From NCBI GenBank assembly GCA_964477035.1, contig CAYZCW010000003.1:31540-95539 (forward strand): 64,000 nt of DNA, written 5' to 3'. Source of the DNA: an uncultured Bacteroidales bacterium (lineage in GTDB: Bacteria > Bacteroidota > Bacteroidia > Bacteroidales > UBA7960). This document shows positions 1-64,000 of the stretch, one piece after another; the first letter of the stretch is position 1; every line of letters starts with the position of its first letter. Both the position numbers and the translations under genes were made by a program. The notes beneath the pieces were generated by a model. That model made no database searches, was not told where the DNA came from, and saw nothing but the letters and a program-made list of their open reading frames with translations.

Positions 1-559
1 GCACCTCCAGGGCGAAGATCAAACCGGCGATGGGGGCTTTGAAGATGGCGGCAATGGCGGCGGCGGCCCCGCAGCCGATGAGCATGGCGCTGCGCTTGTG
101 CCCGAACCTGACCGCCTGGGCCACGTTGGAGCCGATGGCCGCCCCGGTCGACACGATGGGTGCCTCCATCCCCACCGACCCGCCCAGCCCGCCGGTAAAC
201 GTGCAGGCGATGATGGAAGAATAGGTGTTGTGCAGCTTCATCACCCCCTTGTTGCGTGAAATGGCATACAGAATGCGGGTGACCCCGTGGCTGATGTCGT
301 CCCTGACGAAGGTGCGCACGTAAAAGACGGTGATCAGGATGCCGATCAGGGGGAACACCAGGAAGAAGTAATTTTCCATGTGCCTGGCCGGGATGTTCCG
401 CACCCAGGCCTCCAGGTAGTGCACCGAGGTCTTCAGGATAACCGCCGCGATGGAGGCCAGCAAGCCGATGACCACACACAGGACCAGGGTGAAGTTCCGG
501 TCGCTGATGTGCTTCTGCCGCCATATCAGGAATCTGTCGACCCAGGGTTGCTGTTCCAT
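1..559 (-). CDS. ClC-family chloride channel, N-terminal part (gene runs off the window start)
   Basis: Absent from the ORF track because it is truncated. My minus-strand translation from the ATG at 559 reads MEQQPWVDRFLIWRQKHISDRNF...GGLGGSVGMEAPIVSTGAAIGSNV...LIGCGAAAAIAAIFKAPIAGLIFALEV. It has a GxEAP gating-glutamate-like motif and the ClC APxAGxxFALE motif. Confidence 0.8.
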   Translation of the reverse strand, partial: MEQQPWVDRFLIWRQKHISDRNFTLVLCVVIGLLASIAAVILKTSVHYLEAWVRNIPARHMENYFFLVFPLIGILITVFYVRTFVRDDISHGVTRILYAISRNKGVMKLHNTYSSIIACTFTGGLGGSVGMEAPIVSTGAAIGSNVAQAVRFGHKRSAMLIGCGAAAAIAAIFKAPIAGLIFALEV

Positions 560-618
560 GGCACGGGCTGTTGGGTGGTTGCTGCCGCCGGGGGCGCCTG
601 GCCCGTCCGACGAAAAAT

Positions 619-626
619 CAAAAATA
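619..626 (-). promoter_or_regulatory. Candidate Bacteroidota -7 promoter box (TATTTTTG) for the ClC gene
   Basis: Exact TAnnTTTG match on the minus strand, about 59 nt upstream of the ATG at 559. Confidence 0.3.
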
Positions 627-686
627 AGGGATTTGGGGCAAACCCCGAAAGCCACGGACCAAATTATGCCCGTTGGCGGGACGATC

Positions 687-1466
687 TCAGTCCCCCCTCC
701 TGCTTTTCTCGGGCAGGTACTTCCAGTAACGGACCGGCATGGCGCGGCGCATCTGCCGGTGGTTGCGGCGCTCCAGGATGTTGACGGCATCGTAGTAGCC
801 CTGCCAGAGCCGGCAATAAAAATCCTCGTCCAGGTCGCGGACCCCGGTGGCCAGGTTGCCGCTGCGCAGGTCGATGCGGTGGTTCTCCAGGACGATCTCC
901 CTGACCGCCAAGGTATCGTAATAGATGCCATACTGTCTGCGGGTGTCGTAGATCACCCACTTCTGTCCCCCGTAACGGTTCCTGAAATGCCGGGCCAGCA
1001 AACGAAGGATGTCGTGGTCGGGCGCCACCGGGGCGAAGTACATGCCGTCGGCCGTCTTCTGAAAGCGCACCAGCCCGTGGAAACGGTGCACTTCAAGCTT
1101 CACCCGCCGGGCCATCTGCACCAGCCGGAACACGGTTTCATCGAGCAGGTTCAGGTGGTACCCGGGGTCCCCTCCACGAAACACCTTTTCCAGGTACTGC
1201 CACAGCAGCATCTCGGTTTGCGGCTCCTGCGCCAGGAAAGCCACGTGCACCAGCCGGGCATTTTTCATGCTTGTTTTCTGTTCCAGCCCCTCCCACACCC
1301 GCCGGGCCTGGGTGTCGTTTCGTCGGATGGGCAAGAGGTCTCCCAGGGGCATCTGCACGCCCGGGCGTTCTGCCAGGATGGCTTCGGGGCGCTGCCGGCC
1401 GGCGAAGGCCCGGAACACCACCGTGAGGAAGCCTTCGAAAGTGCCGTCGTAAGTGTAGGTGGGCAT
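687..1466 (-). CDS. TIGR03915-family probable DNA metabolism protein (DUF4130), partner of the radical-SAM protein upstream
   Basis: 259 aa starting MPTYTYDGTFEGFLTVVFRAF, with FHGLVRFQKTADGMYFAPVAPDHDILRLLARHFRNRY. This is the typical family sequence, and it lies directly downstream of the TIGR03916-type gene. Confidence 0.8.
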   Translation of the reverse strand: MPTYTYDGTFEGFLTVVFRAFAGRQRPEAILAERPGVQMPLGDLLPIRRNDTQARRVWEGLEQKTSMKNARLVHVAFLAQEPQTEMLLWQYLEKVFRGGDPGYHLNLLDETVFRLVQMARRVKLEVHRFHGLVRFQKTADGMYFAPVAPDHDILRLLARHFRNRYGGQKWVIYDTRRQYGIYYDTLAVREIVLENHRIDLRSGNLATGVRDLDEDFYCRLWQGYYDAVNILERRNHRQMRRAMPVRYWKYLPEKSRRGD

Positions 1467-1501
1467 TGGTTGTTGGTTGTTGGTTGTTGGTGGTTGGCCA
1501 A
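1467..1501 (-). repeat. Heptanucleotide tandem array (about 5 units; minus strand reads CCAACAA x3, CCACCAA, TTGGCCA) abutting the start codon at 1466
   Basis: The plus strand reads TGGTTGT TGGTTGT TGGTTGT TGGTGGT TGGCCAA. It occupies almost the whole 38-nt spacer between the stop at 1505 and the ATG at 1466. Confidence 0.85.
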
Positions 1502-1504
1502 AGG

Positions 1505-2752
1505 CTAATCGCCGAAAGCCAATACCAGTTGGTTGGCGGGTTCCTTTTTATTTGTCAGCAGTTTGCGCCGGATCTGTTCCGGTGGCAGGGAGGCCGCAGC
1601 GGGGGGCAGTTCCCGGCACAGGATGAAGTAGCGGGCCCGGTTCAGCGCCACCCCCATGCGCCTGAGGTGGGTGAAGGTCACACTGCCGAAACGGCGGTTG
1701 GCCACGATCAGCCGGGCGGAGCGCACCCCGATGCCGGGCACGCGCAGGATCATTTCGTAAGGGGCCCTGTTCAGGTCGACCGGGAACTGCTGGGGATTGC
1801 GCAGGGCGAAGGCCAGCTTGGGATCCATGTGGGGATCGAGCGACAGGTGCTGTTCATCCAGGATCTCGTCGTAACGAAAGTGGTAGAAGCGCATCAGCCA
1901 GTCGGCCTGGTAGAGGCGGTTCTCCCGCAGCAGGGGCGGCTTCTGCAGGACGGGCAGGCGGCTGTCGCCGGGGTTCACGGGCACGAAGCCGGAATAGTAC
2001 ACCCTTTTGAGCTGCTGTTCCCCGTACAGGCCGGCGGCCAGCTTCAGGATGCCGAAGTCGGTTTCCGGACTGGCCCCGACCACCAGCTGGGTGCTTTGTC
2101 CGGCCGGGGCAAAGCGGGGTGCCTTTTTGTATTTGCGCCGCTCCTCCCGGCTTTCCAGGATGCCCTGCCGGATCTGGTTCATGGGGCTGTACACACTGGG
2201 ATAGTCCTTCTCTGGCGCCAGCAGCTTCAGGCTGGATTCGGACGGGATCTCGATGTTCACGCTGATGCGGTCGGCCCATAGCCCGGCCTCTGCCACGAGG
2301 CCGGGGGAGGCCCCCGGGATGGCCTTCAGGTGGATGTAGCCGTGGAAGCGGTGCTCCTGCCTCAGGGTCCGCGCCACGGCCACCAGGCGTTCCATGGTGT
2401 GGTCCGGGCTCACGACCACCCCGGAGCTGAGGAAAAGTCCCTCGATGTAATTGCGCCGGTAGAAATTCAGGGTGAGGTCCACCAGTTCCTTCACGGTGAA
2501 GGCGCTGCGGGGCACGTCGTTGCTGCGGCGGTTCACACAGTAGGCGCAGTCGTAGATGCAGTGGTTGGTATAGAGGATCTTGAGCAGGGAGATGCAGCGG
2601 CCGTCCTCCGTGAAGGAATGGCACACCCCGGCATGCACGGCATGGCCCAGGCCGTCTCCCCTGCTGCGGCGGCTGCCGCTGGAGGAGCAGGACACATCGT
2701 ACTTGGCCGCATCGGCCAGGATGCGCACCTTGCCCAGCACCTTGCCGTTCAT
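1505..2752 (-). CDS. Putative DNA modification/repair radical SAM protein (TIGR03916 type)
   Basis: 415 aa with the CxxxCxxC cluster (NHCIYDCAYC), the conserved N-terminus ILADAAKYDVSCSSSG, and a C-terminal helix-hairpin-helix-like segment (RVPGIGVRSARLIV). Confidence 0.9.
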   Translation of the reverse strand: MNGKVLGKVRILADAAKYDVSCSSSGSRRSRGDGLGHAVHAGVCHSFTEDGRCISLLKILYTNHCIYDCAYCVNRRSNDVPRSAFTVKELVDLTLNFYRRNYIEGLFLSSGVVVSPDHTMERLVAVARTLRQEHRFHGYIHLKAIPGASPGLVAEAGLWADRISVNIEIPSESSLKLLAPEKDYPSVYSPMNQIRQGILESREERRKYKKAPRFAPAGQSTQLVVGASPETDFGILKLAAGLYGEQQLKRVYYSGFVPVNPGDSRLPVLQKPPLLRENRLYQADWLMRFYHFRYDEILDEQHLSLDPHMDPKLAFALRNPQQFPVDLNRAPYEMILRVPGIGVRSARLIVANRRFGSVTFTHLRRMGVALNRARYFILCRELPPAAASLPPEQIRRKLLTNKKEPANQLVLAFGD

Positions 2753-2856
2753 GATCCTTCTCCTTGGAAAATGATTGGTTTTTAATCAAAACCCGCCCCC
2801 TTAATATAGGGGAAATTCTGGACCATGGCAAAGGCCGGGCAAAAAAATACGGGAGG

Positions 2857-2886
2857 ACAAAAAAGCCCCGGGCGGGGGCCCGGGGC
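2857..2886 (-). terminator. Rho-independent terminator downstream of the 2973..3863 gene
   Basis: On the minus strand AGCCCCGGGC-ccc-GCCCGGGGCT is followed by TTTTTTG. The 10-bp stem is GC-rich. Confidence 0.55.
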
Positions 2887-2972
2887 TTAAAAAAGATTAA
2901 AGCGAAGGAGATGGGGCGGGTCATTTGATTCCCCGCCTTTAATGTCCGGTCTTTCGTGCTGCGTTCCTCGTC

Positions 2973-3863
2973 TTACATCCAGCGGCGTGCCATGAAGACG
3001 GCGCCTGCGAGAATCAGGCCCAGGGCAAGGTAAAGGCCCCAGCCGGAGAGCGGCACGGGCGGGTAGTGGGGAGATTGCAGGAAAATAAAAGAGTCCACCA
3101 GCGTGTCGTCGCCGTCGGCAATCGCGAGTTTGACCGTATAGGTCTGCCCTGCCACCAAAGGCACATCGATCCCCATAGGGGTGGTGTGCCAGCCCAGCTC
3201 GTTGCCGGGGCTGTCACTGCCGTCAATGAAGAAGTCTTCGTTGACCGCCGGACCGAAATTGTTCACGGTCATCGCGTCGGCTGTACCCGGGATCAGGGCC
3301 ACATTGGTCCCGTTCACAAAGAGGGCGAAGGCATCATCATAGTCGATGATGGCGTTGGATTGTTCAAATGACCCAAAAACGATTCTCAGGGGCCAGAGGT
3401 CGCCCTGGGCCGTGAACTGGAACTCCAGCACGGCGGCATCGAACGTTCCGTCGGGTGCCGTGCTGATGGCATCCAGGTCCGGATCGCCGGGAAGTCCATG
3501 CTGGGCATTGATCGCGTTCTCCACAAAGGGATGGTGGATCAGGCCGCTGCTCATGACCACCCCGCCCCGGAGTCCAAGACCAGCCTGCAAACCATCACGA
3601 AACAGGCCGGCCGCGGAAACAGGCTGGTTCTCACTGTCCAGTCCCTGAAAGAAACTGGCATTGAGGATGGTGTAGGGCACATCCGGCCCTAACAAGGCTT
3701 CCACCAGGTCGGCCGCCGAGGTGGTCGTGCCGTCTACGGGGAGGATGGAGGCATTGGTCTGCATGGCCGAAAGCGGGGCCGGTCCGGTGCCCGGATCGCG
3801 CTGGGCCAGCAATGCCGGCACGCTTACCAGCAGGATAAAGGAAAGAATGGCAATTTTCTTCAT
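2973..3863 (-). CDS. Secreted choice-of-anchor L domain protein with an IPTL-CTERM-like C-terminal sorting tail
   Basis: The signal peptide is MKKIAILSFILLVSVPALLAQ. The core reads DLVEALLGP...GDPDLD...FDAAVLEFQFTAQGD...VFGSFEQ...DDAFALFVNGTNVALIPGT, typical of choice-of-anchor L. The tail is PPVPLSGWGLYLALGLILAGAVFMARRWM. Confidence 0.8.
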   Translation of the reverse strand: MKKIAILSFILLVSVPALLAQRDPGTGPAPLSAMQTNASILPVDGTTTSAADLVEALLGPDVPYTILNASFFQGLDSENQPVSAAGLFRDGLQAGLGLRGGVVMSSGLIHHPFVENAINAQHGLPGDPDLDAISTAPDGTFDAAVLEFQFTAQGDLWPLRIVFGSFEQSNAIIDYDDAFALFVNGTNVALIPGTADAMTVNNFGPAVNEDFFIDGSDSPGNELGWHTTPMGIDVPLVAGQTYTVKLAIADGDDTLVDSFIFLQSPHYPPVPLSGWGLYLALGLILAGAVFMARRWM

Positions 3864-3945
3864 GGCATCATGTTGTTTTAAGGGGAGCTTATTATGGGGT
3901 GCAAGTTAGAAAAAAAAACATTTCCTTCATCCTGTTGGAAAAAAT

Positions 3946-6228
3946 TTACCCCCTGTCGATACTGAACCTCAACCCCATGTAAAACATGCGCCCGGTGAGG
4001 GGTCCCCAGATCATGCTCCCGTCAAAATGTTCCCCGAAGGGGTTGCCCGGGTCGATGATGGGATGCTCCTGCCGGAAGCCGGTCAGGTTCTCCCCCCCCA
4101 GGTAAATGTCGAGATTGCGCCAGCGGTAGGTCACCTGGGCCAGCAGCAGGACATGGGCCGGCGAGGCCTCCGGGAAATGGAAGGCATCGGTGTGGTTGGC
4201 GATCACCGGGATGCGGCCGGGACCGTTGAACTGGGCCGTGGCATCGATCTGCCAGCGGTTGTTGCGGGTGGCGTAGGAGCCGGTGAGCAAACCCCGGTAT
4301 CGGTTCACGAAAGGCTTGGCAAGCAACTCCTCCCGGATGGTCATCTGCACATCGGAATAGCGCAGGGCCGCGGTCACTTCAAAGAACAGGAAAGGTTCGA
4401 AGCTGAACTCCAGCTGGTAGTTGTTGGCAAAAGACCGCCCGTTCAGGTTGTAGAAGCGGGCCTCACGGTAGTCGGTATCCACATCCACGACAAGCTGGTT
4501 CACGAACGTGGTGCGGTACACCTCGGCCGCCAGGGAGGCATCGCGGCCGAACAGCATCAGGTGGCGGGTGAGACTGCCCCCGGCATTCCAGGCCTGTTCG
4601 GGCAGGAGGTCCTCCAGGACCCTGAATCGTTTGCTGCTGACCAGCAGCCCGGTGTTTTCGGCGACCGGGTTGGGGATGCGGTAGCCTTTCCCGGCCGAGG
4701 CCCTGAAGGTGGTGCGCTCATCGATCGCATAGCGCAGGTGAAATCGCGGGGTAAAGAACGTGCCGAACAGGTTATGAAAATCCAGCCGCAGCCCGCCGCT
4801 CAGGGTCAGCCGCTCAGGCAGCTGGTAGGTGTATTGGAAAAAGGCGCCCGGCACCGATTCCCTGCGTGCAAACAGCGAGTCGCTGAGGGATTCGCTGTAA
4901 TCGTCCAGCAGGTAGCTGATTCCCGTGGTGAAGCGGTGGTCTGGATGTCCCAGGCTGTTCTCAAACAGGATGTTGGCGTAAAATGAATTCTGGGTGCCGT
5001 CGTATGGCCGCTGTCCGTAATGGGATGCCACGCTGTGGTGGGTGAAGCTGAGCTGGGTCCCCAGGCTGGCATCGGGCAGGCCCCGGAAGAAGAAACCCGT
5101 TTTGGCAAACGCCTCGTAGCGGCTGGTGTTCACCCCGAAACCGAAATAGCTGTCCGAGCCCCAGTTCTCCCCGTTCTCGAAAAAGGCGACCTGTCCCCCC
5201 TGGCGTTCCTCCTTCAGCACCCGGAAGCCAAACTGCGACTCCATCACCCCGGGGCGGTCGTAGCGGTAACGGTTGAGGATGTTGTATTTTTTCATCATCG
5301 GATGGTCCAGGAAGGCATTGTGGCTGTGGTCGATCTGGTTGTTCATGAACTCCCCGTGGGCCATGACCATGGTGCTCCACAGCGGGCTGAGGTCCACCGC
5401 CCCCAGAACGGAGCTCTCCAGCCTGCCAAAGTCGTTCGCGTAAAAATTGTAATAAAACCGTTCGGGTCCCTCGGGCTTCTTGAGCTCCACGTTGATCTGT
5501 CCCGTGATGGACTCGTAACCGTTGATCACGCTGGCCGAGCCTTTGGAGATCTGGATGGACTCCATCCACGGGCCCGGGATGAACCCCAGCCCGAACGGCT
5601 GACCCAGTCCGCGGATCGTGGGCATGTTCTCGGTCATGATCTGGCTGTAGGTCCCGGCAAGGCCCAGCATCTGTATCTGTTGGGCTCCCGATACCGCGTC
5701 ACTGTATGACACGTCGATCGAAGCGTTGGTTTCGAACGCCTCGCTGAGGTTGCAGCAGGCGGCCCGTTGCAGCTCGGTGGAAGTGATTACCTGGGTCATG
5801 ATGGGCTCCAGGGAAGACACATGGGTGCCCGGGCGCCTGCCGGCCACCACCACCTCGTTCAGTTCCCGGGTGGCCGACAGGATCACCTCCACCGACTCTT
5901 GTGCAGTGGTGATCATCAGGGTGTCGCTTTCGTAGCCGATGTAACTGACCACCAACTGGTGGGGCAGGCGGGAGGGCAGGGCCAGCCGGAAGGTTCCATC
6001 CGCACCGGTGGCCACCCCCTGGGTGGTTCCCAGCCAGAACACATTGGCCCCGGCCAGGGGCTGCAGGTGTTCGTGATTCCCCTGGGTTTCCCTCTCCATC
6101 ACCTTGCCCCTGAGGTATCCGGAAGATTGTCCCCTGGCGGGAATGGCCTGTAAAAACAGGAGAAATACAATCGCGGCGATCTGAACAACAGACCGTTGCC
6201 GGGCAACAAAGAATTGAATAAAAGACAT
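3946..6228 (-). CDS. TonB-dependent receptor with an N-terminal carboxypeptidase-regulatory-like domain
   Basis: 760 aa with a signal peptide, YLRGKV...GANV CarboxypepD_reg-like start, a plug region (SAVSGAQQIQMLGLAGTYSQI), and a C-terminal barrel ending MFYMGLRFSIDRG. Confidence 0.9.
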   Translation of the reverse strand: MSFIQFFVARQRSVVQIAAIVFLLFLQAIPARGQSSGYLRGKVMERETQGNHEHLQPLAGANVFWLGTTQGVATGADGTFRLALPSRLPHQLVVSYIGYESDTLMITTAQESVEVILSATRELNEVVVAGRRPGTHVSSLEPIMTQVITSTELQRAACCNLSEAFETNASIDVSYSDAVSGAQQIQMLGLAGTYSQIMTENMPTIRGLGQPFGLGFIPGPWMESIQISKGSASVINGYESITGQINVELKKPEGPERFYYNFYANDFGRLESSVLGAVDLSPLWSTMVMAHGEFMNNQIDHSHNAFLDHPMMKKYNILNRYRYDRPGVMESQFGFRVLKEERQGGQVAFFENGENWGSDSYFGFGVNTSRYEAFAKTGFFFRGLPDASLGTQLSFTHHSVASHYGQRPYDGTQNSFYANILFENSLGHPDHRFTTGISYLLDDYSESLSDSLFARRESVPGAFFQYTYQLPERLTLSGGLRLDFHNLFGTFFTPRFHLRYAIDERTTFRASAGKGYRIPNPVAENTGLLVSSKRFRVLEDLLPEQAWNAGGSLTRHLMLFGRDASLAAEVYRTTFVNQLVVDVDTDYREARFYNLNGRSFANNYQLEFSFEPFLFFEVTAALRYSDVQMTIREELLAKPFVNRYRGLLTGSYATRNNRWQIDATAQFNGPGRIPVIANHTDAFHFPEASPAHVLLLAQVTYRWRNLDIYLGGENLTGFRQEHPIIDPGNPFGEHFDGSMIWGPLTGRMFYMGLRFSIDRG

Positions 6229-6330
6229 GTTTGAAGCTTTTTAATGGTACACAATGGATGCTGCCATTGGCCGGGCATGCAGGATGCATGGTGGCTTTGC
6301 CGGCAGGTCGTTGTTGGGTCCGTTAAAAAG

Positions 6331-6825
6331 TCAGGAGGCGATCTTCAGATGGTGGGAAAAGAGGATGAACTCCCGTCCCGTGAGGCGGGGCGGGGGGTCT
6401 GTTTTGGAAGTACCGGATAAAGACTCCGGCTCCCTGTCGGTCAACAGGCCTTCGCCTGAAGCGAGGGCATGCAATACCACCAGGGCGGGGGCTTCCACCC
6501 GGACCACCGGGCGTTCGGAGGCCAGCTCCGCATCGTTTTTCAGGTACACCACCTCGATCCGGCAGCATCCGTCCGGCCCGTTCAACCCGCAGGCAGGAGG
6601 TTCAGCTGCCGGTCCCGGCAAGGCACAGCAGGCGGTTTCGCCAGCTCCATCCATGGGGTCGGCCTTCCCGGCATGGCCGCAGCAGTCCGGCTGTGCCGCC
6701 GCAAAAACGATGCCGGTGGTGTCACAGCCCATGCAGTGATGCACCAACAGCCTCATCCCGGTAAAGGAGACAAGAAAAAAGGCCGCAAGGAGCAGGGCGG
6801 TGGTCTGTCGGATGGTTTGAATCAC
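6331..6825 (-). CDS. Cys-rich small membrane protein (resembles the Bacteroidota HYC_CC_PP family)
   Basis: 164 aa with an N-terminal TM helix, then the HHCMGC, DCCGH, ACC, CG and GCC motifs and a PPP motif near the C-terminus. It sits between the HMA gene and the TonB receptor. Confidence 0.6.
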   Translation of the reverse strand: MIQTIRQTTALLLAAFFLVSFTGMRLLVHHCMGCDTTGIVFAAAQPDCCGHAGKADPMDGAGETACCALPGPAAEPPACGLNGPDGCCRIEVVYLKNDAELASERPVVRVEAPALVVLHALASGEGLLTDREPESLSGTSKTDPPPRLTGREFILFSHHLKIAS

Positions 6826-6875
6826 TGTGGCAAAAATACATTATTTCCGCCGGATCTGGTTCATTGACCAGCCGG

Positions 6876-7268
6876 CTACTTTTCGTCGTGCCGGCGGTTC
6901 TTCTTCAGCAGCTCCGGATCCCTTTCATAGATGCAGCAAGCGTGCAGATTGGCATGGGTTTCATCATCGGTCAGAAAGTTCTCGGTATCGTGACCCACCC
7001 TGGCCACAGCCCGTTCGATGCCCTCCTGATCGGCCCGGTCCGGCCGCCAGGTGACCGTCAGCTGCTGCGCCTGCTGGTCCCACGATGCCGAACGCACCCC
7101 CCGGACGCTGTAGGCGGCCTTTTCGATGCGGTCCTTGCACATGCCGCAGTTGCCCAATACGCGGAAGGTGGCCTCCCCGGGATTGTCGTCCTGGCCGGCA
7201 GCCAAAGCCTTACCGGCTGGAAGCATCAGCATGGTGGCAAACAGTATGGAAAATAAAGCTTTCATCAT
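6876..7268 (-). CDS. Heavy-metal-associated (HMA) domain periplasmic protein
   Basis: The start is taken at MMKALFSILFATMLMLPAGKALA (signal peptide). The metal-binding loop GNCGMCKDRIEKA is a variant of the GMxCxxC motif. The ORF-track start at 7328 was trimmed. Confidence 0.8.
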   Translation of the reverse strand: MMKALFSILFATMLMLPAGKALAAGQDDNPGEATFRVLGNCGMCKDRIEKAAYSVRGVRSASWDQQAQQLTVTWRPDRADQEGIERAVARVGHDTENFLTDDETHANLHACCIYERDPELLKKNRRHDEK

Positions 7269-7297
7269 TTCTGGTTTTATAGATTTTTCATTGAACA

Positions 7298-7305
7298 CAA
7301 AGTTA
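7298..7305 (-). promoter_or_regulatory. Candidate -7 box (TAACTTTG) for the HMA / Cys-rich / TonB-receptor operon
   Basis: Exact TAnnTTTG match on the minus strand, 29 nt upstream of the ATG at 7268. Confidence 0.4.
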
Positions 7306-7381
7306 TTTAAAATCGTTCTACATAGCAAAGGCCTGGGCCTTAAAAAATCTTAATAATTCACCTATTTTTCTATCAACACCC

Positions 7382-8020
7382 ATGAAACACGGATTGTTTT
7401 CAAAAGTTTGCTGGCTTCGAAGCCTGCCGGGCCTTCGCCATCACGTCATCCTGTGGCTGATGGCCATCCCCATCCTTGTCATGGGCCAAAACCAGCACCG
7501 AAACATGACCGTCAACATCAGGGACAACGACCCGGGCAAGTATCCCGTGCAGCGCTCCGAAGAGGCCTGGAGGGAATTGCTCGACCCCATACAGTTCCGG
7601 ATCCTTCGCCTGGCGGGCACCGAAAGGGCTTTCACGGGCAGGTATCACGACTCGAAGGAGTCAGGAATATATTACTCGGCCGCCACGGGGCAGCCATTGT
7701 TCGCAGCCGACACCAAGTTCGATTCGGGCTGCGGCTGGCCCAGCTTCTACGCTCCCATCACCCCGGGCTCCGTTTATTACCGCACGGATAGCTCCCACGG
7801 CATGGTCCGCACCGAGGTGATCGACTCCGCCAGCGGATCCCACCTGGGGCACGTATTTGATGACGGACCCCCGCCCACCGGGCTGCGTTTCTGCATGAAC
7901 AGCGCCGCCCTGATCTTCGTGCCATTCGGGGAGGAACCGCCCCCCATCGTGCGAAAGTACATGAACGAACTGGCCAGCGAGGAGGAAAAACGGTCGGTGG
8001 GGCGTTACCTAAGACCTTAG
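7382..8020 (+). CDS. msrB: Peptide-methionine (R)-S-oxide reductase MsrB with an N-terminal hydrophobic extension
   Basis: Contains LAGTERAFTGRYH...FDSGCGWPSFYAP...GSHLGHVFDDGP...RFCMNSAAL, i.e. the MsrB catalytic Cys and zinc-less variant motifs. The start codon is uncertain. Confidence 0.9.
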   Translation: MKHGLFSKVCWLRSLPGLRHHVILWLMAIPILVMGQNQHRNMTVNIRDNDPGKYPVQRSEEAWRELLDPIQFRILRLAGTERAFTGRYHDSKESGIYYSAATGQPLFAADTKFDSGCGWPSFYAPITPGSVYYRTDSSHGMVRTEVIDSASGSHLGHVFDDGPPPTGLRFCMNSAALIFVPFGEEPPPIVRKYMNELASEEEKRSVGRYLRP

Positions 8021-8127
8021 GAAGTTGTGATTTTCGGGGAGTTGCCCGCGGCGGGGATGGGTCCGGCATGGTATGCTTTGCTGAATGCCGGAACCCACTG
8101 CCCGAATGTGGCCCCTTTTTAAATGGG

Positions 8128-8160
8128 AAAACCCTGTCCATCGTTCGATGGACAGGGTTT
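8128..8160 (-). terminator. Hairpin terminator immediately 3' of the initiator tRNA
   Basis: On the minus strand AAACCCTGTCCATC-gaac-GATGGACAGGGTTT is followed by TCCCATTT. The stem is a perfect 14 bp. Confidence 0.5.
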
Positions 8161-8165
8161 CCTTG

Positions 8166-8237
<72 letters not shown>

Positions 8238-8317
8238 CTCTGTGTTATTCAGGATGCAAAAATAGGGAATAAACCACGACTTACCAAATCTTTGGAAATA
8301 ATTTTGCGGAAAAGGGC

Positions 8318-8325
8318 TAACTTTG
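8318..8325 (+). promoter_or_regulatory. Candidate -7 box (TAACTTTG) for era
   Basis: Exact TAnnTTTG match, 30 nt upstream of the ATG at 8356. Confidence 0.35.
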
Positions 8326-8355
8326 CGGGTTAATCCCTTCAAAGACAAAACAACC

Positions 8356-9231
8356 ATGCACAAGGCAGGCTTCGTAAACATCCTCGGCAACCCCAACGCC
8401 GGAAAGTCCACCCTCCTGAATGCCATCCTGGGGGAGAAGCTGGCCATCATCACCCCTAAGGCGCAAACCACCCGCCACCGCATCATGGGCATCGCCAACG
8501 GGGAGGATTACCAGGTGGTTTTTTCGGATACGCCGGGGGTCATCAGCCAGCCCAATTACAAGCTGCAGGAGCAGATGATGCGCTCTGTGCGCAGCACCCT
8601 GGAGGATGCCGACCTGTTCATCCTGCTGACGGAGTTGGACAAGGACTTTGATGAGCCCGGCATGCTGGAGAAAATCGGGGGAATGGGAACCCCCGTCATG
8701 GTGTTGATCAACAAGATCGACCTGGGCACCCAGGACCGTGTCGTGGCCAAATGCGAACAGTGGAAGCAGGCCCATCCCGGATGGATGGTCCTGCCCATCT
8801 CAGCCCTGACCGGATTCAATGTGCCCGAGGTATTTGTCAAGGTCCTCGAACTGATGCCCGAATCCCCGCCCTATTTCCCCAAGGACGAGGTGACCGACCG
8901 CCCCGTTAGGTTTTTTGTGGCCGAGATGGTCCGTGAGAAGATCCTTCTGAACTACCAGAAAGAGATTCCTTATTCGGTGGAGGTGGAAGTGGAGTCCTAC
9001 AAGGAAGGTGCCCAAATGGACCATATCCGGTGTGTAATCCATGTGGCCCGTGAAACCCAGAAAGGTATCCTTATCGGCCATCAGGGGAAGGCGCTGAAAA
9101 AAGTCGGGACCGACGCCCGAAAAGACATCGAAGTCTTCCTGGGCAAGAAGGTCTTTCTGGAGCTCCACGTCAAGGTAACCAAAAACTGGCGGGAAGACGA
9201 AATGAAACTCCGCCGCTTCGGCTACCAATAA
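8356..9231 (+). CDS. era: GTPase Era
   Basis: Starts [26 protein letters not shown] (G1), followed by [17 protein letters not shown] and a C-terminal KH domain. The ORF-track start at 8323 was trimmed. Confidence 0.95.
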
Positions 9232-9301
9232 CCAACCGCCAACAACCAACCGCCAAAAGCCAACCGCCAACAACCAATAGCCAACCGCCAACAGCCAACC
9301 C
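9232..9301 (+). repeat. Heptanucleotide tandem array, 10 units (CCAACCG CCAACAA CCAACCG CCAAAAG CCAACCG CCAACAA CCAATAG CCAACCG CCAACAG CCAACCC)
   Basis: Strict 7-nt periodicity starting directly after the era stop (9229-9231). It ends 10 nt before the der ATG at 9312. Confidence 0.9.
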
Positions 9302-9311
9302 CCCCCACCCC

Positions 9312-10619
9312 ATGTCCAACATCATCGCCCTTGTGGGCCGCCCCAACGTAGGCAAATCCACCCTCTTCAACCGCCTGGTGCAGCAGCGTGCCGCCATAGT
9401 CGACCCCACTGCCGGGGTCACGCGCGACCGGCATTACGGAAAAAGCGACTGGAACGGCATGGAATTCTCCGTGATCGACACAGGGGGCTACGTGGTGGGT
9501 TCGGAGGATGTATTCGAGGAACAGATCCGCCAACAGGTCGCCATCGCCATCGAGGAGGCCACGGTCGTGTTTTTCCTGGTCGATGCCATGGAAGGAATCA
9601 ACCCGATGGACGACGAAGTGGCCGGGATGCTGAGGCGCAGCGGCAAAACCACCCTGCTGGTGGCCAACAAGGCCGACAACGGACGCATCATGAACGAGGC
9701 GGCCGTATTCTATGAACTCGGGCTGGGCGCCGTCTATCCCGTTTCTTCCATCAACGGGAGCGGCACCGGCGAACTGCTGGACGAGGCCGTCAAGCTCATG
9801 TCAGACATCCCCGATGAGGAGCCGGAGGAGGACCTGCCGCGCATCGCGGTGGTCGGGCGGCCCAATGTGGGCAAATCCTCCCTGATCAATGCCCTCATCG
9901 GACAGGAACGAAATATCGTCACGGACATCCCGGGCACGACCCGCGACACCATATACACCCGGTACAAATCCTTCGGGTTCGACTTTTACCTGGTCGACAC
10001 GGCCGGGCTGCGGAAAAAAGGCAGGGTCTCGGAGAATATTGAGTTTTACAGCGTGATGCGTTCGATCCGTGCCATCGAGAATTCGGATGTCTGCCTGGTG
10101 ATGACGGACGGCACCCAGCCCTTTGAAGCACAGGACCTGAATGTGTTCGGACTTGCCACCAGGAACAACAAAGGGGTGGTCGTCCTGGTGAACAAATGGG
10201 ACCTGGTCGCCAAGGACACCCATACCGCCAAAGAGTATGAGGCCAGGATCCGGGAACGGACGGCCCCGCTGAAGGACATTCCCGTGCTGTTCACTTCGGT
10301 GCTGAACAAACAACGCATTCACAAGGCCATCGAAACGGCCCTGCAGGTGTATGCCAACCGCATCCGAAAAGTATCCACCAGCCAGCTCAACGACCACCTG
10401 CTGCCGCTGATCCAGGCCACCCCTCCCCCGGCGGTCAAGGGCAAATACATAAAAATCAAGTATGTGACCCAGCTTCCCGTACATTATCCGGCATTTGCCT
10501 TCTTCTGCAACCTGCCGCAATACATCAGGGAGCCCTATGCCCGTTACCTGGAGAACCAGATCCGCAAAAAGTGGGACTTTACCGGCGTGCCCATAAAAAT
10601 CTATTTCCGCAAAAAATAG
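9312..10619 (+). CDS. der: Ribosome-biogenesis GTPase Der (EngA), two GTPase domains
   Basis: Contains [13 protein letters not shown] in domain 1 and [15 protein letters not shown] in domain 2, plus a KH-like C-terminus. Confidence 0.95.
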
Positions 10620-10702
10620 GGATGGGGTGCAAAAGAGGCCTTCCCCATCCGACGATTAAAACAAAAAACCAAGGTGCAGACGGCCGCATCGCATACCAAG
10701 CC

Positions 10703-11086
10703 ATGACCGAAGACCAGGGACCCAGGATAGACAAATGGTTGTGGGCCGTTCGGGTGTTCAAGACCCGCAGCCAGGCCACCCAGGCCTGCCGCGGCGGCAA
10801 GGTGAAGGTGGATGATGCGGAAGTGAAACCGTCGCGGGAAGTCAGGAAGGGCATGGTGATCACCGTGCAGCACGGCCCGGTCAGACGCACGGTCAGGGTG
10901 CTGGAGCCGCTGGAAAAACGGGTGGGGGCCAAGCTGGTGGAAACCTATATGGCCGACCTCACCCCGGAGGAGGAATACCGGAAGCTGGAGATGATCCGCG
11001 CCCGTCAGCAGATGAGGCCCCGTGGAAGCGGACGGCCCACCAAGAAGGACCGGCGCGATATGGACACCTGGTTTGGATGGGATTGA
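10703..11086 (+). CDS. S4-domain RNA-binding protein (Hsp15/HslR-like)
   Basis: Contains RIDKWLWAVRVFKTRSQATQACRGGKVKVDD, an S4 fold signature. The start is taken at the ATG at 10703 (MTEDQGP), because the upstream part of the ORF overlaps the der 3' end and the intergenic region. Confidence 0.8.
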   Translation: MTEDQGPRIDKWLWAVRVFKTRSQATQACRGGKVKVDDAEVKPSREVRKGMVITVQHGPVRRTVRVLEPLEKRVGAKLVETYMADLTPEEEYRKLEMIRARQQMRPRGSGRPTKKDRRDMDTWFGWD

Positions 11087-11100
11087 ACGGGCGGACCTTC

Positions 11101-12837
11101 TTACCCGGCCTGGCGGGGATCCGTTGCAGGCAGGGTGAAGTAGAAACAAGTGCCTTTGCCTTCTCCTTCCGATTCCACCCGTATTTTACCCCCATGCATG
11201 CGGATGATGCGCTCGACCAGGGTGAGGCCCAGGCCGGTGCCCTCGGTCCGGCTGTCCAGCTTGCTGAACAATGTGAAGATGTTTGACTGCTGGGCGGGGT
11301 CGATGCCGATGCCGTTGTCGCGGACAAAGAATTCCGGCCGTTCGGGATCCTTATTGGAGCCGATACGAATTTTCAGGGCATGCTCGGGTGATTTGAATTT
11401 GATGGCATTCTCGATCAGGTTCTGGAAAACCACCATGATGCGGGAACGGTCCGCATACACGTCCGGCAGCTGCGGGTCCAGATGGACGCTGCAGCCATTG
11501 CGGCTGATCACACCGTGCAGGTGCTCCAGCACGTCGTAGACCAGCTTGTTCATGGACACTTTCGAGAAGGGGTCAGTGACCTTTCCCAGGCGGGACAGCC
11601 GCAACAGGTCCTCCAGGAGCTTGTGCATCTTGGCGATGGCCTTCTGAGCCCTCACAATGTGGCTGTCGACCCCTTCCAGATTGCCTTCACGGGCATCGTC
11701 CCGGATCAGGCCCAGGAAGCCTTCCACTGTGACCAGCGGACTGCGAAGGTCGTGCGATACGCTGTAGGTAAAGCGGTCCAGTTCTTCATTGACCCGTTCC
11801 AGCTCCTCCATCTGCTGCAGGATGATGGTCTCGGCACGGACCCTGTCGGAGATGTCGAAGTAGACCCCGATGATCCCGCCGGGCTGGCCGTCCGGGTTGA
11901 GAAAGACCGATTTGTTCATGACCACGTAGATGTGCTTGCCGTCCGGCAGGTCGATCTTCGTTTCCAGGCTCAGGCCCTGCCGGGTCTCCAGCAACTCCCT
12001 GTTCTTGTCCATGAAGATTTTTGCCTGCCTTTTGGAGAACATGTCGTACACGGTGTGCCCGACAATCTCGTCCAGGCTCTTGCCCACCAGCTGGCAGAAG
12101 GCTTTGTTGCATCCCAGGTAGGTGCCTGCCGGATCCTTGTAAAACAGGGGAAAGGGAATGCTTTCGATGATGACGTTCAGGAAGTCGGCATAGTACTGCA
12201 GGGACTTCTCCGCCTGCTTCTGCTCGGTAATGTCCGAGATAAAGCCCTCTATGTAGAGGAGTTTCCCTTCGGGACTGAATACGCCCTGTCCCTGTTCGAG
12301 AACCCATTTGACCACCCCGGAACGGGCGTTGATGCGGTAGCTTAAGCGGTATTGCTCCCTGGCGTTGACCTTTTCCAGCACCCCGTCACGGACACTGCGG
12401 CGGTCTTCCGGGTGGATGACGCGGGCATAGGTGATCAGGGTGCTGCCCTCCAGGGCTTCCGCCGGGTACCCGGTCAGCTCCTCACAGCCCCGGCTCACAA
12501 ACAACATGGTCCAATGCTTGTCGTTCTTGCAGCGAAAGGCCATGCCGGGCAGGTTCGACAGCAGGGTGGACAATTTTTGTTCGGACTCTTCCAGGGCCTT
12601 TGTATAGCTCCGGCGGGTGCGTTCCAGGCGGTTGAGCAGGCGTTTGAGCAGGACAACCAGCAGCAGGGTGGTGATACCGACATACAACCAGCCCTTATGT
12701 GTCTGGGCGGTCCGGATGGACGCCGGGTCTCCGACCCAGACATCAATCACCCAGTCCGAAAACAAAATCCAAAGCCCGCCGATCAGGGCATACAAAAAAG
12801 GGATTCTGATGGCGGGGGAAATCTTTTTCCAGGTCAT
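11101..12837 (-). CDS. Membrane-anchored PAS-domain sensor histidine kinase
   Basis: Two N-terminal TM helices and two PAS-like segments, followed by HisKA (FTYSVSHDLRSPL) and HATPase_c (DNGIGID...GTGLGL). No adjacent response regulator is present. Confidence 0.9.
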   Translation of the reverse strand: MTWKKISPAIRIPFLYALIGGLWILFSDWVIDVWVGDPASIRTAQTHKGWLYVGITTLLLVVLLKRLLNRLERTRRSYTKALEESEQKLSTLLSNLPGMAFRCKNDKHWTMLFVSRGCEELTGYPAEALEGSTLITYARVIHPEDRRSVRDGVLEKVNAREQYRLSYRINARSGVVKWVLEQGQGVFSPEGKLLYIEGFISDITEQKQAEKSLQYYADFLNVIIESIPFPLFYKDPAGTYLGCNKAFCQLVGKSLDEIVGHTVYDMFSKRQAKIFMDKNRELLETRQGLSLETKIDLPDGKHIYVVMNKSVFLNPDGQPGGIIGVYFDISDRVRAETIILQQMEELERVNEELDRFTYSVSHDLRSPLVTVEGFLGLIRDDAREGNLEGVDSHIVRAQKAIAKMHKLLEDLLRLSRLGKVTDPFSKVSMNKLVYDVLEHLHGVISRNGCSVHLDPQLPDVYADRSRIMVVFQNLIENAIKFKSPEHALKIRIGSNKDPERPEFFVRDNGIGIDPAQQSNIFTLFSKLDSRTEGTGLGLTLVERIIRMHGGKIRVESEGEGKGTCFYFTLPATDPRQAG

Positions 12838-12922
12838 CTATACCTACGGCTGGTTGCACGCTTAAAACCACCGCAATATAAAAATTTAATTCGATGGGGC
12901 CCCCGGGTCCCGCCATTTTTTA

Positions 12923-12930
12923 TATTTTTG
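12923..12930 (+). promoter_or_regulatory. Candidate -7 box (TATTTTTG) for the M20 dipeptidase gene
   Basis: Exact TAnnTTTG match, 50 nt upstream of the ATG at 12981. Confidence 0.35.
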
Positions 12931-12980
12931 TCCGAAACACACCCATTCTGTCAAGTAAAAAATTTTATAATCAAGCTTTT

Positions 12981-14351
12981 ATGAACGACCTGAAGAATTA
13001 TATCCAAGAGAACAAAGACCGGTTTCTGAGCGAACTGTTCGAACTGATCCGCATCCCTTCCATCAGCTCCAAGGAGGCCCATAAGGAGGACATGTACAAG
13101 GCGGCCCGTTGGATCCGGGAGATGCTGGTAAAGAAAGGGGCGGACATGGCCGAAGTGCTCGATACGGACGGTCACCCGGTAGTATATGGGGAGAAGCTCA
13201 TCGACCCGGCCCTGCCGACAGTTCTGGTGTACGGGCATTACGACGTACAGCCCGTGGAGCCGCTCGACCTGTGGAAGAGTCCGCCCTTCGAGCCGGAGGT
13301 ACGCGACGGCAGGATCTATGCCCGGGGAGCTGATGACGACAAGGGTCAGATGTTCATGCATTTTGCCGCCTTTGAATACCTGGTAAGCACCGGGCAGCTT
13401 CCGGCCAACGTCAAGTTCATGATCGAGGGGGAGGAAGAGATCGGGTCTCCCAGCCTGGGAAAATTTATGGAAGTCAACCGGGAAAAACTGGCCGCCGATG
13501 TGATCCTGGTGTCGGATACCTCCATGCTGGGGGCCTCGAATCCATCCATCACCACCGGTTTGCGCGGGCTTTCCTACGTGGAGGTTCATGTCACCGGTCC
13601 GAACCGCGACCTGCATAGCGGCCTGTTTGGCGGGGCCGTGGCCAACCCCATCAATGTGCTCTGCACCATGATCGGCAGCCTGATAGACGAAAAAGGCAGG
13701 ATCACCGTGGAGGGGTTCTACGATGACGTGGAGGTGATCTCCCCGGAGGAGCGGGCCGAGATGGCACGCGCCCCGTTCGATGAGGAAGCCTATAAAAAAG
13801 CCCTGGACATCAAGGCGGTGCATGGAGAGAATGGGTATTCCACCATGGAGCGCACCGGCATACGGCCCACCCTGGACGTGAATGGCATCTGGGGCGGTCA
13901 TACCGACAAGGGCGCCAAAACGGTTCTGCCCTCGGAGGCCCATGCCAAGATCTCCATGCGCCTGGTTCCCCACCAGGATTCGGTAAAGATCACCGAATTG
14001 TTTAGGAAGCACTTCCTGGCCATCGCCCCTGATTACGTGAAGGTCGAGGTGGAATTCCTGCACGGGGGGGAAGGGTACGTCTCTCCCACCGACACCCTCG
14101 AATACCAGGCAGCCAGCAAGGCATACGAAGAGACCTACGGCAAGAAGCCCATTCCGGTGAGGAGCGGCGGCAGCATCCCGATCATCTCCCTGTTTGAGAA
14201 GATCCTGGGGATCAAGTCCATCCTGATGGGATTCGGACTGGAGTCGGATGCCATCCACTCTCCCAACGAGAACTATCCCCTGGAACAATTCTTCAGGGGC
14301 ATGGAGACGATCCCCTACTTCTACAAGCATTATGCAGACATGAAGAAGTAG
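12981..14351 (+). CDS. M20-family dipeptidase / metallohydrolase
   Basis: Starts MNDLKNYIQENKDRFLSELFELIRIPSISS and contains GHYDVQP, RGADDDKGQ and EGEEEIGS metal-ligand motifs. Confidence 0.85.
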   Translation: MNDLKNYIQENKDRFLSELFELIRIPSISSKEAHKEDMYKAARWIREMLVKKGADMAEVLDTDGHPVVYGEKLIDPALPTVLVYGHYDVQPVEPLDLWKSPPFEPEVRDGRIYARGADDDKGQMFMHFAAFEYLVSTGQLPANVKFMIEGEEEIGSPSLGKFMEVNREKLAADVILVSDTSMLGASNPSITTGLRGLSYVEVHVTGPNRDLHSGLFGGAVANPINVLCTMIGSLIDEKGRITVEGFYDDVEVISPEERAEMARAPFDEEAYKKALDIKAVHGENGYSTMERTGIRPTLDVNGIWGGHTDKGAKTVLPSEAHAKISMRLVPHQDSVKITELFRKHFLAIAPDYVKVEVEFLHGGEGYVSPTDTLEYQAASKAYEETYGKKPIPVRSGGSIPIISLFEKILGIKSILMGFGLESDAIHSPNENYPLEQFFRGMETIPYFYKHYADMKK

Positions 14352-14372
14352 CCGGACCCATTCCGGGGAATT

Positions 14373-14422
14373 GGCCGGCTGCGGCCGCGGAATGATTCCG
14401 CGGCCGCAGCCGGCCCTTTTTA
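14373..14422 (+). terminator. Rho-independent terminator after the dipeptidase gene
   Basis: A perfect 21-bp inverted repeat, GGCCGGCTGCGGCCGCGGAAT / ATTCCGCGGCCGCAGCCGGCC, is followed by CTTTTTAT. Confidence 0.8.
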
Positions 14423-14545
14423 TAAAAAATTTTCCTGCGCTATAAAAATTTTTCTATTTTCGCAGGGCGCCCTTAAACACACGTATAACGCCTCGTTCCC
14501 GGGTAGGAATATCATTCATCGTGTCAATCATAATTTCTTTTTATC

Positions 14546-16336
14546 ATGGAAGTAACCAGGCTTTTTGACCTGCTCGACAGGTACGGACAGTTGTGCCCCA
14601 ACAAGGAGGACGCCCTGGCGGGCAAGGATGAGGGTGCATGGAGAACCTATTCCACCAGGGAATTCATCGACAACACCACCAACCTCAGCTACGGCCTGTT
14701 GAAACTGGGGGTCAGAAAGGGCGACAAGATCGCTTCCATCACTTTCAACCGCCCGGAATGGAACTTCCTGGACCTGGGCGTGCAGCAGGTGGGCGGCATC
14801 CACATCCCGATCTATCCGACGATCAGCGACAGCGACTACGCTTACATCCTGGGGCATGCCGAGGTCAGCTATGTGTTCGTGGCAGGGGAAGAAATGTACC
14901 GGCGGATCAAGCACATCGTCCCCAGCATTCCGGGCATCAAGGCGGTCTATACGTTCAAGGACCTGTTCGGCATGCAGCACCTGGATGAGCTGATCCAACT
15001 TGGCCGCGACAACCCCCAGCCCGAAAAGCTCCGGGAGATCAAAGAGGGCATCTCTCCCGAGGAAACGGTGACCATCATCTATACTTCCGGCACCACGGGC
15101 ACCCCAAAAGGGGTGATGCTCTCCCACAAAAACATCCTGAGCAACGTGGACGCCGTCAAGCACATCCCGCCTTACGGACCCGAACACCGTGCCATGAGTT
15201 TTTTACCCATCTGCCACATCTATGAGCGGATGATGAATTACACCCTCCTCTACAAAGGCCTGTCCATGTATTACCTGGCCAATATGGCCGTGATAGCCGA
15301 CAGCCTGAGGGAGGTTCACCCCCACGTATTCACCACCGTACCCCGCCTGCTGGAGAAGGTGTACGACAAAATCATTGCCAGGGGGCGCGCCCTGAAGGGC
15401 ATCAAGAAAATGATCTTCTTCTGGGCCAACGATGTCGGACTGGCCTATGAGTTCGGCAAGGCGGAACGCAATCCCCTCTATGCCCTCAAGCTCAAAATCG
15501 CCCGCAAGCTGGTCTTCAGCAAATGGAAGGCCGCCCTGGGCAACAACCTGGACATCATCGTTTCCGGAGGCGCCGCCCTGCAGCCCCGGCTCAACCGTGT
15601 GTTCTGGGCCGTGGGCCTGCGCATCATCGAAGGCTATGGACTGACGGAGACCTCCCCCGTGATCGCGGTGGGCCACTTTGGGCCCAAAGGGCTGAAATTC
15701 GGCACCGTGGGGCCGCCGCTGAGCAATGTGCAGGTAAAAATCGCAGAAGACGGGGAGATCCTGGTGAAAGGACCCAGCGTGATGCAGGGGTACTACAAGG
15801 ATCCGGAAATGACCCGGGAGGTGATCGATGAAGATGGCTGGCTGCATACGGGGGATATCGGCAAGATCGAGCCCGAAGGGCAGCTGCGCATTACCGACCG
15901 CAAGAAGGTGATCTTCAAGACCTCTTTCGGCAAGTACATCGCCCCCCAGGTGATCGAGAACCGGTTCAAGGAGTCCCCCTTCATCGACCAGATCCTGGTC
16001 ATCGGGGAAAACCAGCGCTATGCCATGGCCCTGATCGTGCCCGACTTCAACCACCTGCGCTCCTGGTGCCAGATCAAGAAAATCCCTTACACCGCCAATG
16101 ACGAAATGCTGGCCATGCCGCGCATCCGCAAGCGTTTCCAGAAGGAGGTCAACCTATGCAATGAAAAACTGGGGGATTTCGAGCGCATCATGAGGTTTGA
16201 CCTGATAGACCACGACTGGACCGTGGAAGGAGGCCAGCTGAGCGCCACCCTGAAGTTGCGCCGCAGCCACCTGCTGAAGGAATACGCGGGAATGATCGAT
16301 AAGCTTTACAAGGCCAGCAACGCCAACGGCAAATAA
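14546..16336 (+). CDS. Long-chain-fatty-acid--CoA ligase (AMP-dependent synthetase)
   Basis: Contains the AMP-binding motif IIYTSGTTGTPKGVMLSH, followed by GYGLTETSP, WLHTGDIG and DRKK. Confidence 0.9.
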   Translation: MEVTRLFDLLDRYGQLCPNKEDALAGKDEGAWRTYSTREFIDNTTNLSYGLLKLGVRKGDKIASITFNRPEWNFLDLGVQQVGGIHIPIYPTISDSDYAYILGHAEVSYVFVAGEEMYRRIKHIVPSIPGIKAVYTFKDLFGMQHLDELIQLGRDNPQPEKLREIKEGISPEETVTIIYTSGTTGTPKGVMLSHKNILSNVDAVKHIPPYGPEHRAMSFLPICHIYERMMNYTLLYKGLSMYYLANMAVIADSLREVHPHVFTTVPRLLEKVYDKIIARGRALKGIKKMIFFWANDVGLAYEFGKAERNPLYALKLKIARKLVFSKWKAALGNNLDIIVSGGAALQPRLNRVFWAVGLRIIEGYGLTETSPVIAVGHFGPKGLKFGTVGPPLSNVQVKIAEDGEILVKGPSVMQGYYKDPEMTREVIDEDGWLHTGDIGKIEPEGQLRITDRKKVIFKTSFGKYIAPQVIENRFKESPFIDQILVIGENQRYAMALIVPDFNHLRSWCQIKKIPYTANDEMLAMPRIRKRFQKEVNLCNEKLGDFERIMRFDLIDHDWTVEGGQLSATLKLRRSHLLKEYAGMIDKLYKASNANGK

Positions 16337-16373
16337 TCCCGGGCGGCCGCCGGGCCCGTGCCCCAGCTGTTTC

Positions 16374-18506
16374 CTAGACCCCTTTCATGGAGAGCGCGAT
16401 CCGCCGGCGCTCCGTATCGATCTGCACCACCCTGACCGTCACCTTCTGGTTGAGCCGGACCACCTGGGAAGGATCGCTCACGAATTTGTCCGCCAGCTGG
16501 CTGATGTGCACCAGCCCGTCCTGGTGGACGCCCACATCCACAAACGCCCCGAAGGCCGTGATGTTGGTCACAATGCCCGGCAGTACCATCCCCTCCCGGA
16601 GGTCCCCGATGCTGTTCACGCCGCGGTCGAACTCAAACAGGTCGAAGCCCTTCCTGGGATCCCGCCCGGGCCGTGCCAGCTCCTGCAGGATGTCCTTCAG
16701 GGTGGGCAGTCCCGTTTTCTCCGTCACATAATCTTCGAGGCGGATGCGCTGTCGAAGGCCATCGTCCTTCATCAAGGCGTGAATGTCCACCCCCAGGTCG
16801 CGGGCCATGCGCTGCACCACCCCATAGCTTTCGGGATGGACGGCGCTGCGGTCCAGGGGGTTGGCAGACCCGCTCACCCTCAAAAAACCGGCCGCCTGCT
16901 CGAAGGCCTTGGCGCCGAAGCGGGGCACCTTCATCAGGGCCTTTCTGGAAGGGAAAGGGCCGTTTTCGTTGCGCCAGGCCACGATGGCCGATGCCAGGGC
17001 CGGCCCCACGCCCGAGACGTATGTCAGCAGCTCCCGGCTGGCCGTGTTGAGTTCCACCCCCACCGCGTTCACGCAGCTCATGACCACATCGTCAAGGCTG
17101 TTCTTCAGCATTTTCTGGTCCACATCATGCTGGTACTGGCCCACCCCGATCGACTTGGGATCGATCTTGACCAGCTCCGCCAGGGGATCGGCCAGCCGGC
17201 GGCCGATGCTCACCGCCCCCCTCACGGTCACGTCATAGTCCGGAAACTCCTCCCGGGCCACCTCGGAGGCGGAGTAGACCGAGGCCCCGCTTTCATTGAC
17301 CATCACGGCCATGACGTCCCGGTCGAAACGGGTGCTGCGCACCAGGTTCTCGGTTTCCCGCCCCGCCGTGCCATTGCCGATGGCGATGGCCTCCACCTGG
17401 TAGGCACTGACCAGCGACTGCAACTTGGCCGAAGCCTGTTTGAACTGGTTCTGTGGCGGATGGGGATAAATATTTTCATTGTGCAGCAGCTTTCCTTCGC
17501 GGTCGAGGCACACCACCTTGCAACCGGTGCGGAAGCCCGGATCGATCGCCATGATCCGCTTTTGCCCAAGCGGGGGCGCCAGCAAAAGCTGCCTCAGGTT
17601 TTCGGCGAATACCCGGATGGCCTCCTTGTCGGCCCGTTCCTTGAGCTGGTTGCGCATTTCCGTTTCCAGGGAGGGCTGCAGCAGACGTTTGTAAGCGTCC
17701 CGCACGGCCTGGCGCAGCTGCTCTCCGTCTTCGCCCGGGCTCCTCACAAAGCGTTTTTCCAGGCGGTCCAGGGCATCTTCTACCTCAGGGGCCACCGCCA
17801 CCTTCAGGAAGCCCTCCTTCTCCCCCCGCAACATGGCCAGGATGCGGTGGGACGGGGCTTTGCCAATGGCCTCGCTCCACTCAAACCAGCTGGCATATTT
17901 TTGTCCCGCTTCTTCCTTGCCCTTGCTCACGCGGCTGCATATCTGCGCCTGCTGGAGGAAAAGGCGCCGCATGGAAGCCCTGGCACCGGCATCCTCGTTC
18001 ACCCATTCGGCCATGATGTCCCGTGCCCCGGCAAGTGCTTCTTCGACGGATGCGACCCCCTTCTCCCCATCGATGAATGGCAGGGCTTCCCGCCCGGGGT
18101 CCTTGCCGCGCTGGTCCATGATCATCCTGGCCAGGGGTTCCAGCCCTTTTTCAATGGCCACACTGGCCCGTGTCTTTCGTTTCGGCCGGTAAGGCAGGTA
18201 CAGGTCTTCCAGTTCCGACAGCGTGGCCGCCTGCCGGATGGCCGACTCCAGATCCGGGCTCAGCTTGTCCTGTTCCCGGATGGACTGCAGGACGGCCTCC
18301 CGCCGTTTGTCCAGTTCAGCCAGCCGGGTCAGGAGGTCGCGGATACGGGCCACCGCCACCTCATCCAGCGAGCCGGTCATTTCCTTGCGGTATCGTGCGA
18401 TGAACGGCACGCTGGCCCCGCCCTCCAGCAGGGACCCGGTCTTTTCGACCTGCCAGGGCCTTAGGGCACATTCCCTGGCGATGGTCTCTATATGATGCTG
18501 GTCCAT
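16374..18506 (-). CDS. tex: Tex-like RNA-binding transcription accessory protein (YqgF/HhH/S1 domains)
   Basis: 710 aa with the N-terminus VPFIARYRKEMTGSLDE, a RuvC/YqgF-like middle region, and a C-terminal S1 domain (GMVLPGIVTNITAFGAFVDVGVHQDGLVHIS). Confidence 0.9.
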   Translation of the reverse strand: MDQHHIETIARECALRPWQVEKTGSLLEGGASVPFIARYRKEMTGSLDEVAVARIRDLLTRLAELDKRREAVLQSIREQDKLSPDLESAIRQAATLSELEDLYLPYRPKRKTRASVAIEKGLEPLARMIMDQRGKDPGREALPFIDGEKGVASVEEALAGARDIMAEWVNEDAGARASMRRLFLQQAQICSRVSKGKEEAGQKYASWFEWSEAIGKAPSHRILAMLRGEKEGFLKVAVAPEVEDALDRLEKRFVRSPGEDGEQLRQAVRDAYKRLLQPSLETEMRNQLKERADKEAIRVFAENLRQLLLAPPLGQKRIMAIDPGFRTGCKVVCLDREGKLLHNENIYPHPPQNQFKQASAKLQSLVSAYQVEAIAIGNGTAGRETENLVRSTRFDRDVMAVMVNESGASVYSASEVAREEFPDYDVTVRGAVSIGRRLADPLAELVKIDPKSIGVGQYQHDVDQKMLKNSLDDVVMSCVNAVGVELNTASRELLTYVSGVGPALASAIVAWRNENGPFPSRKALMKVPRFGAKAFEQAAGFLRVSGSANPLDRSAVHPESYGVVQRMARDLGVDIHALMKDDGLRQRIRLEDYVTEKTGLPTLKDILQELARPGRDPRKGFDLFEFDRGVNSIGDLREGMVLPGIVTNITAFGAFVDVGVHQDGLVHISQLADKFVSDPSQVVRLNQKVTVRVVQIDTERRRIALSMKGV

Positions 18507-18510
18507 AAAC

Positions 18511-19179
18511 TTACTTTCTGTTTGGTTTCAGAACCCCTCTGGCGGGGTCGTCATGGGTCCCCTGAAGGTCCATTGCCAGCTGAAACACCGGCCTGAACGA
18601 CCGGCGGTGCAACGGGCTGGGGCCCCATTGCAGGAGGGCCTCCCTGTGCTGTTTCGTCGGATAGCCCATATTGCGGTCCCAGCCATACTGCGGATACAGC
18701 CGGTGTTGTTGCTGCATGTGCTCATCCCGCGCGGTCTTCGCGAGGATGGAGGCCGCCGCGATGGCCGCGAACCTCCCGTCTCCCCCGATGCAGCAGCGAT
18801 GGGGGATGTCGTCGAACGGCCGGAAACGGTTGCCGTCCACCAGCAGGAATGCCGGTCTGACGGCAAGCCTCCCGATGGCCAGATGCATGGCCTGTATGCT
18901 GGCCTGCAGGATGTTCATGCGGTCGATTGCCTCGTTGCCGACCCAGGCCACCCCCGAGGCAACCGCCTCCTGCAGGATCTGTCCGCGCAGGACTTCACGC
19001 GCCTTGCTGTGCAATTGTTTGGAATCCCTCAGGCCCATCCTCAGGGCATCGCTCATCCGCTCCGGCAGGATGACCGCCGCAGCGAACACGGGACCGGCAA
19101 GGCAGCCCCTGCCGGCTTCGTCGCAACCGGCTTCGGGCAATACGGCCCCCACGGGATGCAACAGAGGCCGGTGCATCAC
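18511..19179 (-). CDS. rnhB: Ribonuclease HII
   Basis: Contains AGCDEAGRGCLAGPVFAAAVIL and DSKQL, SILAK motifs. It overlaps the purQ stop by 4 bp. Confidence 0.9.
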   Translation of the reverse strand: MMHRPLLHPVGAVLPEAGCDEAGRGCLAGPVFAAAVILPERMSDALRMGLRDSKQLHSKAREVLRGQILQEAVASGVAWVGNEAIDRMNILQASIQAMHLAIGRLAVRPAFLLVDGNRFRPFDDIPHRCCIGGDGRFAAIAAASILAKTARDEHMQQQHRLYPQYGWDRNMGYPTKQHREALLQWGPSPLHRRSFRPVFQLAMDLQGTHDDPARGVLKPNRK

Positions 19180-19871
19180 GAACGGACGACGCCCTGAATG
19201 ATGCCTTCAAAAATACGGAGCCCGTCGGTATTCCCCAGTGCCTGGTCTGCCGCCCTTTCGGGATGGGGCATCATGCCAAACACATTGCGGCCCTCGTTGC
19301 AGATGCCGGCAATGTTGTTGACCGAACCGTTGGGATTGGCCTCCGGAGTGACCCGTCCTTCCTCGTCGCAATACCGGAACAGGACCTGCTGGTTGCGGAT
19401 CAGCCTGTCGATCACCTCATCCGAAGCGTAAAAACGCCCTTCCCCGTGGGCAATGGGAATCTTCAGGGGGCTGCCGGGAATGGTGGCCGCAGTGACCAGG
19501 GTCTGGTCGGTCTGGCTGCAAATAAATGTATTGCGGCAGATGAAGCGGTGGGTGGGGTTGTGCAGCAGGGCTCCCGGCAACAGGTGGGCCTCACACAGGA
19601 TCTGGAACCCGTTGCAGATGCCCAGCACATGGCCCCCGGCATTCGCAAAGGCGATCACCGAGTTCATGATGGGCGAAAAGCGGGCAATGGCCCCGGAGCG
19701 CAGGTAGTCTCCATAGGAGAACCCGCCCGGGAGCACAATGAAATCACAGTCCTGCAGATCGGTGTCCTTATGCCAGAGGGCGACCACCTCCTTGTTCAGA
19801 ATCTTCCTGAGGACATAAATCATGTCATGGTCGCAGTTGGAGCCCGGGAAAACTACCACGCCGAATTTCAT
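19176..19871 (-). CDS. purQ: Phosphoribosylformylglycinamidine synthase subunit PurQ (glutaminase)
   Basis: Starts MKFGVVVFPGSNCDHD and contains GGFSYGDYLR, LGICNGFQIL and MPHPER. The start was trimmed to the second ATG. Confidence 0.9.
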   Translation of the reverse strand: MKFGVVVFPGSNCDHDMIYVLRKILNKEVVALWHKDTDLQDCDFIVLPGGFSYGDYLRSGAIARFSPIMNSVIAFANAGGHVLGICNGFQILCEAHLLPGALLHNPTHRFICRNTFICSQTDQTLVTAATIPGSPLKIPIAHGEGRFYASDEVIDRLIRNQQVLFRYCDEEGRVTPEANPNGSVNNIAGICNEGRNVFGMMPHPERAADQALGNTDGLRIFEGIIQGVVRS

Positions 19872-19925
19872 GGGGTACACTTTGAAAGGGTTAAAAGCGG
19901 GAGTTCAAAGGTATGAAAAAACAAT

Positions 19926-20918
19926 TTACCAGCCTGAAAGCTTCCCTGCCAGAATCAGCAATACAAGAGCCAGCAGCGCCAGTTCTCCCGGCAGCCTGCT
20001 TCGGAGCTGGTGCAGGTAGGCCGCGAGGCCCGCGCTCAGGGGCAGGAAAACCAGTCCCAGGTGGTACTCCCTGAACGGCTCGTTGAACCCCAGGGACAGC
20101 AGGGCGGTGGCCATCAGGTATACGATTACCCAGAAGCGCTTCCTGGTCCGTATGGGCTTGTCGGGAATGTAGGAAAACACCAGGCGGAAAAACGCCAGCA
20201 GGCCGAACAGCCCGGCATAGGCCAGGAATACCTTATACAGCAAAGGAAGGGCGGTCACGGAAGGGCCAATCAGCCGCAGTGGCAACACCGGGTCCTGCAG
20301 GCCTTCCGGCAGGCGGTCTGTCAGGAACAGGTAGAGGGCCAGGAAGAAAAAGGGGGTGGCTAGGCCCAGCAGCGCCGCCAGGATGCTCCTCAGGTCAATG
20401 ATATAGAAAATAAACAGGCTGAAGAGCAGGAAGAGGAAGAAGACCAGCGCCGGCACGTAGAAAAGGCCCGCCAGGGCGATCAGCAGCCCGACATTGAATA
20501 CCTCGATCAGCACCATCTCCTCATTATAGGTCCTGAGCACCTGGTTCAGGCCGAGCATCAGGAAAAAATTGGCGATGAGCACCGGATGCATGTATAGCAT
20601 GCCGGGGCCCGCCCCCATGAGCAACAGGTAGATGATGGCCGTCAGGAAGGAGTACCGCTCCATCAGCCCATGCGAGGTAAGAATGTAATTCAGGTAGGCC
20701 GACTGCAGCAGGAGGAAGGCCAGCGCCATCCAGAATCCTGTGCGCGGGTGCTGCTGCAGGACCCCCTGGAGGACGGCGTAGAGGGGGGCCGGGTTTTCCG
20801 TCGGATAAAACCATGCCGGACTGGCGGCCATAAAGGCTTCCGCCCACAGCAGAATGCCTGTCAGCACAAACAGCAGGGCGGTCAGGGACCGAAATTTCTC
20901 AAAGGCCTTGAGCAGCAT
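19926..20918 (-). CDS. Polytopic integral membrane protein of unknown function
   Basis: 330 aa with about 9-10 hydrophobic helices, no cysteines and no recognisable catalytic motif. Codon usage and position (between purD and purQ) support a real gene. Confidence 0.6.
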   Translation of the reverse strand: MLLKAFEKFRSLTALLFVLTGILLWAEAFMAASPAWFYPTENPAPLYAVLQGVLQQHPRTGFWMALAFLLLQSAYLNYILTSHGLMERYSFLTAIIYLLLMGAGPGMLYMHPVLIANFFLMLGLNQVLRTYNEEMVLIEVFNVGLLIALAGLFYVPALVFFLFLLFSLFIFYIIDLRSILAALLGLATPFFFLALYLFLTDRLPEGLQDPVLPLRLIGPSVTALPLLYKVFLAYAGLFGLLAFFRLVFSYIPDKPIRTRKRFWVIVYLMATALLSLGFNEPFREYHLGLVFLPLSAGLAAYLHQLRSRLPGELALLALVLLILAGKLSGW

Positions 20919-20936
20919 GCCGTGTTGTCTTGGACA

Positions 20937-22214
20937 TCAGGGCAACAGGTCCTTGCCGATGTCGTAGCGGAAATATTTTCCCCGGTAATCGATCTGGCGG
21001 ACGCTTTCATAGGTCCTGGCCAGGGCTTTTGCGGCGTTGTCGCCCAGGGAGGTCACCGCAAGCACCCGCCCCCCGCTCGTTTTGTACATGGCCTCTTCCT
21101 TGCGCACACCGGCATAAAACACCAGGCTGTCCGTGACCCGCTCCAGATTGTGGATCATGTGGCCCGTATCGTAGTTTCCGGGATAGCCTCCCGAGGCCAG
21201 CACCACCGTGGCGGCATGTCTGGAGGTCACCTCCAGGCTGTACCCTTCCAGCCTGCCGCTGCCCGCGGCCTCCAGCAAGTCCAGCAGATCGGAGTCGATG
21301 CGGGGCAGGATGGCCTGGGTTTCGGGATCGCCCAGCCGCACGTTGTATTCGATCACGTAAGGATCCTCCCCCACCACCATCAGCCCCAGGAACAGGAAGC
21401 CACAGTAGCGGATGCCTTCCCGGGAAAGGCCGTCGATGGTGGGACGGATGATGCGTTGCTCTACCTTCTGCATGAAGGCCTTGCCGGCAAAAGGCACGGG
21501 GGATACGGCGCCCATGCCACCCGTGTTCGGCCCCGTGTCCTCCTCCCCTATGCGTTTATAATCCTTGGCCGCCGGCAGAAGGACATGGCTTTTGCCATCG
21601 GTCAGCACGAACACCGACACTTCCACCCCCTGCAGAAATTCCTCCACCACCACCGTGGCCGAAGCCTGCCCGAACAGTTCGCCGGACAACATCTCATCGA
21701 GGGTTTCCTCCGCTTCCTCCAGCGAATCACAGATGATGACCCCCTTCCCGGCCGCCAGCCCATCGGCCTTGAGCACATAGGGTGCGGTCAGGGTTTTCAG
21801 AAAGGCCTTCCCTTCTTCCAGGGTCTCCCTGGTGAAGGAACGGTAGGCGGCCGTGGGGATGCCGTGCCGCATCATGAAGGCTTTGGCAAATGCCTTGCTT
21901 CCCTCCAGGCGGGCCCCCGCAGCGGAAGGCCCCACGAACAGGACCTTCGCCAGCCGCTCGTCCTGTGAAAAGTAATCCGCCACCCCTTTGACCAGGGGTT
22001 CTTCGGGTCCCACCACCACCATCCCGATGTCCCGTTCCAGGACAAACCGGCCCAGGGCTTCAAAATCGGTGGTTTTCAAGGGAACGTTTTCTCCGAGAAG
22101 GGCGGTGCCCGCATTGCCCGGCGCACAGAACAGTTTGTCACAACGGGGGCTTTGGGAAAGCTTCCAGACCAGGGCGTGCTCCCGCCCGCCGGATCCCAGT
22201 ACCAGGACGTTCAT
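20937..22214 (-). CDS. purD: Phosphoribosylamine--glycine ligase
   Basis: Starts MNVLVLGSGGREHALVWKL and contains an ATP-grasp core (KADGLAAGKGV, EEFLQG.E.S) and GVRKEE...SGGRVLAV. Confidence 0.95.
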   Translation of the reverse strand: MNVLVLGSGGREHALVWKLSQSPRCDKLFCAPGNAGTALLGENVPLKTTDFEALGRFVLERDIGMVVVGPEEPLVKGVADYFSQDERLAKVLFVGPSAAGARLEGSKAFAKAFMMRHGIPTAAYRSFTRETLEEGKAFLKTLTAPYVLKADGLAAGKGVIICDSLEEAEETLDEMLSGELFGQASATVVVEEFLQGVEVSVFVLTDGKSHVLLPAAKDYKRIGEEDTGPNTGGMGAVSPVPFAGKAFMQKVEQRIIRPTIDGLSREGIRYCGFLFLGLMVVGEDPYVIEYNVRLGDPETQAILPRIDSDLLDLLEAAGSGRLEGYSLEVTSRHAATVVLASGGYPGNYDTGHMIHNLERVTDSLVFYAGVRKEEAMYKTSGGRVLAVTSLGDNAAKALARTYESVRQIDYRGKYFRYDIGKDLLP

Positions 22215-22257
22215 GTTGGTCGATTTCATTTCAGGTATCGGGTTTTGGGGGATGACC

Positions 22258-24348
22258 CTATTTCAGTCCGTCCCTTTCCAGCAGGGCGTCTGGCGTGGGC
22301 TCCTGCCCACGGAACCGCCTGTACAGGACCATGGGATGCTCCGAGCCCCCTTTGGACAGGATGTGCTCGCGGAAAGAAGCCGCCGTTGCCCTGTCAAAGA
22401 TACCATTTTCGCTGAACACCTTAAAGGCGTCCGCATCCAGGACTTCCGACCATTTGTAGCTGTAGTAGCCGGCCGAGTAACCGCCGGCAAAGATGTGGGC
22501 AAACACCGGACTGAACAGGGCACCGTCCACCGGCGGAAGGAGCGCCGCCGGCTCCATGGCGTGACGTTCGAATGCCAGTATGTCGCCTTCAAAGGGGCTG
22601 GTGAGGCCATGCCATGCCATGTCATTCATGCCGAAACCCAGTTGCCTGAGGATGGCGTAGCCTGCGTTGAAGTTGCGTGCTTCTATGATCTTGCGGACGA
22701 GCCCGGCCGGGATGGGCTCGCCGCTCTGGTAGTGCACGGCGAACAGATCCAGAAACTCTTTTTCGAGCGACCAGTTCTCCATGATCATGGAGGGAAGCTC
22801 CACGAAATCCCGGTACACGCTCGTGCCCGACAGGCCCGGATAGGTCACGTCAGACAGCATCCCGTGCAAGGCGTGGCCAAACTCATGCAGGAAGGTCCGC
22901 ACCTCATTGAACGTCAGAAGGGAGGGCCTGGTGTCGGTGGGTTTGCTGAAGTTGCACACCAGGGAGGTATGCGGCCTGACATCCCGCCCGTCCAGGCGGT
23001 GCTGCTCCCTGAAGCTGGTCATCCAGGCGCCCGGGCTCTTGCCATCGCGCGGAAAGAAATCCAGGTAGAGCACGGACAGGAAGCGGCCGTCGCCGTCGAA
23101 CACCTCATAGACCTCCACATCCGGATGATAGACCGGAATGCCCTCGTTGCGTTCGTAACGCAAACCCCACAGGCGTCCTGTCAACCCGAAAATCCCCTGC
23201 TTGACCGCCTCCAGTTCAAAGTAAGGCCTGAGGGCTTCCTCATCCAGATCGTAGCGTGCCTTGCGCAATTTCTCGGAGTAATAGGCCCAGTCCCAGGGCA
23301 TCAGGTCGTCCACCCCATGCATCTCCCGGGCCACTTCAGAGACCTCCGACAACTCCTTTTCAGCCGTGGGCCGGGCGGCGTCCAGCAGTTGCTGCAACAG
23401 CGCGTTCACCTTGTCCGGATGTTCCGCCATGCGCTCCTCCAGGACAAAGTGGGCGTGGGTGGGGTAACCCAGCAGCAGGGCGCGTTCCAGCCGCAGGTTG
23501 GCGATCCGGCGAAGGACCTCCTTGTTGTCGTGGTCGTTATCCTGGTTGGCCCTCATGGTGTAGGCCATGTACAACTGCCTGCGCAAATCCCGGCTGTCGG
23601 CATACTGCATGAACGGCCCGAAGCTGGGTGCCTGCAGCGAAAAGGCCCACCCCTCCAGTCCGCGGTTCCTGGCCAGCAGGGCAGCCGCCTCCACGGCCGT
23701 TTCCGGCAGGCCGGCAAGGTCTGCGGCATCGGTCAGGTGCAGGACAAATGCATTGGTTTCGGCCAGGACATTGTCCTGGAACTGCAGCGACAGGTCCGAC
23801 AATTCCCTCGAAATTTCCCTCAGCCGGGCCTGACCGTCCGCATCCAGGCTGGCCCCGTTGCGTGCAAAGCGCTTGTAGGTCTTTTCCAGCAAGGTCGCCT
23901 GTTCAGGGGTCAGGTTCAGGCTTTCGCGGCCCTCATACACTGCCTTGATGCGCTCGAAAAGCCTTTTATTGAAAAGGACGTCGTTCCCATAGTCGGATAC
24001 CAAAGGCGCCACTTCCCGGGCGATCTCCTGCATGCGGCTGTCGGTTTCGGCACTGTTCAGGTTGTAAAACACATTGCTCACCCTGTCCAGCAACCCGCCG
24101 CTGAAGGCAAGCGCCTCAATGGTGTTGGCAAAGGTAGGAGGATCATCCGAGCCGGCGATGGCATCGATCTCTTTCAATCCGGTTTCTATGGCGGCCTGAA
24201 AGGCCGGGGCGTAATGGTCGTGTTCGATCCGGTCGAATGGAGGTGTCTGATGGGGTGCGGGGAATTCAGCCAGAAGGGGGTTGTGTTCCTGCACGCAGGC
24301 CGTGGTGGTCATGGTCATCGCAATTAATAAGTATATAAGTCTTTTCAT
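22258..24348 (-). CDS. dcp: M3-family peptidyl-dipeptidase (Dcp-like) lipoprotein
   Basis: The lipobox is MTMTTTAC, the zinc motif is HEFGHALH, and the C-terminal region is typical of the M3 family. Confidence 0.9.
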   Translation of the reverse strand: MKRLIYLLIAMTMTTTACVQEHNPLLAEFPAPHQTPPFDRIEHDHYAPAFQAAIETGLKEIDAIAGSDDPPTFANTIEALAFSGGLLDRVSNVFYNLNSAETDSRMQEIAREVAPLVSDYGNDVLFNKRLFERIKAVYEGRESLNLTPEQATLLEKTYKRFARNGASLDADGQARLREISRELSDLSLQFQDNVLAETNAFVLHLTDAADLAGLPETAVEAAALLARNRGLEGWAFSLQAPSFGPFMQYADSRDLRRQLYMAYTMRANQDNDHDNKEVLRRIANLRLERALLLGYPTHAHFVLEERMAEHPDKVNALLQQLLDAARPTAEKELSEVSEVAREMHGVDDLMPWDWAYYSEKLRKARYDLDEEALRPYFELEAVKQGIFGLTGRLWGLRYERNEGIPVYHPDVEVYEVFDGDGRFLSVLYLDFFPRDGKSPGAWMTSFREQHRLDGRDVRPHTSLVCNFSKPTDTRPSLLTFNEVRTFLHEFGHALHGMLSDVTYPGLSGTSVYRDFVELPSMIMENWSLEKEFLDLFAVHYQSGEPIPAGLVRKIIEARNFNAGYAILRQLGFGMNDMAWHGLTSPFEGDILAFERHAMEPAALLPPVDGALFSPVFAHIFAGGYSAGYYSYKWSEVLDADAFKVFSENGIFDRATAASFREHILSKGGSEHPMVLYRRFRGQEPTPDALLERDGLK

Positions 24349-24433
24349 GGTATAAAGGTGCTTGGGGTACGGAATGTTTGACGGGGGCGGAAAAACCGCA
24401 CAAGTTTAATCAATTTATTGATTTGATAATTGC

Positions 24434-24441
24434 TATTTTTG
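24434..24441 (+). promoter_or_regulatory. Candidate -7 box (TATTTTTG) for arginine deiminase
   Basis: Exact TAnnTTTG match, 46 nt upstream of the ATG at 24488. Confidence 0.35.
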
Positions 24442-24487
24442 CCGGATAGCCTGATGGAATCGTCCCGCAGGGAAAGTGAACCTTAAA

Positions 24488-25762
24488 ATGCTACCAGCGA
24501 TGCAGGAAAAAATGCCGGCACAGGTGTATTCGGAGATCGGGACCCTGGAAGGGGTCATCATCCATTCCCCCGGTCCGGAGGTGGAAAACATGACCCCCGA
24601 GAATGCGGAAAGGGCCCTGTACAGTGACATCCTGAACCTGGTGGTGGTCCAGAAAGAATACAACCAGTTCAGGGGAATCCTTGAGAAATATGCCCGGACA
24701 TTCGAGATCCGGGACCTGCTGAAGGAAGTGCTCAAAAACGAGAAGGTCAAGGAAAGCCTGATCCAGAATATCTGCCTGAATGAGATGTCGGACTGCATCG
24801 GGGAGGTTCTGACCGCCATGGATGACGACGCCCTGGCCAGGGCACTCATCGAAGGGGTTTGGGTACAAAACGATTCCCTGACCAACTACCTGAGCAAAGA
24901 CCGCTTTTCCCTCAAGCCCCTGCACAACTTTTTCTTTACACGGGATGCCAGCATCTCCATTCATGATATGGTCCTCATCGGATCCATGGCGTCTCCCGTC
25001 AGGTTCCGCGAAACCCTCATCATGGAGGCCATCTTCGACTTCCATCCCCTGCTGAGCACCAGGACACTGAATCCCAACCCCAGAAAAAAGAAGGAGAGCG
25101 GGGTCCTGGTGGAGGGCGGGGACGTGCTGGTGGCGCGCGAAGACATCCTGGTCTGCGGCATCGGGTCAAGAACGAGCGCGCAGGGCATCGATTTCATCAT
25201 GAAGCATCTGAAGGAAAGGAATGAGAAACAACACATCCTGGTGCAGGAACTGCCCATATCCCCCGAATCCTTCATCCACCTGGACATGGTCTTCACATTG
25301 CTCGACCGCGACGTCTGCATGATCTATGAACCCGTGATCATGAAGATGAACAAGTTTCAGACCGTCCACCTCTACGCCGAAGGCGGCAAGGTACAATTCG
25401 TCCGGGAGGTGAAGAACCTGCCCGAGGCCCTCGGCAATCTCGGCATGGACCTGCAACCCGCCCTGTGCGGAGGCGGCAGCGACCAGCGGTACCAGGAGCG
25501 TGAGCAGTGGCATAGCGGGGCCAACTTTTTTGCGCTGGGACCCGGGCAGGTTATTGGTTACGCGCGCAATGTCCGCACCCTGGAGTCCCTCAGCAAGCTG
25601 GGGTTTGAGGTCTACAAGGCCTCCGACATCCTGAAAGGCCGGGTGGAGCAACCCCGCGACGGCCGGTTTGTCATTACCATAGACGGCTCCGAGCTGCCCA
25701 GGGGCGGGGGGGGTGCCCGCTGCATGACCATGCCCGTGAGCCGCAAGCCGCTGGACCAGTGA
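24488..25762 (+). CDS. arcA: Arginine deiminase
   Basis: Contains VYSEIGTLEGVIIHSPGPEVENMTPE, FFTRDA, EGGDVLV and HLDMVFT, and ends ELPRGGGGARCMTMPVSR with the catalytic Cys. Which of the three nearby ATGs is the start is uncertain. Confidence 0.8.
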   Translation: MLPAMQEKMPAQVYSEIGTLEGVIIHSPGPEVENMTPENAERALYSDILNLVVVQKEYNQFRGILEKYARTFEIRDLLKEVLKNEKVKESLIQNICLNEMSDCIGEVLTAMDDDALARALIEGVWVQNDSLTNYLSKDRFSLKPLHNFFFTRDASISIHDMVLIGSMASPVRFRETLIMEAIFDFHPLLSTRTLNPNPRKKKESGVLVEGGDVLVAREDILVCGIGSRTSAQGIDFIMKHLKERNEKQHILVQELPISPESFIHLDMVFTLLDRDVCMIYEPVIMKMNKFQTVHLYAEGGKVQFVREVKNLPEALGNLGMDLQPALCGGGSDQRYQEREQWHSGANFFALGPGQVIGYARNVRTLESLSKLGFEVYKASDILKGRVEQPRDGRFVITIDGSELPRGGGGARCMTMPVSRKPLDQ

Positions 25763-26569
25763 ACAGAAAACCATCCGACATGACACCGACCATGCACACA
25801 AGAGACCTGTTCCGCAGGTCTGCCAGGCGCCACAGGGGCCTCCTTCTTATGGCGGCACTGACCCTGTTGCTGCCCGCCTGCAGCCGGGACCGGCAACGGG
25901 ACACCAACATCGAACAGCCCGCCCACGAACTGGCATCACGCATCCTGGCCCCCGGCATGGGCACCATCGGGCTGGTCCAGGAGGGGAAGGTCTATGTCTA
26001 TTTCATCAACGAACAATACGCCTGGGTGCTGGACAAGCTCTCCCAGTTCAACATCCCGGAAGACAACAACGGCTTGCTCGCCATGGGCATGGGGACCATC
26101 GGGGTGGTGGAGGGAGGGGAGATCCGGTTCTACCGCCTGGATGCTTACAACAACTGGATCAGCGAAGAACGGTTCACATTCAGGCTGCCGCGAAGGTACG
26201 ACCGCCTCATGGCCATGAAAATGCCCTGGGAGATGGGGGTGATCGGCATCGAGCACCATGGGTTTACCGAGTTTTTCTATTTCAGTGAATCAGGGGAGTG
26301 GACCCAGGACGAAACGGCTGTCTTTGAGGTTCCCGAAGGCGTAGACCGCTATTTCCCGCTGGGAAGCATGATGATGGCGGGGGTGGACGGCCACCGCCTG
26401 GGGGTCTATGCCCTGCAGGCCGAGGGAGGCTGGCAGCTGCTGGAAAACCAGGTCCTCCGGCTGCCCGGCGGCTACGAGGCGATCATCCCCTGGGAGCCCG
26501 GGGTGCTGGCCGTCCTTCTGGAAGACCGCCTGGAGTTTTTCCAGCTGGAAACCGAGCAGGGTCGCTGGA

Positions 26570-29425
<2,856 letters not shown>

Positions 29426-29445
29426 GGATAAAAAAATTGAACCTG

Positions 29446-29453
29446 CAAAGGTA
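29446..29453 (-). promoter_or_regulatory. Candidate -7 box (TACCTTTG) for uvrA
   Basis: Exact TAnnTTTG match on the minus strand, 20 nt upstream of the ATG at 29425 and 18 nt from the heptamer array. Confidence 0.45.
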
Positions 29454-29471
29454 GGGGTTTTTGGGGAGAAG

Positions 29472-29576
29472 TTGGCTATTGGCTATTGGCTATTGGCTGT
29501 TGGCTGTTGGCTATTGGCTGTTGGCTGTTGGGTTTAGGCTTTTGGCTGTTGGGGGTTGGTGGTTTGGCGGGGGTTG
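29472..29576. repeat. Heptanucleotide tandem array, 15 units (TTGGCTA x3, TTGGCTG x2, TTGGCTA, TTGGCTG x2, then 7 degenerate units)
   Basis: Strict 7-nt register read directly from the sequence. It lies between the divergent uvrA and MMPL genes. Confidence 0.9.
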
Positions 29577-29578
29577 AC

Positions 29579-29586
29579 TACCTTTG
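29579..29586 (+). promoter_or_regulatory. Candidate -7 box (TACCTTTG) for the MMPL transporter gene
   Basis: Exact TAnnTTTG match, 21 nt upstream of the ATG at 29608 and 2 nt from the end of the heptamer array. Confidence 0.45.
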
Positions 29587-29607
29587 CCCCGTTTTTTCCG
29601 GTAGCTT

Positions 29608-31965
29608 ATGTGGGAAGTCATCGTTCGCATCATCCTTCGCAACCGCCTGACCATTCTGTTGGTCATCGGCGGCCTGACCGGCCTGATGGCCTGGCAGGCA
29701 GGCAGGGTGAAGATGTCGTACGAGCTGGCACAGATGCTTCCTTCCCACGACCAGGCCTTCCGCGACTACGAGCATTTCCGGGAAATCTTCGGGGAGGACG
29801 GCAATGCCGTATTCATCGGGATGGAGGATGAACATGTCCGCTCCCTGCCCGGGTTTCTGCAGTGGCAGTCCTTTACCGACAAGCTGGCCGCCATCCCCGG
29901 GGTCACCGGGGTGGTCAACCTGACCCGCCTTCCGCTGCTGGTACGCAATGACAGCCTCAGGCGGGTTGAGTTCAGGCCCCTGTTCGAAGGGGCACCGGCC
30001 GACCAGCATGCCCTCGACAGCTTGCTGTCCATCGGTTTCGACCAGTCCTTTTTTAAAGACCTGTTGTTCAACCCGCAAACGGGGGCCCTGCTGACCGTGG
30101 TCAGCCTCGACCGCGACATCCTCAACACCCCGGAACGCATCGACCTGGTCAACGCCATCAGGAAGGCCGGCCGCGCCTATTCCCTCGAGAGCGGCATTGA
30201 CCTGCATTACAGCGGACTGCCTTACATCCGGACCCAGACCATGAAGAAGGTGAACACCGAACTGAAGCTGTTCGTCCTGCTGGCCATGGTGGTGGCCTCC
30301 CTGGCCCTGTTCCTGCTGTTCCGGTCCTTCAAGGCGGTGCTGTTTCCCATGATCATCGTGGTCATCAGCGTGGTATGGGCCCTGGGGACCATCGGCCTGC
30401 TCGGGTATGAGATCACGATACTCAAGGGCATCATCCCCCCGCTGATCATCATCATCGGGGTGGAGAACTGCATCTTCCTGCTGAACAAATACCACCACGA
30501 ATACCGGGCCCACGGCAACAAGATCAAAAGCCTGGTGAGGGTGGTACAGCGGGTGGGCAATGCCACCCTGCTGACCAATGCCACGACGGCCGTCGGTTTT
30601 GCCACATTCATCATCACCGGCAACCGCATCCTGGTCGAATTCGGCATCGTGGCCGCCCTGAACATCCTATCGGTCTTCCTGCTCACCATCACCCTCATCC
30701 CCATCTTCTACAGCTACCTGGAGCCACCCAAATACCGGCACATCAGGCACCTGAACAACCGCCGGATGCAGCGAATGATCCGCGGGATCATCCGGGTGGT
30801 CAGCCACCACCGCGCCAGGGTCTATGCCGTGGCCGTGATTCTCCTTTTAGGCGGACTGGCCGGCATGACCCGTCTGCATACTTCCGGCAGCGTGGTGGAC
30901 GACATTCCCCACCGCGACCCGCTGTATACCGACCTGTTGTTTTTCGAACGCCACATCTCGGGCATCATGCCCTTCGAGGTCATGATCGAAACCGGCCGTC
31001 CGAACGGCGTGGTCCGCCCGGCCACCCTGGAGGCCATCGAGGCCTTGCAGGCGGAGATGGCCGCCATCCCTGAATTGTCCCGTCCCCTGTCCGTGGCCGA
31101 GGCCATGAAACTGGTCCGGCAGGCCTTTTACCGGGGCGAGCCCGCCATGTATGGCCTGCCCAACCGGCACGACCGCAACTTCATACAGTCGTACATCCCG
31201 GCCGGGTCCATGGGCGACCAGTCCCTGCTGCGGTCCCTGGCGGACAGCAGCCTGCAGACCACCCGCATCAGCGTGCAGATGGCCAATATCGGCACGAGGG
31301 ACATCCGACGCATTCAGGAGGCATTGCAACCCCGCATCGATTCCCTCTTTGACCCCGCCACCCACAAGGTCACCATCACCGGCACCAGCGTGGTCTTCCT
31401 CAAGGGGACCGAGTACCTGGTTAGGAACCTGCTGACCAGCCTGCTGTTCGCCATCGCCATCATATCGGTGCTCATGGCCCTGCTGTTCAGCCGCGCGCGT
31501 ATGGTGATCATCTCCCTGATCCCCAACCTGTTTCCGCAGATCCTGACGGCCGCCATGATGGGCTACCTGGGCATCCCCATCAAGCCGTCCACCATCATCA
31601 TCTTCAGCATTGCCCTGGGCATATCGGTCGACAACTCCATCCATTTCCTTGCCAAGTTCCGCCAGGAGTTGCGTCTGAAAAACTACCACATCAAGCATGC
31701 CGTGATCTCGGCCCTGAATGAGAGCGGGGTGAGCATGATCTATACCTATGGGGTGCTGTTCTTCGGTTTCATCATCTTCACCTTTTCGACCTTCGGCGGC
31801 ACCCAGGCCCTCGGCTACCTGATCGCCTTCACCCTGAGCGTGGCCCTGCTATCCAACCTATTTCTGATGCCATCCATCCTCCTCTCCCTGCACAAGCGGG
31901 TGGAAGGAACCCGCCTGGAGCGTTCCCTGCTGGGCAAGGCTGACCCATCCGACGGCTTGCTTTAA
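29608..31965 (+). CDS. MMPL/RND-superfamily exporter (HpnN-like, 12 TM, two periplasmic loops)
   Basis: 785 aa with two repeated halves. Each half has a TM1-loop-TM2-6 architecture and GIGVDN/GISVDN-type motifs (IIGVENCIFL, ALGISVDNSIHF). Confidence 0.85.
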   Translation: MWEVIVRIILRNRLTILLVIGGLTGLMAWQAGRVKMSYELAQMLPSHDQAFRDYEHFREIFGEDGNAVFIGMEDEHVRSLPGFLQWQSFTDKLAAIPGVTGVVNLTRLPLLVRNDSLRRVEFRPLFEGAPADQHALDSLLSIGFDQSFFKDLLFNPQTGALLTVVSLDRDILNTPERIDLVNAIRKAGRAYSLESGIDLHYSGLPYIRTQTMKKVNTELKLFVLLAMVVASLALFLLFRSFKAVLFPMIIVVISVVWALGTIGLLGYEITILKGIIPPLIIIIGVENCIFLLNKYHHEYRAHGNKIKSLVRVVQRVGNATLLTNATTAVGFATFIITGNRILVEFGIVAALNILSVFLLTITLIPIFYSYLEPPKYRHIRHLNNRRMQRMIRGIIRVVSHHRARVYAVAVILLLGGLAGMTRLHTSGSVVDDIPHRDPLYTDLLFFERHISGIMPFEVMIETGRPNGVVRPATLEAIEALQAEMAAIPELSRPLSVAEAMKLVRQAFYRGEPAMYGLPNRHDRNFIQSYIPAGSMGDQSLLRSLADSSLQTTRISVQMANIGTRDIRRIQEALQPRIDSLFDPATHKVTITGTSVVFLKGTEYLVRNLLTSLLFAIAIISVLMALLFSRARMVIISLIPNLFPQILTAAMMGYLGIPIKPSTIIIFSIALGISVDNSIHFLAKFRQELRLKNYHIKHAVISALNESGVSMIYTYGVLFFGFIIFTFSTFGGTQALGYLIAFTLSVALLSNLFLMPSILLSLHKRVEGTRLERSLLGKADPSDGLL

Positions 31966-31996
31966 GAATTCCTTTGGGAATTGGTTTTTAAAGACG

Positions 31997-32004
31997 TAGT
32001 TTTG
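31997..32004 (+). promoter_or_regulatory. Candidate -7 box (TAGTTTTG) for rfbA
   Basis: Exact TAnnTTTG match, 71 nt upstream of the ATG at 32076. Confidence 0.3.
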
Positions 32005-32075
32005 CGATAACCATCCGATTGACAAACATGAACGTCCCTTCCGGAGCGCCGGCGGGATCATTCAAGGAGGCTGAC

Positions 32076-32948
32076 ATGAAAGGCATCATTCTCGCCGGGG
32101 GATCCGGCACCCGGCTCTACCCCATCACCCTGGCCATGAGCAAACAGCTCATGCCCGTGTATGACAAGCCCATGATCTACTATCCCCTGTCGGTCCTGAT
32201 GATGGCCGGCATCCGCGATGTGCTTGTCATTTCCACCCCCCAGGACCTTCCGCATTTTGTCCGCCTGCTGGGCGATGGGTCCCCCCTGGGATGCAATTTC
32301 AGCTATGCCGTCCAGAAGGAGCCCAACGGACTGGCCCAGTCCTTTGTCATCGGGGAGGAGTTCATTGGCAGGGAGAAAGTGTCGCTCATCCTGGGCGACA
32401 ACATCTTTTATGGGAGCGGTTTCATCAACAGCCTGCAATCGCACAACGACCCGGAAGGCGGGGTGGTGTTCGCCTACCATGTATCCAACCCCAGCCGTTA
32501 CGGGGTGGTGTCCTTTGACAGGGACCACCGGGCCATCAGCATCGAGGAAAAACCGGACAGGCCCCAGTCGAATTATGCGGTGCCGGGCCTGTATTTCTAT
32601 GACAACAGTGTGGTGGAGGTGGCCAAAAGCATCCGACCGAGCGACCGGGGGGAATACGAGATCACCGACGTGAACCGCTGGTACCTGGAGCGGGGTCTGC
32701 TGAAGGTGGGCCTGATGAGCCGGGGTACCGCCTGGCTGGATACCGGCACCTTCGAAAGCCTGATCCAGGCGGCCCAGTTTGTCCAGGTAATCGAGCAACG
32801 GCAGGGCCTGAAGATCGGATGCATCGAGGAGGTCGCCTTCCGCATGGGCTATATCGACGGAGCCCAGCTTGAAAAGGTGGCCCAGCCGCTGCTGAAGAGC
32901 GGCTACGGGGGCTACCTGCTGGGGCTGCTGGCAGAATCCCGGCGGTAA
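32076..32948 (+). CDS. rfbA: Glucose-1-phosphate thymidylyltransferase
   Basis: Starts [36 protein letters not shown], with high similarity along the full length. The ORF-track start at 32019 was trimmed, and AAGGAGG lies just upstream. Confidence 0.95.
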
Positions 32949-33024
32949 GCCGGCCTGCATACCATCTGACCCTGCCGGCCGGGCGAAAGACCGGCAGATA
33001 CATCACCACCAAAGCCTGTCATCC

Positions 33025-34002
33025 ATGAGTCAACACCTAGCCCGTCTGAATGAAATGGTCGCCGCCCGTATGGCGGAGACCCGGCTCGATAAGGAGCCAA
33101 GGGGATTGTACGAACCCATTGAGTATTGCCTGAAGAACGGGGGAAAGCGCATCCGGCCGCTGATGACCCTGCTGGGCTGCGAGATGTTCGGCGGCCGTGC
33201 GGAAGAGGCCCTTTCCCCGGCCATCGGACTGGAGTTGTTTCACAATTTCACCCTGATGCACGACGACATCATGGACCAGGCCCCCATCCGGCGCGGACAG
33301 CCCGCCGTGCATGTTAAATGGGACACCAACACCGCGATCCTTTCGGGCGACGTGTTGTTTGCCAGGGCATACGAATACATGCTGGATGTTCCCGACCATT
33401 GCCTGAGGCAGGTGATGGAACTGTTCAGCCGGACGGTGATCGAGGTGTGCGAAGGACAGCAGTACGACATGGACTTCGAAAAGACCGGACGCGTCACCGA
33501 AGCCGAGTACCTGGAGATGATCCGTTTGAAAACGGCCGTGCTTCCGGCGGCCTGCCTTAAGGCAGGAGCGATCGTGGCGGGGGCGCCTGCCGTGGATGCT
33601 GAAAAGATTTACCGGTTCGGGGAAAGCGTCGGACTGGCCTTCCAGCTGCGCGACGACTGGCTGGACGCTTTCGGGGACGAGGCCCTGTTCGGCAAGAAGA
33701 GCGGGGGCGACATCGTGGCCAATAAAAAGACCTGGCTGTACATCAAGGCCTGGGAGCTCTCCGCCCCGGCGCAGCGGCAGGAACTGGACCGGGCTTACTC
33801 CGGCGCCATTTCCGATCCCGACACCAAAATCGGCCGGGTCATGGGCATTTTCAACAGCCTGGGGATCCGCGAACTGGCCATACAGGCCATGGAGACCCAT
33901 TACCAAAGGGCCTTTGAAGCCCTGGATGCCATAGAGGCGCCGGCAGGGCCAAAGGAAAACCTGCGGATGCTTGCCCAAAGCCTGTTCGATCGGGCGCATT
34001 GA
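33025..34002 (+). CDS. Polyprenyl diphosphate synthase (trans-isoprenyl, GGPP/FPP synthase family)
   Basis: Contains the first DDxxD motif (LMHDDIMD) and the second (FQLRDDWLD), plus GKRIRP. Confidence 0.9.
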   Translation: MSQHLARLNEMVAARMAETRLDKEPRGLYEPIEYCLKNGGKRIRPLMTLLGCEMFGGRAEEALSPAIGLELFHNFTLMHDDIMDQAPIRRGQPAVHVKWDTNTAILSGDVLFARAYEYMLDVPDHCLRQVMELFSRTVIEVCEGQQYDMDFEKTGRVTEAEYLEMIRLKTAVLPAACLKAGAIVAGAPAVDAEKIYRFGESVGLAFQLRDDWLDAFGDEALFGKKSGGDIVANKKTWLYIKAWELSAPAQRQELDRAYSGAISDPDTKIGRVMGIFNSLGIRELAIQAMETHYQRAFEALDAIEAPAGPKENLRMLAQSLFDRAH

Positions 34003-34107
34003 TGCCCTCATCCGGGCCGCCGGACACATTGATCCCCGCAACCCACCGCCCGGGCAGTGGCTGGGTGGCCCGGCGGCCGGGTCCGCGAGCAGAGGCGCCT
34101 CCCCCCT

Positions 34108-34157
34108 TAAAAAAATCCGGCCGGTGTTCCATGCGAACACCGGCCGGATGCTGTTTT
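34108..34157. terminator. Bidirectional rho-independent terminator between convergent genes
   Basis: AAAAAA precedes ATCCGGCCGGTGTTC-catgc-GAACACCGGCCGGAT, which is followed by GCTGTTTT. The stem is a perfect 15 bp. Confidence 0.7.
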
Positions 34158-34173
34158 AGGAGCCATGCAGCGA

Positions 34174-36339
34174 TCAGGCTTCCTGCAGGTGGGGCTTGAC
34201 CACCTCCAGCACCTCGGGCAGGTCCATGCCCAGGTCCTTCAGATGCTCCAGGGTCGGGATGCCGTTTTTGGTCCACCCGCGGCGCTGGTACACGGCGTCG
34301 AGCAGCTGTTCGTAACGGCCCTCGCGGTACTTGCGCAGGGCGGCCATTTTCTCCCCGGTCGTCTTGCCTGAGGGATCAAAGCCAACCTCCTCCTTCAGTT
34401 GCTTGTCGTAGCGCTCGGCGCGCGATTCGTATTCCTCAGCGGTCACGGGGCCGGCGGCACGATAGGGCTGTGCATCGTGGATGCGCTTGCCAAAGCCGCG
34501 GCGCAGGTTGAACACCCGCTGGAAGTTGTACACCCGCTCACTCTGGCGGATCATCTCCTCCTTGCTGAAGGGCCTGCCGGTCACCGCTTCATAGATGGCC
34601 ACGTAATTGGCCACATGCTTGGGGATCTTGTGGGGTTCCTCCTCCTGGGCATTCTCCGGGGGCACCACATCGTTCCAGCAAAGCTTGCACAATCCCACGA
34701 GCCCGAACCAGGTGCGGAACATGGGGAAGTAATGCAATGCCTCGGCCTTGTCTTCGAAGGTCGGGATCTGGTTGTTGACCATGTCCATAAAGATCAGCCA
34801 GGCCTCGTCATGCTGGGGCCCCTTGTTGGTCATGGCGTACCCGCCCTGCTGGGCAAGGCTTTCCTTGGACACGTACTGGGAATACTCCAGTCCCTTGTTC
34901 ACCATGCCGATGTCGTTCAGGAACTTTTCGTCCCCCCAACCTTTCTCGGTGAACATCTCCTTCATCTTCTGCACGCCCAGTCCGGCAACCAGGCCGAAGC
35001 CCTCGCCGCGCGCCAGCTGGTGCATCAGTTCCAGGGCCGCCTCCTTGTTCCCGAAGGTCAGCTCCAGTCCACCGGTCCGCTCCTTGTTGAGGATGCCGTT
35101 CTCGTAGCACTCCATAATGAAGGCCACCACGGTGCCCCAGGTGATCGTGCAGATGCCGTAGGTGTCGCAATAAAAATTCTGTTCGATGATGGCTTCCGGA
35201 TCGAAGATGCCGAGGTTGGAGCCCAGCCCCGCGCCGGTCTCGTATTCGGGTCCGTCGACAATCACCTTCTGCCCCTTATAGGGACCGGTCTTCAGCTCAA
35301 AATCGTCCACCCCTTTGGCGCAGGACATGGCACAGCCGATCCAGCAGCCATCGGGCACATTCTGGGTGAAGTACTTGTCGCGGAACACATTGCTGTGAAT
35401 CTTCAGGCCGTCGTCATGGCTGCCGTACTTGAAGTTATGGGTGGGCAGGAGGTCGTAGTCGTTCATCACGTTGAGGATGTTGGCCGTGCCCTTGCGGCGC
35501 ATCTGGCACTGGTCGTCATCCAGCTCGCGCATCTCCTTCTGGAAATCCCGGCCGCGGTCCTTGATGGTCTCCAGGTCGGCCACATTGTTCAGGTTGCCAC
35601 TCACCCCTTCGACCTTGGCCACGATGGCGCGGATCTTCTTGTCGCGCATCACGGTGCCGATGCCGCCGCGTCCGGCCTGCTTGAGGCGGATTTTCTTGCG
35701 CTTCATGTCATAGAAGGTGAAGTTGACCATGCCGATCAGGGAATGGTCTGCCGCGGCCCCGGTGGAAACGATGCCGATATTGCGGGCATCCTTTTCATTC
35801 TCTGCGAACATCTCGGTCAGCTCCTCGGCCATCAGGTGGGTATCCACACTGAGCCCCGGGTCTTCGAAGATCTCGATCTTATTGTTTTTGCCGTCGATGA
35901 AAATGACGACATCTTTCTCTGCCTTGCCCTGCAGTTCGAGGGCGTCGAAGCCCGAAAACTTCAGGAAGGGTCCGAAAAAGCCCCCCACGTTGGAGTCCAT
36001 CACCGAATCGGTCTGGGGAGAGATGGTCACCAGCAGGGACTTGCCCGCCCCTGAGTACTGGGTGATGCCACCCACGGGTCCGGAGGAGATGATGATCTCA
36101 TTCTCGGGATCGTTCCATTTGGTGTCGGGTTTGGTGGCATCCCAGAGCAGACGCAGGCCATAGCCCTTGCCCCCGATGAACTTCTCCTTCATTACGGGAG
36201 GGACATCCTTTTCCTTGATTTCATTCGATCCGACGTTGATGTACAACACCCTGTCGGTATAGCCCCTGTAGAGGTCCTTCTTCTGGTAGCTGACCTCCTT
36301 CAGACGCTTCCGCTGTTCTCTGATTTCCGCAATGTTCAT
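34174..36339 (-). CDS. Aldehyde:ferredoxin oxidoreductase family protein (tungsto/molybdopterin enzyme, long form)
   Basis: The AFOR N-terminal domain reads YRGYTDRVLYINVG...FIGGKGYGLRLLW. The middle and C-terminal AFOR_C regions contain Cys motifs (GCAMSCAK, CDTYGIC, CKLC). Confidence 0.9.
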   Translation of the reverse strand: MNIAEIREQRKRLKEVSYQKKDLYRGYTDRVLYINVGSNEIKEKDVPPVMKEKFIGGKGYGLRLLWDATKPDTKWNDPENEIIISSGPVGGITQYSGAGKSLLVTISPQTDSVMDSNVGGFFGPFLKFSGFDALELQGKAEKDVVIFIDGKNNKIEIFEDPGLSVDTHLMAEELTEMFAENEKDARNIGIVSTGAAADHSLIGMVNFTFYDMKRKKIRLKQAGRGGIGTVMRDKKIRAIVAKVEGVSGNLNNVADLETIKDRGRDFQKEMRELDDDQCQMRRKGTANILNVMNDYDLLPTHNFKYGSHDDGLKIHSNVFRDKYFTQNVPDGCWIGCAMSCAKGVDDFELKTGPYKGQKVIVDGPEYETGAGLGSNLGIFDPEAIIEQNFYCDTYGICTITWGTVVAFIMECYENGILNKERTGGLELTFGNKEAALELMHQLARGEGFGLVAGLGVQKMKEMFTEKGWGDEKFLNDIGMVNKGLEYSQYVSKESLAQQGGYAMTNKGPQHDEAWLIFMDMVNNQIPTFEDKAEALHYFPMFRTWFGLVGLCKLCWNDVVPPENAQEEEPHKIPKHVANYVAIYEAVTGRPFSKEEMIRQSERVYNFQRVFNLRRGFGKRIHDAQPYRAAGPVTAEEYESRAERYDKQLKEEVGFDPSGKTTGEKMAALRKYREGRYEQLLDAVYQRRGWTKNGIPTLEHLKDLGMDLPEVLEVVKPHLQEA

Positions 36340-36381
36340 AGACTGAATCTCCTTAAAAAGTGTTTAATTTTTAACCGCTTA

Positions 36382-36389
36382 CAAAGCTA
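36382..36389 (-). promoter_or_regulatory. Candidate -7 box (TAGCTTTG) for the AOR gene
   Basis: Exact TAnnTTTG match on the minus strand, 42 nt upstream of the ATG at 36339. Confidence 0.4.
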
Positions 36390-36440
36390 CTAAATTTTTA
36401 TGATCTGTTCTTTTCTTCACAGCTTGTCGCCCGAAATGAT

Positions 36441-36448
36441 TATTTTTG
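36441..36448 (+). promoter_or_regulatory. Candidate -7 box (TATTTTTG) for the lytic transglycosylase gene
   Basis: Exact TAnnTTTG match, 102 nt upstream of the ATG at 36551. Confidence 0.25.
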
Positions 36449-36550
36449 TGAACACCAAAACAATCAAGTGATTGAGGCTCCCGTCGGATGGGTTTTCATG
36501 GGAGCCCGCAGGCATAATTTATAAAGGTTATAATTTGTAACTCGCCCCCC

Positions 36551-37498
36551 ATGTTGAAGCGATCCTGGACCGTTCTGGTCCTCCTGTTGTCCGGAGCCCT
36601 TTTCCTGCATTTGTTTATCTACTGGCGGATGGCCGATGAGCCCGACCAGGTCTTCTCCGGCTCCTTCACCGACCATTACGGGATCTACGCCCTGTCCATT
36701 CACGACAGCCTGTCTTTTGCCGGAGAGCCGGTACCCATACACCTGACGGACATCCGGGAGCGCTACGACCGGGAGTTGCTGGTGAACACCTACTGGCAGA
36801 GCCAGACCATGCTGTTCTTCAAGCGGGCCCACCGGTGGTTCCCCGTGATCGAACCCATCCTTAAAGCAAATGGGGTCCCCGACGACTTCAAATACCTGGC
36901 GCTGATCGAAAGCGGGCTGATGAACGTGGTCTCCCCGGCGGGCGCTACCGGCTTCTGGCAGATCCTTGCGGGCACGGGACGGGAGCTCGGCCTGGAGGTG
37001 AACACCCAGATCGACGAGCGCTACCACGTGGAAAAAGCCACCGAAGCCGCCTGCCGCTACCTGCTGGATTCCCGGGAGCGGTTCGGGTCGTGGACCCTGG
37101 CAGCCGCCGCCTACAACATCGGCAATGCCCGCCTGACGAGGGTTCTGGAAAATCAGCGCGTCTTTGATTATTACGACCTGCACCTGAACGAGGAAACCGC
37201 CCGTTACATGTTTCGCATCCTGGCCGTGAAAACCATCCTGTCAGACCCGGCCGCTTCGGGCTTCCATTTCCGGGAAAAAGACCTTTATCCCCCGTATGAT
37301 TACTACCACGTGCAAGTGGACACCACCGTGCGCGACCTGGTGGCCTTTGCCCGACAGCACGGCATTACCTATAAGGACCTGAGGGTGCTGAACCCCTGGC
37401 TGCGCGATTATGAACTGCCGAACCGCTCGCGCAAGCACTATGAGATCAAGATCCCCGTTTCAACGGAGCAGCCCGGGACAGACACCGCGCATCCCTAA
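36551..37498 (+). CDS. Lytic murein transglycosylase (SLT domain)
   Basis: N-terminal TM/signal sequence, the catalytic region ALIESGLMNVVSPAGATGFWQI, and AAAYNIG. Confidence 0.85.
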   Translation: MLKRSWTVLVLLLSGALFLHLFIYWRMADEPDQVFSGSFTDHYGIYALSIHDSLSFAGEPVPIHLTDIRERYDRELLVNTYWQSQTMLFFKRAHRWFPVIEPILKANGVPDDFKYLALIESGLMNVVSPAGATGFWQILAGTGRELGLEVNTQIDERYHVEKATEAACRYLLDSRERFGSWTLAAAAYNIGNARLTRVLENQRVFDYYDLHLNEETARYMFRILAVKTILSDPAASGFHFREKDLYPPYDYYHVQVDTTVRDLVAFARQHGITYKDLRVLNPWLRDYELPNRSRKHYEIKIPVSTEQPGTDTAHP

Positions 37499-37537
37499 AA
37501 CTGGGGATTTTGCACCTTGTTGTTTTAATTTAGACTC

Positions 37538-37553
37538 ATTATTAATAATTTTG
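37538..37553 (+). promoter_or_regulatory. Fur-box-like palindrome (ATTATTAATAAT) overlapping a -7 box (TAATTTTG) of the Fe3+ ABC transporter operon
   Basis: A perfect 12-bp palindrome made of two inverted AATAAT hexamers lies at 37538-37549. An exact TAnnTTTG match lies at 37546-37553, 20 nt upstream of the ATG at 37574. Confidence 0.4.
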
Positions 37554-37573
37554 GCATCCATTCTTATCGTCGG

Positions 37574-38707
37574 ATGCCCATGAAGTTCATTGACCGCATT
37601 TATAGAACAACAACCGGTTCCCGCAACACCCCGGAGCCACTCCCGTCGGGGCGCCCACCAAGTCGCCGGCCTTTCCTGACCCTGCTGCTGTCCGCCGGAG
37701 CCGCCGTCCTCATTCCCCTTGCTTTGCTGTGGGGCACCTCGTGTTCAGCACCCACCGAAGAAGTCAATGTGTACTCCGGCCGCCACTATCTGTCGGACGA
37801 ACAACTTTTCAGCCAGTTCACGGAGCAGACCGGCATCCGGGTGAACCTGATCAAGGCCGATACCGACCAGCTGATCCACCGTATGCGCCTGGAAGGGGCC
37901 TCCTCCCCGGCCGATTTGCTGATCACCGCCGATGCCGGACGGCTGGTAGGCGCTGCCGCCAGCGGACTGCTGCAGCCGATCGGCTCGAAACTGATGCAGG
38001 AGGTCGTACCGTCCGCCTTCCGTGACCCGGACGGACACTGGACCGGCCTGACCAAAAGGGCCCGGGTGATCGTGTACCACAAGGACCGGGTCGACCCCTC
38101 CGAACTGTCCACCTATGAAGACCTGGCCGGTCCGCAATGGCAGGGACGCGTCCTGGTGCGGTCCTCCCAGAACCATTACAACCAGACGCTGATGGCCTCC
38201 GTGATCGCCGCCCTCGGCCCCCAGGCGGCCGAAGAATGGGCGCATGGCCTCGTGACGAACATGGCGCGCAGCCCGCAGGGCAACGACCGCGACCAGGTCA
38301 AGGCGATGGCGGCCGGGGCGGGAGACGTGGCGATTGTCAACACCTATTACATGGGATTGTTGCTTCACTCGGCCAATGCGGAAGAACGGCAGGTGGCCGC
38401 ACAGGCCGGCATTTTTTTCCCGAACCAGCAGGGACGCGGCACCCACGTGAACATCAGCGGGGCCGGCATCGCGGCCCATGCGCCCAACAGGGACCATGCC
38501 CGCCGGCTCATCGAGTTTTTGCTTGGCGACGAAGCCCAAAGGGTCCTGTCGTCGGACAATTTTGAATATCCCGTATCGCACCGGGTGGAATGGCCCGAAC
38601 TGTTGCAGTCCTGGGGCAGCTTCCGCGAGGACACCCTCCCGCTGAGCAGGCTGGCGCCCTGGCTGCAGGAAGCCATGTTCGTCTTCCACCGGGCCGGCTG
38701 GGAGTAA
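37574..38707 (+). CDS. Fe(3+) ABC transporter substrate-binding protein (FbpA/AfuA type)
   Basis: Signal and TM region, then VNVYSGRHY...IRVNLIKADTDQL and VNTYYMG, typical of ferric-binding periplasmic proteins. Confidence 0.85.
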   Translation: MPMKFIDRIYRTTTGSRNTPEPLPSGRPPSRRPFLTLLLSAGAAVLIPLALLWGTSCSAPTEEVNVYSGRHYLSDEQLFSQFTEQTGIRVNLIKADTDQLIHRMRLEGASSPADLLITADAGRLVGAAASGLLQPIGSKLMQEVVPSAFRDPDGHWTGLTKRARVIVYHKDRVDPSELSTYEDLAGPQWQGRVLVRSSQNHYNQTLMASVIAALGPQAAEEWAHGLVTNMARSPQGNDRDQVKAMAAGAGDVAIVNTYYMGLLLHSANAEERQVAAQAGIFFPNQQGRGTHVNISGAGIAAHAPNRDHARRLIEFLLGDEAQRVLSSDNFEYPVSHRVEWPELLQSWGSFREDTLPLSRLAPWLQEAMFVFHRAGWE

Positions 38708-38718
38708 GTCCGCCAAGC

Positions 38719-40374
38719 ATGCCCCTGCCCATCCGACGATATCCAAAAAAAGCACGCTTCCTCAGCAACGGCTGGGTGCTCATCGCACTCATCACCTCCC
38801 TGCTGGTGGCCCTGCCCCTGCTGGTCATATTCCCGGAGGTATTCGTGTCGGGGGATGAGACCTGGCGGCACATCCTGCACCGGCTCATTCCGTCCTATGC
38901 CCTGAACACCTTGTTGCTGATGGCCGGAGTCGCCGCCCTGACGTTCCTGATGGGGGTCAGCACGGCCTGGCTGGTCACCCTGTACGACTTCCCGGGCAGG
39001 CGCTTTTTTCAGTGGGCGCTGATCCTGCCCATCTCCATCCCGGCCTACATCCTGGGCTTCACCTGGGCGGGGATCCTGGACTATACCTCACCGGTTTACG
39101 TGTTCCTGAGGAACCACTTCGGGGTGGACACCGGGCCCTACCTGCTGTTCAACATCCTGTCGCTGCCCGGGGCCATCCTGGTGCTGTCGCTTTCCCTCTA
39201 CCCCTATGTTTACCTGATCACCCGGGCCTATTTCATGAAACAGTCGGCCTCCCTGCTGGAAGTGGCTGCCTCGCTGGGGCGCAAACCCATGCAGGCTTTC
39301 TTCTCCGCCGCCCTCCCGCTGGCCAGGCCGGCCATCGTGGCAGGCATTTCTCTGGCGCTGATGGAGGTATTGAACGACTACGGACTGGCACGCTACTATG
39401 GCGTGGATACATTCACGACGGGCATCTTCACCGCCTGGTTCGCCTTCGGGAACGCCTCCGCGGCCATGAAGCTGTCGGCCTACCTGATGGTGCTTGTGCT
39501 GGCGCTGATCCTGCTGGAACGTTACCAGCGCGGACAGATGCGGTACGAAGTGGTGGGCAGCCATTACCGCCCGCCGGGGATCCGCCGCCTCCGCGGCCTG
39601 CGCCAGGCAGCCGCCCTGGGGCTCTGCCTGCTGCCCCTGCTGCCGGGCTTCATCTTCCCCCTCTCCATGCTGTTCCACTGGAGCCTGCAGACCGCGGCCC
39701 AGGTGCTGGACATCCGGTTCTGGGAACTCATCCGCAACAGTTTTCTGCTGGCCCTGGCGGCCTCGGCCGTGGTGGTGATCGTCAGCCTGTTCATCGCCTT
39801 TACGGTGCGCAGCTTCCCGGGCCGCCTGGTGCGGGCACTGGCGCGGATCGCCACCCTGGGCTATGCCCTGCCGGGCGCGGTGGTGGCCATCGGCATCATG
39901 GTGCCGTTCCTCTGGCTGGACGGCCGGCTGGCCGCAGCCATGCCCGGGCTGGGGGTCGCGCTCAGCGGCACCTGGTTTGCCCTGGTTTACGCCTATATGG
40001 TGCGGTTCCTGGCCGTGGGCTACCACAGCATGGAAAGCGGCATGGCCGGGCTTTCCCATTCGATGGACGAGGCCTCCCGCTCGCTGGGACATACAAACCT
40101 GAACACCTTGCGCAAAGTGATCCTGCCGTTGATGAAGGCGCCGGTGCTCAGCGCCACCCTGCTGGTGTTCATCGACGTGCTCAAGGAATTGCCGCTGACG
40201 CTGATCCTCCGTCCGTTCAACTTCGACACCCTGGCCATCAGGGCCTTTGAATATGCGTCGGATGAGCGGGTGGCCGAGGCGGCGCCGGCCGCGCTGATCA
40301 TCGTGCTGGTGGGGATCGTGCCGGCCTTCCTGCTTAACCGGATGATGGGGGGCAAGACCGTGCTGCATAGCTGA
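38719..40374 (+). CDS. Iron ABC transporter permease (FbpB type, duplicated MetI-like domains)
   Basis: About 550 aa with two permease halves carrying EAA-like loops (EVAASLGRKPMQAFFSAALPLARPA and DEASRSLGHTNLNTLRKVILPLMKAP). The ORF-track start at 38590 overlaps fbpA and was trimmed. Confidence 0.85.
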   Translation: MPLPIRRYPKKARFLSNGWVLIALITSLLVALPLLVIFPEVFVSGDETWRHILHRLIPSYALNTLLLMAGVAALTFLMGVSTAWLVTLYDFPGRRFFQWALILPISIPAYILGFTWAGILDYTSPVYVFLRNHFGVDTGPYLLFNILSLPGAILVLSLSLYPYVYLITRAYFMKQSASLLEVAASLGRKPMQAFFSAALPLARPAIVAGISLALMEVLNDYGLARYYGVDTFTTGIFTAWFAFGNASAAMKLSAYLMVLVLALILLERYQRGQMRYEVVGSHYRPPGIRRLRGLRQAAALGLCLLPLLPGFIFPLSMLFHWSLQTAAQVLDIRFWELIRNSFLLALAASAVVVIVSLFIAFTVRSFPGRLVRALARIATLGYALPGAVVAIGIMVPFLWLDGRLAAAMPGLGVALSGTWFALVYAYMVRFLAVGYHSMESGMAGLSHSMDEASRSLGHTNLNTLRKVILPLMKAPVLSATLLVFIDVLKELPLTLILRPFNFDTLAIRAFEYASDERVAEAAPAALIIVLVGIVPAFLLNRMMGGKTVLHS

Positions 40375-40419
40375 TGGGGGCGCGCCCCTGTGGGGGCAAC
40401 ACAAAAGAAAGGAACAACC

Positions 40420-41475
40420 ATGAACACCCTTGAAATAAAAAACCTGCACAAGAAGTTCCCCGGAACCCAGGCCTATGCCGTGAGGGATTTCTCCCTGGAG
40501 GTCGCCCGGGGAGAGATCATGGCCCTGTTGGGAGAGAGCGGATGCGGCAAAACCACGATCCTTCGGATGATCGCCGGGTTTGAAACCCCGACCCGGGGGG
40601 AGATCCTGCTCAACGGCGAGGTGGTCAGCAGCGACCGGTTGTTTGTGGAGCCCGGGAAAAGAGGGGTCGGCATCGTGTTTCAGGACTATGCCCTCTTTCC
40701 GCATAAGACCGTGTGGGAGAACATCTGCTTCGGACTGTTCCGGCATGGACGGGAGGAAAGGAGCGAAAAGGCCGTGGCGATCATCCAGCTGGCGGGACTG
40801 CAAGGACTGGAACAGCGGTATCCGCACCAGCTGAGCGGCGGACAAAAACAACGGGTGGCCCTGGCGCGTGCGCTGGCCCCCGAGCCGGGCATCATCCTGT
40901 TCGACGAGCCGTTCAGCAACCTGGACTCCATGCGCAAGACCCAGATGCGCGAGGACATCCGCGACATCATCCGGAAGTCCGGCGCCACGGCCGTTTTCGT
41001 CACCCACGACACCCGGGATGTGCTGGCCATCGCCGACCGGGTCGCCGTGATCCGCGATGGGGTCAACCTGCAGACCGGCCCGCCCGGGGAGGTCTATGCC
41101 CATCCGACGAACCCCTATGTGGCCCGCTTCTTCGGCAAGACCAACCTGATGCGGGGCGTCATTGCCGAAGGGGGCTACCAGACCCCCATCGGTTTCATCC
41201 CGGCCGACCTGCCGCTGCCGGCGTCCATGAAAGAGGTGATGCTGTCCATCCGGCCGGGGCATTTTGAACCCGCCGGAGAAGAAGAGGGCTGTTTCTGCGG
41301 CAGGATCAAACGCCGAAGCTTCCTGGGCGAATACCTGGAAGTGGTTTGTGCGGTGAAGGGGCCCGGCGGACAGGAAACCGAGGTGGTGATCCACGCCCCG
41401 CCCGGGCACGACTGCGACAGCGGCATCTGCCATTTCCGGTACCGGGGCGACAGACATCCGGGGGTAATGGGCTAG
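40420..41475 (+). CDS. ABC transporter ATP-binding protein (FbpC/PotA type)
   Basis: Walker A is GESGCGKTT, the signature is LSGGQKQRVALARAL, and Walker B is ILFDEPFS. A C-terminal TOBE-like region follows. Confidence 0.9.
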   Translation: MNTLEIKNLHKKFPGTQAYAVRDFSLEVARGEIMALLGESGCGKTTILRMIAGFETPTRGEILLNGEVVSSDRLFVEPGKRGVGIVFQDYALFPHKTVWENICFGLFRHGREERSEKAVAIIQLAGLQGLEQRYPHQLSGGQKQRVALARALAPEPGIILFDEPFSNLDSMRKTQMREDIRDIIRKSGATAVFVTHDTRDVLAIADRVAVIRDGVNLQTGPPGEVYAHPTNPYVARFFGKTNLMRGVIAEGGYQTPIGFIPADLPLPASMKEVMLSIRPGHFEPAGEEEGCFCGRIKRRSFLGEYLEVVCAVKGPGGQETEVVIHAPPGHDCDSGICHFRYRGDRHPGVMG

Positions 41476-41558
41476 CGGGTGTCCCCTGGAGGATTGCCTG
41501 GCGGCCATCCCAATAACCCCCTCCGGGTGTCCCCTGGAGGATTGCCTGGCGGCCATCC
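41476..41558 (+). repeat. Two copies of a 35-bp direct repeat (CGGGTGTCCCCTGGAGGATTGCCTGGCGGCCATCC) with a 13-bp spacer
   Basis: The copies at 41476-41510 and 41524-41558 are identical, and the first starts right after the fbpC stop codon. Confidence 0.85.
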
Positions 41559-41580
41559 TCCAGGGAGGCAGGTCTCAAAA

Positions 41581-41614
41581 CAAAGGAAAGCCTGATTTCG
41601 TTTCACGAAATCAA
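41581..41614 (+). terminator. Rho-independent terminator of the Fe3+ ABC operon
   Basis: CCTGATTTCG-tttca-CGAAATCAAGG (one bulge) is followed by CATTTTTT. Confidence 0.6.
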
Positions 41615-41662
41615 GGCATTTTTTCACAGGCCCCTCAGGAAGCAAGCTTCCCAGGGTCCTGG

Positions 41663-41695
41663 AAAAAAAAGCCTGTCAGCAAATTGCTGACAGGC
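41663..41695 (-). terminator. Rho-independent terminator of tRNA-Pro
   Basis: On the minus strand GCCTGTCAGCAA-t-TTGCTGACAGGC is followed by TTTTTTTT, starting about 12 nt after the tRNA 3' end. Confidence 0.75.
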
Positions 41696-41707
41696 TTTCC
41701 TTTGTTT

Positions 41708-41785
<78 letters not shown>

Positions 41786-41842
41786 AAATTCAGGGGGCAA
41801 AGTTAAGGATAAATTCTTTTGTCGCAAACCATTTTGACATTT

Positions 41843-42259
41843 TCACTTATCCAGTTCCTCCCGCAACTTCCTGGGCAGCGACGCCACCACCAGATCGTAA
41901 GAGTCCCGGATCCACTGCTTCACCAGCGGCACGGGCAGGGAACCGTCCATCAGCAGGGTGTTCCAGTGTTTTTTATTCATGTGGTAACCGGGCAGCACCG
42001 CCGGATAGCGCTCCCGCAGCGCCATGGCCTGCTCCGGGTCGCATTTCACATTGACCGAGTCGAAGGCATCCACGTCGGTGAGGCAGAACATTTTGCCCTG
42101 GACGTAAAACACCAGGGTGCTTTCGTCGAAGGGGAATTTCTCAGTGGCCCCTTTGAATGACAGACAGAATTCGCGAAATGATTCAATGTCCATACTGAAT
42201 GCATAATTTCGTGTCCGTTCAACGATCCCCTTATGCAGCCCGGTAAATAAATTATTCAT
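41843..42259 (-). CDS. MmcQ/YjbR-family protein
   Basis: Contains FKGATEKFPFDESTLVFYVQGKMFCL...VNVKCDPE...GYHMNKKHWNT, typical of YjbR. It overlaps the helicase stop by 4 bp. The start may be the internal MDIESF. Confidence 0.8.
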   Translation of the reverse strand: MNNLFTGLHKGIVERTRNYAFSMDIESFREFCLSFKGATEKFPFDESTLVFYVQGKMFCLTDVDAFDSVNVKCDPEQAMALRERYPAVLPGYHMNKKHWNTLLMDGSLPVPLVKQWIRDSYDLVVASLPRKLREELDK

Positions 42260-44631
42260 TCCTCTGGAACCAGGCTCCCAGTGGAATCTTCCTCCCCGTC
42301 CCTGCCCATCGCCGCCAGGGCATACCGCACATCTCCGTAGGAGAACTCATCGCCCAGCACGGCCATGATGTCTTTCAGCCGCGTGGAGCCCACGGCCGCG
42401 GAGGCGGCCATGATCTTGCCCAGCTTGTCCCGGTCCAGCAGCCGTTCCACGTTCAGGCGGCCTGCGGCCACGCAGGCCGCCAGGTGGGTTTCGATGGTCG
42501 TATAGGCCAGCGACCGCAGCCCGGCGATCTCTTCGACCGAACAGCCTTGCCCGAACAGCTCCAGGGTGGTTTCGGCCGAGGGTCCCGGCAGCGGCTTCTC
42601 CTCATCCCACCGGGCACGTTCCCCGGTACGCCCGCCGGGGCGGCCTTCTTGCTTCGGGGCCTGGCCCGTCCGGCGGCGCCCCCCCATTTTCTGGCGGCCG
42701 GCCTTTCCTTTGCCCATCCGGTCTCCCGGGCCGGAGCGGCCCGCCCCTTCCGACTGACGCCGCCGCTCCGGGGCCAGCCGGGCCTCCTCCAGCACCGTCC
42801 GGTCCACCTCCCGCCCTTCCATCACCGAGCGCACCAGCGCCCCGGCCTTATTTATCCGACGAAGCTTTTCAAAAAACACACCCTCCAGCTCCCGCAGCTC
42901 CCGCACATACTTTTTTACCCCGGACAGCCCCTCCAGCTCGCCGATGTGTGCAAAGACCCGGGTCGAGAAGGCATTCAGGCGGGGCGAGAAGTAGCCGGTG
43001 GCCGCCTCCACCCGCTCTTTCAGGAAGGCGAGCTCGTCTCCTTCCGCATCCGGCCGCCGGCGTCTGAGCTGGCTCAGAAAGCGTTCGCCCACCACGGGGA
43101 GTAATCCCACCTCGCCCAGCAGCCCCTCCGCCCAGGGACGGAACCGCTGCTTGGCCGACCGCCCCTCCTCCTTGTCGTAGGTGTCCACATGGGCCTTACA
43201 GGCCGCCTGCAGGCCGCCGAAATCGAAGGCCCGCGCCATCTCCTCCCGCAGGTAGCGCCGGGACTCTTCCCGCAGCAGCCGCTGCAGGGCCTCCGGTGCC
43301 TCACGCCTCACCGGCAGGCCGGCCAGCACCGCATCGGGGGCCAGGCTGCGCTCCGGCAGGGGGGCTGTCAGCACCAGCCCGTCCAGTCCCCTCAGGCGCG
43401 ACAGGGCCACGTACACCTGTCCGGGTGCGAAGGCCGCCGATACGTCGATGGCCGCCTTGTCGAAGGTCAGCCCCTGGCTCTTGTGCACCGTGATCGCCCA
43501 GGCCAGCCGGACCGGAAGCTGGGTGAAGGTTCCCTTGACTTTTTCCTCGATGTCCCCGCTCTCCCGGTTCAGGCTGTAGCTCTTGTTCTCCCATGTGTAC
43601 CGGTTCACCCCGGCCGGAGGGGAGCCGTCGGCAAAGACCACTTCGATGTCCTCCCCGTCGATGTGGTCGATGGTGCCCACCTTGCCGTTGAAGTAGCGTC
43701 CCTCCCCCGAATAGTCGTTCTTGATGAACATCACCTGGGCGCCCTCTTTCAACTCCAGCCGGGCCTCCATGGGATACTGGTGCTCCCCGAAATCCCCGTC
43801 CACCACCGCATCGAAAAACCAGGACCGCCCCTCAAGCCGTTCCAGGGCCTTGCGGTTGATGGCCTCTGCACGGACATTGTGGGTGGTCAGAAACACATGC
43901 CCCTCCCCGGCCGTCGGGTCGAAGGACGGGTCCACCAGCTCGTTGAGCATCGCGGCCTCCTCATGGCCCACACGGTTTTCCCGCACCTTGTTCAAGAGGG
44001 AAATAAAGCGGGGGTCGCGCTGCCGGTACACCGTCTCCAGCTCCAGGTAAAGGGGAGGCTGGTGCGCCAGGGCACGGGCCTGGAAGAAGTGCATCGTCGG
44101 ATAGTGTTGCCGCAACAGCCCCCATTCCTCCTGCTTCACCACCGGAGGCAGCTGGAACAGGTCGCCGATAAAAAGGAGCTGCACCCCGCCGAAGGGACGG
44201 TGGCGCTGCCGCCTGACCGCCCGCAGCACCGTGTCGATGGCGTCCAGCAGGTCGGCCCGCAGCATGCTCACCTCGTCGATGATCAGCAGCTCCATCTCGC
44301 TGAGCAGCCGCCGCTTGTGGCTGTGCAGGCGAAGCTGGCGCATCAGTGAGCGGGGGGTGTTCAGGGGAAAGGACATGGGCACATCCCCGGGAAGGGCATC
44401 CGACGGAATGAAAGCGCCGAAAGGCAACTGAAACAGGGAATGCAGGGTCACCCCCCCTGCATGGATGGCCGCGATGCCGGTGGGGGCGGCCACCACGGTC
44501 TTCTTGTGGGTCCGGGACACCACCTCTTTCAGGAAGGTGGTCTTGCCCGTGCCGGCCCGCCCCGTGAGGAACAGGGGACAGTCCGTGCTGTTGATGAAGA
44601 GGGAGGCCAGTCGGGCAGGGGATTCGGACAT
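42256..44631 (-). CDS. PIF1/RecD-like superfamily-1 helicase with a C-terminal helix-turn-helix domain
   Basis: Contains LFLTGRAGTGKTTFLK (Walker A), LIIDEVSM (Walker B), GDLFQLPPV, AITVHKSQGLTF and YVALSR. An Arg/Gly/Lys-rich low-complexity linker is followed by a conserved C-terminal HTH-like module. Confidence 0.85.
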   Translation of the reverse strand: MSESPARLASLFINSTDCPLFLTGRAGTGKTTFLKEVVSRTHKKTVVAAPTGIAAIHAGGVTLHSLFQLPFGAFIPSDALPGDVPMSFPLNTPRSLMRQLRLHSHKRRLLSEMELLIIDEVSMLRADLLDAIDTVLRAVRRQRHRPFGGVQLLFIGDLFQLPPVVKQEEWGLLRQHYPTMHFFQARALAHQPPLYLELETVYRQRDPRFISLLNKVRENRVGHEEAAMLNELVDPSFDPTAGEGHVFLTTHNVRAEAINRKALERLEGRSWFFDAVVDGDFGEHQYPMEARLELKEGAQVMFIKNDYSGEGRYFNGKVGTIDHIDGEDIEVVFADGSPPAGVNRYTWENKSYSLNRESGDIEEKVKGTFTQLPVRLAWAITVHKSQGLTFDKAAIDVSAAFAPGQVYVALSRLRGLDGLVLTAPLPERSLAPDAVLAGLPVRREAPEALQRLLREESRRYLREEMARAFDFGGLQAACKAHVDTYDKEEGRSAKQRFRPWAEGLLGEVGLLPVVGERFLSQLRRRRPDAEGDELAFLKERVEAATGYFSPRLNAFSTRVFAHIGELEGLSGVKKYVRELRELEGVFFEKLRRINKAGALVRSVMEGREVDRTVLEEARLAPERRRQSEGAGRSGPGDRMGKGKAGRQKMGGRRRTGQAPKQEGRPGGRTGERARWDEEKPLPGPSAETTLELFGQGCSVEEIAGLRSLAYTTIETHLAACVAAGRLNVERLLDRDKLGKIMAASAAVGSTRLKDIMAVLGDEFSYGDVRYALAAMGRDGEEDSTGSLVPEE

Positions 44632-44689
44632 GGGGGCGGCGGGTTTTTCCGGTTCTTGGAGGCCTTACAGGCTGCGTGACTCTGCCCTT

Positions 44690-44697
44690 CAAAAATA
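44690..44697 (-). promoter_or_regulatory. Candidate -7 box (TATTTTTG) for the helicase-yjbR operon
   Basis: Exact TAnnTTTG match on the minus strand, 58 nt upstream of the ATG at 44631. Confidence 0.3.
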
Positions 44698-44804
44698 CGG
44701 TTTTCCGCCGAGCGGAAACAGCCCGCGGCAAAGAATCCTCCCAACGGCCGGATGGGCCGCTTACCAAAAAAATGCTATTTTTAATGCGCTGCAAAACCGA
44801 CCCG

Positions 44805-46061
44805 ATGACCGGACAAAACCAGCTGAACGAACCCAGGGCCGCCGGAAGCCATCCCGGCGCATGGCGGCTGTTCCTGGAGTTTTTGAAGCTCGGTTCGGTG
44901 GCCTTCGGCGGTCCCGCAGCGCATGCCGCACTGATGGAGCAGGAGCTGGTCAGCCGCCGCAAATGGTTGTCTCACCAGCAGTTTCTCGATTTCCTGGGGG
45001 CGGTGAACCTCATCCCCGGACCCAACTCCACCCAGATGACGATGCTGGTCGGATACAAGCTGCGCGGACTGCCCGGCATGCTGGCCACAGGCTTCGGGTT
45101 CATTATCCCTGCGGCCCTGATCACCGGCCTGCTGGCCTGGCTGTATGTTACCTACGGCCAGGTCCCGGCGGTGGAGGGTTTGTTCTTCGGACTGAAGCCG
45201 GCCGTGATCGCAGTGATCGCCGGGGCCATCCTGAATCTGGGCCAAAAGGCTCTTAAGGGGTTCTGGCTGGGGGTGCTGGGGGTGCTCACCCTGGGAGCCA
45301 CCCTGGCCGGTCTCGGAGAGATTGTGGCCATCCTGGGCGCCGGCGCACTGGGCATGCTGGCCTTCGGAATGCACACCCTGGTGCGCGGAAAAAACAAACC
45401 GAAGGACAAGCCCCCGGACAGCGGGACGCCAAACGACCGAAAAGGCAATGGCCCGGGCAAGCCCGGCGGCGGCGGACTGAAAGGGCTGATGCCCCTCCCC
45501 CTGCTGGCCACTGCTTCTGCAGCCCTGGCATCCTACTCCCTCCTGAAACTCTTCTGGGTCTTCGCCAGGATCGGGGCGGTGCTGTTTGGCACCGGCTATG
45601 TCCTGGTGGCTTACCTGGACGGGGAACTGGTCGAAAAGCTGGGCTGGATCACCCGTGAGCAGCTGCTCGATGCCATCGCCATCGGGCAGTTCACACCGGG
45701 ACCCATCCTGACGGCCGCCACTTTCATCGGATACCTTCTCGACGGCGTCCCGGGCGCCCTGGCGGCCACGGCAGGCATCTTCCTGCCTTCCTTTGTTTTC
45801 ATCCTGCTGCTCTACCCGGTCATCCCCCGCCTGAGGCGCTCCCCTTACACCTCCGCATTCCTGGACTCGGTCAATATGGCGGCCGTGGCTGTCATGCTCA
45901 GCGTCACCATCCTGATGACCATCGACACCGCCACCGACTGGCGGACTGCCCTCATCCTTGGGCTGGCCCTCGGGGTGGTATTCGGACTGAAAAAGATCGG
46001 TTCCGTCTGGATCATACTGGGCGGGGCCGCCCTGGGCTATCTCCTGCAGCTCATCTTCTGA
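44805..46061 (+). CDS. chrA: Chromate ion transporter (ChrA, fused two-domain CHR protein)
   Basis: Contains FLKLGSVAFGGPAAHAALMEQELV..RKWLS...GAVNLIPGPNSTQM, with a second CHR half (FGTGYVLVAYL...GQFTPGPILTAATFIGY). The start is uncertain (ATG at 44772, 44784 or 44805). Confidence 0.85.
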   Translation: MTGQNQLNEPRAAGSHPGAWRLFLEFLKLGSVAFGGPAAHAALMEQELVSRRKWLSHQQFLDFLGAVNLIPGPNSTQMTMLVGYKLRGLPGMLATGFGFIIPAALITGLLAWLYVTYGQVPAVEGLFFGLKPAVIAVIAGAILNLGQKALKGFWLGVLGVLTLGATLAGLGEIVAILGAGALGMLAFGMHTLVRGKNKPKDKPPDSGTPNDRKGNGPGKPGGGGLKGLMPLPLLATASAALASYSLLKLFWVFARIGAVLFGTGYVLVAYLDGELVEKLGWITREQLLDAIAIGQFTPGPILTAATFIGYLLDGVPGALAATAGIFLPSFVFILLLYPVIPRLRRSPYTSAFLDSVNMAAVAVMLSVTILMTIDTATDWRTALILGLALGVVFGLKKIGSVWIILGGAALGYLLQLIF

Positions 46062-46094
46062 GGGCAGGGCTGCCGGATTGTGGTATATTTTTTG

Positions 46095-46102
46095 TACCTT
46101 TG
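46095..46102 (+). promoter_or_regulatory. Candidate -7 box (TACCTTTG) for ssrA
   Basis: Exact TAnnTTTG match, 15 nt upstream of the mature tmRNA 5' end. Confidence 0.4.
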
Positions 46103-46117
46103 TCCCTGCAAACCCAT

Positions 46118-46491
46118 GGGGCTGATATGGATTAGACAGCAGGTCTGGTGGGAGTGTAAGCATGCCGAGCGTCGTGATTCTGGCTCGTAAATCCCAGGCG
46201 CATCGCCTATAAACGGCAACTCTAACTACGCAATGGCCGCTTAATAACAGTTATTAAGCGCCGTTTGTTTCCCGGGAAGCCACGCCTGGCCGCGTCCCCA
46301 AGGAAACATCATCAAAAGCCGGGATACGTCATGCAAGGCCCTGGTGCATGGCCGACAATCAAAAGGGCTCAGGCAAGCGGTGGGGCCGCCTGTTCCCAGC
46401 CGCAAGCCGAATCCAAAACTACAGGATAAGCATGTAGAAAGCATTTCTGTCGCTTGTTTGGACGAGGGTTCAAATCCCTCCAGCTCCACCA
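46118..46491 (+). ncRNA. ssrA: tmRNA (SsrA), tag peptide GNSNYAMAA
   Basis: The 5' end GGGGCTGATATGGATTAGAC and the 3' end GGACGAGGGTTCAAATCCCTCCAGCTCCACCA form the tRNA-Ala-like domain. The tag reading frame is GGC AAC TCT AAC TAC GCA ATG GCC GCT TAA TAA at 46215-46247. Confidence 0.95.
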
Positions 46492-46500
46492 GAATTGAAG

Positions 46501-46532
46501 GCCGCCGGGACAACTCCCGGCGGCTTTTTTTT
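46501..46532 (+). terminator. Rho-independent terminator of ssrA
   Basis: GCCGCCGGGA-caac-TCCCGGCGGC is followed by TTTTTTTT. Confidence 0.85.
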
Positions 46533-46656
46533 ATGCCTGGATGCGTGGATTTGATTTTTGCCATAAATATCATACCTTTATGTATACGCATATTGATATA
46601 ATTATTTAAAATCGACAAAACAGACAATTGTGGCTACTCAAGGACAGGTGCTGGAC

Positions 46657-47226
46657 ATGTCCCCCCTGGGCATGGTATTCACCGTAATAAAAAGCAAAGC
46701 CGACACGGACGGGAAAGCCCTTGAACTGGAATGGGAATTGCTGCCCGGATGCAATATGGTGGATCCACTCCACCACATTCATCCGCATGCCATGGAAACC
46801 TACCATATCCTTGAAGGAGAAATGGAGTTTTTTATCAGGGACAAATGGGTCCGTGCAAAAAAAGGGGATCGCCTGGTCGTGGAGAAAGGCGTCAGGCACA
46901 CCTTCAGGAACCCGACAGACTCCGTCGTGAGGGTCTTTAACACGCATGAACCGGCCCTCGCCATGGAGGATTATTTTGAAGACGTGGTCAGGGTGATCGA
47001 TGTGGCAAGCAACAAGCGGACAAGAAAAGTCAGCATGAAAAACCCGAGGTCCATGCTGTTGTTCGGGGTACTCATGCGCAATTACCGCAAGGAAATCATC
47101 GCCGTGAAACCCCCTGATCTCCTGGTGCGGGTAATGGGAGGGATTGCCCGTGTCCTCGGCGTGGACTACAGGAAAGGGGACATCAGGCCACCCTATGCAG
47201 CCGCACCAGCAGGAAACCGGCCATGA
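46657..47226 (+). CDS. Cupin-domain protein
   Basis: Contains HIHPHAMETYHILEGEMEFFI...GDRLVVEKGVRHTFRN, a two-motif cupin signature. The start is uncertain (GTG 46630 or ATG 46657). The 3' end overlaps the convergent gene by 44 bp. Confidence 0.7.
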   Translation: MSPLGMVFTVIKSKADTDGKALELEWELLPGCNMVDPLHHIHPHAMETYHILEGEMEFFIRDKWVRAKKGDRLVVEKGVRHTFRNPTDSVVRVFNTHEPALAMEDYFEDVVRVIDVASNKRTRKVSMKNPRSMLLFGVLMRNYRKEIIAVKPPDLLVRVMGGIARVLGVDYRKGDIRPPYAAAPAGNRP

Positions 47227-47896
47227 GGATCATGCCTAAAGCAAGCGCCCAGTCGGATAGCGGCACGGATGCGGGTGGCTCTCCTTCCACGTTGCCCAGG
47301 CATAAAAGGACATTCGAACTCGTTACCACCCAAGTGTTGGAAAGTCTTTGAAGTACATTCCCCCCTGAATAAACAGTCCAGGCAAAACCCTCACTGCAAG
47401 TCGCCCCTTTCCTGGTAATCCCGATCCAGCCATTCAACTGGGTAATGGTGGTTTCCAGGGGGATATCGATCTGATAATGGTTTGTTGGCCCCCAGGGGGT
47501 AGTCCCCACGAGGGAGGTGGCGCCGGTCAGGCTTCCGGAGAATACCAGGACGCCGCCGGTGGATGGGTTTCCGTTCCAGATGAATACATCAAAGGCTTCG
47601 GTGTCATTCATGGAACAACCAAAATAATCCCCTCCCCAGACCCGGATCATGTTGAATGGGGCGGTGGCAGCGTAATCATCAGCAACGAGGTCTCCTGGTT
47701 CCCCTGCCTGAGAGAAATATCCATTGTCATAGGAGCCGAATACCTGACTGAAAACAGCCCCGGAAGGACAAACGAATTCTTCGTCCAGCATTACAGGCGT
47801 GATCGGGCCTTCCTCCGGTGACCGCACGGAGGAAACCTGAGCCATGGAGGCCGAGGCCAGCAGAATCATAACCAATACTGACAGAATCTTTTTCAT
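47183..47896 (-). CDS. Secreted protein of unknown function with an IPTL-CTERM-like C-terminal sorting tail
   Basis: The signal peptide is MKKILSVLVMILLASASMAQ and the tail is PPASVPLSDWALALGMILMAGFLLVRLHRVA. The tail has the same architecture as that of the 2973..3863 protein. Confidence 0.7.
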   Translation of the reverse strand: MKKILSVLVMILLASASMAQVSSVRSPEEGPITPVMLDEEFVCPSGAVFSQVFGSYDNGYFSQAGEPGDLVADDYAATAPFNMIRVWGGDYFGCSMNDTEAFDVFIWNGNPSTGGVLVFSGSLTGATSLVGTTPWGPTNHYQIDIPLETTITQLNGWIGITRKGATCSEGFAWTVYSGGNVLQRLSNTWVVTSSNVLLCLGNVEGEPPASVPLSDWALALGMILMAGFLLVRLHRVA

Positions 47897-48361
47897 ATCA
47901 CATGATTTAATTAAAGCAAAAGTCTGGCGCCAGGATCATTGTAACCCCTCCAGGATTTTCCGGAATGATGGCGTAAATCTAAATAAAAAAGTGTTTCACA
48001 AACTATTTATAGAAAAAATTTTGTGCTTTAACAGAAAGAAATGTTCCATTTTCCCGGAGCGGACAGGAACCCGTGCTTACAAACTTCCTGGAGCGGCCAA
48101 CCCATCCGACGAAAAAAATCTGAAAAAAATCCGGCGCGAAATGCTTGCCCGGAAACCCAAAAGCCGTAAATTTGTGAAGTTTTTTTTGGCAGCATCCTCA
48201 TTTTCAACAGCCAATGATTCAACCAACCGCCACCATGACATCCTCTTTCTTTTGGGTTTATGGCTGTGCTGGTAATTTCACCTAGGTTTCTTTCGCCCGC
48301 TTTCCGGTCCCGCCAAGGGCTCCCGGAGTTTCTGAGCATATACCGAAAGTACCATTGAATG

Positions 48362-48385
48362 ACCAACACCCAAACAACCAACACC
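48362..48385 (+). repeat. Short C/A heptamer-like leader (ACCAACA CCCAAAC AACCAAC ACC) directly upstream of the ATG at 48386
   Basis: It belongs to the same CCAAYNN family as the larger arrays. The ORF track translates it as MTNTQTTNT. Confidence 0.5.
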
Positions 48386-49741
48386 ATGAGCAAAAGAAAA
48401 AATGTGATCATCATCGGCGCCGCCGGACGCGATTTTCATAATTTCAACACCTATTACCGCCAAAACGACAACTACCATGTGGTGGCCTTTACCGCTGCCC
48501 AGATCCCGGATATCGACGGCCGCAAATACCCGGCCGAGCTGGCCGGCGAACTCTACCCGGAGGGTATTCCCATCCACACCCAGGAAGAGCTCCCCAGGCT
48601 GATCCGCGAACTGGAGGTGGATGTCTGTGCCTTCTCTTACTCCGACGTGTCTTACAAGGAGGTGATGGCCGTGGGTGCCATCGTCAACGCCGCCGGGGCC
48701 GACTTCCTGCTGATCGGACCGAAGGAAACCATGATCGAAAGCACCAAGCCGCTGATCGCCGTCGGGGCCGTCCGTACAGGCTGCGGCAAGAGCCAGACTT
48801 CGCGCCGCATCATCGAGGTGCTGATGGAGCACGGCCTCAAGGTGGTGGCCATCCGCCATCCCATGCCGTACGGCGACCTGGTCAAGCAGAAAGTACAGCG
48901 CTTTGCCACGGTGGAGGACCTGCACAAGCACCATTGCACGATCGAGGAGATGGAAGAGTACGAACCCCATGTGGTGCGCGGCAACGTGATCTATGCCGGG
49001 GTGGACTATGAAGCCATCCTGCGCGAGGCCGAGAAGGAAGCCGACGTGATCCTCTGGGACGGGGGCAACAACGACTTCCCCTTTTACAAGCCGGACCTGA
49101 TGGTCACCGTGGTGGATCCCCACCGGCCGGGACATGAGCTGAACTACTACCCGGGCGAGGTGACCCTCCGCATGGCCGACATCGTGGTGATCAACAAGAT
49201 GGACAGCGCCGGACCCGAAGGCATCCAGCAGGTGCGCGAGAGCATCGCCAAAGTGAACCCCGGGGCCGTCGTGGTGGACGGGGCCTCTCCCCTCACGGTG
49301 GACAAGCCCGAGCTGATCAAAGGCAAGCGGGTCCTGGTCGTGGAAGACGGACCGACCCTCACCCACGGGCACATGACCCTCGGCGCGGGAACCGTGGCCG
49401 CCAGAAAATTCGGGGCCGCTGAGCTGGTCGACCCCAGGCCCTTCGTGGTGGGCCGCCTGGCCGAGACGTTCGAGATCTACCCGGGCATCGGCACCTTGCT
49501 GCCGGCCATGGGTTACGGAGCGCAGCAGGTCGCCGACCTGGAAGCCACCATCAACCGGGCCGACTGCGATGCCGTGGTGATCGCCACCCCGATCGACCTG
49601 CAGCGGGTGGTGAAGATCGGCAAGCCCGCCGTGAAGGTCGGCTACGAACTCCAGGAGATCGGCACACCAAACCTCTGCGGACTGGTTTGCGACTTCCTCA
49701 AAAAGAAGAAGTTGACCAAAAGCGACTGTGGTTGTCATTAA
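48386..49741 (+). CDS. P-loop protein of the cyclic 2,3-diphosphoglycerate synthetase-like family
   Basis: About 450 aa containing KNVIIIGAAGRDFHNFN, the Walker A-like AVRTGCGKSQTS, IRHPMPYGDL, WDGGNND and VINKMD. The start was chosen at the second ATG because the first 9 codons are the heptamer repeat. Confidence 0.65.
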   Translation: MSKRKNVIIIGAAGRDFHNFNTYYRQNDNYHVVAFTAAQIPDIDGRKYPAELAGELYPEGIPIHTQEELPRLIRELEVDVCAFSYSDVSYKEVMAVGAIVNAAGADFLLIGPKETMIESTKPLIAVGAVRTGCGKSQTSRRIIEVLMEHGLKVVAIRHPMPYGDLVKQKVQRFATVEDLHKHHCTIEEMEEYEPHVVRGNVIYAGVDYEAILREAEKEADVILWDGGNNDFPFYKPDLMVTVVDPHRPGHELNYYPGEVTLRMADIVVINKMDSAGPEGIQQVRESIAKVNPGAVVVDGASPLTVDKPELIKGKRVLVVEDGPTLTHGHMTLGAGTVAARKFGAAELVDPRPFVVGRLAETFEIYPGIGTLLPAMGYGAQQVADLEATINRADCDAVVIATPIDLQRVVKIGKPAVKVGYELQEIGTPNLCGLVCDFLKKKKLTKSDCGCH

Positions 49742-49748
49742 GCATTCA

Positions 49749-49774
49749 GGGGGCTTCGCGGCCCCCTTTTTTTT
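49749..49774 (+). terminator. Rho-independent terminator
   Basis: GGGGGC-ttcgcg-GCCCCC is followed by TTTTTTTT. Confidence 0.7.
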
Positions 49775-49796
49775 ACCCTGACGAACCCAAAAATCC

Positions 49797-49859
49797 CCAA
49801 TAGCCAATAGCCAACAACCAACAGCCAAAACCCAATAACCAAAAGCCAACAGCCAATAC
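49797..49859 (+). repeat. Heptanucleotide tandem array, 9 units (CCAATAG x2, CCAACAA, CCAACAG, CCAAAAC, CCAATAA, CCAAAAG, CCAACAG, CCAATAC)
   Basis: Strict 7-nt register. The array ends 9 nt before the pyrB ATG at 49869. Confidence 0.9.
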
Positions 49860-49868
49860 CCATTTCAC

Positions 49869-50777
49869 ATGAAAAACAAAAGCCTCGTTTCCATCAACGA
49901 TTATTCCCGGGAGGAGCAGCTGCGCGTCCTGGAGGTGGCCCGGGAGTTTGAGAAGAACCCCGTGCAGACGATCCTCAGGGACCATGTGGTCGCATCCCTG
50001 TTCTTCGAACCGTCCACCCGAACCCGCCTGAGCTTCGAAAGCGCCGCCAACCGCCTCGGCGCCCGGGTGATTGGCTTTTCCGAAGCCAGCAACACCAGCG
50101 TTAAAAAAGGGGAGTCGCTGCGCGACACCATCCTGACCATCGCCAACTATTCCGACCTGATCGTGATGCGCAACCCCGTGGAGGGAAGCGCCCGCTTCGC
50201 CTCGGAAATCTCCCCCGTCCCGGTGATCAATGCCGGGGACGGCGCCAACCAGCATCCGACCCAGACGCTGCTGGACCTTTACAGCATACAGAAAACCCAG
50301 GGAACGCTCGACAACCTGCACGTGGCCATGGTGGGCGACCTGAAGTACGGCCGCACGGTCCACTCCCTGGTCATCGCCCTGTGCAACTTCAACACCACCT
50401 TCCACCTGGTATCGCCCGTGGAGCTGAAGCTGCCCAGCTCGGTGAAGATGCACATCAAGGAGCGCAAGCTGGCCTACCACCAGTATACCGACATGGCAGA
50501 GGTGATTCCCGATGTGGACGTGCTGTACATGACCCGCATCCAGCGGGAGCGTTTCAGCGACCCCCTGGAATATGAGCGGATCAAAAACTCCTACAACCTG
50601 CACCACGACATGATCCTGAACACCCGGGAGAACTTCCGGGTGCTGCATCCCCTGCCGCGTGTCAACGAGATCCACATCAACGTGGACCCCAGCCCCAAAG
50701 CCTATTATTTTGAACAGGCGCTCAACGGGGTGTATGTCCGGCAGGCTTTGATGTCGCTGATCCTGGGGGTCCGCTGA
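49869..50777 (+). CDS. pyrB: Aspartate carbamoyltransferase catalytic subunit
   Basis: Contains FFEPSTRTRLSFE, HPTQTLLD, GDLKYGRTVHS and HPLPR. Confidence 0.95.
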   Translation: MKNKSLVSINDYSREEQLRVLEVAREFEKNPVQTILRDHVVASLFFEPSTRTRLSFESAANRLGARVIGFSEASNTSVKKGESLRDTILTIANYSDLIVMRNPVEGSARFASEISPVPVINAGDGANQHPTQTLLDLYSIQKTQGTLDNLHVAMVGDLKYGRTVHSLVIALCNFNTTFHLVSPVELKLPSSVKMHIKERKLAYHQYTDMAEVIPDVDVLYMTRIQRERFSDPLEYERIKNSYNLHHDMILNTRENFRVLHPLPRVNEIHINVDPSPKAYYFEQALNGVYVRQALMSLILGVR

Positions 50778-50884
50778 TCCTGGGGGGTCCGCTGATCCCC
50801 GCCACGGACCGGCCCGGAAGCCGGACCATGTGGCAGGCAATGCAAATACAAAAAAACAATGCGTCAAGATAAATCAGAGAACCA

Positions 50885-51346
50885 ATGGGAAAAATCATCA
50901 AGGAATTAAAGGTCTCCGCCATCGAGAACGGGACGGTGATCGACCACATACCTTCAAACGCCGTGTTTCAGGTCATCCGCATGCTCAAGCTGGAGACTTT
51001 CGGGAACATGGTGCTGTTTGCCACCAACCTGGAAAGCAAGAAATACGGCACCAAGGGGATCATCAAGGTGAGTGGTCGCTTCTTCGAAGATGAAGAGCTC
51101 AACAAGATCAGCCTGGTGGCCCCCTCGGCCTCCATCATCGAGATCCACGACTTTGAGGTGACCAGCAAAAAGGTGGTGGCCATCCCCGATCAGGTCAACG
51201 GCATCGTCAAATGCTTCAACCCCAACTGCATCACCAATATCGAGCAGCTGCCCGCCCGCTTCACGGTGGTCGACAAGGAGGAGATCCGGCTTAAATGCCA
51301 TTACTGCGAGAAGATCACCACCCGCAAGACCATGGATTTCAGGTAG
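50885..51346 (+). CDS. pyrI: Aspartate carbamoyltransferase regulatory subunit
   Basis: Contains VSAIENGTVIDHIP and the C-terminal zinc-domain cysteines (CFNPNCITN...LKCHYCEK). Confidence 0.9.
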   Translation: MGKIIKELKVSAIENGTVIDHIPSNAVFQVIRMLKLETFGNMVLFATNLESKKYGTKGIIKVSGRFFEDEELNKISLVAPSASIIEIHDFEVTSKKVVAIPDQVNGIVKCFNPNCITNIEQLPARFTVVDKEEIRLKCHYCEKITTRKTMDFR

Positions 51347-51478
51347 CCTTTCGGGCCGGCAAGAAGGAATCGCCCGGCCGGAAGCCTCCTGCTGAACCGG
51401 CAGGACGAAGTCGCCCGGCCGGGGACCCCATGCGGGACCCGGCCGGGCGATTGAATGGACCGCGGGTGGGAACGTCTG

Positions 51479-53158
51479 CTAGAGCTGCACTTCGAACTGC
51501 AACTCTTCCTCTCCCCTTTTAACCACCACGGTGGATACGGCGCCGCGCTGCAGCTTGCCCAAAGCCTCCATGTATGTTTCGATCTCCAGCACCTCGGTGT
51601 CGTTGATCCGGATGATGACGTCCCCGTCCTTCATCCCGGCCTGGTGGGCGGGGCGGTTCTCGATCACGGCCTGCACGCGCAACCCGTCCCCGTCATAACC
51701 GTGGTCCGGCATGAGGCCGAGGGTGGGTGCGTCGGTGCGGCTGCGGCCGCGGGCCACCACGGGCGTGGTGGAAAATGCCAGGCGGTCCTGCCCGTCCAGC
51801 TCCGCCATCATGGCATAGGCCAGTTCCAGGATCTCCCGGGCCCCTTCGTAGTTCACCTTGTCGGGGGTGTCGCCCGGGCGGTGGTAGTCCTCATGGGTGC
51901 CGGTAAAGAAAAAGATGACCGGGATGTCCTTCTGATAGAAGTTGGTGTGGTCGGATCCGCCGGTGCCCCCGGGCGACTTGCGGATGTTGAAATGCTCCGG
52001 GGCCAGCCGGTCGATCAGCGGTTCCCAGGCCGGTGAGGTGCCGGTTCCGATCAGGCTCAGGGAATAATCCTCCAGCCGACCGATCATGTCGAAGTTGAAC
52101 ATGTAGTTGATCTTCTCCATGTCGTAAGCCCCGCTGTTGGTGAAATAGCGGCTCCCGATCAGCCCCTTCTCCTCGGCCCCGAAGCCGATGAAGATGTAGT
52201 TGTGGGCGGTCAGATCCGACTGCGACAGGTAGCGTGCCGCCTCCAGCACCCCGGCCGTCCCGCTGGCATTGTCGTCGGCCCCGTAATGGATGGCCCGCTC
52301 GCCGGGACTCCGCGAGCCCCGGTTGCCGTAACCCACATGGTCAAAATGTCCTCCGATCACCACCGTGGCGGCCGCGCCGTTGTCCAGGTAGCCGGCCACG
52401 TTCAGCCCGGTCTGCTCCTCACGGGTCAGGTCGGTAGACAAGGCCAGGGGCTGTCCGGCCCCGGCCACAAGGGCCTCGTAGGTGCCGGCCCTCAAAAAGA
52501 CCAGGGGGATGTCCAGAGGTTCCCGCACCAGCCTCAGATCCAGGCGCGGATCGTCCCGGTCGCTGCGCGCGTTGACAAACAGGATGCCGGCAGCACCCTT
52601 TTCGGCGGCCAGCTCCAAGCGGTGGGGCAGCAGCTCGCGTGCGTTCATCCCCAGGGCGGTCTCCACCTCCTCAGGCACAAAATATTCCATGATGAACAAC
52701 CTGCCTTCGAGGTCCGCCAGGCCGTCGTAGCCTTCGTAGCCCGGGATGCCTTCCAGCCCGAGGCCGACATCGGCAAAGCCGGCCTGGATCTGCACATTGG
52801 CCGATCCGGGCAGGGTGAAGAAGTCCTCGTCATGCTGAAACACGCGCTGACCCAGCCGCATCGTATTGCCTTCGCCCCACACCCACTCACCGGGGAATGG
52901 AAATGCCTGCAGAAAGGAATCACCGAATAAGGGCTTCAGGCCGATCTCCTGCATCCTTTTTTTGATATAATCTGCGGCCAGCCGCTCCGAGGCGGTGCCG
53001 GACTCCCGCCCTTCCATCTCGTCGGACGCCAGGGTGTATACGTCCTGTTTCAGGCGGTCGATCACCGCCTCCCTGGAAAGGTCGAACGCGGTCTGGGACC
53101 AGCCTGTCAGGGCCGGCAGAAGGATTGCCGCGGCCAGAAATAAGCGTAATTTGTTCAT
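51479..53158 (-). CDS. M28-family aminopeptidase with a C-terminal PDZ domain
   Basis: Starts with the signal peptide MNKLRLFLAAAILLPALTGWSQ and contains GGHFDHVGYG, GADDNASG, GFGAEEKGLIGS and the PDZ-like GMKDGDVIIRIND. The ORF-track start at 53251 was trimmed. Confidence 0.85.
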   Translation of the reverse strand: MNKLRLFLAAAILLPALTGWSQTAFDLSREAVIDRLKQDVYTLASDEMEGRESGTASERLAADYIKKRMQEIGLKPLFGDSFLQAFPFPGEWVWGEGNTMRLGQRVFQHDEDFFTLPGSANVQIQAGFADVGLGLEGIPGYEGYDGLADLEGRLFIMEYFVPEEVETALGMNARELLPHRLELAAEKGAAGILFVNARSDRDDPRLDLRLVREPLDIPLVFLRAGTYEALVAGAGQPLALSTDLTREEQTGLNVAGYLDNGAAATVVIGGHFDHVGYGNRGSRSPGERAIHYGADDNASGTAGVLEAARYLSQSDLTAHNYIFIGFGAEEKGLIGSRYFTNSGAYDMEKINYMFNFDMIGRLEDYSLSLIGTGTSPAWEPLIDRLAPEHFNIRKSPGGTGGSDHTNFYQKDIPVIFFFTGTHEDYHRPGDTPDKVNYEGAREILELAYAMMAELDGQDRLAFSTTPVVARGRSRTDAPTLGLMPDHGYDGDGLRVQAVIENRPAHQAGMKDGDVIIRINDTEVLEIETYMEALGKLQRGAVSTVVVKRGEEELQFEVQL

Positions 53159-53189
53159 CGTTGTCAAAGGAATAAGTGGATAATTGATA

Positions 53190-54824
53190 TCAAAGGCCCA
53201 TCTCGTCCAGCCCCTGGCGGAACACGATGTCGACGGGGATGCTGGCGGCATTCACCCGGTCCAGGTCCGACGCCAGGTGATCCACCATCCGGCCGTCGGC
53301 GGTCACCAGCTCGCGGGCCCTTTCGTAATCCCCGTTGCCCTGGATGGTCAGCACCTCCTGCACCGAGGCGGTCACCGCCTCCCTCATGGCTTCGAAATGC
53401 ACACGGTAGGTGCCGTCCTGCTGGCGGGTAAAGGCCCCTTCCCTCTCAAAAAAGTTGAACCGCATCATGTTGGCGATGCCGTGGGAGCTGGCGGCCCCGA
53501 ACCGGCTGGAGCGGAAGATGCCCGCGATGAAGGTGACGTAATTGTCCATCAGCTCCCCGCTGGTGATCTCACCCCGGTCGTACAGCTCCCCCACCAGGTA
53601 AAGGCCCAGGATGTCCGCCTTGGCCTCCTCAATGGCCGCGTAGTATTCGCGGAGGGCCTCCCGCACCGTGCCACGGCCGTTGATCGTGTTCTTGATCCCC
53701 ATGCCGTGGGCCACCTCGTGGAAGGTGGTGTTCTCGAAGAAGGCATCAAAGGTGATATGTCCCCGCTGCTCCGGGTCGATCAGCATGCCGGCGATCGGCA
53801 CCAGGATGTGGTCGAATTTGGCCCGCATGGAGTTCTTCAGCTGCAGCTTGCGGCTGCCCACCCTGAGCTGCACCTCCTCGTCGTTGGGCAGGTTGATGGC
53901 GATGGTCTTGCTGCCCGCATTGCAGTCGCCCGCATAATACAGGGCGTCATAGACATTGATGTCGGCATCCGTTCCGGGTACCTCCGCCTTGTAAGCCGCC
54001 GGCACGGGCAGACCGGCCTGCAGGTCGGGCAGCATGGCGTTGAATTTTACGAGGCGGGCACTCCATTCGGGGTCCTTCACCAGGACGAAGGCCTCGTGGG
54101 CTGCCTTGTATCCAAACAGCCGGTCCTCGTAATTCTCGATGGGTCCGACGACAAAGTCGATATTGGCCTCCTTCATCTCCATCCAGGCGAAGTCGCTCGG
54201 CTGGTAGTCGTCGGTCAGCAGGGCCGTGGCGCGCATCTCCAGGTAGTTCTTCAGCCCGGGGTCTTCGGCCAGCTCCGCAGCCTGCCGCATGAGCCGGGCG
54301 GCCTCCTCGTGCTGCTCCCGGTAGGCCACGGAGTAGGGAACGGCCACGAGCTGTCCCGCCTCATCCCGCCTCACCAGGGTGTACAGGCTGGCCTTGTCCG
54401 GATGGTCCCAGGCCTCAAACTCCTCCCGGGTCATGTCCGCCGGATAGAAATTCGCCCCCAGGGGTTTGTCGCCAAAGCCCGCCACAAACGGGGCATTCCC
54501 CGCCAGGCGGTCCCACGGTCCGTAGTGTATCTTCGCATACCTGCGGGCGTACTCGCTGTCGATGGATTCCATCAGCGCGTCCTTGTCGCCATAGGCCTGC
54601 ATCCAGAAAATGCCGTCCATGATGCCGGCGGCTTCCGTGAGGATGCGGATGATCTCACGCTCGTTGTCGCTCATCCAGGACAAATCGGCGCTGAGGATTA
54701 CCTCCCTGAATTGCTCTGTGTTGGCTTTCATCATGTCGTCGTATCCGGAGTCCACGCGGGGTCCGCAGGCTGTGAAGGCCAGCAGCAGGATGGCCACCGC
54801 GATCCGGTTCGTTGTTTTGTTCAT
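53190..54824 (-). CDS. Zinc metallopeptidase lipoprotein related to dipeptidyl-peptidase III (M49-like)
   Basis: The lipobox is LLLAFTAC. The zinc motif is HEVAHGMG, with a second motif EEAKAD about 40 residues downstream, matching the DPP3-type HExxxH/EExxxx arrangement. Confidence 0.75.
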   Translation of the reverse strand: MNKTTNRIAVAILLLAFTACGPRVDSGYDDMMKANTEQFREVILSADLSWMSDNEREIIRILTEAAGIMDGIFWMQAYGDKDALMESIDSEYARRYAKIHYGPWDRLAGNAPFVAGFGDKPLGANFYPADMTREEFEAWDHPDKASLYTLVRRDEAGQLVAVPYSVAYREQHEEAARLMRQAAELAEDPGLKNYLEMRATALLTDDYQPSDFAWMEMKEANIDFVVGPIENYEDRLFGYKAAHEAFVLVKDPEWSARLVKFNAMLPDLQAGLPVPAAYKAEVPGTDADINVYDALYYAGDCNAGSKTIAINLPNDEEVQLRVGSRKLQLKNSMRAKFDHILVPIAGMLIDPEQRGHITFDAFFENTTFHEVAHGMGIKNTINGRGTVREALREYYAAIEEAKADILGLYLVGELYDRGEITSGELMDNYVTFIAGIFRSSRFGAASSHGIANMMRFNFFEREGAFTRQQDGTYRVHFEAMREAVTASVQEVLTIQGNGDYERARELVTADGRMVDHLASDLDRVNAASIPVDIVFRQGLDEMGL

Positions 54825-54845
54825 GGGTTTTTAGGTTGGGTCAGC

Positions 54846-54853
54846 CAAATTTA
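54846..54853 (-). promoter_or_regulatory. Candidate -7 box (TAAATTTG) for the M49-like/M28 peptidase operon
   Basis: Exact TAnnTTTG match on the minus strand, 21 nt upstream of the ATG at 54824. Confidence 0.4.
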
Positions 54854-54938
54854 CAAAAAAATGCACCGGCGGCATCCGCGGGCTGCGGACGGGGCCGGTC
54901 AAAATGCGGGGTTTTTGTTAAAAATTCATAAATTGACG

Positions 54939-54946
54939 TACCTTTG
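54939..54946 (+). promoter_or_regulatory. Candidate promoter (TTTG at 54914-54917, 21-nt spacer, TACCTTTG) for the membrane protein gene
   Basis: Exact -7 box with a -33-like TTTG at canonical spacing, 96 nt upstream of the ATG at 55043. Confidence 0.45.
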
Positions 54947-55042
54947 CCCTGGCCTGGCCGGCCGGTGCAGGGGGAAAGGGAACGCCGCATGACGGCCGCC
55001 CCCGCCCGGGCAGGGCCGGCCGTCAAACTTAATTCCACCGTC

Positions 55043-56185
55043 ATGGACCTCATCTTGCTCGGACTCTTCTACATCCTGATGCCCATCCTGATCCTGCATC
55101 TCTGCCACAAATACCGCTACGTCAACAAACTGGGCGCGGTGATGATCGCCTATGCCGTGGGACTCCTTCTGGGCAATATCGGGGTGCTGCCTGAGGAGGC
55201 CATCCGGGTGCAGGACCTGCTGACCACCCTCACCATCCCCCTGGCCCTGCCCCTGCTGCTGTTCTCCATGAACATCCGCAAATGGTTCAGCATCGTGGGC
55301 AAGACCCTGGTGTCCATGTTCATCGCCTTCTTCGCGGTCATCTCCATGGTGGTTCTGGGCTACTTCCTGTTCCGCGGACACGGCATCGAGGAGCTGTGGA
55401 AGGTCTCAGGCATGCTCATCGGCGTCTACACCGGAGGCACCCCCAACCTGGCGTCCATCAAGCTGGCACTGGACGTGGACGAGACCATCTATGTGGTGAC
55501 CCATACGTACGACCTGCTCATCGGGGTGGTCTACCTCATGTTCATGCTGACCGTCGGACAGCGTTTCTTCCTCCGCTTCCTGCCTGCCTTCCGGTACGCC
55601 GACCCCGAAACAGCCGGGAAGGGCGACTTCGATGGCATGGACCCTTACTGGGGCATCCTCCGCAAGAAGGTGTACCTGCCCCTTCTGAAGGCCCTGGGCC
55701 TGTCGGTGCTGATCTTCGGACTGGCCGGGGGCCTAAGCCTGCTGGTGCCGGACAGCGCCCAGATGGCGGTGGTCATCCTCCTGATCACCACCCTGGGCAT
55801 CCTGAGTTCCCTCATCCCGTCCGTCAACCGCATCGAAAAGACCTTCGAGCTGGGCATGTACTTCATCCTCGTGTTCAGCATCGTGGTGGCCTCCATGGCC
55901 GACATCAGCCGCTTCCTCACGGCCAGCCCCGTCATTCTCTTCTATGTGAGCCTGGCGGTGTTCGGCTCCCTGCTGGTGCAGGTCATCCTCTCGCGCATCT
56001 TCCGGATCGATGCGGATACCCTGATGATCACCTCCACCGCCTTCATCTGTTCCCCCCCGTTCGTGCCGGTGGTGGCCGGGGCCCTGAAGAACCGGGAGAT
56101 CATTGTATCGGGCCTGTCCGTGGGCATTGTCGGATACGCCGTCGGCAATTACCTGGGCATCACCATTGCCTACCTGCTGCGGTAA
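55043..56185 (+). CDS. Polytopic membrane protein, putative transporter (possibly DUF819/YjcL-like)
   Basis: 380 aa with about 10-12 TM helices and two similar halves (GVYTGGTPNLASIKLAL in the first half). The family assignment is from memory only. The ORF-track start at 54944 was trimmed. Confidence 0.6.
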   Translation: MDLILLGLFYILMPILILHLCHKYRYVNKLGAVMIAYAVGLLLGNIGVLPEEAIRVQDLLTTLTIPLALPLLLFSMNIRKWFSIVGKTLVSMFIAFFAVISMVVLGYFLFRGHGIEELWKVSGMLIGVYTGGTPNLASIKLALDVDETIYVVTHTYDLLIGVVYLMFMLTVGQRFFLRFLPAFRYADPETAGKGDFDGMDPYWGILRKKVYLPLLKALGLSVLIFGLAGGLSLLVPDSAQMAVVILLITTLGILSSLIPSVNRIEKTFELGMYFILVFSIVVASMADISRFLTASPVILFYVSLAVFGSLLVQVILSRIFRIDADTLMITSTAFICSPPFVPVVAGALKNREIIVSGLSVGIVGYAVGNYLGITIAYLLR

Positions 56186-56319
56186 GCGGCCAGGCCCCGG
56201 GCGGAAAAAAACGTCCTGCAAGGACGCTGCTTCAGGTCAAATGGCATAAATATTGCTATGATGCGGGTGTTTATTTGTTATGTTATACCTCCGGCCTGCC
56301 GGATAAATTTCACTGCATC

Positions 56320-56652
56320 ATGAAAACAAGAACCCTGCCCGCCCTGGTGATCCTGGGACTGGCCCTGGCGTTTTCCTCCTGCCAGAAAGAGGAGACCCCC
56401 GACCCCATCGAACTCAAGACCCGCGAGCTGGTCGAGATGGTGGATACCTATTGGATCAGCAAGGCCAGCGTCTACCTGCAAGGCACGCGGCTGGAGTACC
56501 GGAAGGATTTTACCATTGCCGGCAACTACCTGGTCATTACCGAAAGCAACCGCCATTACAACCTCGACCGCATGATCCTTTTCGAGAAGATCCCGGACCC
56601 GGCCAACCCGCCCTCTTCCAACACATTCGTCCTGAAGGTTGATCTCTGGTAA
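56320..56652 (+). CDS. Small lipoprotein of unknown function (110 aa)
   Basis: Starts MKTRTLPALVILGLALAFSSC (lipobox). It is visible only as the tail of the artefactual 55282..56652 ORF. A terminator follows. Confidence 0.6.
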   Translation: MKTRTLPALVILGLALAFSSCQKEETPDPIELKTRELVEMVDTYWISKASVYLQGTRLEYRKDFTIAGNYLVITESNRHYNLDRMILFEKIPDPANPPSSNTFVLKVDLW

Positions 56653-56673
56653 GTCATCTCCGGCCTGCCAATC

Positions 56674-56711
56674 CGCCCGGATCCGGCAAGAGCCGGATCC
56701 GGGCGTTTTTT
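56674..56711 (+). terminator. Rho-independent terminator
   Basis: CGCCCGGATCCGGC-aaga-GCCGGATCCGGGCG is followed by TTTTTT. Confidence 0.85.
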
Positions 56712-56758
56712 ATAGCAAGTCTTCGGACAGATGGCCGTCCGGTTGACCGGGTTTTTGT

Positions 56759-56766
56759 TATTTTTG
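56759..56766 (+). promoter_or_regulatory. Candidate -7 box (TATTTTTG) for the polyamine operon
   Basis: Exact TAnnTTTG match, 28 nt upstream of the ATG at 56795. Confidence 0.4.
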
Positions 56767-56794
56767 TTCTGAGAAAAACCAAAAACCCCGTCCT

Positions 56795-57994
56795 ATGAGC
56801 AAAGTACTGATTATCGGCGCAGGAGGCGTTGGCAATGTGGTGGCCCGCAAGTGTGCGGCAGTCCCGGAGGTGTTCACCGACATCATGCTGGCCTCACGCA
56901 CCATCGAGAAAGCCAACCAGATCGCCAGCGATGTGGGGGGCGACCGGATCAAAACGGCCCGGGTGGATGCAGACAATGTGCCGGAGCTGGTGGACCTGAT
57001 CAATAAATTCAGGCCCGACATGGTGATCAACGTGGCCCTGCCCTACCAGGACCTCACCATCATGGACGCCTGCCTGGAAACCCGCACCCATTATCTGGAT
57101 ACGGCCAACTACGAGCCCCGCGACGTGGCCAAGTTCGAATACAGCTGGCAGTGGGCCTATCACGACCGCTTCCGCGAGGCCGGCCTGCTGGCCATCCTAG
57201 GATGCGGCTTCGACCCGGGCGTGACCGGGGTGTTTACCGCACATGCCGCCAAGCACCATTTCGACGAGATGCACACGCTCGACATCGTCGACTGCAATGC
57301 CGGTGACCACGGCAAGGCCTTTGCCACCAACTTCAATCCCGAGATCAATATCCGGGAGATCACCCAGAACGGCCGGTACTGGGAAAACGGCAAATGGGTG
57401 GAGACCAAGCCCCTGGAGATCCACAAGCCGATCGACTATCCCGGCATCGGCCCCAGGGAGTCCTACCTGCTGTACCACGAAGAGCTCGAATCGCTCGTGA
57501 AGAACTTTCCCAGCCTGAAAAGGGCCCGGTTCTGGATGACCTTCGGACAGCAATACATCACCTTTCTGAATGTACTGCAGGAGGTCGGCATGACCAGCAT
57601 CAAGCCGGTCAACTTCAAGGGGGTTGACATCGTGCCCCTGGAGTTCCTCAAGGCGGTGCTGCCCGAACCGTCCTCCCTGGGAGAGGGCTATAAGGGACAG
57701 ACTTCCATCGGCTGCCAGATACGCGGGATCAAAGACGGCAGGGACCGCACCTATTATGTATGGAACAACTGCGACCATGCCGAGGCCTACCGGGATGTCA
57801 AGGCCCAGGCCGTCAGCTTCACCACGGGGGTACCCGCCATGATCGGTGCCATGATGGCCCTGACCGGCAAGTGGACCGGCAAGGGTGTGTTCAACGTGGA
57901 AGAGTTCGACCCGGATCCCTTCATGGCAAAACTGCCCGTGTATGGCCTGCCCTGGCATGAACGGATCGACGAGCCGCTGCCGGTGGAGAAGTAG
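56795..57994 (+). CDS. Saccharopine-dehydrogenase-family carboxynorspermidine/carboxyspermidine synthase (dehydrogenase)
   Basis: Starts MSKVLIIGAGGVGNVVARK (Rossmann fold). Full-length similarity to the CANSDH family, and it lies immediately upstream of nspC. Confidence 0.85.
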   Translation: MSKVLIIGAGGVGNVVARKCAAVPEVFTDIMLASRTIEKANQIASDVGGDRIKTARVDADNVPELVDLINKFRPDMVINVALPYQDLTIMDACLETRTHYLDTANYEPRDVAKFEYSWQWAYHDRFREAGLLAILGCGFDPGVTGVFTAHAAKHHFDEMHTLDIVDCNAGDHGKAFATNFNPEINIREITQNGRYWENGKWVETKPLEIHKPIDYPGIGPRESYLLYHEELESLVKNFPSLKRARFWMTFGQQYITFLNVLQEVGMTSIKPVNFKGVDIVPLEFLKAVLPEPSSLGEGYKGQTSIGCQIRGIKDGRDRTYYVWNNCDHAEAYRDVKAQAVSFTTGVPAMIGAMMALTGKWTGKGVFNVEEFDPDPFMAKLPVYGLPWHERIDEPLPVEK

Positions 57995-57996
57995 GG

Positions 57997-58024
57997 TGTT
58001 GGATATTGGCCATTGGCTATTGGA
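57997..58024 (+). repeat. Heptanucleotide array, 4 units in the G/T orientation (TGTTGGA TATTGGC CATTGGC TATTGGA)
   Basis: It fills the 31-nt spacer between the stop at 57994 and the ATG at 58026. Confidence 0.75.
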
Positions 58025-58025
58025 T

Positions 58026-59177
58026 ATGAAAATTGACTTTGACGGGCTGCCCTCTCCCTGCTTTGTACTGGACGAGGAGTTGCTGAAGATCAACCTGCAG
58101 ATACTGGACCTGGTGCAGAAAGAAGCCGGGGTGGAGGTCATCTGTGCGCTGAAGGGGTATGCCATGTGGAGCACCTTCCCCCTCATCAGACAGCACCTGA
58201 GCGGGGCCACCGCCAGCTCCCTGCACGAAGCCCGGCTGATTTACGAGGAGATGGGCTGCGAGGCCCATACCTACTGCCCGGTGTTCAACGAGCAGGAGTT
58301 CGACTCCCTCCTGCACTACAGCAGCCACATCACCTTCAACTCCCTGAGCCAGCTGGAGCGGTTCCGGGAGCGGGTCAGGGGGTTTCACAAAGCGGTTTCC
58401 GTCGGATTGCGTATCAACCCCGAATACTCGGAAGTGGAGACCAAGCTGTACAACCCGGCCGTGCCGGGATCCCGCCTGGGCATCACCGTCGACCATTTCG
58501 GTGACAAGCTGCCGGAAGGGGTGGAGGGCCTCCACTTCCACGTCCTCTGCGAGAACGACAGCCATGTGCTGGAACGCACCCTGCAGCGGGTGGAACAGAA
58601 ATTCGGCCACCTCATCCGACAGGCACGCTGGTTCAACATGGGCGGGGGACACCACATCACACGGAAGGACTACGACGTGAAGCACCTGGTCGGGCTGCTG
58701 CGCGATTTCAGGGCCCGCTATCCCAACCTGGAAACCGTGATCCTGGAGCCGGGCGAGGCCGTGGGCTGGCAAACGGGCTACCTGGTATCCACCGTGCAGG
58801 ACATCATCGAGAACCAGGGCATCCGGGTGGCCATGCTGGATGTGAGCTTCTCGGCCCACATGCCCGATTGCCTGGAAATGCCTTACAAGCCCCGGATACT
58901 CGGGGCGGAAGATGCCCGTAAGGACCGGCCGGTATACCGTATGGGCGGGGGCACCTGCCTGGCAGGCGATTACATGGGCATGGGCGATTACAGCTTCGAC
59001 AGGGAGCTTCAGGTGGGCGACCGCATCGTGTTCGACGACATGATCCACTACACCATGGTGAAAACCACGTTCTTCAACGGGGTGACCCACCCTTCGATCG
59101 GCATCTGGAGGGAGACGGGGGAGTTCGAGCTGCTGAGGCAGTTCGGCTATGAAGACTACAAGGGAAAACTATCCTGA
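58026..59177 (+). CDS. nspC: Carboxynorspermidine/carboxyspermidine decarboxylase
   Basis: Starts MKIDFDGLPSPCFVLDEELL and shows a PLP-dependent decarboxylase fold (ALKGYAMW, HFHVLCEN, NMGGGHH, GGTCLAGD). The ORF-track start at 57885 overlaps the upstream gene and was trimmed. Confidence 0.9.
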   Translation: MKIDFDGLPSPCFVLDEELLKINLQILDLVQKEAGVEVICALKGYAMWSTFPLIRQHLSGATASSLHEARLIYEEMGCEAHTYCPVFNEQEFDSLLHYSSHITFNSLSQLERFRERVRGFHKAVSVGLRINPEYSEVETKLYNPAVPGSRLGITVDHFGDKLPEGVEGLHFHVLCENDSHVLERTLQRVEQKFGHLIRQARWFNMGGGHHITRKDYDVKHLVGLLRDFRARYPNLETVILEPGEAVGWQTGYLVSTVQDIIENQGIRVAMLDVSFSAHMPDCLEMPYKPRILGAEDARKDRPVYRMGGGTCLAGDYMGMGDYSFDRELQVGDRIVFDDMIHYTMVKTTFFNGVTHPSIGIWRETGEFELLRQFGYEDYKGKLS

Positions 59178-59261
59178 GGCGGAGGGAAACGGCCACGGCA
59201 AACGCCAGGTGACCAGCCCCCTGATGGAGGCCCGGCCCGGACGACGATGCCAGACGTTGTA

Positions 59262-59537
59262 TCATTCCGCCTGATTGACTTCCTTCTCCCGCTCTTCCCT
59301 GAGCGCCCTCTTCTCGCTGCGATTCCTGCGCACACAACGGAAGTAGGTCCACAGCCAACCGGCAAAAAAGCCCAGGGCGAACAGGATCACATACAAGAGG
59401 TAACGGGGGCCTTCCAGGCTTATCCCCAGCAGTTTGATTGACGCGGGACCACGGTTCTGCAGGATGAAGACCAGAAGCAACAAAGCGATCAGCCCGTTGA
59501 GGATCCAGAACCAGGTACGGTCTTTTTTCTGTTCCAT
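59262..59537 (-). CDS. LapA-domain (DUF1049) small inner-membrane protein
   Basis: Reads MEQKKDRTWFWILNGLIALLLLVFILQN...YLLYVILFALGFFAGWLW, i.e. two TM helices, with a charged C-terminal tail. Trimmed from ORF 59262..59756. Confidence 0.7.
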   Translation of the reverse strand: MEQKKDRTWFWILNGLIALLLLVFILQNRGPASIKLLGISLEGPRYLLYVILFALGFFAGWLWTYFRCVRRNRSEKRALREEREKEVNQAE

Positions 59538-59673
59538 AGTCGGATGGGGTTGGCATTCGTTCAACCCAAATATACGAATAATAATCCTCCCTGCCACCCC
59601 CCTCCCATGCCGGATATTTTGATTCCGCCCCGGCCGCGGGACCGCCATGGCCGGGGCATCCTGCAAAGGCCTT

Positions 59674-61212
59674 TCACAGGCCCCATCCGTGGCGGTCGAG
59701 GCTGCGGTATTGAATGGCTTCAGCCAGGTGCTGCGCCCGGATGTCTCCGCTGCCATCCAGGTCGGCGATCGTGCGCGACAGCTTCATGATGCGGTCGTAG
59801 GCCCTGGCCGACAGCCCCAGCCTTTCCATGGCGGCCCTGAGCAGGGCCAGCCCCGCCCTGTCCGCCCGGCACAGGCGCCGCATCAGGGCGGGACCCATCT
59901 GGGCATTGCAATGCACGCCCGGGTGGGCGGCAAAGCGCTGCGACTGCAGCTGCCTGGCACGCACCACCCGCTCCCTTATGTGGTGGCTGTCCTCGGCAGG
60001 CCGGGAACCGTTCAGTTCGCTGAAGGAAACCGGAGTGACCTCCACGTGGATGTCGATGCGGTCGAGCAACGGACCCGAAAGGCGGCTGAGGTATCGCCTG
60101 ACCAGCCCCGGCACACAGGAGCATTCCTTTTCAGGATGGTTGTAATGGCCGCAGGGACACGGATTCATGGATGCCACCAGCATGAAGGAGGCCGGGAAGC
60201 TCACCGCATAGCGTGCCCGGTTAAGGCAGACGACGCGGTCCTCCAGCGGCTGCCTGAGCACCTCCAGGGAGGCGCGCTGGAACTCAGGCAGCTCATCCAG
60301 GAACAGCACCCCATTGTGGGCCATGGAAACCTCCCCGGGAAGGGGCACCTGCCCGCCCCCCGACAGGGCCACAGAGCTGCTGGTATGGTGGGGTGCGCGG
60401 AAGGGCCTCTCCCGTATCAGGGAGGCATCGGTGCCGAGCTTCCCGGCCACGCTGTGGATCTTGGTCGTTTCAATGGCCTCCGCCAGGGTCAGGGGCGGCA
60501 AAATGCCCGGCAGCCTCTTGGCAAGCATGGTTTTGCCGGCTCCGGGCGGACCGGCCATCAGCAGGTTGTGGCCCCCGGCGGCGGCCACCTCAAAGGCCCT
60601 CTTGACGGCTTCCTGCCCCCGCACGTCCCGGAAATCCGGTCCACCGGCAGGGCTTTGTCCGCAAAACAAGGTGCCGGCATCCACCTCCTCCGGCTGCAGG
60701 GACCCTCCCCCGTTAAAAAAGGCGGTCACGTCCCCGATCCCGTCGGCTCCCAGCACCTGCAGTCCTTCCATCACGGCGGCTTCCCGGGCATTGGCCCGCG
60801 GCAGGATGAGGCCCCGGAAGCCCTCCTGGCGGGCCTTCACGGCGATGGGCAGGACGCCCCGCACGGGGCGGAAGCCTCCGTCGAGCGACAGCTCACCCAG
60901 CAGCAGGTAGCGGCCGAGCCCCTCTGCACGCACCTGCCCGGTGGCTGCCAGGATGCCCATGGCGATGGCCAGGTCGTAGGCCGAGCCCTCCTTGCGGATG
61001 TTGGCAGGGGCCAGGTTGACCACGATGCGGCGGCCGGGGATGCGGTAGCCATGCTGCTTCAGGGCGGAGTCGATGCGGTGATGGCTCTCCCGGACGGCAT
61101 TGTCGGGCAGGCCGACCATGTAAAAGTTGACGCCCGGACTCACATCCACCTCCACGGTGATGGTGCGGGCCTCGATGCCGAATACAGCGCTGCCGAAAGT
61201 TTTGACAAGCAT
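59674..61212 (-). CDS. YifB/ComM-family Mg-chelatase-like AAA+ ATPase
   Basis: Starts MLVKTFGSAVFGIEARTITVEVD and contains GPPGAGKTMLAKRLPGILPPL, GVLFLDELPEF and a C-terminal ChlI-like domain. Confidence 0.9.
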   Translation of the reverse strand: MLVKTFGSAVFGIEARTITVEVDVSPGVNFYMVGLPDNAVRESHHRIDSALKQHGYRIPGRRIVVNLAPANIRKEGSAYDLAIAMGILAATGQVRAEGLGRYLLLGELSLDGGFRPVRGVLPIAVKARQEGFRGLILPRANAREAAVMEGLQVLGADGIGDVTAFFNGGGSLQPEEVDAGTLFCGQSPAGGPDFRDVRGQEAVKRAFEVAAAGGHNLLMAGPPGAGKTMLAKRLPGILPPLTLAEAIETTKIHSVAGKLGTDASLIRERPFRAPHHTSSSVALSGGGQVPLPGEVSMAHNGVLFLDELPEFQRASLEVLRQPLEDRVVCLNRARYAVSFPASFMLVASMNPCPCGHYNHPEKECSCVPGLVRRYLSRLSGPLLDRIDIHVEVTPVSFSELNGSRPAEDSHHIRERVVRARQLQSQRFAAHPGVHCNAQMGPALMRRLCRADRAGLALLRAAMERLGLSARAYDRIMKLSRTIADLDGSGDIRAQHLAEAIQYRSLDRHGWGL

Positions 61213-61364
61213 CTGCTTTTTAGCCCAAAGATAGGCCCCGGAGGGATCTGGCAAAAGCCTGCCGGCCCCAGGGCTGTTGGCCGGCCCGGGGAATGGCAGA
61301 AAAAAGATGGCTTATGCAGGGGAAAGCCGGGCAGAACGCCGCTTTCCCGTCCGACGAAAAAAAT

Positions 61365-61742
61365 TTATCTGGCCGCGATGCAGCTGATCTCCACGTTGAC
61401 GAACATGGGCAGGGCGCCGACCTGAACGGTCTCACGGGCGGGGGCATCCTCCCCGAAGTACTTGCCGTACACCTCGTTGATCTTGGGGAAATCGAGCATG
61501 TCGGTGATGAAAATGCTGCACTTGATCACATGGGAAAAGTCCATGCCGGCGGCGGCCAGGATGGCCTTGAGGTTCTCCATGACCTGGCGCGTCTGCTCCT
61601 TCACGTCTCCCTTGACGAGCTCACCGCTGGCGGGATCGAGCGGTATCTGCCCGGATACGAAAAGCATATCGCCGGACAATACGGCCTGGTTGTAAGGCCC
61701 GATGGGCTTGGGGGCTTTGGGGGTATTGATGATTTTCTTCAT
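61365..61742 (-). CDS. ridA: RidA-family reactive intermediate/imine deaminase
   Basis: Contains APKPIGPYNQAV..GDMLFVSGQIP and PARETVQVGALP..V.VEI. Confidence 0.9.
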   Translation of the reverse strand: MKKIINTPKAPKPIGPYNQAVLSGDMLFVSGQIPLDPASGELVKGDVKEQTRQVMENLKAILAAAGMDFSHVIKCSIFITDMLDFPKINEVYGKYFGEDAPARETVQVGALPMFVNVEISCIAAR

Positions 61743-61764
61743 TGTATGGTGGATTTGGGTTGTT

Positions 61765-61772
61765 CAAATTTA
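61765..61772 (-). promoter_or_regulatory. Candidate -7 box (TAAATTTG) for ridA
   Basis: Exact TAnnTTTG match on the minus strand, 22 nt upstream of the ATG at 61742. Confidence 0.4.
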
Positions 61773-61859
61773 CTGAAAGCAATCTGAATTATCCCCATGG
61801 GAAAGGCTTTTCCGGCAGCCTGAATTTTTTGTACTTTTAATACGGTCAAGGCCTGCGGC

Positions 61860-62444
61860 ATGAAGATCCTGATCATCGACAATTACGATTCTTTCACCTA
61901 CAACCTGTACCACCTGATCGAGGCGGTGATGCCGGACGGCTGCTCGCTCGTGGTGAAGCGCAACGACGAGATCGTTCCGGAACAGGCAGCAGCCTTCGAC
62001 AAGCTGGTGATCTCCCCGGGACCCGGGCTGCCACGGGATGCGGGCGTCACCTGCGAGCTGATCCGTCGCTTTGCCCCGGAGAAAAGCATCCTGGGCATCT
62101 GCCTGGGACACCAGGCCATCGGCGAAATGTTCGGAGGCAGGCTGCTCAACCTCCCCAGGGTGCTGCACGGGGTGGCCGTGCGCACCCATGTGGTGCAGCG
62201 CGACGAGCCATTGTTCTTTGGCTGTCCGGAGTCGTTCGACACCGGGCGCTACCACTCCTGGGTGATCGACCCCGAAGGCTTTCCCGACTGCCTGGAAGTC
62301 ACTGCCCTGGACGACAACCACCTGATCATGGCAGTGAGACACCGGGAGTACGATGTGAGGGGGCTGCAGTTTCACCCGGAGAGCATCATGACAGGCACGG
62401 GCAGAAAAATGCTCCGCAACTGGGTGCATATGAAAGTCCGCTGA
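61860..62444 (+). CDS. Anthranilate / aminodeoxychorismate synthase component II (glutamine amidotransferase)
   Basis: Starts MKILIIDNYDSFTYNLYHL and contains GICLGHQAIG and LQFHPESI. Confidence 0.9.
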   Translation: MKILIIDNYDSFTYNLYHLIEAVMPDGCSLVVKRNDEIVPEQAAAFDKLVISPGPGLPRDAGVTCELIRRFAPEKSILGICLGHQAIGEMFGGRLLNLPRVLHGVAVRTHVVQRDEPLFFGCPESFDTGRYHSWVIDPEGFPDCLEVTALDDNHLIMAVRHREYDVRGLQFHPESIMTGTGRKMLRNWVHMKVR

Positions 62445-62468
62445 ACACGGTCCGCGGGTGGGTGCCTG

Positions 62469-64000
62469 CTATTGGTAGTAGACCCTTTTGACACGTTGCG
62501 ACACCGAGGTGAGCACCTCGTAAGGAATGGTTCCCATCTCCCGGGCCAGTTCGGTCACCGGTCTTTCCGGACCGAACACGATGACTTCATCCCCGGGGCT
62601 GACCCCCAGGCCGGTCACATCCACGGTGCACATGTCCATGCTGATGTTGCCCACCAGGGGTACGGCACGGCCGCCCACCAGCAGGTGCCCCCTTCCGTTG
62701 CCCAGCCTGCGGTGGAGTCCGTCGGCATAACCGACCGGCACCACGGCCACCTCCCTGGGCTCCCGGGCCTTCCAGGCCCTGTCGTATCCGACGGTCCCAC
62801 CCTTGCCCACATGCTTCACCTGCGACACAACCGAACGGAAGGTGCTGACCTGCTGCAGGCGTTCCTGGATGCCGGCATCGGGGCTGACCCCGTACAGGCC
62901 GATGCCCAGGCGCACCATATCGAGCTGCGCCTCCGGAAAACGGGCCACGGCTGCAGAGTTGCTGATGTGGCGAAGAAAGGAATGGCCCAGGCCCGCCTCC
63001 AGGGTGGCGCAGGCCTGGGTGAAGGCCTGCAGCTGCTCCCGGGTGAAGGCATCGTGGCGGGGGTCGTCGCTGGCCGCGAAATGGGAGAAGACGGAGGCCA
63101 CCTTCAGTCCCGGGGCGCTGCCCAGAAAGGCCAGCAGCCCGGGGAGCTGCCCTGGCAGGAATCCCAGGCGGTGCATGCCCGTATCGACCTTCAGGTGGAT
63201 GGGCAGGGTGCGGCCATGCTCCTTCCTGCGGGCCAGCCGATGCAGCAGCTCCATGCTGTAAACCTCGGGTTCGAGGCGGTAATGGTCCAGGATGTCCAGG
63301 TCGCGCAACTCCGGGTTCATCACCACGATGGGCAGGGTGATGCCGCCCTGCCGGAGCGCCTTGCCTTCGTCGGCATAGGCCACCGCCAGACAATCCACCC
63401 GGTGGTACTGCAGCACCCCGGCAATCTCGGCACTGCCGCTGCCATAGGAGAAGGCCTTGACCATCCCCATGGTACGCACCCCCGGCCGGAGCAGGGCGCG
63501 GAAGACATTCAGGTTGTGCACCAGCGCCTCCAGGTTGATCTCCAGGATGGTCTGGTGGTCCTTCTGCTGCAGGCGGTCGCTGACCCTTTCAAAGCCAAAG
63601 GGACGGGCCCCCTTGACCAGGATGGCCTGGTCCTGCAGGGACGAAAAATCCTGCTCCCCGAGCAGGCTTTCCGTGTCAGGGAAATAGCGGGCCGGCAGGT
63701 CGAAGCAGGCGGCGCATCCGGAGATTCCCGGACCCACCCCGATCAACCTTCCGACCGACTTGGCCCGCAGCAGCTCCGCCACCCGGGCGTAAAGGGTTTG
63801 GGGGGGCAGCCCGGTTTGCAGGATGTCGGACAGGATGAGGGTGGTCTGCCGGCCCTGGGCCTGGCTGTTGAGAAAATCCAGCGCCAGGTCCAGTGAACCC
63901 AGGTCGGAGTTGTACGTGTCGTTGATCACCAGGCTGTGATGGATGCCTTGCTTCAGCTCCAGGCGCATGGCCACGGGCTGCAGGCCGGACATCCTGCGGC
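62469..64000 (-). CDS. Bifunctional UDP-MurNAc-pentapeptide synthetase (MurF) / alanine racemase, C-terminal part (5' end beyond the window)
   Basis: The C-terminal half is alanine racemase (VKAFSYGSG, VAYADEG, SHFA.SD, GYADG). The upstream part (MRLELKQGIHHSLVINDTYNSD...TLILSDILQTG) is the MurF C-domain. The frame stays open to the window edge. Confidence 0.85.
   Translation of the reverse strand, partial: RRMSGLQPVAMRLELKQGIHHSLVINDTYNSDLGSLDLALDFLNSQAQGRQTTLILSDILQTGLPPQTLYARVAELLRAKSVGRLIGVGPGISGCAACFDLPARYFPDTESLLGEQDFSSLQDQAILVKGARPFGFERVSDRLQQKDHQTILEINLEALVHNLNVFRALLRPGVRTMGMVKAFSYGSGSAEIAGVLQYHRVDCLAVAYADEGKALRQGGITLPIVVMNPELRDLDILDHYRLEPEVYSMELLHRLARRKEHGRTLPIHLKVDTGMHRLGFLPGQLPGLLAFLGSAPGLKVASVFSHFAASDDPRHDAFTREQLQAFTQACATLEAGLGHSFLRHISNSAAVARFPEAQLDMVRLGIGLYGVSPDAGIQERLQQVSTFRSVVSQVKHVGKGGTVGYDRAWKAREPREVAVVPVGYADGLHRRLGNGRGHLLVGGRAVPLVGNISMDMCTVDVTGLGVSPGDEVIVFGPERPVTELAREMGTIPYEVLTSVSQRVKRVYYQ

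Follow-up and report, generated by a model that had tools for sequence, protein, structure and literature searches.

A Predicted C-Terminal Sorting-Signal Family of Uncultured Bacteroidales and a Candidate Exosortase-Family Enzyme

Two unrelated proteins encoded in the window (the whole 64 kb stretch of DNA analysed here) end in diverged copies of a 27-residue tail which, judged from its sequence features, is a conserved and so far uncatalogued C-terminal sorting-signal family of uncultured Bacteroidales. No NCBIfam or Pfam model matches the window tails. The tail is a domain of its own that occupies a fixed position at the end of the protein, is conserved, occurs in several copies per genome, and is borne by unrelated cargo proteins with signal peptides. 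An exosortase/archaeosortase-family gene found beside tail genes in two closely related Bacteroidales MAG lineages is put forward as the best candidate for the sorting enzyme.

Two window proteins with a common tail

The gene for protein A (ORF at 2973..3863, minus strand) encodes 296 aa comprising a signal peptide, a choice-of-anchor L body and the sorting tail. The signal peptide, recognised by its sequence features (residues 1-20, MKKIAILSFILLVSVPALLA, then Gln; 3804..3863, minus strand), has a positive n-region, a hydrophobic core and an LLA↓Q site and is without a lipobox Cys; the Gln at +1 agrees with the Bacteroidetes Q-rule (PMC5837995). The body matched the choice-of-anchor L model (NF038133 choice_anch_L, E 4.1e-36, 124.5 bits, cutoff 27) over residues 53-264 (3072..3707, minus strand), which upheld the identity proposed for it in the earlier note, and the precomputed Pfam match of the protein is PF26766. 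Choice-of-anchor L homologs from other lineages carry PEP-CTERM, LPXTG-like, SLH, OmpA or CHU_C modules at the C-terminus. In the AlphaFold model (mean pLDDT 80.7), a beta-sandwich body is followed by a helix at residues 274-295; the fold of the body weakly resembles sugar-binding beta-sandwiches of the PA14/CBM type (best E 9e-4). The identical protein A sequence was present in 15 contigs from four public sources.

The tail of protein A (residues 270-296; 2976..3056, minus strand), delimited by translation and the family HMM, is VPLSGWGLYLALGLILAGAVFMARRWM and consists of VPLSGW, the hydrophobic stretch GLYLALGLILAGAVFMA and the basic end RRWM. The flagged 90 bases (2973-3062, minus strand) translate into PPVPLSGWGLYLALGLILAGAVFMARRWM followed by a stop, in exact agreement with the earlier note. 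This tail is a diverged member of the family, more so than that of protein B, with Gly after the Trp at a position occupied by Ala in 98% of the family. Its sub-cutoff scores with the CoaP_CTERM and LAVTG models (18.5 and 18.6 bits) were absent for the consensus tails, and both models were dismissed.

The gene for protein B (ORF at 47183..47896, minus strand) encodes 237 aa with a signal peptide, an uncharacterised beta-sandwich body and a tail as in protein A. The body is unrelated to that of protein A; it gave no Pfam or NCBIfam match, and a Foldseek comparison with the PDB returned nothing significant. Choice-of-anchor R was considered for its identity and rejected, since the model fails to match the close relatives of protein B. 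The tail, delimited by translation and the independent HMM described below (residues 211-237; 47186..47266, minus strand), reads VPLSDW, then ALALGMILMAGFLLV, then RLHRVA, the C-terminus of the protein being PASVPLSDWALALGMILMAGFLLVRLHRVA directly before the stop. The structural model (pLDDT 67) places a helix at residues 215-236. All five protein B homologs (42-47% identity) keep the tail. The occurrence of protein B homologs in Bacteroidales MAGs, the Q-rule signal peptides and the scarcity of Shine-Dalgarno motifs (3 of 34 genes) served to assign the phylum.

The two window tails align without gaps and with the C-terminus in register; 26 residues extend from the Pro to the end in each, and 9 of the 27 residues are common to both. 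For an independent tail HMM, 115 tails were taken from other proteins and those of proteins A and B were excluded. Protein B reached 35.9 bits with this HMM and protein A reached 22.9 bits, and no other six-frame ORF of the window scored above 0; the same was true of all 64 other choice-of-anchor L homologs, which have different C-termini. Among 9,757 six-frame ORFs from approximately 620 kb of fetched DNA, all tail HMM matches above 10 bits lay at ORF ends. The gapless alignment and the independent HMM scores confirmed the claim that a second, unrelated protein of the window (47183..47896) has the same tail.

The tail family in uncultured Bacteroidales

The tail is not confined to the window proteins, an outcome in favour of the earlier note, whose idea would have fallen had no further protein carried it: when 1.84 billion representative proteins were searched with the profile, 218 clusters had a match. 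The match lay at the C-terminus or a few residues off in 149 of the 150 best profile hits, and among these 150 the Pro stood exactly 26 residues before the end in 118 of the 148 members in which the motif was found. Word-indexed searching for homologs of the tail alignment gave only 8 candidates and 4 short fragments. The consensus comprises 27 residues, [VI]P[VIL]SNWAL[FY][IL]GIGLI..F.V[IV]RFR[RK]xx. Its motif is nearly invariant at P2 (100%), W6 (100%) and A7 (98%), followed by S4 (88%) and N5 (81%); P, S and W are retained in the window tails. Positions 7-21 are hydrophobic and coincide with a helix in the predicted models of proteins A and B; G11 (91%), L14 and F18 are conserved in it, and G13 is common. 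The basic cluster is formed by R22 (97%), R24 (92%) and R/K25 (97%). The family has no invariant Cys, and its motif has no Gly-Gly.

Signal peptides, assigned by a simple rule and not by a dedicated predictor, were found in 96 of 120 full-length members, and the x-Q site typical of Bacteroidota in 94 of the 108 members with a signal-peptide-like N-terminus. The tail-bearing bodies formed 41 groups mutually unrelated by BLAST, and their domains included choice-of-anchor R (6), J (4), L (3) and D (2) as well as DUF11. All genome matches were uncultured Bacteroidales MAGs, and the uncultured state of all carriers probably accounts for the missing curated model of the tail. With a strict DNA pattern, 4, 3, 2, 2, 2 and 1 tail copies were counted in six MAGs; the window holds two copies per 64 kb. 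Tail genes can be arranged in tandem, up to three in a row (triplets in loci L015, L048 and L060).

Codons 14-27 of 47 distinct tails were chosen for codon analysis as lying outside both retrieval patterns. Nucleotide identity in them was 0.65 at the first, 0.86 at the second and 0.44 at the third codon position, the second value being partly as expected for any membrane helix, and a mean of 4.25 of the 14 codons differed synonymously. These identities and synonymous differences point to selection on the tail peptide.

Haft lists eight criteria for tripartite sorting signals (10.1101/2023.06.07.544157, section 5), and all eight features were found in the tail family: C-terminal position, several copies per genome, a near-invariant motif, a hydrophobic helix, a cluster of 2-5 basic residues, signal peptides, unrelated carriers, and homologs with other signals. 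The three-part design of exosortase/PEP-CTERM-class signals, which the earlier note had recognised in the tail, was thus found again, and its suggestion that the tail marks a dedicated sorting system agrees with the approximately 40 unrelated bodies, the several copies per genome and the Bacteroidales lineage of the carriers.

Candidate enzyme and processing of the tail

In locus L060 of a Bacteroidales MAG (proteins HOW25378-82), three tandem tail genes are followed within 300 bases by two genes, which encode a membrane protein of 175 aa (HOW25381.1), predicted to have four transmembrane segments and matched by no model, and a 203-aa exosortase/archaeosortase-family protein (HOW25382.1) with a Cys in a 'MECTAYN' stretch. 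The latter passed the cutoffs of TIGR04178 (50.7 bits, cutoff 23) and PF09721 (28.6 bits, cutoff 25.7), and its NCBI annotation also names the exosortase/archaeosortase family. It remained below the cutoff of each matching named subfamily (pacearchaeosortase, archaeosortase B, XrtH, XrtX and others); at E<=0.01 its matches did not include the XrtF model. The product of the first gene of the array is 33% identical to protein A over 288 residues. Locus L081 has the same gene layout, with one tail gene adjoining the enzyme gene; the two enzymes are 88% identical, and wider synteny is common to both loci. The contigs of two diverged relatives of the L060 array stop at the gene.

Adjacency of a tail gene and an exosortase-family gene was restricted to the L060/L081 lineage among 71 loci (approximately 458 kb), and by a rough estimate chance could produce such adjacency a few percent of the time. 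No exosortase-family gene was found in the window or in the approximately 7 kb fetched beyond each end. From this gene arrangement and the model matches, the exosortase/archaeosortase-family gene of L060 and L081 is regarded as the best candidate for the sorting enzyme.

We lean towards the reading in which the tail family is a sorting signal handled by a dedicated exosortase/archaeosortase-family enzyme, and we propose the following course, in which the cutting of the tail, the enzyme responsible and the destination of the cargo are inferred. The protein would be exported by the Sec pathway via its N-terminal signal peptide, with a signal peptidase I cut ahead of the Gln. The tail helix would act as a stop-transfer element holding the protein in the inner membrane, with the R-x-R-[RK] cluster on the cytoplasmic side and VPxSNW at the periplasmic face. 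The membrane-embedded enzyme would then recognise the motif and helix and cut the helix off, after which the protein would probably be handed over to a different anchor and displayed in the cell envelope, where TonB-dependent receptors are possible neighbours. By analogy, a surface-layer protein of a diderm bacterium was predicted to have an IPTL-CTERM domain (PMC8671808).

All of the sorting-signal evidence would be equally valid for a true signal cut by another class of intramembrane enzyme, either a rhombosortase of the rhomboid type or a glutamic protease of the CPBP/myxosortase type; the exosortase-family gene in L060 would then be there by coincidence or serve another substrate. This alternative is unlikely, although the conserved helix Gly (G11, 91%, with G13 common) is reminiscent of intramembrane-protease substrates, the exosortase adjacency is limited to one lineage, and one contig has a pair of rhomboid genes 6 kb away from a homolog of protein B. 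However, this rhomboid pair was rejected as the enzyme, since it was seen once and follows mutL, and it is not adjacent to the tail gene; rhomboid genes after mutL are a common housekeeping layout in Bacteroidota. Moreover, no rhomboid or CPBP gene recurred among the neighbours of the 71 loci, and the motif lacks both an invariant Cys of the MYXO-CTERM type and the Gly-Gly of rhombosortase signals.

It is improbable that the tail is a permanent, uncleaved C-terminal inner-membrane anchor of periplasmic proteins, conserved through shared descent and module shuffling. A signal peptide and a C-terminal helix with a positive end would suffice for such a topology, cleavage of the tail is a prediction, and hydrophobicity alone accounts for part of the conservation at the second codon position. 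A plain anchor, however, would not need an invariant P...W-A motif or a fixed 26-residue distance to the end, and L14, F18 and R-F-R-[RK] are conserved on 41 unrelated bodies with synonymous sites near saturation. In addition, the cargo domains elsewhere bear processed surface-sorting signals, and the tail genes adjoin outer-membrane receptor genes.

Known sorting systems and gene neighbours

The earlier note had placed the tail closest to the IPTL-CTERM signal (TIGR04174, threshold 20.5 bits). Both signals comprise 27 residues at the extreme C-terminus of a signal-peptide-bearing body, both begin with a hydrophobic residue and Pro, followed by Trp and a small residue, and continue with a helix and an Arg cluster, and choice-of-anchor L bodies bear either type (P0013 has an IPTL-like tail). 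However, the IPTL-CTERM motif is IPTLxxWG, whereas that of the new tail is VPxSNWA, one residue shorter between Pro and Trp, and the helix and R-F-R-[RK] end of the new tail are far more conserved. IPTL-CTERM occurs mainly in Proteobacteria and the new tail in Bacteroidales, and the scores of the candidate enzyme do not make it an XrtH. The window tails did not match TIGR04174 at E<=10 in whole-protein or tail-alone scans, and the assignment to IPTL-CTERM was abandoned on this result and the Pro-Trp spacing.

That the tail is a diverged form of the ordinary proteobacterial IPTL-CTERM, served by an XrtH orthologue, is accordingly given very little probability. The like design and length, the Pro, Ser, Trp and small residue at the start of each signal, one of 148 members matching TIGR04174 (E 0.0075), and the rank of XrtH in the top four subfamilies matched by the L060 enzyme would fit it; yet five consensus tails, like both window tails, did not match TIGR04174 at E<=10, the tail-family HMM scored nothing on the IPTL-like tail of P0013, the Pro-Trp spacing differs by one residue, and the L060 enzyme reached 37.8 bits with the XrtH model against a cutoff of 86. 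Exosortase H (XrtH) is named 'IPTLxxWG-CTERM-specific' by NCBI, and the match of an IPTL-like tail to a 'midcut-by-XrtH' model is consistent with this pairing. The statement that no sorting enzyme is known for IPTL-CTERM therefore appears outdated; a literature search on XrtH or IPTLxxWG gave nothing relevant.

Weakest is a chance likeness of two low-complexity hydrophobic C-termini, with just 9 of 27 residues in common, which is refuted by the profile search, the independent HMM and the six-frame ORF scan: both tails score specifically with a model made without them and the rest of the window does not, both match in C-terminal register, and the protein B homologs connect protein B to the consensus tail.

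The new tail and the PEP-CTERM/exosortase systems (EpsH, XrtA) are alike in the three-part signal and in that a single enzyme would act on many cargo proteins in each genome, and the L060 enzyme passes the shared exosortase/archaeosortase signature and Pfam Exosortase_EpsH. They differ in that the tail has no PEP motif and the candidate enzyme has only approximately 200 aa, the size of XrtA-type exosortases being roughly 500 aa. No window or family tail matched TIGR02595 (PEP-CTERM, threshold 16 bits), whereas P0002, a PEP-CTERM tail run alongside as control, reached 29.1 bits with this model. No exopolysaccharide locus was noticed nearby. Among the named subfamilies, the L060 enzyme scored best with the VPXXXP-CTERM/archaeosortase B, pacearchaeosortase and XrtX group, which are similarly small, and the VPXXXP-CTERM signal starts with Val-Pro as the new tail does; however, the enzyme scored far below the subfamily cutoffs, and the tails were unmatched by TIGR04143.

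The exosortase system described in Bacteroidota (Flavobacteria) is XrtF, in which xrtF adjoins a gene for an 'exosortase F system-associated protein' (PMC10936215). In Flavobacterium johnsoniae, both genes are required for surface colonisation and biofilm formation, and the substrates are unidentified (PMC10936215). The combination of a small exosortase gene and a small membrane-protein gene is the same in L060; the L060 enzyme differs in having no XrtF match at E<=0.01, and the new tail provides it with a candidate substrate signal.

The T9SS C-terminal domains (Por_Secre_tail, CHU_C), with which Bacteroidota usually tag their surface proteins for sorting, occur on the same cargo types as the new tail, choice-of-anchor domains included. 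PMC11285876 describes them as folded beta-sandwiches of 70-100 residues, whereas the new tail is a 27-residue helix. Proteins A and B gave no match to such domains (Por_Secre_tail and CHU_C; Pfam and NCBIfam), and their C-terminus is a single helix. The earlier note had counted an ordinary T9SS or PEP-CTERM domain as a result against its idea; by the HMM searches the tail is neither. The wording of the note that the tail stands instead of a T9SS domain held insofar as the tail is no such domain; as to replacement, proteins with T9SS C-terminal domains are encoded within a few kb of tail genes in related contigs, which indicates that the two systems coexist.

Bacteroidota are usually credited with two surface routes, the type IX secretion system and lipoprotein export. 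We tentatively suggest that uncultured Bacteroidales may have a third envelope route besides these, with a new minimal-exosortase subfamily, a four-helix partner and its own signal VPxSNWAL...RFRR, in which a single enzyme would handle tens of cargo proteins in each genome, TonB-receptor partners included. If so, this would be the first Bacteroidota exosortase with a defined substrate signal. The searchable signal (218 protein clusters), the candidate exosortase-family enzyme and the cargo list make an exosortase-type pathway in Bacteroidota directly testable, and for MAGs of anaerobic digesters, activated sludge and similar sources, the annotation of hundreds of 'hypothetical proteins' can be changed to predicted envelope-sorted protein.

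Other recurrent neighbours of the tail genes were considered and rejected as the enzyme: CotH and peptidase M28; a sigma-54 two-component system with HlyD and an ABC permease; an ExbB-, ExbD- and TonB-like trio, assigned from sequences and gene order only; and GldF, an AraC-type regulator, a ClC channel and SppA-like proteins. A 760-aa neighbour in L012, L015 and L020, similar in size to the TonB-dependent receptor of the window, is a CotH protein.

The receptor gene of the window (760 aa; 3946..6228, minus strand; Pfam CarboxypepD_reg, Plug and TonB_dep_Rec_b-barrel) lies 82 bases from the gene for protein A on the same strand, and the N-terminus of its product is SusC/RagA-like. The receptor is context and a possible functional partner of protein A and not part of the signal. 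A CopZ-like gene stands at the beginning of this gene cluster. At 8 other loci, a separate tail-gene family is located directly upstream of a TonB-receptor-like outer-membrane barrel gene.

Two window proteins and their tail family

Positions 2973-3062 of the complementary strand translate to PPVPLSGWGLYLALGLILAGAVFMARRWM and a stop codon, the end of a 296-aa ORF (2973-3863, complementary strand; protein A) whose N-terminal signal peptide, MKKIAILSFILLVSVPALLA, is followed by Q. The earlier identification of the protein A body as a choice-of-anchor L domain was borne out by NF038133 (residues 53-264, E 4.1e-36), and PF26766 is its precomputed Pfam match. The AlphaFold model of protein A (49 homologs used; mean pLDDT 80.7) comprises a beta-sandwich body, which weakly resembles PA14/CBM-type sugar-binding sandwiches in fold (best E 9e-4), and a single long helix (residues 274-295). 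Protein B (237 aa; 47183-47896, complementary strand) has a signal peptide and the C-terminus VPLSDWALALGMILMAGFLLVRLHRVA; its beta-sandwich body gave no family match in model and fold searches. All five homologs of protein B (identity 42-47%) finish with [VT]P[IV][ST][ND]WAL[FY]IGI..., RFR[RK]xx. The tails of both proteins align without gaps, with 26 residues from Pro to the C-terminus in each. No third copy was detected among the six-frame ORFs of the window.

A 27-position profile of the two window tails and eight tails of the protein B-homolog type was searched against 1.84 billion representative proteins and matched 218 clusters at E ≤ 1e-3 (15 at E ≤ 1e-10). Among the best 150 of the 218, the match lay at the C-terminus or a few residues short of it in 149, and Pro stood exactly 26 residues before the end in 118 of the 148 in which the motif was found. 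The conserved positions were P2 and W6 (100% each), L14 (99%), A7 (98%), R22 and R/K25 (97% each), R24 (92%), G11 (91%), S4 (88%), F18 (85%), F23 (82%), and N5 (81%). As a safeguard against circularity, an HMM was built from 115 family tails with the window proteins left out. With it, protein B reached 35.9 bits and protein A 22.9, and no other score exceeded 0 among the six-frame ORFs of the window and other choice-of-anchor L homologs, including those with PEP-CTERM and IPTL-like tails. The window tails are therefore real but diverged family members, and the earlier claim that the second protein carries the same tail holds by both alignment and score. Consensus Ile and Phe are replaced in them by Ala, Gly, and Leu, which we interpret as fitting the G+C content of the window (60% vs. 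42-52% in other tail-bearing genomes).

Carriers and cargo

The back-translated pattern P[ILV]S[ND]WAL[FY]IGI matched 14 times, in 11 DNA stretches, across 185,579 species genomes. Every match fell in one of six MAGs titled 'Bacteroidales bacterium' (1-4 copies per MAG), and the NCBI names of further carriers are likewise Bacteroidales. A metagenome scan added 55 loci, from activated sludge wherever contig names give a source. Stripped of their tails, 142 bodies fell into 41 groups without BLAST relationship. Together with the number of clusters and the copies per MAG, this speaks against the earlier refuting case, in which no further proteins would carry the tail. Model scans of 148 members recognised choice-of-anchor R (6), J (4), L (3), and D (2) bodies, as well as DUF11, Big_1, cohesin, Laminin_G_3, GEVED, and other domains. 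Most family members have a signal peptide and almost none a lipobox. In position, conservation, copy number, signal peptides, and varied cargo, the tail shows all eight attributes proposed by Haft for recognising a tripartite sorting signal (10.1101/2023.06.07.544157). In other phyla, choice-of-anchor L homologs terminate in PEP-CTERM, LPXTG/LAXTG-like motifs, or SLH, OmpA or CHU_C modules.

The window itself resembles Bacteroidota DNA, both in its scarcity of Shine-Dalgarno cores and in its signal peptides, which obey the Q-rule (PMC5837995). Genes for proteins with T9SS C-terminal domains lie a few kb away from those that bear the tail, including (by eye) three fetched loci, L060, L071, and L072, so the tail supplements the T9SS and does not replace it; the earlier wording 'instead of' a T9SS domain did not hold for these related contigs.

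Candidate enzyme and sorting course

No sorting-enzyme gene was found in the window or the fetched flanks, where only housekeeping genes are present. All ORFs of 71 loci (~458 kb) were clustered and the multi-helix ORFs screened. Recurrent neighbours of tail genes, namely CotH with peptidase M28, a sigma-54 two-component system, an ExbB/ExbD/TonB-like trio (by eye), and TonB-receptor-like barrels, were rejected as reflecting local synteny. The screen yielded one relevant match, in L060. There, a tandem array of three tail-bearing genes (7028-8320, 8498-10084, and 10578-12524, forward strand), the first encoding a protein 33% identical to protein A over 288 residues, is followed within 300 bases by two convergent genes for a 175-aa and a 203-aa protein. 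The candidate exosortase gene and its flanking genes occupy 12820-14690 (complementary strand), with the 175-aa protein on one side and an ECF-type sigma factor on the other, followed by uvrA. The 175-aa protein matches no family and is predicted to cross the membrane four times. The 203-aa protein scored 50.7 bits on TIGR04178 (exosortase/archaeosortase; cutoff 23) and 28.6 bits on Pfam Exosortase_EpsH (cutoff 25.7). It reached the cutoff of none of the named subfamilies matched, all scores being far lower (pacearchaeosortase 45 of 80, archaeosortase B 41 of 150, XrtH 38 of 86, and XrtX 34 of 170). In NCBI, HOW25382.1 is an 'exosortase/archaeosortase family protein [Bacteroidales bacterium]', its accession consecutive with those of the three cargo genes and the partner gene.

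Within the phylum, the closest enzyme system so far described is XrtF of Flavobacterium, whose gene pair the L060 layout recalls, with a small exosortase adjoining a small membrane protein; its substrates are not identified (PMC10936215). The L060 enzyme is set apart by model, XrtF being absent among its subfamily matches. Locus L081 has the same layout (enzyme 88% and UvrA 89% identical) and adds little independent weight because its organism is closely related to that of L060. These neighbourhoods weakly suggest that the small exosortase-type protein may be the tail enzyme.

The likeliest explanation of the tail is a four-step sorting course. The protein would be exported by Sec and lose its signal peptide; the tail helix would keep it in the inner membrane, basic cluster inside; a small exosortase-type enzyme would recognise VPxSNW and the helix; and the helix would be removed and the protein passed to another anchor. 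Export and membrane retention follow from the sequence; we infer recognition, helix removal, and hand-over from PEP-CTERM, PGF-CTERM, and related systems and from the L060/L081 neighbourhood. That tails of this kind can bring a protein to the surface is seen in a diderm bacterium whose surface-layer protein has a predicted IPTL-CTERM domain (PMC8671808). Cleavage by another enzyme class is a rather unlikely alternative. Slightly less probable again is an uncleaved anchor, and a chance likeness of the two window tails is scarcely credible.

The earlier likening of the tail to IPTL-CTERM and the exosortase class stands for design but not for membership of IPTL-CTERM. IPTL-CTERM is its nearest likeness, it shares the exosortase-class design with PEP-CTERM, and by this design it would work like an exosortase-class signal. 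When whole window proteins and isolated tails were scanned with NCBIfam release 20 and Pfam, neither IPTL-CTERM (TIGR04174) nor PEP-CTERM (TIGR02595) matched and no other sorting-domain model reached its cutoff; the sole matches of the window tails, to CoaP_CTERM and a LAVTG model, were sub-threshold. As controls in the same run, TIGR02595 gave 29.1 bits for the PEP-CTERM tail of a choice-of-anchor L homolog, and the IPTL-like tail of another homolog, P0013, touched TIGR04174 and a 'midcut-by-XrtH' model. True IPTL-CTERM membership is very improbable; the tail belongs to no catalogued family and forms a large, sharply defined one of its own. The P0013 tail (336-aa protein; AAIPTLTTWGLIIFGIALLGFISWVFLRRRK) scored higher on 'midcut-by-XrtH' (25.8 bits) than on IPTL_CTERM (14.3 bits).

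Selection was assessed on 47 distinct tail DNAs at codons 14-27 only, free of the constraints of both retrieval patterns. Nucleotide identity was 0.65, 0.86, and 0.44 at codon positions 1, 2, and 3, and the average pair had 4.25 synonymous vs. 5.36 amino-acid differences over these 14 codons. The tail DNA has drifted and the peptide has been kept, even among unrelated genes within one genome. Second-position conservation is partly what any membrane helix gives, but invariant L14, F18, and R-F-R-[RK] go beyond that expectation. The family is of interest for protein sorting and Bacteroidota cell envelope research.

Genomic surroundings and a heptanucleotide repeat

Gene A lies among four same-strand genes (2973-7268, complementary strand), with those for a CopZ/HMA-like metal-binding protein (6876-7268), a 133-aa protein with no function assigned (6331-6732), and a TonB-dependent receptor (3946-6228), which protein A may assist in binding as an accessory protein. 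Another tail-bearing family, its bodies ending ...GFDDVTFGSITPGP, occurs in L014, L030, L033-L036, L050, and L055; in 8/8 loci its gene is directly upstream of and co-directional with that of an 822-aa outer-membrane barrel protein (CarboxypepD_reg, Plug, and OMP_b-brl_3 domains). Tail-bearing and TonB-receptor-like proteins are paired here for a second time, independently of the window. A tail sub-type (...ATLFIYRRRMS; L072 and L076-L080), in which Y-R-R-R replaces R-F-R-R, ends a family of ~255-aa proteins, and an ExbB/ExbD/TonB-like gene set (by eye) comes after its gene in several loci. Gene A is adjoined by a pair formed by a radical SAM gene (687-2752, complementary strand; 'putative DNA modification/repair radical SAM protein' according to one source) and a DUF4130 gene.

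Gene B is separated by 0.7 kb from a tmRNA gene (46118-46491, forward strand; tag GNSNYAMAA). Third-position G+C of gene B and its surroundings (46.2-48.4 kb) is 0.61 vs. ~0.8 in the neighbours, and this may be a small segment acquired at the tmRNA gene. The tail-coding end of gene B overlaps the 3' end of a convergent cupin gene (46630-47226, forward strand) by 44 bases (47183-47226), in public gene calls too.

The window also contains a tandem heptanucleotide repeat, (CCAAYAR)n, with 24 exact matches of CCAAYARCCAA vs. 0.1 expected by chance. Its runs lie at 1466-1490, 29472-29552, and 58013-58023 on the complementary strand and at 9225-9298 and 49797-49856 on the forward strand. Each of the four longer ones immediately precedes, on the coding strand, a start codon, namely that of the DUF4130 gene, der, uvrA, or pyrB. 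These C/A-rich, G-poor leaders, in a genome almost without Shine-Dalgarno sites (core in only 3 of 34 window genes), may serve in translation as leaders or have a regulatory role.

Follow-up and report, generated by a model that had tools for sequence, protein, structure and literature searches.

The 15 consecutive heptamers that separate the divergent uvrA and MMPL-exporter genes of an uncultured Bacteroidales bacterium are probably a heptanucleotide microsatellite, generated by slippage and specific to one lineage, which expanded by happenstance inside a conserved bidirectional promoter; a dedicated regulatory element is likely not what they form, and their consequences for the two genes are likely incidental. 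The locus was analysed within a stretch of 64,000 nucleotides (contig CAYZCW010000003.1, positions 31,540 to 95,539; hereafter the window), which is 91.5% coding and has a base composition of 60.1% G+C. Proteins named among the relatives of the MMPL and Der proteins encoded here came from metagenome-assembled genomes (MAGs) labelled 'Bacteroidales bacterium' and, at 55% identity, from Lentimicrobium. The features discussed below are collected in Table 1.

Table 1. Coordinates of the heptamer arrays, promoter elements and genes discussed in the text (positions are those of the window).
Feature	Position	Strand	Remarks
uvrA, excinuclease ABC subunit A, 951 aa	26570..29425	-	start CAT at 29423-29425
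uvrA -7 box TACCTTTG (= CAAAGGTA on + strand)	29446..29453	-	20 nt from ATG
Non-repeat spacer remnant GGGGTTTTTGGGGAGAAG	29454..29471	+	cf. CGGGTTTTTGAAGAGAAA in relative L206
Focal array, perfect part: 8 TTGGCTR units	29472..29527	+	position 7 = A A A G G A G G
Focal array, decayed part: 7 heptamers, register kept	29528..29576	+	beside MMPL promoter
Array-derived TTGG, candidate -33 element of MMPL	29556..29559	+	19 nt upstream of -7 box; putative function
MMPL -7 box TACCTTTG	29579..29586	+	21 nt from ATG
MMPL/RND-family exporter, 785 aa	29608..31965	+	ATG at 29608
Array: TTGGTTG x3, TTGGTGG, TTGGCCA	1466..1500	+	38-nt spacer radical SAM-DUF4130
Array: 11 units, CCAACCG, CCAACAA, CCAATAG, others on + strand	9222..9298	-	era-der spacer
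Array: 9 units, sense CCAA	49794..49856	-	12 nt before aspartate/ornithine carbamoyltransferase ATG
Array: TTGGATA TTGGCCA TTGGCTA TTGGATA, sense TTGG	57999..58026	+	31-nt spacer

Read directly from the sequence, the focal array occupies 105 bases (29472-29576) as 15 heptamers in a single 7-nt register, and the unit composition and strict register given in a preliminary description of this DNA were both confirmed. The perfect units run TTGGCTA x3, TTGGCTG x2, TTGGCTA, TTGGCTG x2, and are followed by the decayed heptamers TTGGGTT, TAGGCTT, TTGGCTG, TTGGGGG, TTGGTGG, TTTGGCG and GGGGTTG. Tandem Repeats Finder returned a period of 7 (11.7 copies, 86% matches) and an alternative period of 21 (90% matches). 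Units 3-5 are identical to units 6-8, a duplicated 21-nt A-G-G block, and duplication has therefore proceeded in 21-nt as well as 7-nt steps. The passage from eight perfect units at one end to seven increasingly degenerate ones at the other, together with the duplicated block, is typical of a microsatellite that both grows and decays; the perfect part, nearest uvrA, is young and slippage-prone, and the decayed part is older. Runs of at least three exact TTGGNNN units occur six times in the window, against 0.03 expected from first-order Markov simulations of it. The motif TTGGNNNTTGGNNNTTGG, with up to one mismatch, gave 36 matches against 0.91 expected, and none of 100 shuffles yielded as many; all 36 matches are confined to five loci. 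Composed of a head-to-tail unit within the 5-11 nt range and longer than composition predicts, the focal array has the character of a long simple sequence repeat.

Repeats can be mis-built in short-read metagenome assemblies, a possibility that the preliminary description had named. Three additional assemblies were picked via contigs encoding an identical MMPL protein (JGI 3300033163, ENA ERZ27252280 and Logan SRR10872670); each agrees with the window at 100% identity across 2.7-6.2 kb, the array being part of the match, although the Logan contig terminates within the focal array. The identity of the array in all four assemblies, which come from different assemblers, argues against an artefact, as do its length of 105 nt, which is below the typical read length, and the recurrence of the TTGG/CCAA unit family in related species that were assembled independently; the chance that the array is artefactual is vanishingly small. 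Unit number is the same in the four assemblies, but since their flanks are also 100% identical, this agreement says little about the stability of the array; the four probably represent one clonal population and may derive from the same or sibling reads. A spurious 37-aa open reading frame, placed across the focal array by the JGI gene caller, was matched on the source contig only, and Rfam models run over the window detected the tmRNA and two tRNAs only, with no match at any array.

The array is bordered on either side by a promoter element. The primary sigma factor of Bacteroidetes uses TAnnTTTG as its -7 element (PMC6847099); this motif matches the window 31 times, and 18 of these 31 matches fall within the intergenic 8.5% of the DNA. 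Fourteen are correctly oriented and lie 12-42 nt upstream of a gene, namely 11 protein genes (era, uvrA and MMPL among them), two tRNAs and the tmRNA. The uvrA and MMPL boxes share both properties of a primary-sigma promoter, proximity to a gene and a motif enriched in intergenic DNA. Every distance in the preliminary description was reproduced (18 nt from array to box on the uvrA side and 2 nt on the MMPL side; 20 and 21 nt from box to start codon), and its assignment of the boxes gains support from the intergenic enrichment of TAnnTTTG and from conservation in five relatives. On this sequence evidence, both TACCTTTG octamers are very probably genuine Bacteroidota -7 boxes.

In order to place the array in its evolutionary context, the locus was compared with five syntenic relatives (L202-L206; ~81% MMPL protein identity, 77-84% nucleotide identity). 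All five retain the divergent uvrA/MMPL pair, both boxes and the surrounding gene order, and in all five the boxes are embedded in an inverted repeat, CTGCAAAGGTA ... TACCTTTGCAG. The boxes lie 22 nt apart in L202-L205, 51 nt apart in L206 and 125 nt apart in the window; the intervening 22 nt, for example CGGCTTTTTTAGCTAAAAAAAC, are themselves nearly palindromic. None of the five relatives carries a heptamer repeat between the boxes, and a scan of metagenome contigs with the MMPL protein, whose best match was 70% identical, found no array upstream of MMPL in orthologues at 70% identity or less. At 70% identity the box of the orthologue still reads TACCTTTG, and farther out TAnnTT[TC]G variants appear. 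The first 18 of the 125 nt between the boxes of the window are recognisably ancestral when set beside L206, and the remainder is array. Because the array is absent from L202-L206, it is best regarded as a recent, lineage-specific insertion rather than a conserved control element; the comparison of these sequences indicates that it was inserted lately, in the middle of the dyad formed by a compact back-to-back promoter. Judged by general polymerase footprints, the upstream halves of the two RNA polymerase sites are expected to overlap in the relatives in which only 22 nt separate the -7 boxes, whereas, by the same reckoning, the polymerase sites of uvrA and MMPL in the window need not overlap.

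The preliminary description had placed the array in the -33/upstream-element space of both promoters and had suggested that slippage might tune promoter spacing or strength. In Bacteroidota the -33 element is TTTG, situated about 19-21 nt upstream of the -7 element and generally weakly conserved (PMC6847099). In the window, TTTGG at a spacing of about 19-20 nt is found in one tRNA promoter and in the NTP-transferase promoter, and TTTG precedes the box by 19 nt in the second tRNA promoter. For MMPL, the array contributes a TTGG at 19 nt; no such element precedes uvrA, nor either gene in the relatives with 22-nt box spacing. The array lies outside both -7 boxes and, apart from decayed units that extend to the -33 position of MMPL, upstream of the -33 positions. 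With a TTGG every 7 nt, the chance of finding one 19 nt from a box is roughly 1-in-7 to 2-in-7. Through this TTGG, which sits at the canonical -33 spacing, the array may now add to the strength of the MMPL promoter.

A tunable or phase-variable promoter, in which slippage would alter the spacing or strength of the uvrA promoter, the MMPL promoter or both, would draw on the location of the array in the upstream region of both credible -7 boxes, on the unit that provides this TTGG, and on the variation in unit number seen in heptamer arrays of related strains (described below). The geometry speaks against it: neither core promoter includes the array, and no pair of -33 and -7 elements brackets it; the units adjoining the MMPL box are decayed ones, unlikely to slip; and the perfect units are periodic, such that gain or loss of a unit leaves the sequence beside the uvrA box unaltered. 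Because slippage in the perfect part does not change the promoter-adjacent sequence, classical spacer-length phase variation does not apply here. Phase-variable contingency repeats of Haemophilus and Neisseria, by comparison, are situated between the -35 and -10 elements or in reading frames, are built as a rule of 1-5 nt units and control surface or host-interaction genes (PMC11868660, PMC2651432). Both they and the focal array place a slippage-prone tract near the promoters of divergent genes, but the focal tract is found neither between core promoter elements nor in a reading frame, and it adjoins housekeeping-type genes; uvrA and an RND exporter would be atypical contingency genes. The array is moreover missing from all relatives and identical in four assemblies, and three of the four other family members in the window are not at promoters. 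Slippage-controlled spacing or strength is consequently contradicted by the geometry and by the absence of the array from relatives, and we consider a tunable promoter unlikely.

A second suggestion was that the array serves as a platform for protein binding or as structural DNA, either because its TTGGC sites are bound by a regulator or nucleoid protein or because the tract is bent, unwound or hairpin-forming. The motif is regularly reiterated, and three units (21 nt) correspond to two helical turns. The 7-nt period itself is out of phase with the helix, however, and there are no A-tracts within the focal array; folding of either strand as single-stranded DNA predicted no structure (-5.4 and -1.5 kcal/mol, with an unpaired centroid), findings that run counter to the bent- or unwound-DNA idea. 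A cruciform or hairpin at the focal array was rejected, as neither strand yielded a stable single-strand fold. We know of no protein that would be a candidate for binding TTGGCTR-type repeats, the relatives keep both promoters without an array, the units decay freely and other members of the family sit within transcribed operon spacers. A binding or structural role for the array is therefore rated as very improbable.

The focal array has four counterparts of the TTGGNNN/CCAANNN family in the window. The preliminary description had counted six such loci; five were found (1466-1500, 9222-9298, 29472-29576, 49794-49856 and 57999-58026), and no sixth was detected in the window at a threshold of at least 3 units with up to 1 mismatch. 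Its view of the focal array as the largest of the family is correct in bases, but consecutive exact TTGG units are more numerous in the array at 9222-9298 (11, versus 9+3). Genes flanking the arrays were identified with Pfam. The first array (1466-1500) lies between two minus-strand genes, and its mRNA sense is CCAA, continuing into the ATG. The second fills the 80-nt era-der spacer, contains the era stop codon and ends 13 nt before the der ATG. The array at 49794-49856 is preceded by a terminator-like hairpin, and that at 57999-58026 is flanked by a gene of the saccharopine-dehydrogenase family and one for a PLP decarboxylase, together resembling the carboxynorspermidine pair.

All five arrays fall in the intergenic 8.5% of the window, in agreement with the intergenic location that the preliminary description had proposed to verify, and arrays are present in about one in ten of the intergenic spacers of the window. 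Several loci, related units and a non-coding bias are likewise hallmarks of long simple sequence repeats; as a heptamer is not a multiple of three, such repeats are biased to non-coding DNA. Three of the four non-focal arrays (era-der, radical SAM-DUF4130 and the norspermidine genes) fill intra-operon spacers of 31-80 nt, and it follows that the TTGGNNN family is not tied to promoters. The era gene and the dehydrogenase gene have their own -7 box; the genes downstream of them have none, and those arrays are accordingly transcribed intercistronic spacers.

Related genomes document rapid turnover of such arrays. At the spacer between the NTP-transferase and polyprenyl-synthase genes, two relatives with 87% nucleotide identity to one another, L202 and L203, carry CCAAYAG-type arrays of ~19 and ~14 units, respectively, that fill the spacer and run into the ATG, and an inverted TTGGAYA block stands before the L203 array; the same spacer holds unrelated sequence and no array in the window or in L204-L206. 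The era-der spacer of L211, an 83% relative, is 34 nt long and devoid of an array, and the end of its era gene reads ...AACCAATAG, a plausible founder unit. Before der, L212-L214 have a repeat of the octamer TCAACAAT instead. L213 and L214 share the same Der protein and 99.3% of their sequence over 5.3 kb. A TAAACCT/TCGACCT array that separates the era -7 box from the start codon nevertheless has 9 units in one and 12 in the other, a difference of exactly three. This pair directly demonstrates unit-number polymorphism for the heptamer arrays of the group, though not for the focal array. The preliminary description had put forward length variation as a check; the related strains L213 and L214 show it at another heptamer array, and no variants of the focal array occur among the four assemblies. 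Still other heptamer units were seen in more distant relatives (CTCTGAC, GGTTAAT, GGATGCT, GGCAGTA and CAACACT).

The distribution of the unit type was surveyed in one genome per GTDB species, with four TTGGYKN units plus TTGG as the query. At least 120 matches were obtained, in Cyanobacteria, Bacteroidota, Acidobacteriota, Planctomycetota, Verrucomicrobiota and Proteobacteria; among the matches listed, Cyanobacteria and Bacteroidota accounted for about one third each. The Bacteroidota among them included Maribacter, Aquimarina, Subsaximicrobium, Proteiniphilum, Lentimicrobiaceae, Bacteroidales MAGs and others, and arrays of TTGGTTA, TTGGTTG and TTGGTGA were common in the cyanobacterial contigs listed. 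Most arrays listed repeat a single unit, with mixed-unit arrays in the Bacteroidota MAGs L009, L044, L045, L060 and L094. Fifteen of 149 arrays among the matches listed (unmasked) fell within long open frames, placing at least 90% in intergenic DNA.

The orientation of the arrays raises the question of an activity at the RNA level. At four of the five window loci, the CCAA strand is the sense strand of a gene that starts 0-46 nt downstream. For leaders with CCAA in the sense, the predicted minimum free energy ranges from -0.007 to -0.075 kcal/mol per nt, versus -0.226 +/- 0.091 for 48 gene starts of the window; the TTGG strand, taken as RNA, would fold readily (-0.305 kcal/mol per nt). In the wider survey, the sense strand of arrays no more than 20 nt from a start codon was CCAA 20 times and TTGG 5 times among the matches listed, with a ratio of 12:0 in cyanobacteria. 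Beside stop codons, the sense strand was TTGG in 39 listed cases and CCAA in 14, with TTGG-sense counts of 14:0 in Bacteroidota and 9:1 in cyanobacteria. At starts and stops alike, it is the G/T-rich TTGG strand that runs 5' to 3' away from the neighbouring gene. These orientation counts rest on a crude longest-ORF gene caller, unreliable in high-G+C contigs, and serve as a lead only.

An RNA-level module, in which CCAA would provide a C/A-rich, G-poor and unstructured leader or spacer for Shine-Dalgarno-independent initiation or Rho loading, would account for the nearly unstructured predicted leaders, for the der, DUF4130, carbamoyltransferase and L202/L203 arrays, which have CCAA in the sense and stop 0-13 nt short of the ATG, and for the 20:5 bias near starts among the matches listed. 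It would also be in keeping with the tuning of translation in Bacteroidetes by leader structure and upstream adenines (PMC6847099), and with the position of TAACTGA heptamers, likewise just upstream of start codons (PMC4679880). At the focal locus, such a module would have to act on a uvrA mRNA from an unrecognised upstream promoter. The uvrA -7 box, however, sits between the array and the uvrA ATG, and no further TAnnTTTG faces uvrA from beyond the array, for which reason the focal array is probably not transcribed. The array at 57999 is oriented oppositely, the 5' bias is not significant in Bacteroidota (2:2 within 20 nt and 5:3 within 40 nt, among the matches listed), and the orientation test used heuristic gene calls. 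Because the uvrA box separates array from gene, an RNA-level role suits the other loci better than the focal one, and its probability is higher for the family than for the focal array, for which we think it improbable.

A broader possibility is that the heptamer arrays of the clade, and perhaps those of cyanobacteria, are selected, orientation-specific modules rather than neutral sequence, with the focal array as an evolvable insulator; before starts they may provide C/A-rich, G-poor, unstructured leaders (for Shine-Dalgarno-independent initiation or Rho loading), and after stops G/T-rich sequence. The non-random orientation and the unstructured CCAA leaders hint at selection on at least some arrays, and a frequency of about one in ten spacers is high for a purely neutral by-product. 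We nevertheless regard this as a doubtful reading with a small but real chance of being right. If it were true, the focal array would uncouple two promoters that are expected to overlap in all relatives.

The microsatellite that we favour would have arisen as follows. Replication slippage, in 7-nt and 21-nt steps, would generate the genome-wide TTGGNNN/CCAANNN family; one array would have expanded at the centre of symmetry of an older, conserved and near-palindromic divergent promoter, CTGCAAAGGTA-N22-TACCTTTGCAG, moving the -7 boxes from 22 to 125 nt apart and replacing the DNA upstream of both. Two incidental results are likely: the polymerase sites of uvrA and MMPL would no longer overlap, and a decayed unit would supply MMPL with a near-consensus -33 element, TTGG with a 19-nt spacer.

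Intergenic heptamer arrays are familiar from cyanobacteria as the STRR families (STRR1, CCCCAGT; STRR2, TTGGTCA; STRR3, CAACAGT). The window unit CCAACAG, when rotated to CAACAGC, equals STRR3 at 6 of 7 positions, and both groups are intergenic 7-nt tandem arrays, but phylum and unit differ: the units here are TTGGCTR, CCAACAG, CCAATAG, CCAACCG and CCAACAA and the host belongs to Bacteroidota, which sets them apart from the STRR families. To our knowledge, no function has been established for the STRR, Nostoc or Xanthomonas heptamer families. The Nostoc (GGGGAYT) and Xanthomonas (GGGAATC) repeats, the latter reported to differ widely in length among close relatives (PMC4692102), are again intergenic 7-nt tandem arrays of a different unit and phylum; unlike these and the STRR group, the perfect part of the focal array is not prone to form G-quadruplexes. 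Heptamers are the most over-represented class of long simple sequence repeats in bacteria and have been attributed to polymerase slippage (Mrazek 2007, as cited in PMC4679880 and PMC4692102). As far as that work is represented in the citing papers, its heptanucleotide repeats share with ours the 7-nt head-to-tail units, the many loci, the related units, the intergenic location, the turnover of length and sequence between relatives and the proposed origin by slippage.

The preliminary description had believed intergenic heptamers to be undescribed in Bacteroidota, but they have already been reported in Bacteroidetes: TAACTGA arrays occur in Beggiatoaceae, Cyanobacteria and five Bacteroidetes, which include Flexibacter litoralis, Gramella forsetii, Aequorivita sublithincola and Paludibacter, mostly just upstream of start codons (MacGregor 2015, PMC4679880). 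TAACTGA spacers also hold other heptamer repeats, and a post-transcriptional role was suggested (PMC4679880). Both are intergenic heptamer arrays, but the TAACTGA repeats lie mostly in one orientation a few nucleotides before the downstream start codon (PMC4679880), whereas the focal array has a different unit and is upstream of both promoters, not in a leader. No TAACTGA unit is present in any window array, which places these arrays outside that family. No description of the TTGGCTR/CCAAYNR unit, or of such repeats in this host lineage (Bacteroidota of 60% G+C, Bacteroidales/Lentimicrobium-related), was found in the literature searched. TTGGCTR/CCAAYNR is thus a new unit, in a new lineage, of a known class of intergenic heptamer repeats, and the finding is a well-documented example rather than a discovery.

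The orientation rule, if confirmed with proper gene calls, would bear on the abundance of heptamers in some bacteria and on their possible action on RNA, which are open questions in PMC4692102. The uvrA/MMPL locus itself captures a heptamer microsatellite soon after its expansion inside a conserved, palindromic back-to-back promoter pair, and it constitutes a natural experiment, with the same promoters spaced 22, 51 and 125 nt apart in related genomes; this series is usable for the study of promoter interference in Bacteroidota.

In five syntenic relatives whose uvrA/MMPL spacer carries no heptamer repeat (L202-L206; about 81% MMPL identity), the -7 boxes (TAnnTTTG) of the two genes are the two arms of an almost perfect palindrome, CTGCAAAGGTA-N22-TACCTTTGCAG, the centre of which, GCTTTTTTAGCTAAAAAAAC, is palindromic too. 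The relatives' promoter is a very compact back-to-back arrangement, in which, judging from general RNA polymerase footprints, both polymerase sites must overlap; across the clade, the spacing of the promoter pair is 22, 51 and 125 nt. Stop-free repeat and spacer sequence misleads gene callers: a 37-aa 'hypothetical protein' was called by JGI across the window's array, and in relatives the uvrA and MMPL calls were extended N-terminally through the intergenic region, to 981 and 834 aa, respectively. Elsewhere in the window, two long plus-strand ORFs overlap in different frames, in the same region as a 609-nt 'intergenic' gap in the gene map.

The whole spacer between the NTP-transferase and polyprenyl-synthase genes is occupied by CCAAYAG arrays in L202 and L203; the start codon is contained in a repeat unit, CCAATGT, and the repeat is carried on into the first codons (TCC AAC AGC CAA C). 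L203 has an additional, inverted TTGGAYA block adjoining the upstream stop codon, so that the two blocks could pair with one another. At the era-der spacer of the window, the era stop codon lies within the first array units (GGC TAC CAA TAA CCAACCG...), and era ends in AAC CAA TAG in an array-free relative, L211; this conserved gene end looks like the founder unit from which the era-der array grew. Directly upstream of the der ATG, three other relatives (L212-L214) carry about five units of an octamer repeat, TCAACAAT, with a C/A-rich sense strand, at the place held by the heptamer array in the window.

Two of these relatives, the strains L213 and L214, have identical Der proteins and show 99.3% identity across 5.3 kb; they differ by three units (9 vs 12) in a TAAACCT/TCGACCT array. 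This array is positioned in the era leader, with a TACCTTTG box on one side and the ATG on the other; shortly before it, the same leader contains another array, CAGACTT/CAGACGC x4.

Among the matches listed, and on heuristic ORF calls, heptamer arrays within 20 nt before start codons had a C/A-rich (CCAA) sense strand in a ratio of 20:5, and those just after stop codons a G/T-rich (TTGG) sense strand (39:14; Bacteroidota, 14:0). The G/T-rich strand would therefore always be directed away from the adjacent gene, an apparent orientation rule.

Positions of the features discussed (L002-L121, loci from a TTGGYKN array scan of one genome per GTDB species)
Feature	Sequence	Positions
uvrA/MMPL palindromic promoter	L202	9920-9990
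uvrA/MMPL palindromic promoter	L203	2330-2400
uvrA/MMPL palindromic promoter	L204	10010-10070
uvrA/MMPL palindromic promoter	L205	9810-9870
uvrA/MMPL palindromic promoter	L206	9900-9980
37-aa call	window	29424-29537 (+)
Extended uvrA call	L202	7040-9985
Extended MMPL call	L204	10001-12505
Overlapping ORFs (+)	window	54944-56185; 55282-56652 (region 54944-56794)
CCAAYAG array	L202	13398-13532
CCAAYAG array	L203	5752-5907
era stop in array	window	9222-9231
era end	L211	200-211
Octamer repeat before der	L212	9960-10000
Octamer repeat before der	L213	4150-4190
Octamer repeat before der	L214	2130-2170
TAAACCT/TCGACCT array	L213	3040-3190
TAAACCT/TCGACCT array	L214	1000-1170
Array orientation	L002-L121	
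Array orientation	L151	5025-5152
Array orientation	L166	3019-3070
Array orientation	L186	2464-2531
Array orientation	L200	3751-3836
Terminator-like hairpin	window	~49746-49772
Hairpin to carbamoyltransferase ATG (49869)	window	49742-49868
tmRNA gene	window	46118-46491 (with promoter 46095-46491)
tRNA genes with promoters	window	41711-41805; 8166-8264

Between a terminator-like hairpin and the carbamoyltransferase ATG in the window, no TAnnTTTG box was found, and the heptamer array is the sole sequence there. Such a box lies 12-19 nt upstream of the tmRNA gene and of each of the two tRNA genes in the window, the tRNA promoters having TTTG(G) as well, with a spacer of 19-20 nt. The tmRNA and tRNA promoters are useful internal standards of promoter architecture for this uncultured genome.

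Follow-up and report, generated by a model that had tools for sequence, protein, structure and literature searches.

An over-represented, clade-specific 12-nt word with an A-rich flank in an uncultured Bacteroidales bacterium resembles DNA uptake signals

Results

We analysed one stretch of 64 kb (hereafter the window) from an uncultured Bacteroidales bacterium, an ordinary housekeeping chromosome in which the word CCCATCCGACGA occurs five times in exact form, alongside close variants (Table 1). The window holds no transposase or recombinase gene, and the nearest named homologues of its Der GTPase come from Bacteroidales metagenome-assembled genomes. The focal copy, in the divergent spacer upstream of the CobW/MipZ-like gene, precedes a TAAATTTG -7 box by about 54 nt, at about -80 for the gene at 48359, and runs into an A-rich flank in which two A7 tracts lie one helical turn apart. 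A terminator scan of this spacer found no terminator-like site, and a search of the spacer against Rfam 15 at an E-value threshold gave just sub-threshold eukaryotic or unrelated matches; over the whole window, at the gathering threshold, Rfam 15 reported a tmRNA and two tRNAs only. An earlier note on this DNA, which offered no mechanism, had counted four exact copies, all on the plus strand (10644, 38728, 41099 and 48101), and a recount recovered all four and added a fifth that had been overlooked, on the minus strand at 1320-1331. The variant copies it had listed are likewise all present, some of them at coordinates displaced by 1-2 nt. Five copies carry one mismatch: CCCGTCCGACGA twice, the form ending in ..ACGG once on each strand, and one ending in ..ACTA. 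Shorter variants are ACCATCCGAC, found twice, and GCATCCGACGA, found once on the minus strand at 37567.

Table 1. Copies of CCCATCCGACGA and of its variants in the 64-kb window, with their surroundings.
Feature	Position	Strand	Context	Detail
Exact copy, focal	48101..48112	+	460-nt divergent spacer between a 237-aa unknown gene (-) and a 460-aa CobW/MipZ-like gene (+)
A-rich flank of focal copy	48111..48131	+	11-nt tandem duplication GAAAAAAATCT, x1.9
Exact copy	10644..10655	+	24 nt past Der stop, 48 nt ahead of S4/Hsp15-like ATG (10703)	3' arm of hairpin with GGATGGGG at 10620-10627
Exact copy	38728..38739	+	Codons 4-7 (P-I-R-R) of fbpB-like ABC permease, ATG 38719	Rare codons CGA CGA; CCCATCCGAC.A kept at same fbpB position in sister species L240 and L241
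Exact copy	41099..41110	+	Within ABC ATPase gene fbpC (..VYAHPTNPYVA..)
Exact copy	1320..1331	-	Codons 46-49 (P-I-R-R) of TIGR03915/DUF4130 putative DNA-repair gene	Rare codons CGA CGA; spelling probability given peptide 0.0002
One mismatch, CCCGTCCGACGA then A-run	602..613	+	Antisense to both neighbour genes	On minus strand, 5 nt past TATTTTTG -7 box and 42 nt ahead of ClC channel ATG; complement lies at predicted transcription start of ClC gene
One mismatch, CCCGTCCGACGA then A6	61346..61357	+	Antisense to both neighbours; starts 7 nt past Rid stop	Upstream of YifB/ComM promoter; adjoins GC-rich hairpin
One mismatch, ..ACGG	31944..31955	+	Codes last residues (PSDGLL, then stop) of HAE3/MMPL transporter	53 nt upstream of rmlA -7 box
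One mismatch, ..ACGG	36481..36492	-	Divergent spacer AOR (aldehyde:ferredoxin oxidoreductase) / SLT (lytic transglycosylase)	Loop and 3' arm of hairpin; about 115 nt upstream of AOR transcription start
One mismatch, ..ACTA	59537..59548	-	5'UTR, running into ATG of LapA-domain gene	TATATTTG box starts 26 nt upstream; 18 nt between box and copy
Two mismatches, GGCATCCGACGA	37567..37578	-	Reads TCGTCGGATGCC on plus strand, at fbpA-like ATG	Loop and 3' arm of conserved 5'UTR hairpin
Partial, ACCATCCGAC	25770..25779	+	Adjoins ATG at 25780
Partial, ACCATCCGAC	6807..6816	-	Codons 4-6 of secreted Cys-rich protein	Gene probably has leaderless GTG start

The recurrence had been called non-random, and counts against shuffled sequence bear this out: dinucleotide-preserving shuffles of the window give 0.01 exact copies on average against the five observed, none of 100 shuffles got to five, and the over-representation of the window copies exceeds 100-fold. 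Heptamer tandem arrays aside, CCCATCCGACGA is the top repeated 12-mer of the window, and its sub-word ATCCGACG occurs 19 times where a third-order Markov model expects 2.2. When up to two mismatches are allowed, 19 matches are found against 9.4 expected, an excess equal to the ten close copies; two-mismatch copies are thus at chance level, and the word family is sharply specific. The window has a density of 0.08 per kb for exact copies and of 0.16 per kb once a single mismatch is tolerated, so that an exact or one-off copy is met about every 6 kb, and these copies are spaced no more regularly than random.

Scanning all JGI metagenome contigs with the 17-mer CCCATCCGACGAAAAAA (the word plus A5) gave 99 matches, of which 13, at nine distinct loci, come from a single study that also holds this organism's pyrB contig. 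Those nine loci carry additional copies of the word, and the other 17-mer matches in JGI contigs are singles in unrelated DNA. The window and the nine loci together form a lineage sample of 150 kb, which contains 27 exact or one-off copies; 17 are exact, where 0.03 would be expected, and 10 are one-off, where 1.0 would be. There are local hot spots, such as the six copies within 13 kb of locus L160. Elsewhere the word behaves as noise: the 14-mer CCCATCCGACGAAA found only random single matches, from all phyla, in the species genome collection, a 16-mer gave seven random-looking single matches among viral contigs and no link to phage, and in the literature the word and its complement turned up only as PCR primers.

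The copies are unevenly placed. In the window, six of the ten lie in the 9% that is non-coding (p=8e-5), where the word is about ten times denser; across the lineage sample 12-13 copies are coding, with genes taken from our own codon-score calls. Coding copies gather at gene boundaries, where, counting both strands, six of 13 fall within codons 1-50 (p=0.004) and three within the last 50. All three sense frames are used, giving P-I-R-R (1320 and 38728), P-S-D-E/G (31944 and L173) or H-P-T (41099, L140, and L160 at 8225 and 9416), and antisense frames occur as well, reading SSDG/V, FFVGW inside a signal peptide, or FFRRMG at an N-terminus. In all, about 16 of the 27 copies are sense and about 11 antisense to the local gene, a mixture hard to reconcile with an RNA element or with one regulatory architecture.

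Codon usage, raised earlier as a possible source of two of them, does not account for the coding copies. A synonymous-codon model of the window expects 0.023 exact coding copies; our gene calls give two (p=2.7e-4), and correcting the fbpB start raises this to three. For the lineage set the model expects 0.11 and seven are seen. The specific caveat raised for two genes is right only in part: the match in pyrB (50251) is a mere 8-mer coding HPT and is ordinary, and the fbpC copy at 41099 has p=0.02 of spelling the word given its peptide and codon usage. The two outcomes named beforehand as decisive, frequency against a codon-aware expectation and positional bias relative to genes, therefore both speak for a real feature.

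Bacteroidota-type promoters (TAnnTTTG) are readily recognised in this DNA, and the distance of their boxes from the word varies, on both sides of it. Relative to the -7 box or transcription start, non-coding copies range from about -115 (AOR) to +12 and on into coding DNA; those of rmlA and lipB lie at about -65, and in both the distance from motif start to -7 box is +53. Copies in 5'UTRs next to an ATG are sense for lapA, a U32 peptidase, a patatin-like gene and a response regulator, and antisense for fbpA and at L160-13380, while the L218 copy lies between convergent genes. The earlier association with start codons thus stands as proximity, but the copies take both orientations, keep no fixed distance to promoters or ATGs, and occur also in spacers, in first and last codons and in signal peptides, so that it belongs to a broader bias towards gene boundaries. 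The genes that neighbour the copies share no common functional theme. Several genome-maintenance genes lie close by (DUF4130, a PIF1 helicase, RNase HII, the YifB/ComM flanks and, in sister species, UvrA); a hand count of such genes is suggestive and is not significant on this sample.

Strand choice shows a pattern of its own. Plus and minus copies number 7:3 in the window and 3:3, 2:1 and 1:1 in the other multi-copy contigs, and the strand of the word does not clearly follow the sign of GC skew. Of 17 adjacent pairs, 14 have their two copies on opposite strands (p=0.006); where the copies are closer than 1.5 kb, every one of the six pairs is inverted (p=0.016). At L148, two exact inverted copies (8899 and 9036) surround a 125-bp segment with a TATCTTTG promoter box between divergent genes.

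On its 3' side the word is followed by A-rich DNA, as the earlier note had proposed. Eight of the 27 lineage copies were found through a seed that demanded an A-run; among the 11 unbiased non-coding copies, AAAA follows directly in three against a background of 1.8% (p~9e-4); a second A-rich block lies at +20..+23 from the word, and the A-rich 3' flank is part of the element. On the 5' side, the aligned lineage copies show no conservation other than an absence of C at -2, and a search for an ECF-sigma-type -35/-10 arrangement, or for a longer consensus upstream, found neither. Partial inverted partners of 7-8 nt accompany four copies and could form hairpins (10620/10644, the fbpA 5'UTR, L192 and L160-9416). 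Nevertheless, the six contexts that were folded have no structure in common (z-scores from -1.7 to +0.7), and none of the copies forms a canonical dyad-pair terminator.

Three metagenomic sister species (L240, L241 and L242), sampled at about 20 kb each, are fully syntenic with positions 19.6-41.5 kb of the window and have an MMPL protein 80-82% identical to its counterpart there; L242 stops short of the fbp operon. The sub-word ATCCGACG is enriched 8-10-fold in L240 and L241 (8 against 0.8 and 5 against 0.5 expected), whose GC content is 54-55%. This core enrichment is absent from L242 (GC 51.5%), from two short contigs of another close relative, and from 62 kb of relatives at 76-81% Der identity, and on this comparison the word is restricted to a small clade.

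The same comparison indicates how copies come about. Two exact copies of the window, at the fbpB start and in fbpC, sit in old coding sequences common to the sisters, where L240 and L241 have one mismatch (CCCATCCGACAA or ..CTA, with CCCATCCGACAA at the fbpC site 41099), and the fbpB copy is conserved in the sisters even across an amino acid change (CGA/CTA/CAA). At the end of the MMPL gene the sisters are without the copy at 31944 and have other homologous sequence there, so that this copy is a gain in this lineage. Likewise, the copy at 36481 replaces homologous spacer sequence of about equal length, and the difference in the sisters at this site makes it a gain by substitution. The H-P-T of the copy at 41099 aligns gapless to solved (PDB) ABC ATPases, which have EKPG or LRPK at that place, so this copy too arose through substitution and not insertion. 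Conversely, a UvrA site and a polyprenyl-synthase site have near-copies in the sisters and not in the window, and the L240 ortholog of the gene at 25780 carries ACCATCCGACGA followed by A7 at its start, on the opposite strand to the partial copy of the window and probably within the N-terminal codons MKRFFFVGW. Taken together, the alignments indicate that copies arise by substitution rather than insertion. Finally, the low-GC islands of L160 (HsdM, and an AbiE toxin-antitoxin pair) have no copy and the flanking native DNA has six, with the caveat that both this foreign-island test and the sister comparison are small samples.

Discussion

The word is real, statistically robust and clade-specific, and neither codon usage nor a known RNA family nor a mobile element explains it. 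What we propose for its function is a likeness to DNA uptake signals by analogy. A long, asymmetric and exact core that is found in both orientations and all reading frames, is gained by substitution, prefers weakly constrained DNA, is confined to one clade, is missing from foreign islands and has an AT-rich flank on one side points to constraint or drive on the DNA itself, and the uptake signals of Pasteurellaceae and Neisseriaceae are the only well-understood systems to show such a signature. We tentatively rank first the possibility that the word is an uptake- or recombination-type recognition site similar to DUS or USS, since this signature matches the published properties of those sequences, density and dyad pairing excepted. 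In such a system the word with its A-rich tail would act on double-stranded DNA, as neither an RNA element nor a mobile repeat; a putative sequence-specific DNA-binding protein would recognise it and mark 'own' DNA for uptake or recombination, perhaps in connection with natural transformation. Biased uptake or gene conversion would spread the copies, which are built by point substitution at pre-existing sites and persist where sequence constraint is lowest, in spacers, in first and last codons and in signal peptides. Naturally competent members are on record in both Bacteroidales (Porphyromonas gingivalis) and Flavobacteriales (Riemerella) (PMC3268665, PMC8459023); within the window, the competence-related genes are limited to YifB/ComM.

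Uptake sequences are non-palindromic, occur in both orientations, are under-represented in coding DNA, fall at poorly conserved residues and do not occur in foreign genes (PMC2817400). The present word is likewise non-palindromic and is found in both orientations, independent of the direction of transcription; it uses several coding frames and is nevertheless under-represented in coding DNA, where it occupies weakly conserved positions reached by substitution; and it is common to related species and missing from recently acquired DNA, in a small sample. The resemblance to the Pasteurellaceae USS (9-bp core AAGTGCGGT) extends to an asymmetric GC-containing core with AT-rich segments on one side, the USS being a 30-bp three-part motif that is also made by point substitution, shared by related species and spread in both orientations over several gene frames and spacers, with under-representation in coding DNA and a preference for poorly conserved residues (PMC2817400). 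The sequences are unrelated, however, the phylum differs, and USS hosts are demonstrably competent with biased uptake. With the Neisseriaceae DUS, a 10-12-mer with clade 'dialects', our word shares a 12-nt non-palindromic form, a strong non-coding enrichment (about one third of DUS lie in ORFs; PMC2817400) and clade-restricted variants, represented here by the CCCATCCGACAA or ..CTA of the sisters at shared sites. DUS often form close dyad pairs that serve as spacer terminators and have ComP as their receptor; the word studied here has partial inverted partners and no terminator-like sites.

Density is one point against the uptake reading. H. influenzae has 1,471 USS in 1.83 Mb, about 0.8 per kb (PMC2817400), and such genomes hold hundreds to thousands of perfect copies at about one per kb, against 0.08-0.16 per kb here, which is 5-10 times below H. 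influenzae or Neisseria. Spacing is also irregular, with local hot spots. The strand alternation of adjacent copies is not predicted by an uptake model, and a further point against it is that two exact copies of the window are old coding sequence also present, one mismatch away, in the sisters.

The main rival, which we regard as rather unlikely, is a site at promoters and gene 5' ends that works in either orientation, bound by a transcription factor or nucleoid-associated protein peculiar to this clade, with the A-tract as a bend. The enrichment at gene 5' ends could also reflect such a regulatory role or a promoter-proximal DNA-binding protein, given that most non-coding copies lie in promoter-bearing spacers, several of them preceding an ATG by 5-66 nt or a TAnnTTTG box by 40-100 nt, that rmlA and lipB share an identical geometry, that coding copies on both strands cluster in the first 50 codons, and that three sites fall in one ABC-transporter operon, two of them conserved in sisters. 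Yet an operator would be expected at a consistent promoter position near related genes, and neither is seen: positions wander between about -115 and +12 and reach into coding DNA, the neighbour genes are functionally unrelated, copies also lie deep in genes, at gene 3' ends and between convergent genes, and the abrupt fall to chance at two mismatches is unlike a degenerate operator family. An element acting at the RNA level in translation-initiation regions, as the target of an sRNA or RNA-binding protein or as half of a hairpin, appears improbable. Sense copies do stand at or just ahead of start codons (59537, 25770 and 38728 in the window, and L148-8899, L173 and L196), the fbpB copy is kept in sisters despite the amino acid change, and the partial inverted partners could form hairpins; but some 11 of the 27 copies run antisense to their local gene, coding-region copies among them, there is no common secondary structure and no Rfam match, and no candidate sRNA gene with the complement and a terminator was found. 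The complementarity to rRNA or sRNA that the earlier note had put forward for checking is, with about 40% of copies antisense, unlikely as a general explanation.

The strand alternation and the inverted close pairs would instead suit a word that a site-specific recombinase of the global-invertase kind uses as its core site, with copies working as inverted pairs, and the L148 pair around its 125-bp promoter segment fits that geometry. Bacteroidales, the order of the present host, have invertible promoter segments of 100-800 bp bounded by inverted repeats, the sites of Mpi-type invertases, which are similarly short, present at many loci near promoters and paired. The known Mpi consensus is unrelated to the present word. 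Most pairs here would flip gene bodies or fuse unrelated genes (602/1320 in the window, L160-8225/9416, L218), many copies have no partner, the loci are collinear between independent assemblies from different samples, and no recombinase gene was found in the window or the loci examined, which makes this origin distinctly improbable. About as improbable is an oriented chromosome-maintenance signal, either Chi-like (AddAB/RecBCD) or an FtsK-orienting sequence (KOPS). Chi is a non-palindromic, chromosome-wide word that acts on DNA at about one site per 5-10 kb, and one copy per 6-12 kb here is within the range of E. coli Chi; the 7:3 strand excess in the window, with the G-rich complement on the presumed leading strand as judged from a mostly negative GC skew, would also agree. 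Against this, Chi and KOPS sites are 5-8 nt long and the present word 12-17 nt; Chi is co-oriented with replication and not concentrated in spacers, whereas our word is mixed in orientation within single contigs, strongly prefers non-coding DNA and has an A-rich flank that is not Chi-like. A small mobile element (a MITE, a REP/RAYT-type unit or a transposon terminal repeat) might have left, as ends or scars, a word restricted to a small clade, enriched in spacers, often near GC-rich hairpins, and prone to inverted pairs. This is very improbable and is largely refuted by gapless protein alignment and sister synteny: coding copies align without gaps, the copy at 36481 replaces sequence of about equal length, and segments between inverted pairs are syntenic in sisters that lack one copy. 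In addition, the copies share nothing past the 12-mer and A-run, are not the inserted, palindromic, spacer-confined units of REP/BIME or MITE families, and have no transposase gene nearby. Chance or codon-usage coincidence, finally, is next to impossible. The core does spell common peptides (HPT, YPT, IRR, SDE), and 8-mer matches such as pyrB QHPTQ are ordinary, but the shuffle and synonymous-codon counts given above refute it, and the non-coding copies are still more enriched than the coding ones. A further point of comparison is HIP1 (GCGATCGC), the highly iterated palindrome of cyanobacteria, 8 bp long and of debated function; it too is a short clade-specific word over-represented in coding and non-coding DNA, and differs in being palindromic and much denser, the present word being 12-17 nt, asymmetric and joined to an A-tract.

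To our knowledge, only two bacterial families have genomes filled by a long asymmetric word through biased uptake. If the uptake reading is right, a third independent case in Bacteroidales would mean that this kind of self-recognition is more widespread, and would imply a sequence-specific DNA receptor and a competence system of Bacteroidota type; it would also make an uncultured lineage easier to manipulate genetically and its strains easier to track. The stronger form of the claim, that this is the first uptake-signal-like 'self' word outside Proteobacteria and that a small uncultured Bacteroidales clade marks its own DNA with CCCATCCGACGA and an A-tract, we consider unlikely as matters stand. 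Should the word instead be the site of a gene-start protein or of a recombinase, it would still be a new clade-specific, genome-wide system. In practice the word is a sharp marker for binning contigs of the clade, to which nine of the distinct loci matched by its 17-mer across all JGI metagenome contigs belong.

Strand alternation of the 12-mer word

Across the window and L148, L160 and L218, three metagenome loci of its own lineage, adjacent copies of the clade-specific 12-mer word lie on opposite strands in 14 of 17 pairs (p=0.006). Every one of the six pairs spaced less than 1.5 kb apart in these sequences is inverted. The DNA between paired copies is syntenic in sister species. None of the models that we considered accounts for this strand alternation.

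Leader and spacer elements

The 5'UTR of the fbpA-like gene opens with a hairpin, placed right behind a conserved TAATTTTG box and ending at the ATG. The hairpin is maintained across the window and two metagenomic sister species, L240 and L241, by compensatory changes (GGCATCC/GGATGCC, GGGCATCC/GGATGCCC and GGGCATTC/GAATGTCC), and may act in translational control of the ABC-transporter operon. In the same operon, a long tandem array, with units of about 13-15 nt (..aaccagggccggc..), fills the fbpA-fbpB spacer of L241 (19490-19700); neither the window nor L240 has this array.

A 7-nt unit (CCAACAG, CCAATAG, CCAACCG or CCAACAA) forms tandem arrays of 3-12 copies, which stand immediately upstream of the start codons of Der, pyrB, UvrA and DUF4130 in gene-sense orientation; similar arrays occur in L166 and in L241. 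They are reminiscent of the TAACTGA heptamers that are repeated between genes in Beggiatoaceae (PMC4679880), and may be 5'UTR elements of an organism that does not depend on Shine-Dalgarno sequences. On the minus strand, a Cys-rich secreted protein (window 6825) has an apparent GTG start that follows a TATTTTTG -7 box, a promoter element of the TAnnTTTG type, after just 5 nt; this short distance suggests a leaderless mRNA.

Two further repeats lie in spacers. Three of the four TCGCCCGGCCGG copies are in the convergent pyrI/M28 spacer, where two together make up a long GC-rich hairpin, and the fourth is downstream of rmlA; the family may act as a terminator common to these sites, or be a REP-like unit. 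The stop codon of the ABC ATPase gene is followed immediately by the gggtgtcccctggaggattgcctggcggccatcc direct repeat, which has a terminal inverted segment (ggaggat..atcctcc) and lies upstream of tRNA-Pro.

Coordinates of repeats, RNA elements and islands
Feature	Location	Strand	Detail
Heptamer array	window 9232-9299	+	
Heptamer array	window 49797-49862	+	
Heptamer array	window 29471-29552	-	
Heptamer array	window 1466-1497	-	
Heptamer array	window 58005-58023		
fbpA-like 5'UTR hairpin	window 37553-37578; L240 about 17845-17875; L241 about 18315-18340		
TCGCCCGGCCGG small repeat family	window 51370-51450 and 32975-32986		4 copies
gggtgtcccctggaggattgcctggcggccatcc direct repeat	window 41476-41560		~48 nt, x2
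tmRNA gene	window 46118-46491		tag peptide GNSNYAMAA
Low-GC islands	L160 1-2000 and 5900-7700		38-46% GC

Base composition and defence islands

GC content is 60% in the window compared with 42-55% in the closest relatives and has therefore risen markedly in this lineage, while its spacers have remained at about 49%. The low-GC islands of L160, in DNA that is otherwise 58-63% GC, are defence islands. They carry genes for a type I HsdM methylase as well as for an AbiEii/DUF6088 toxin-antitoxin pair, and this pair has been inserted so that duplicated pieces of a DUF1847 gene flank it.
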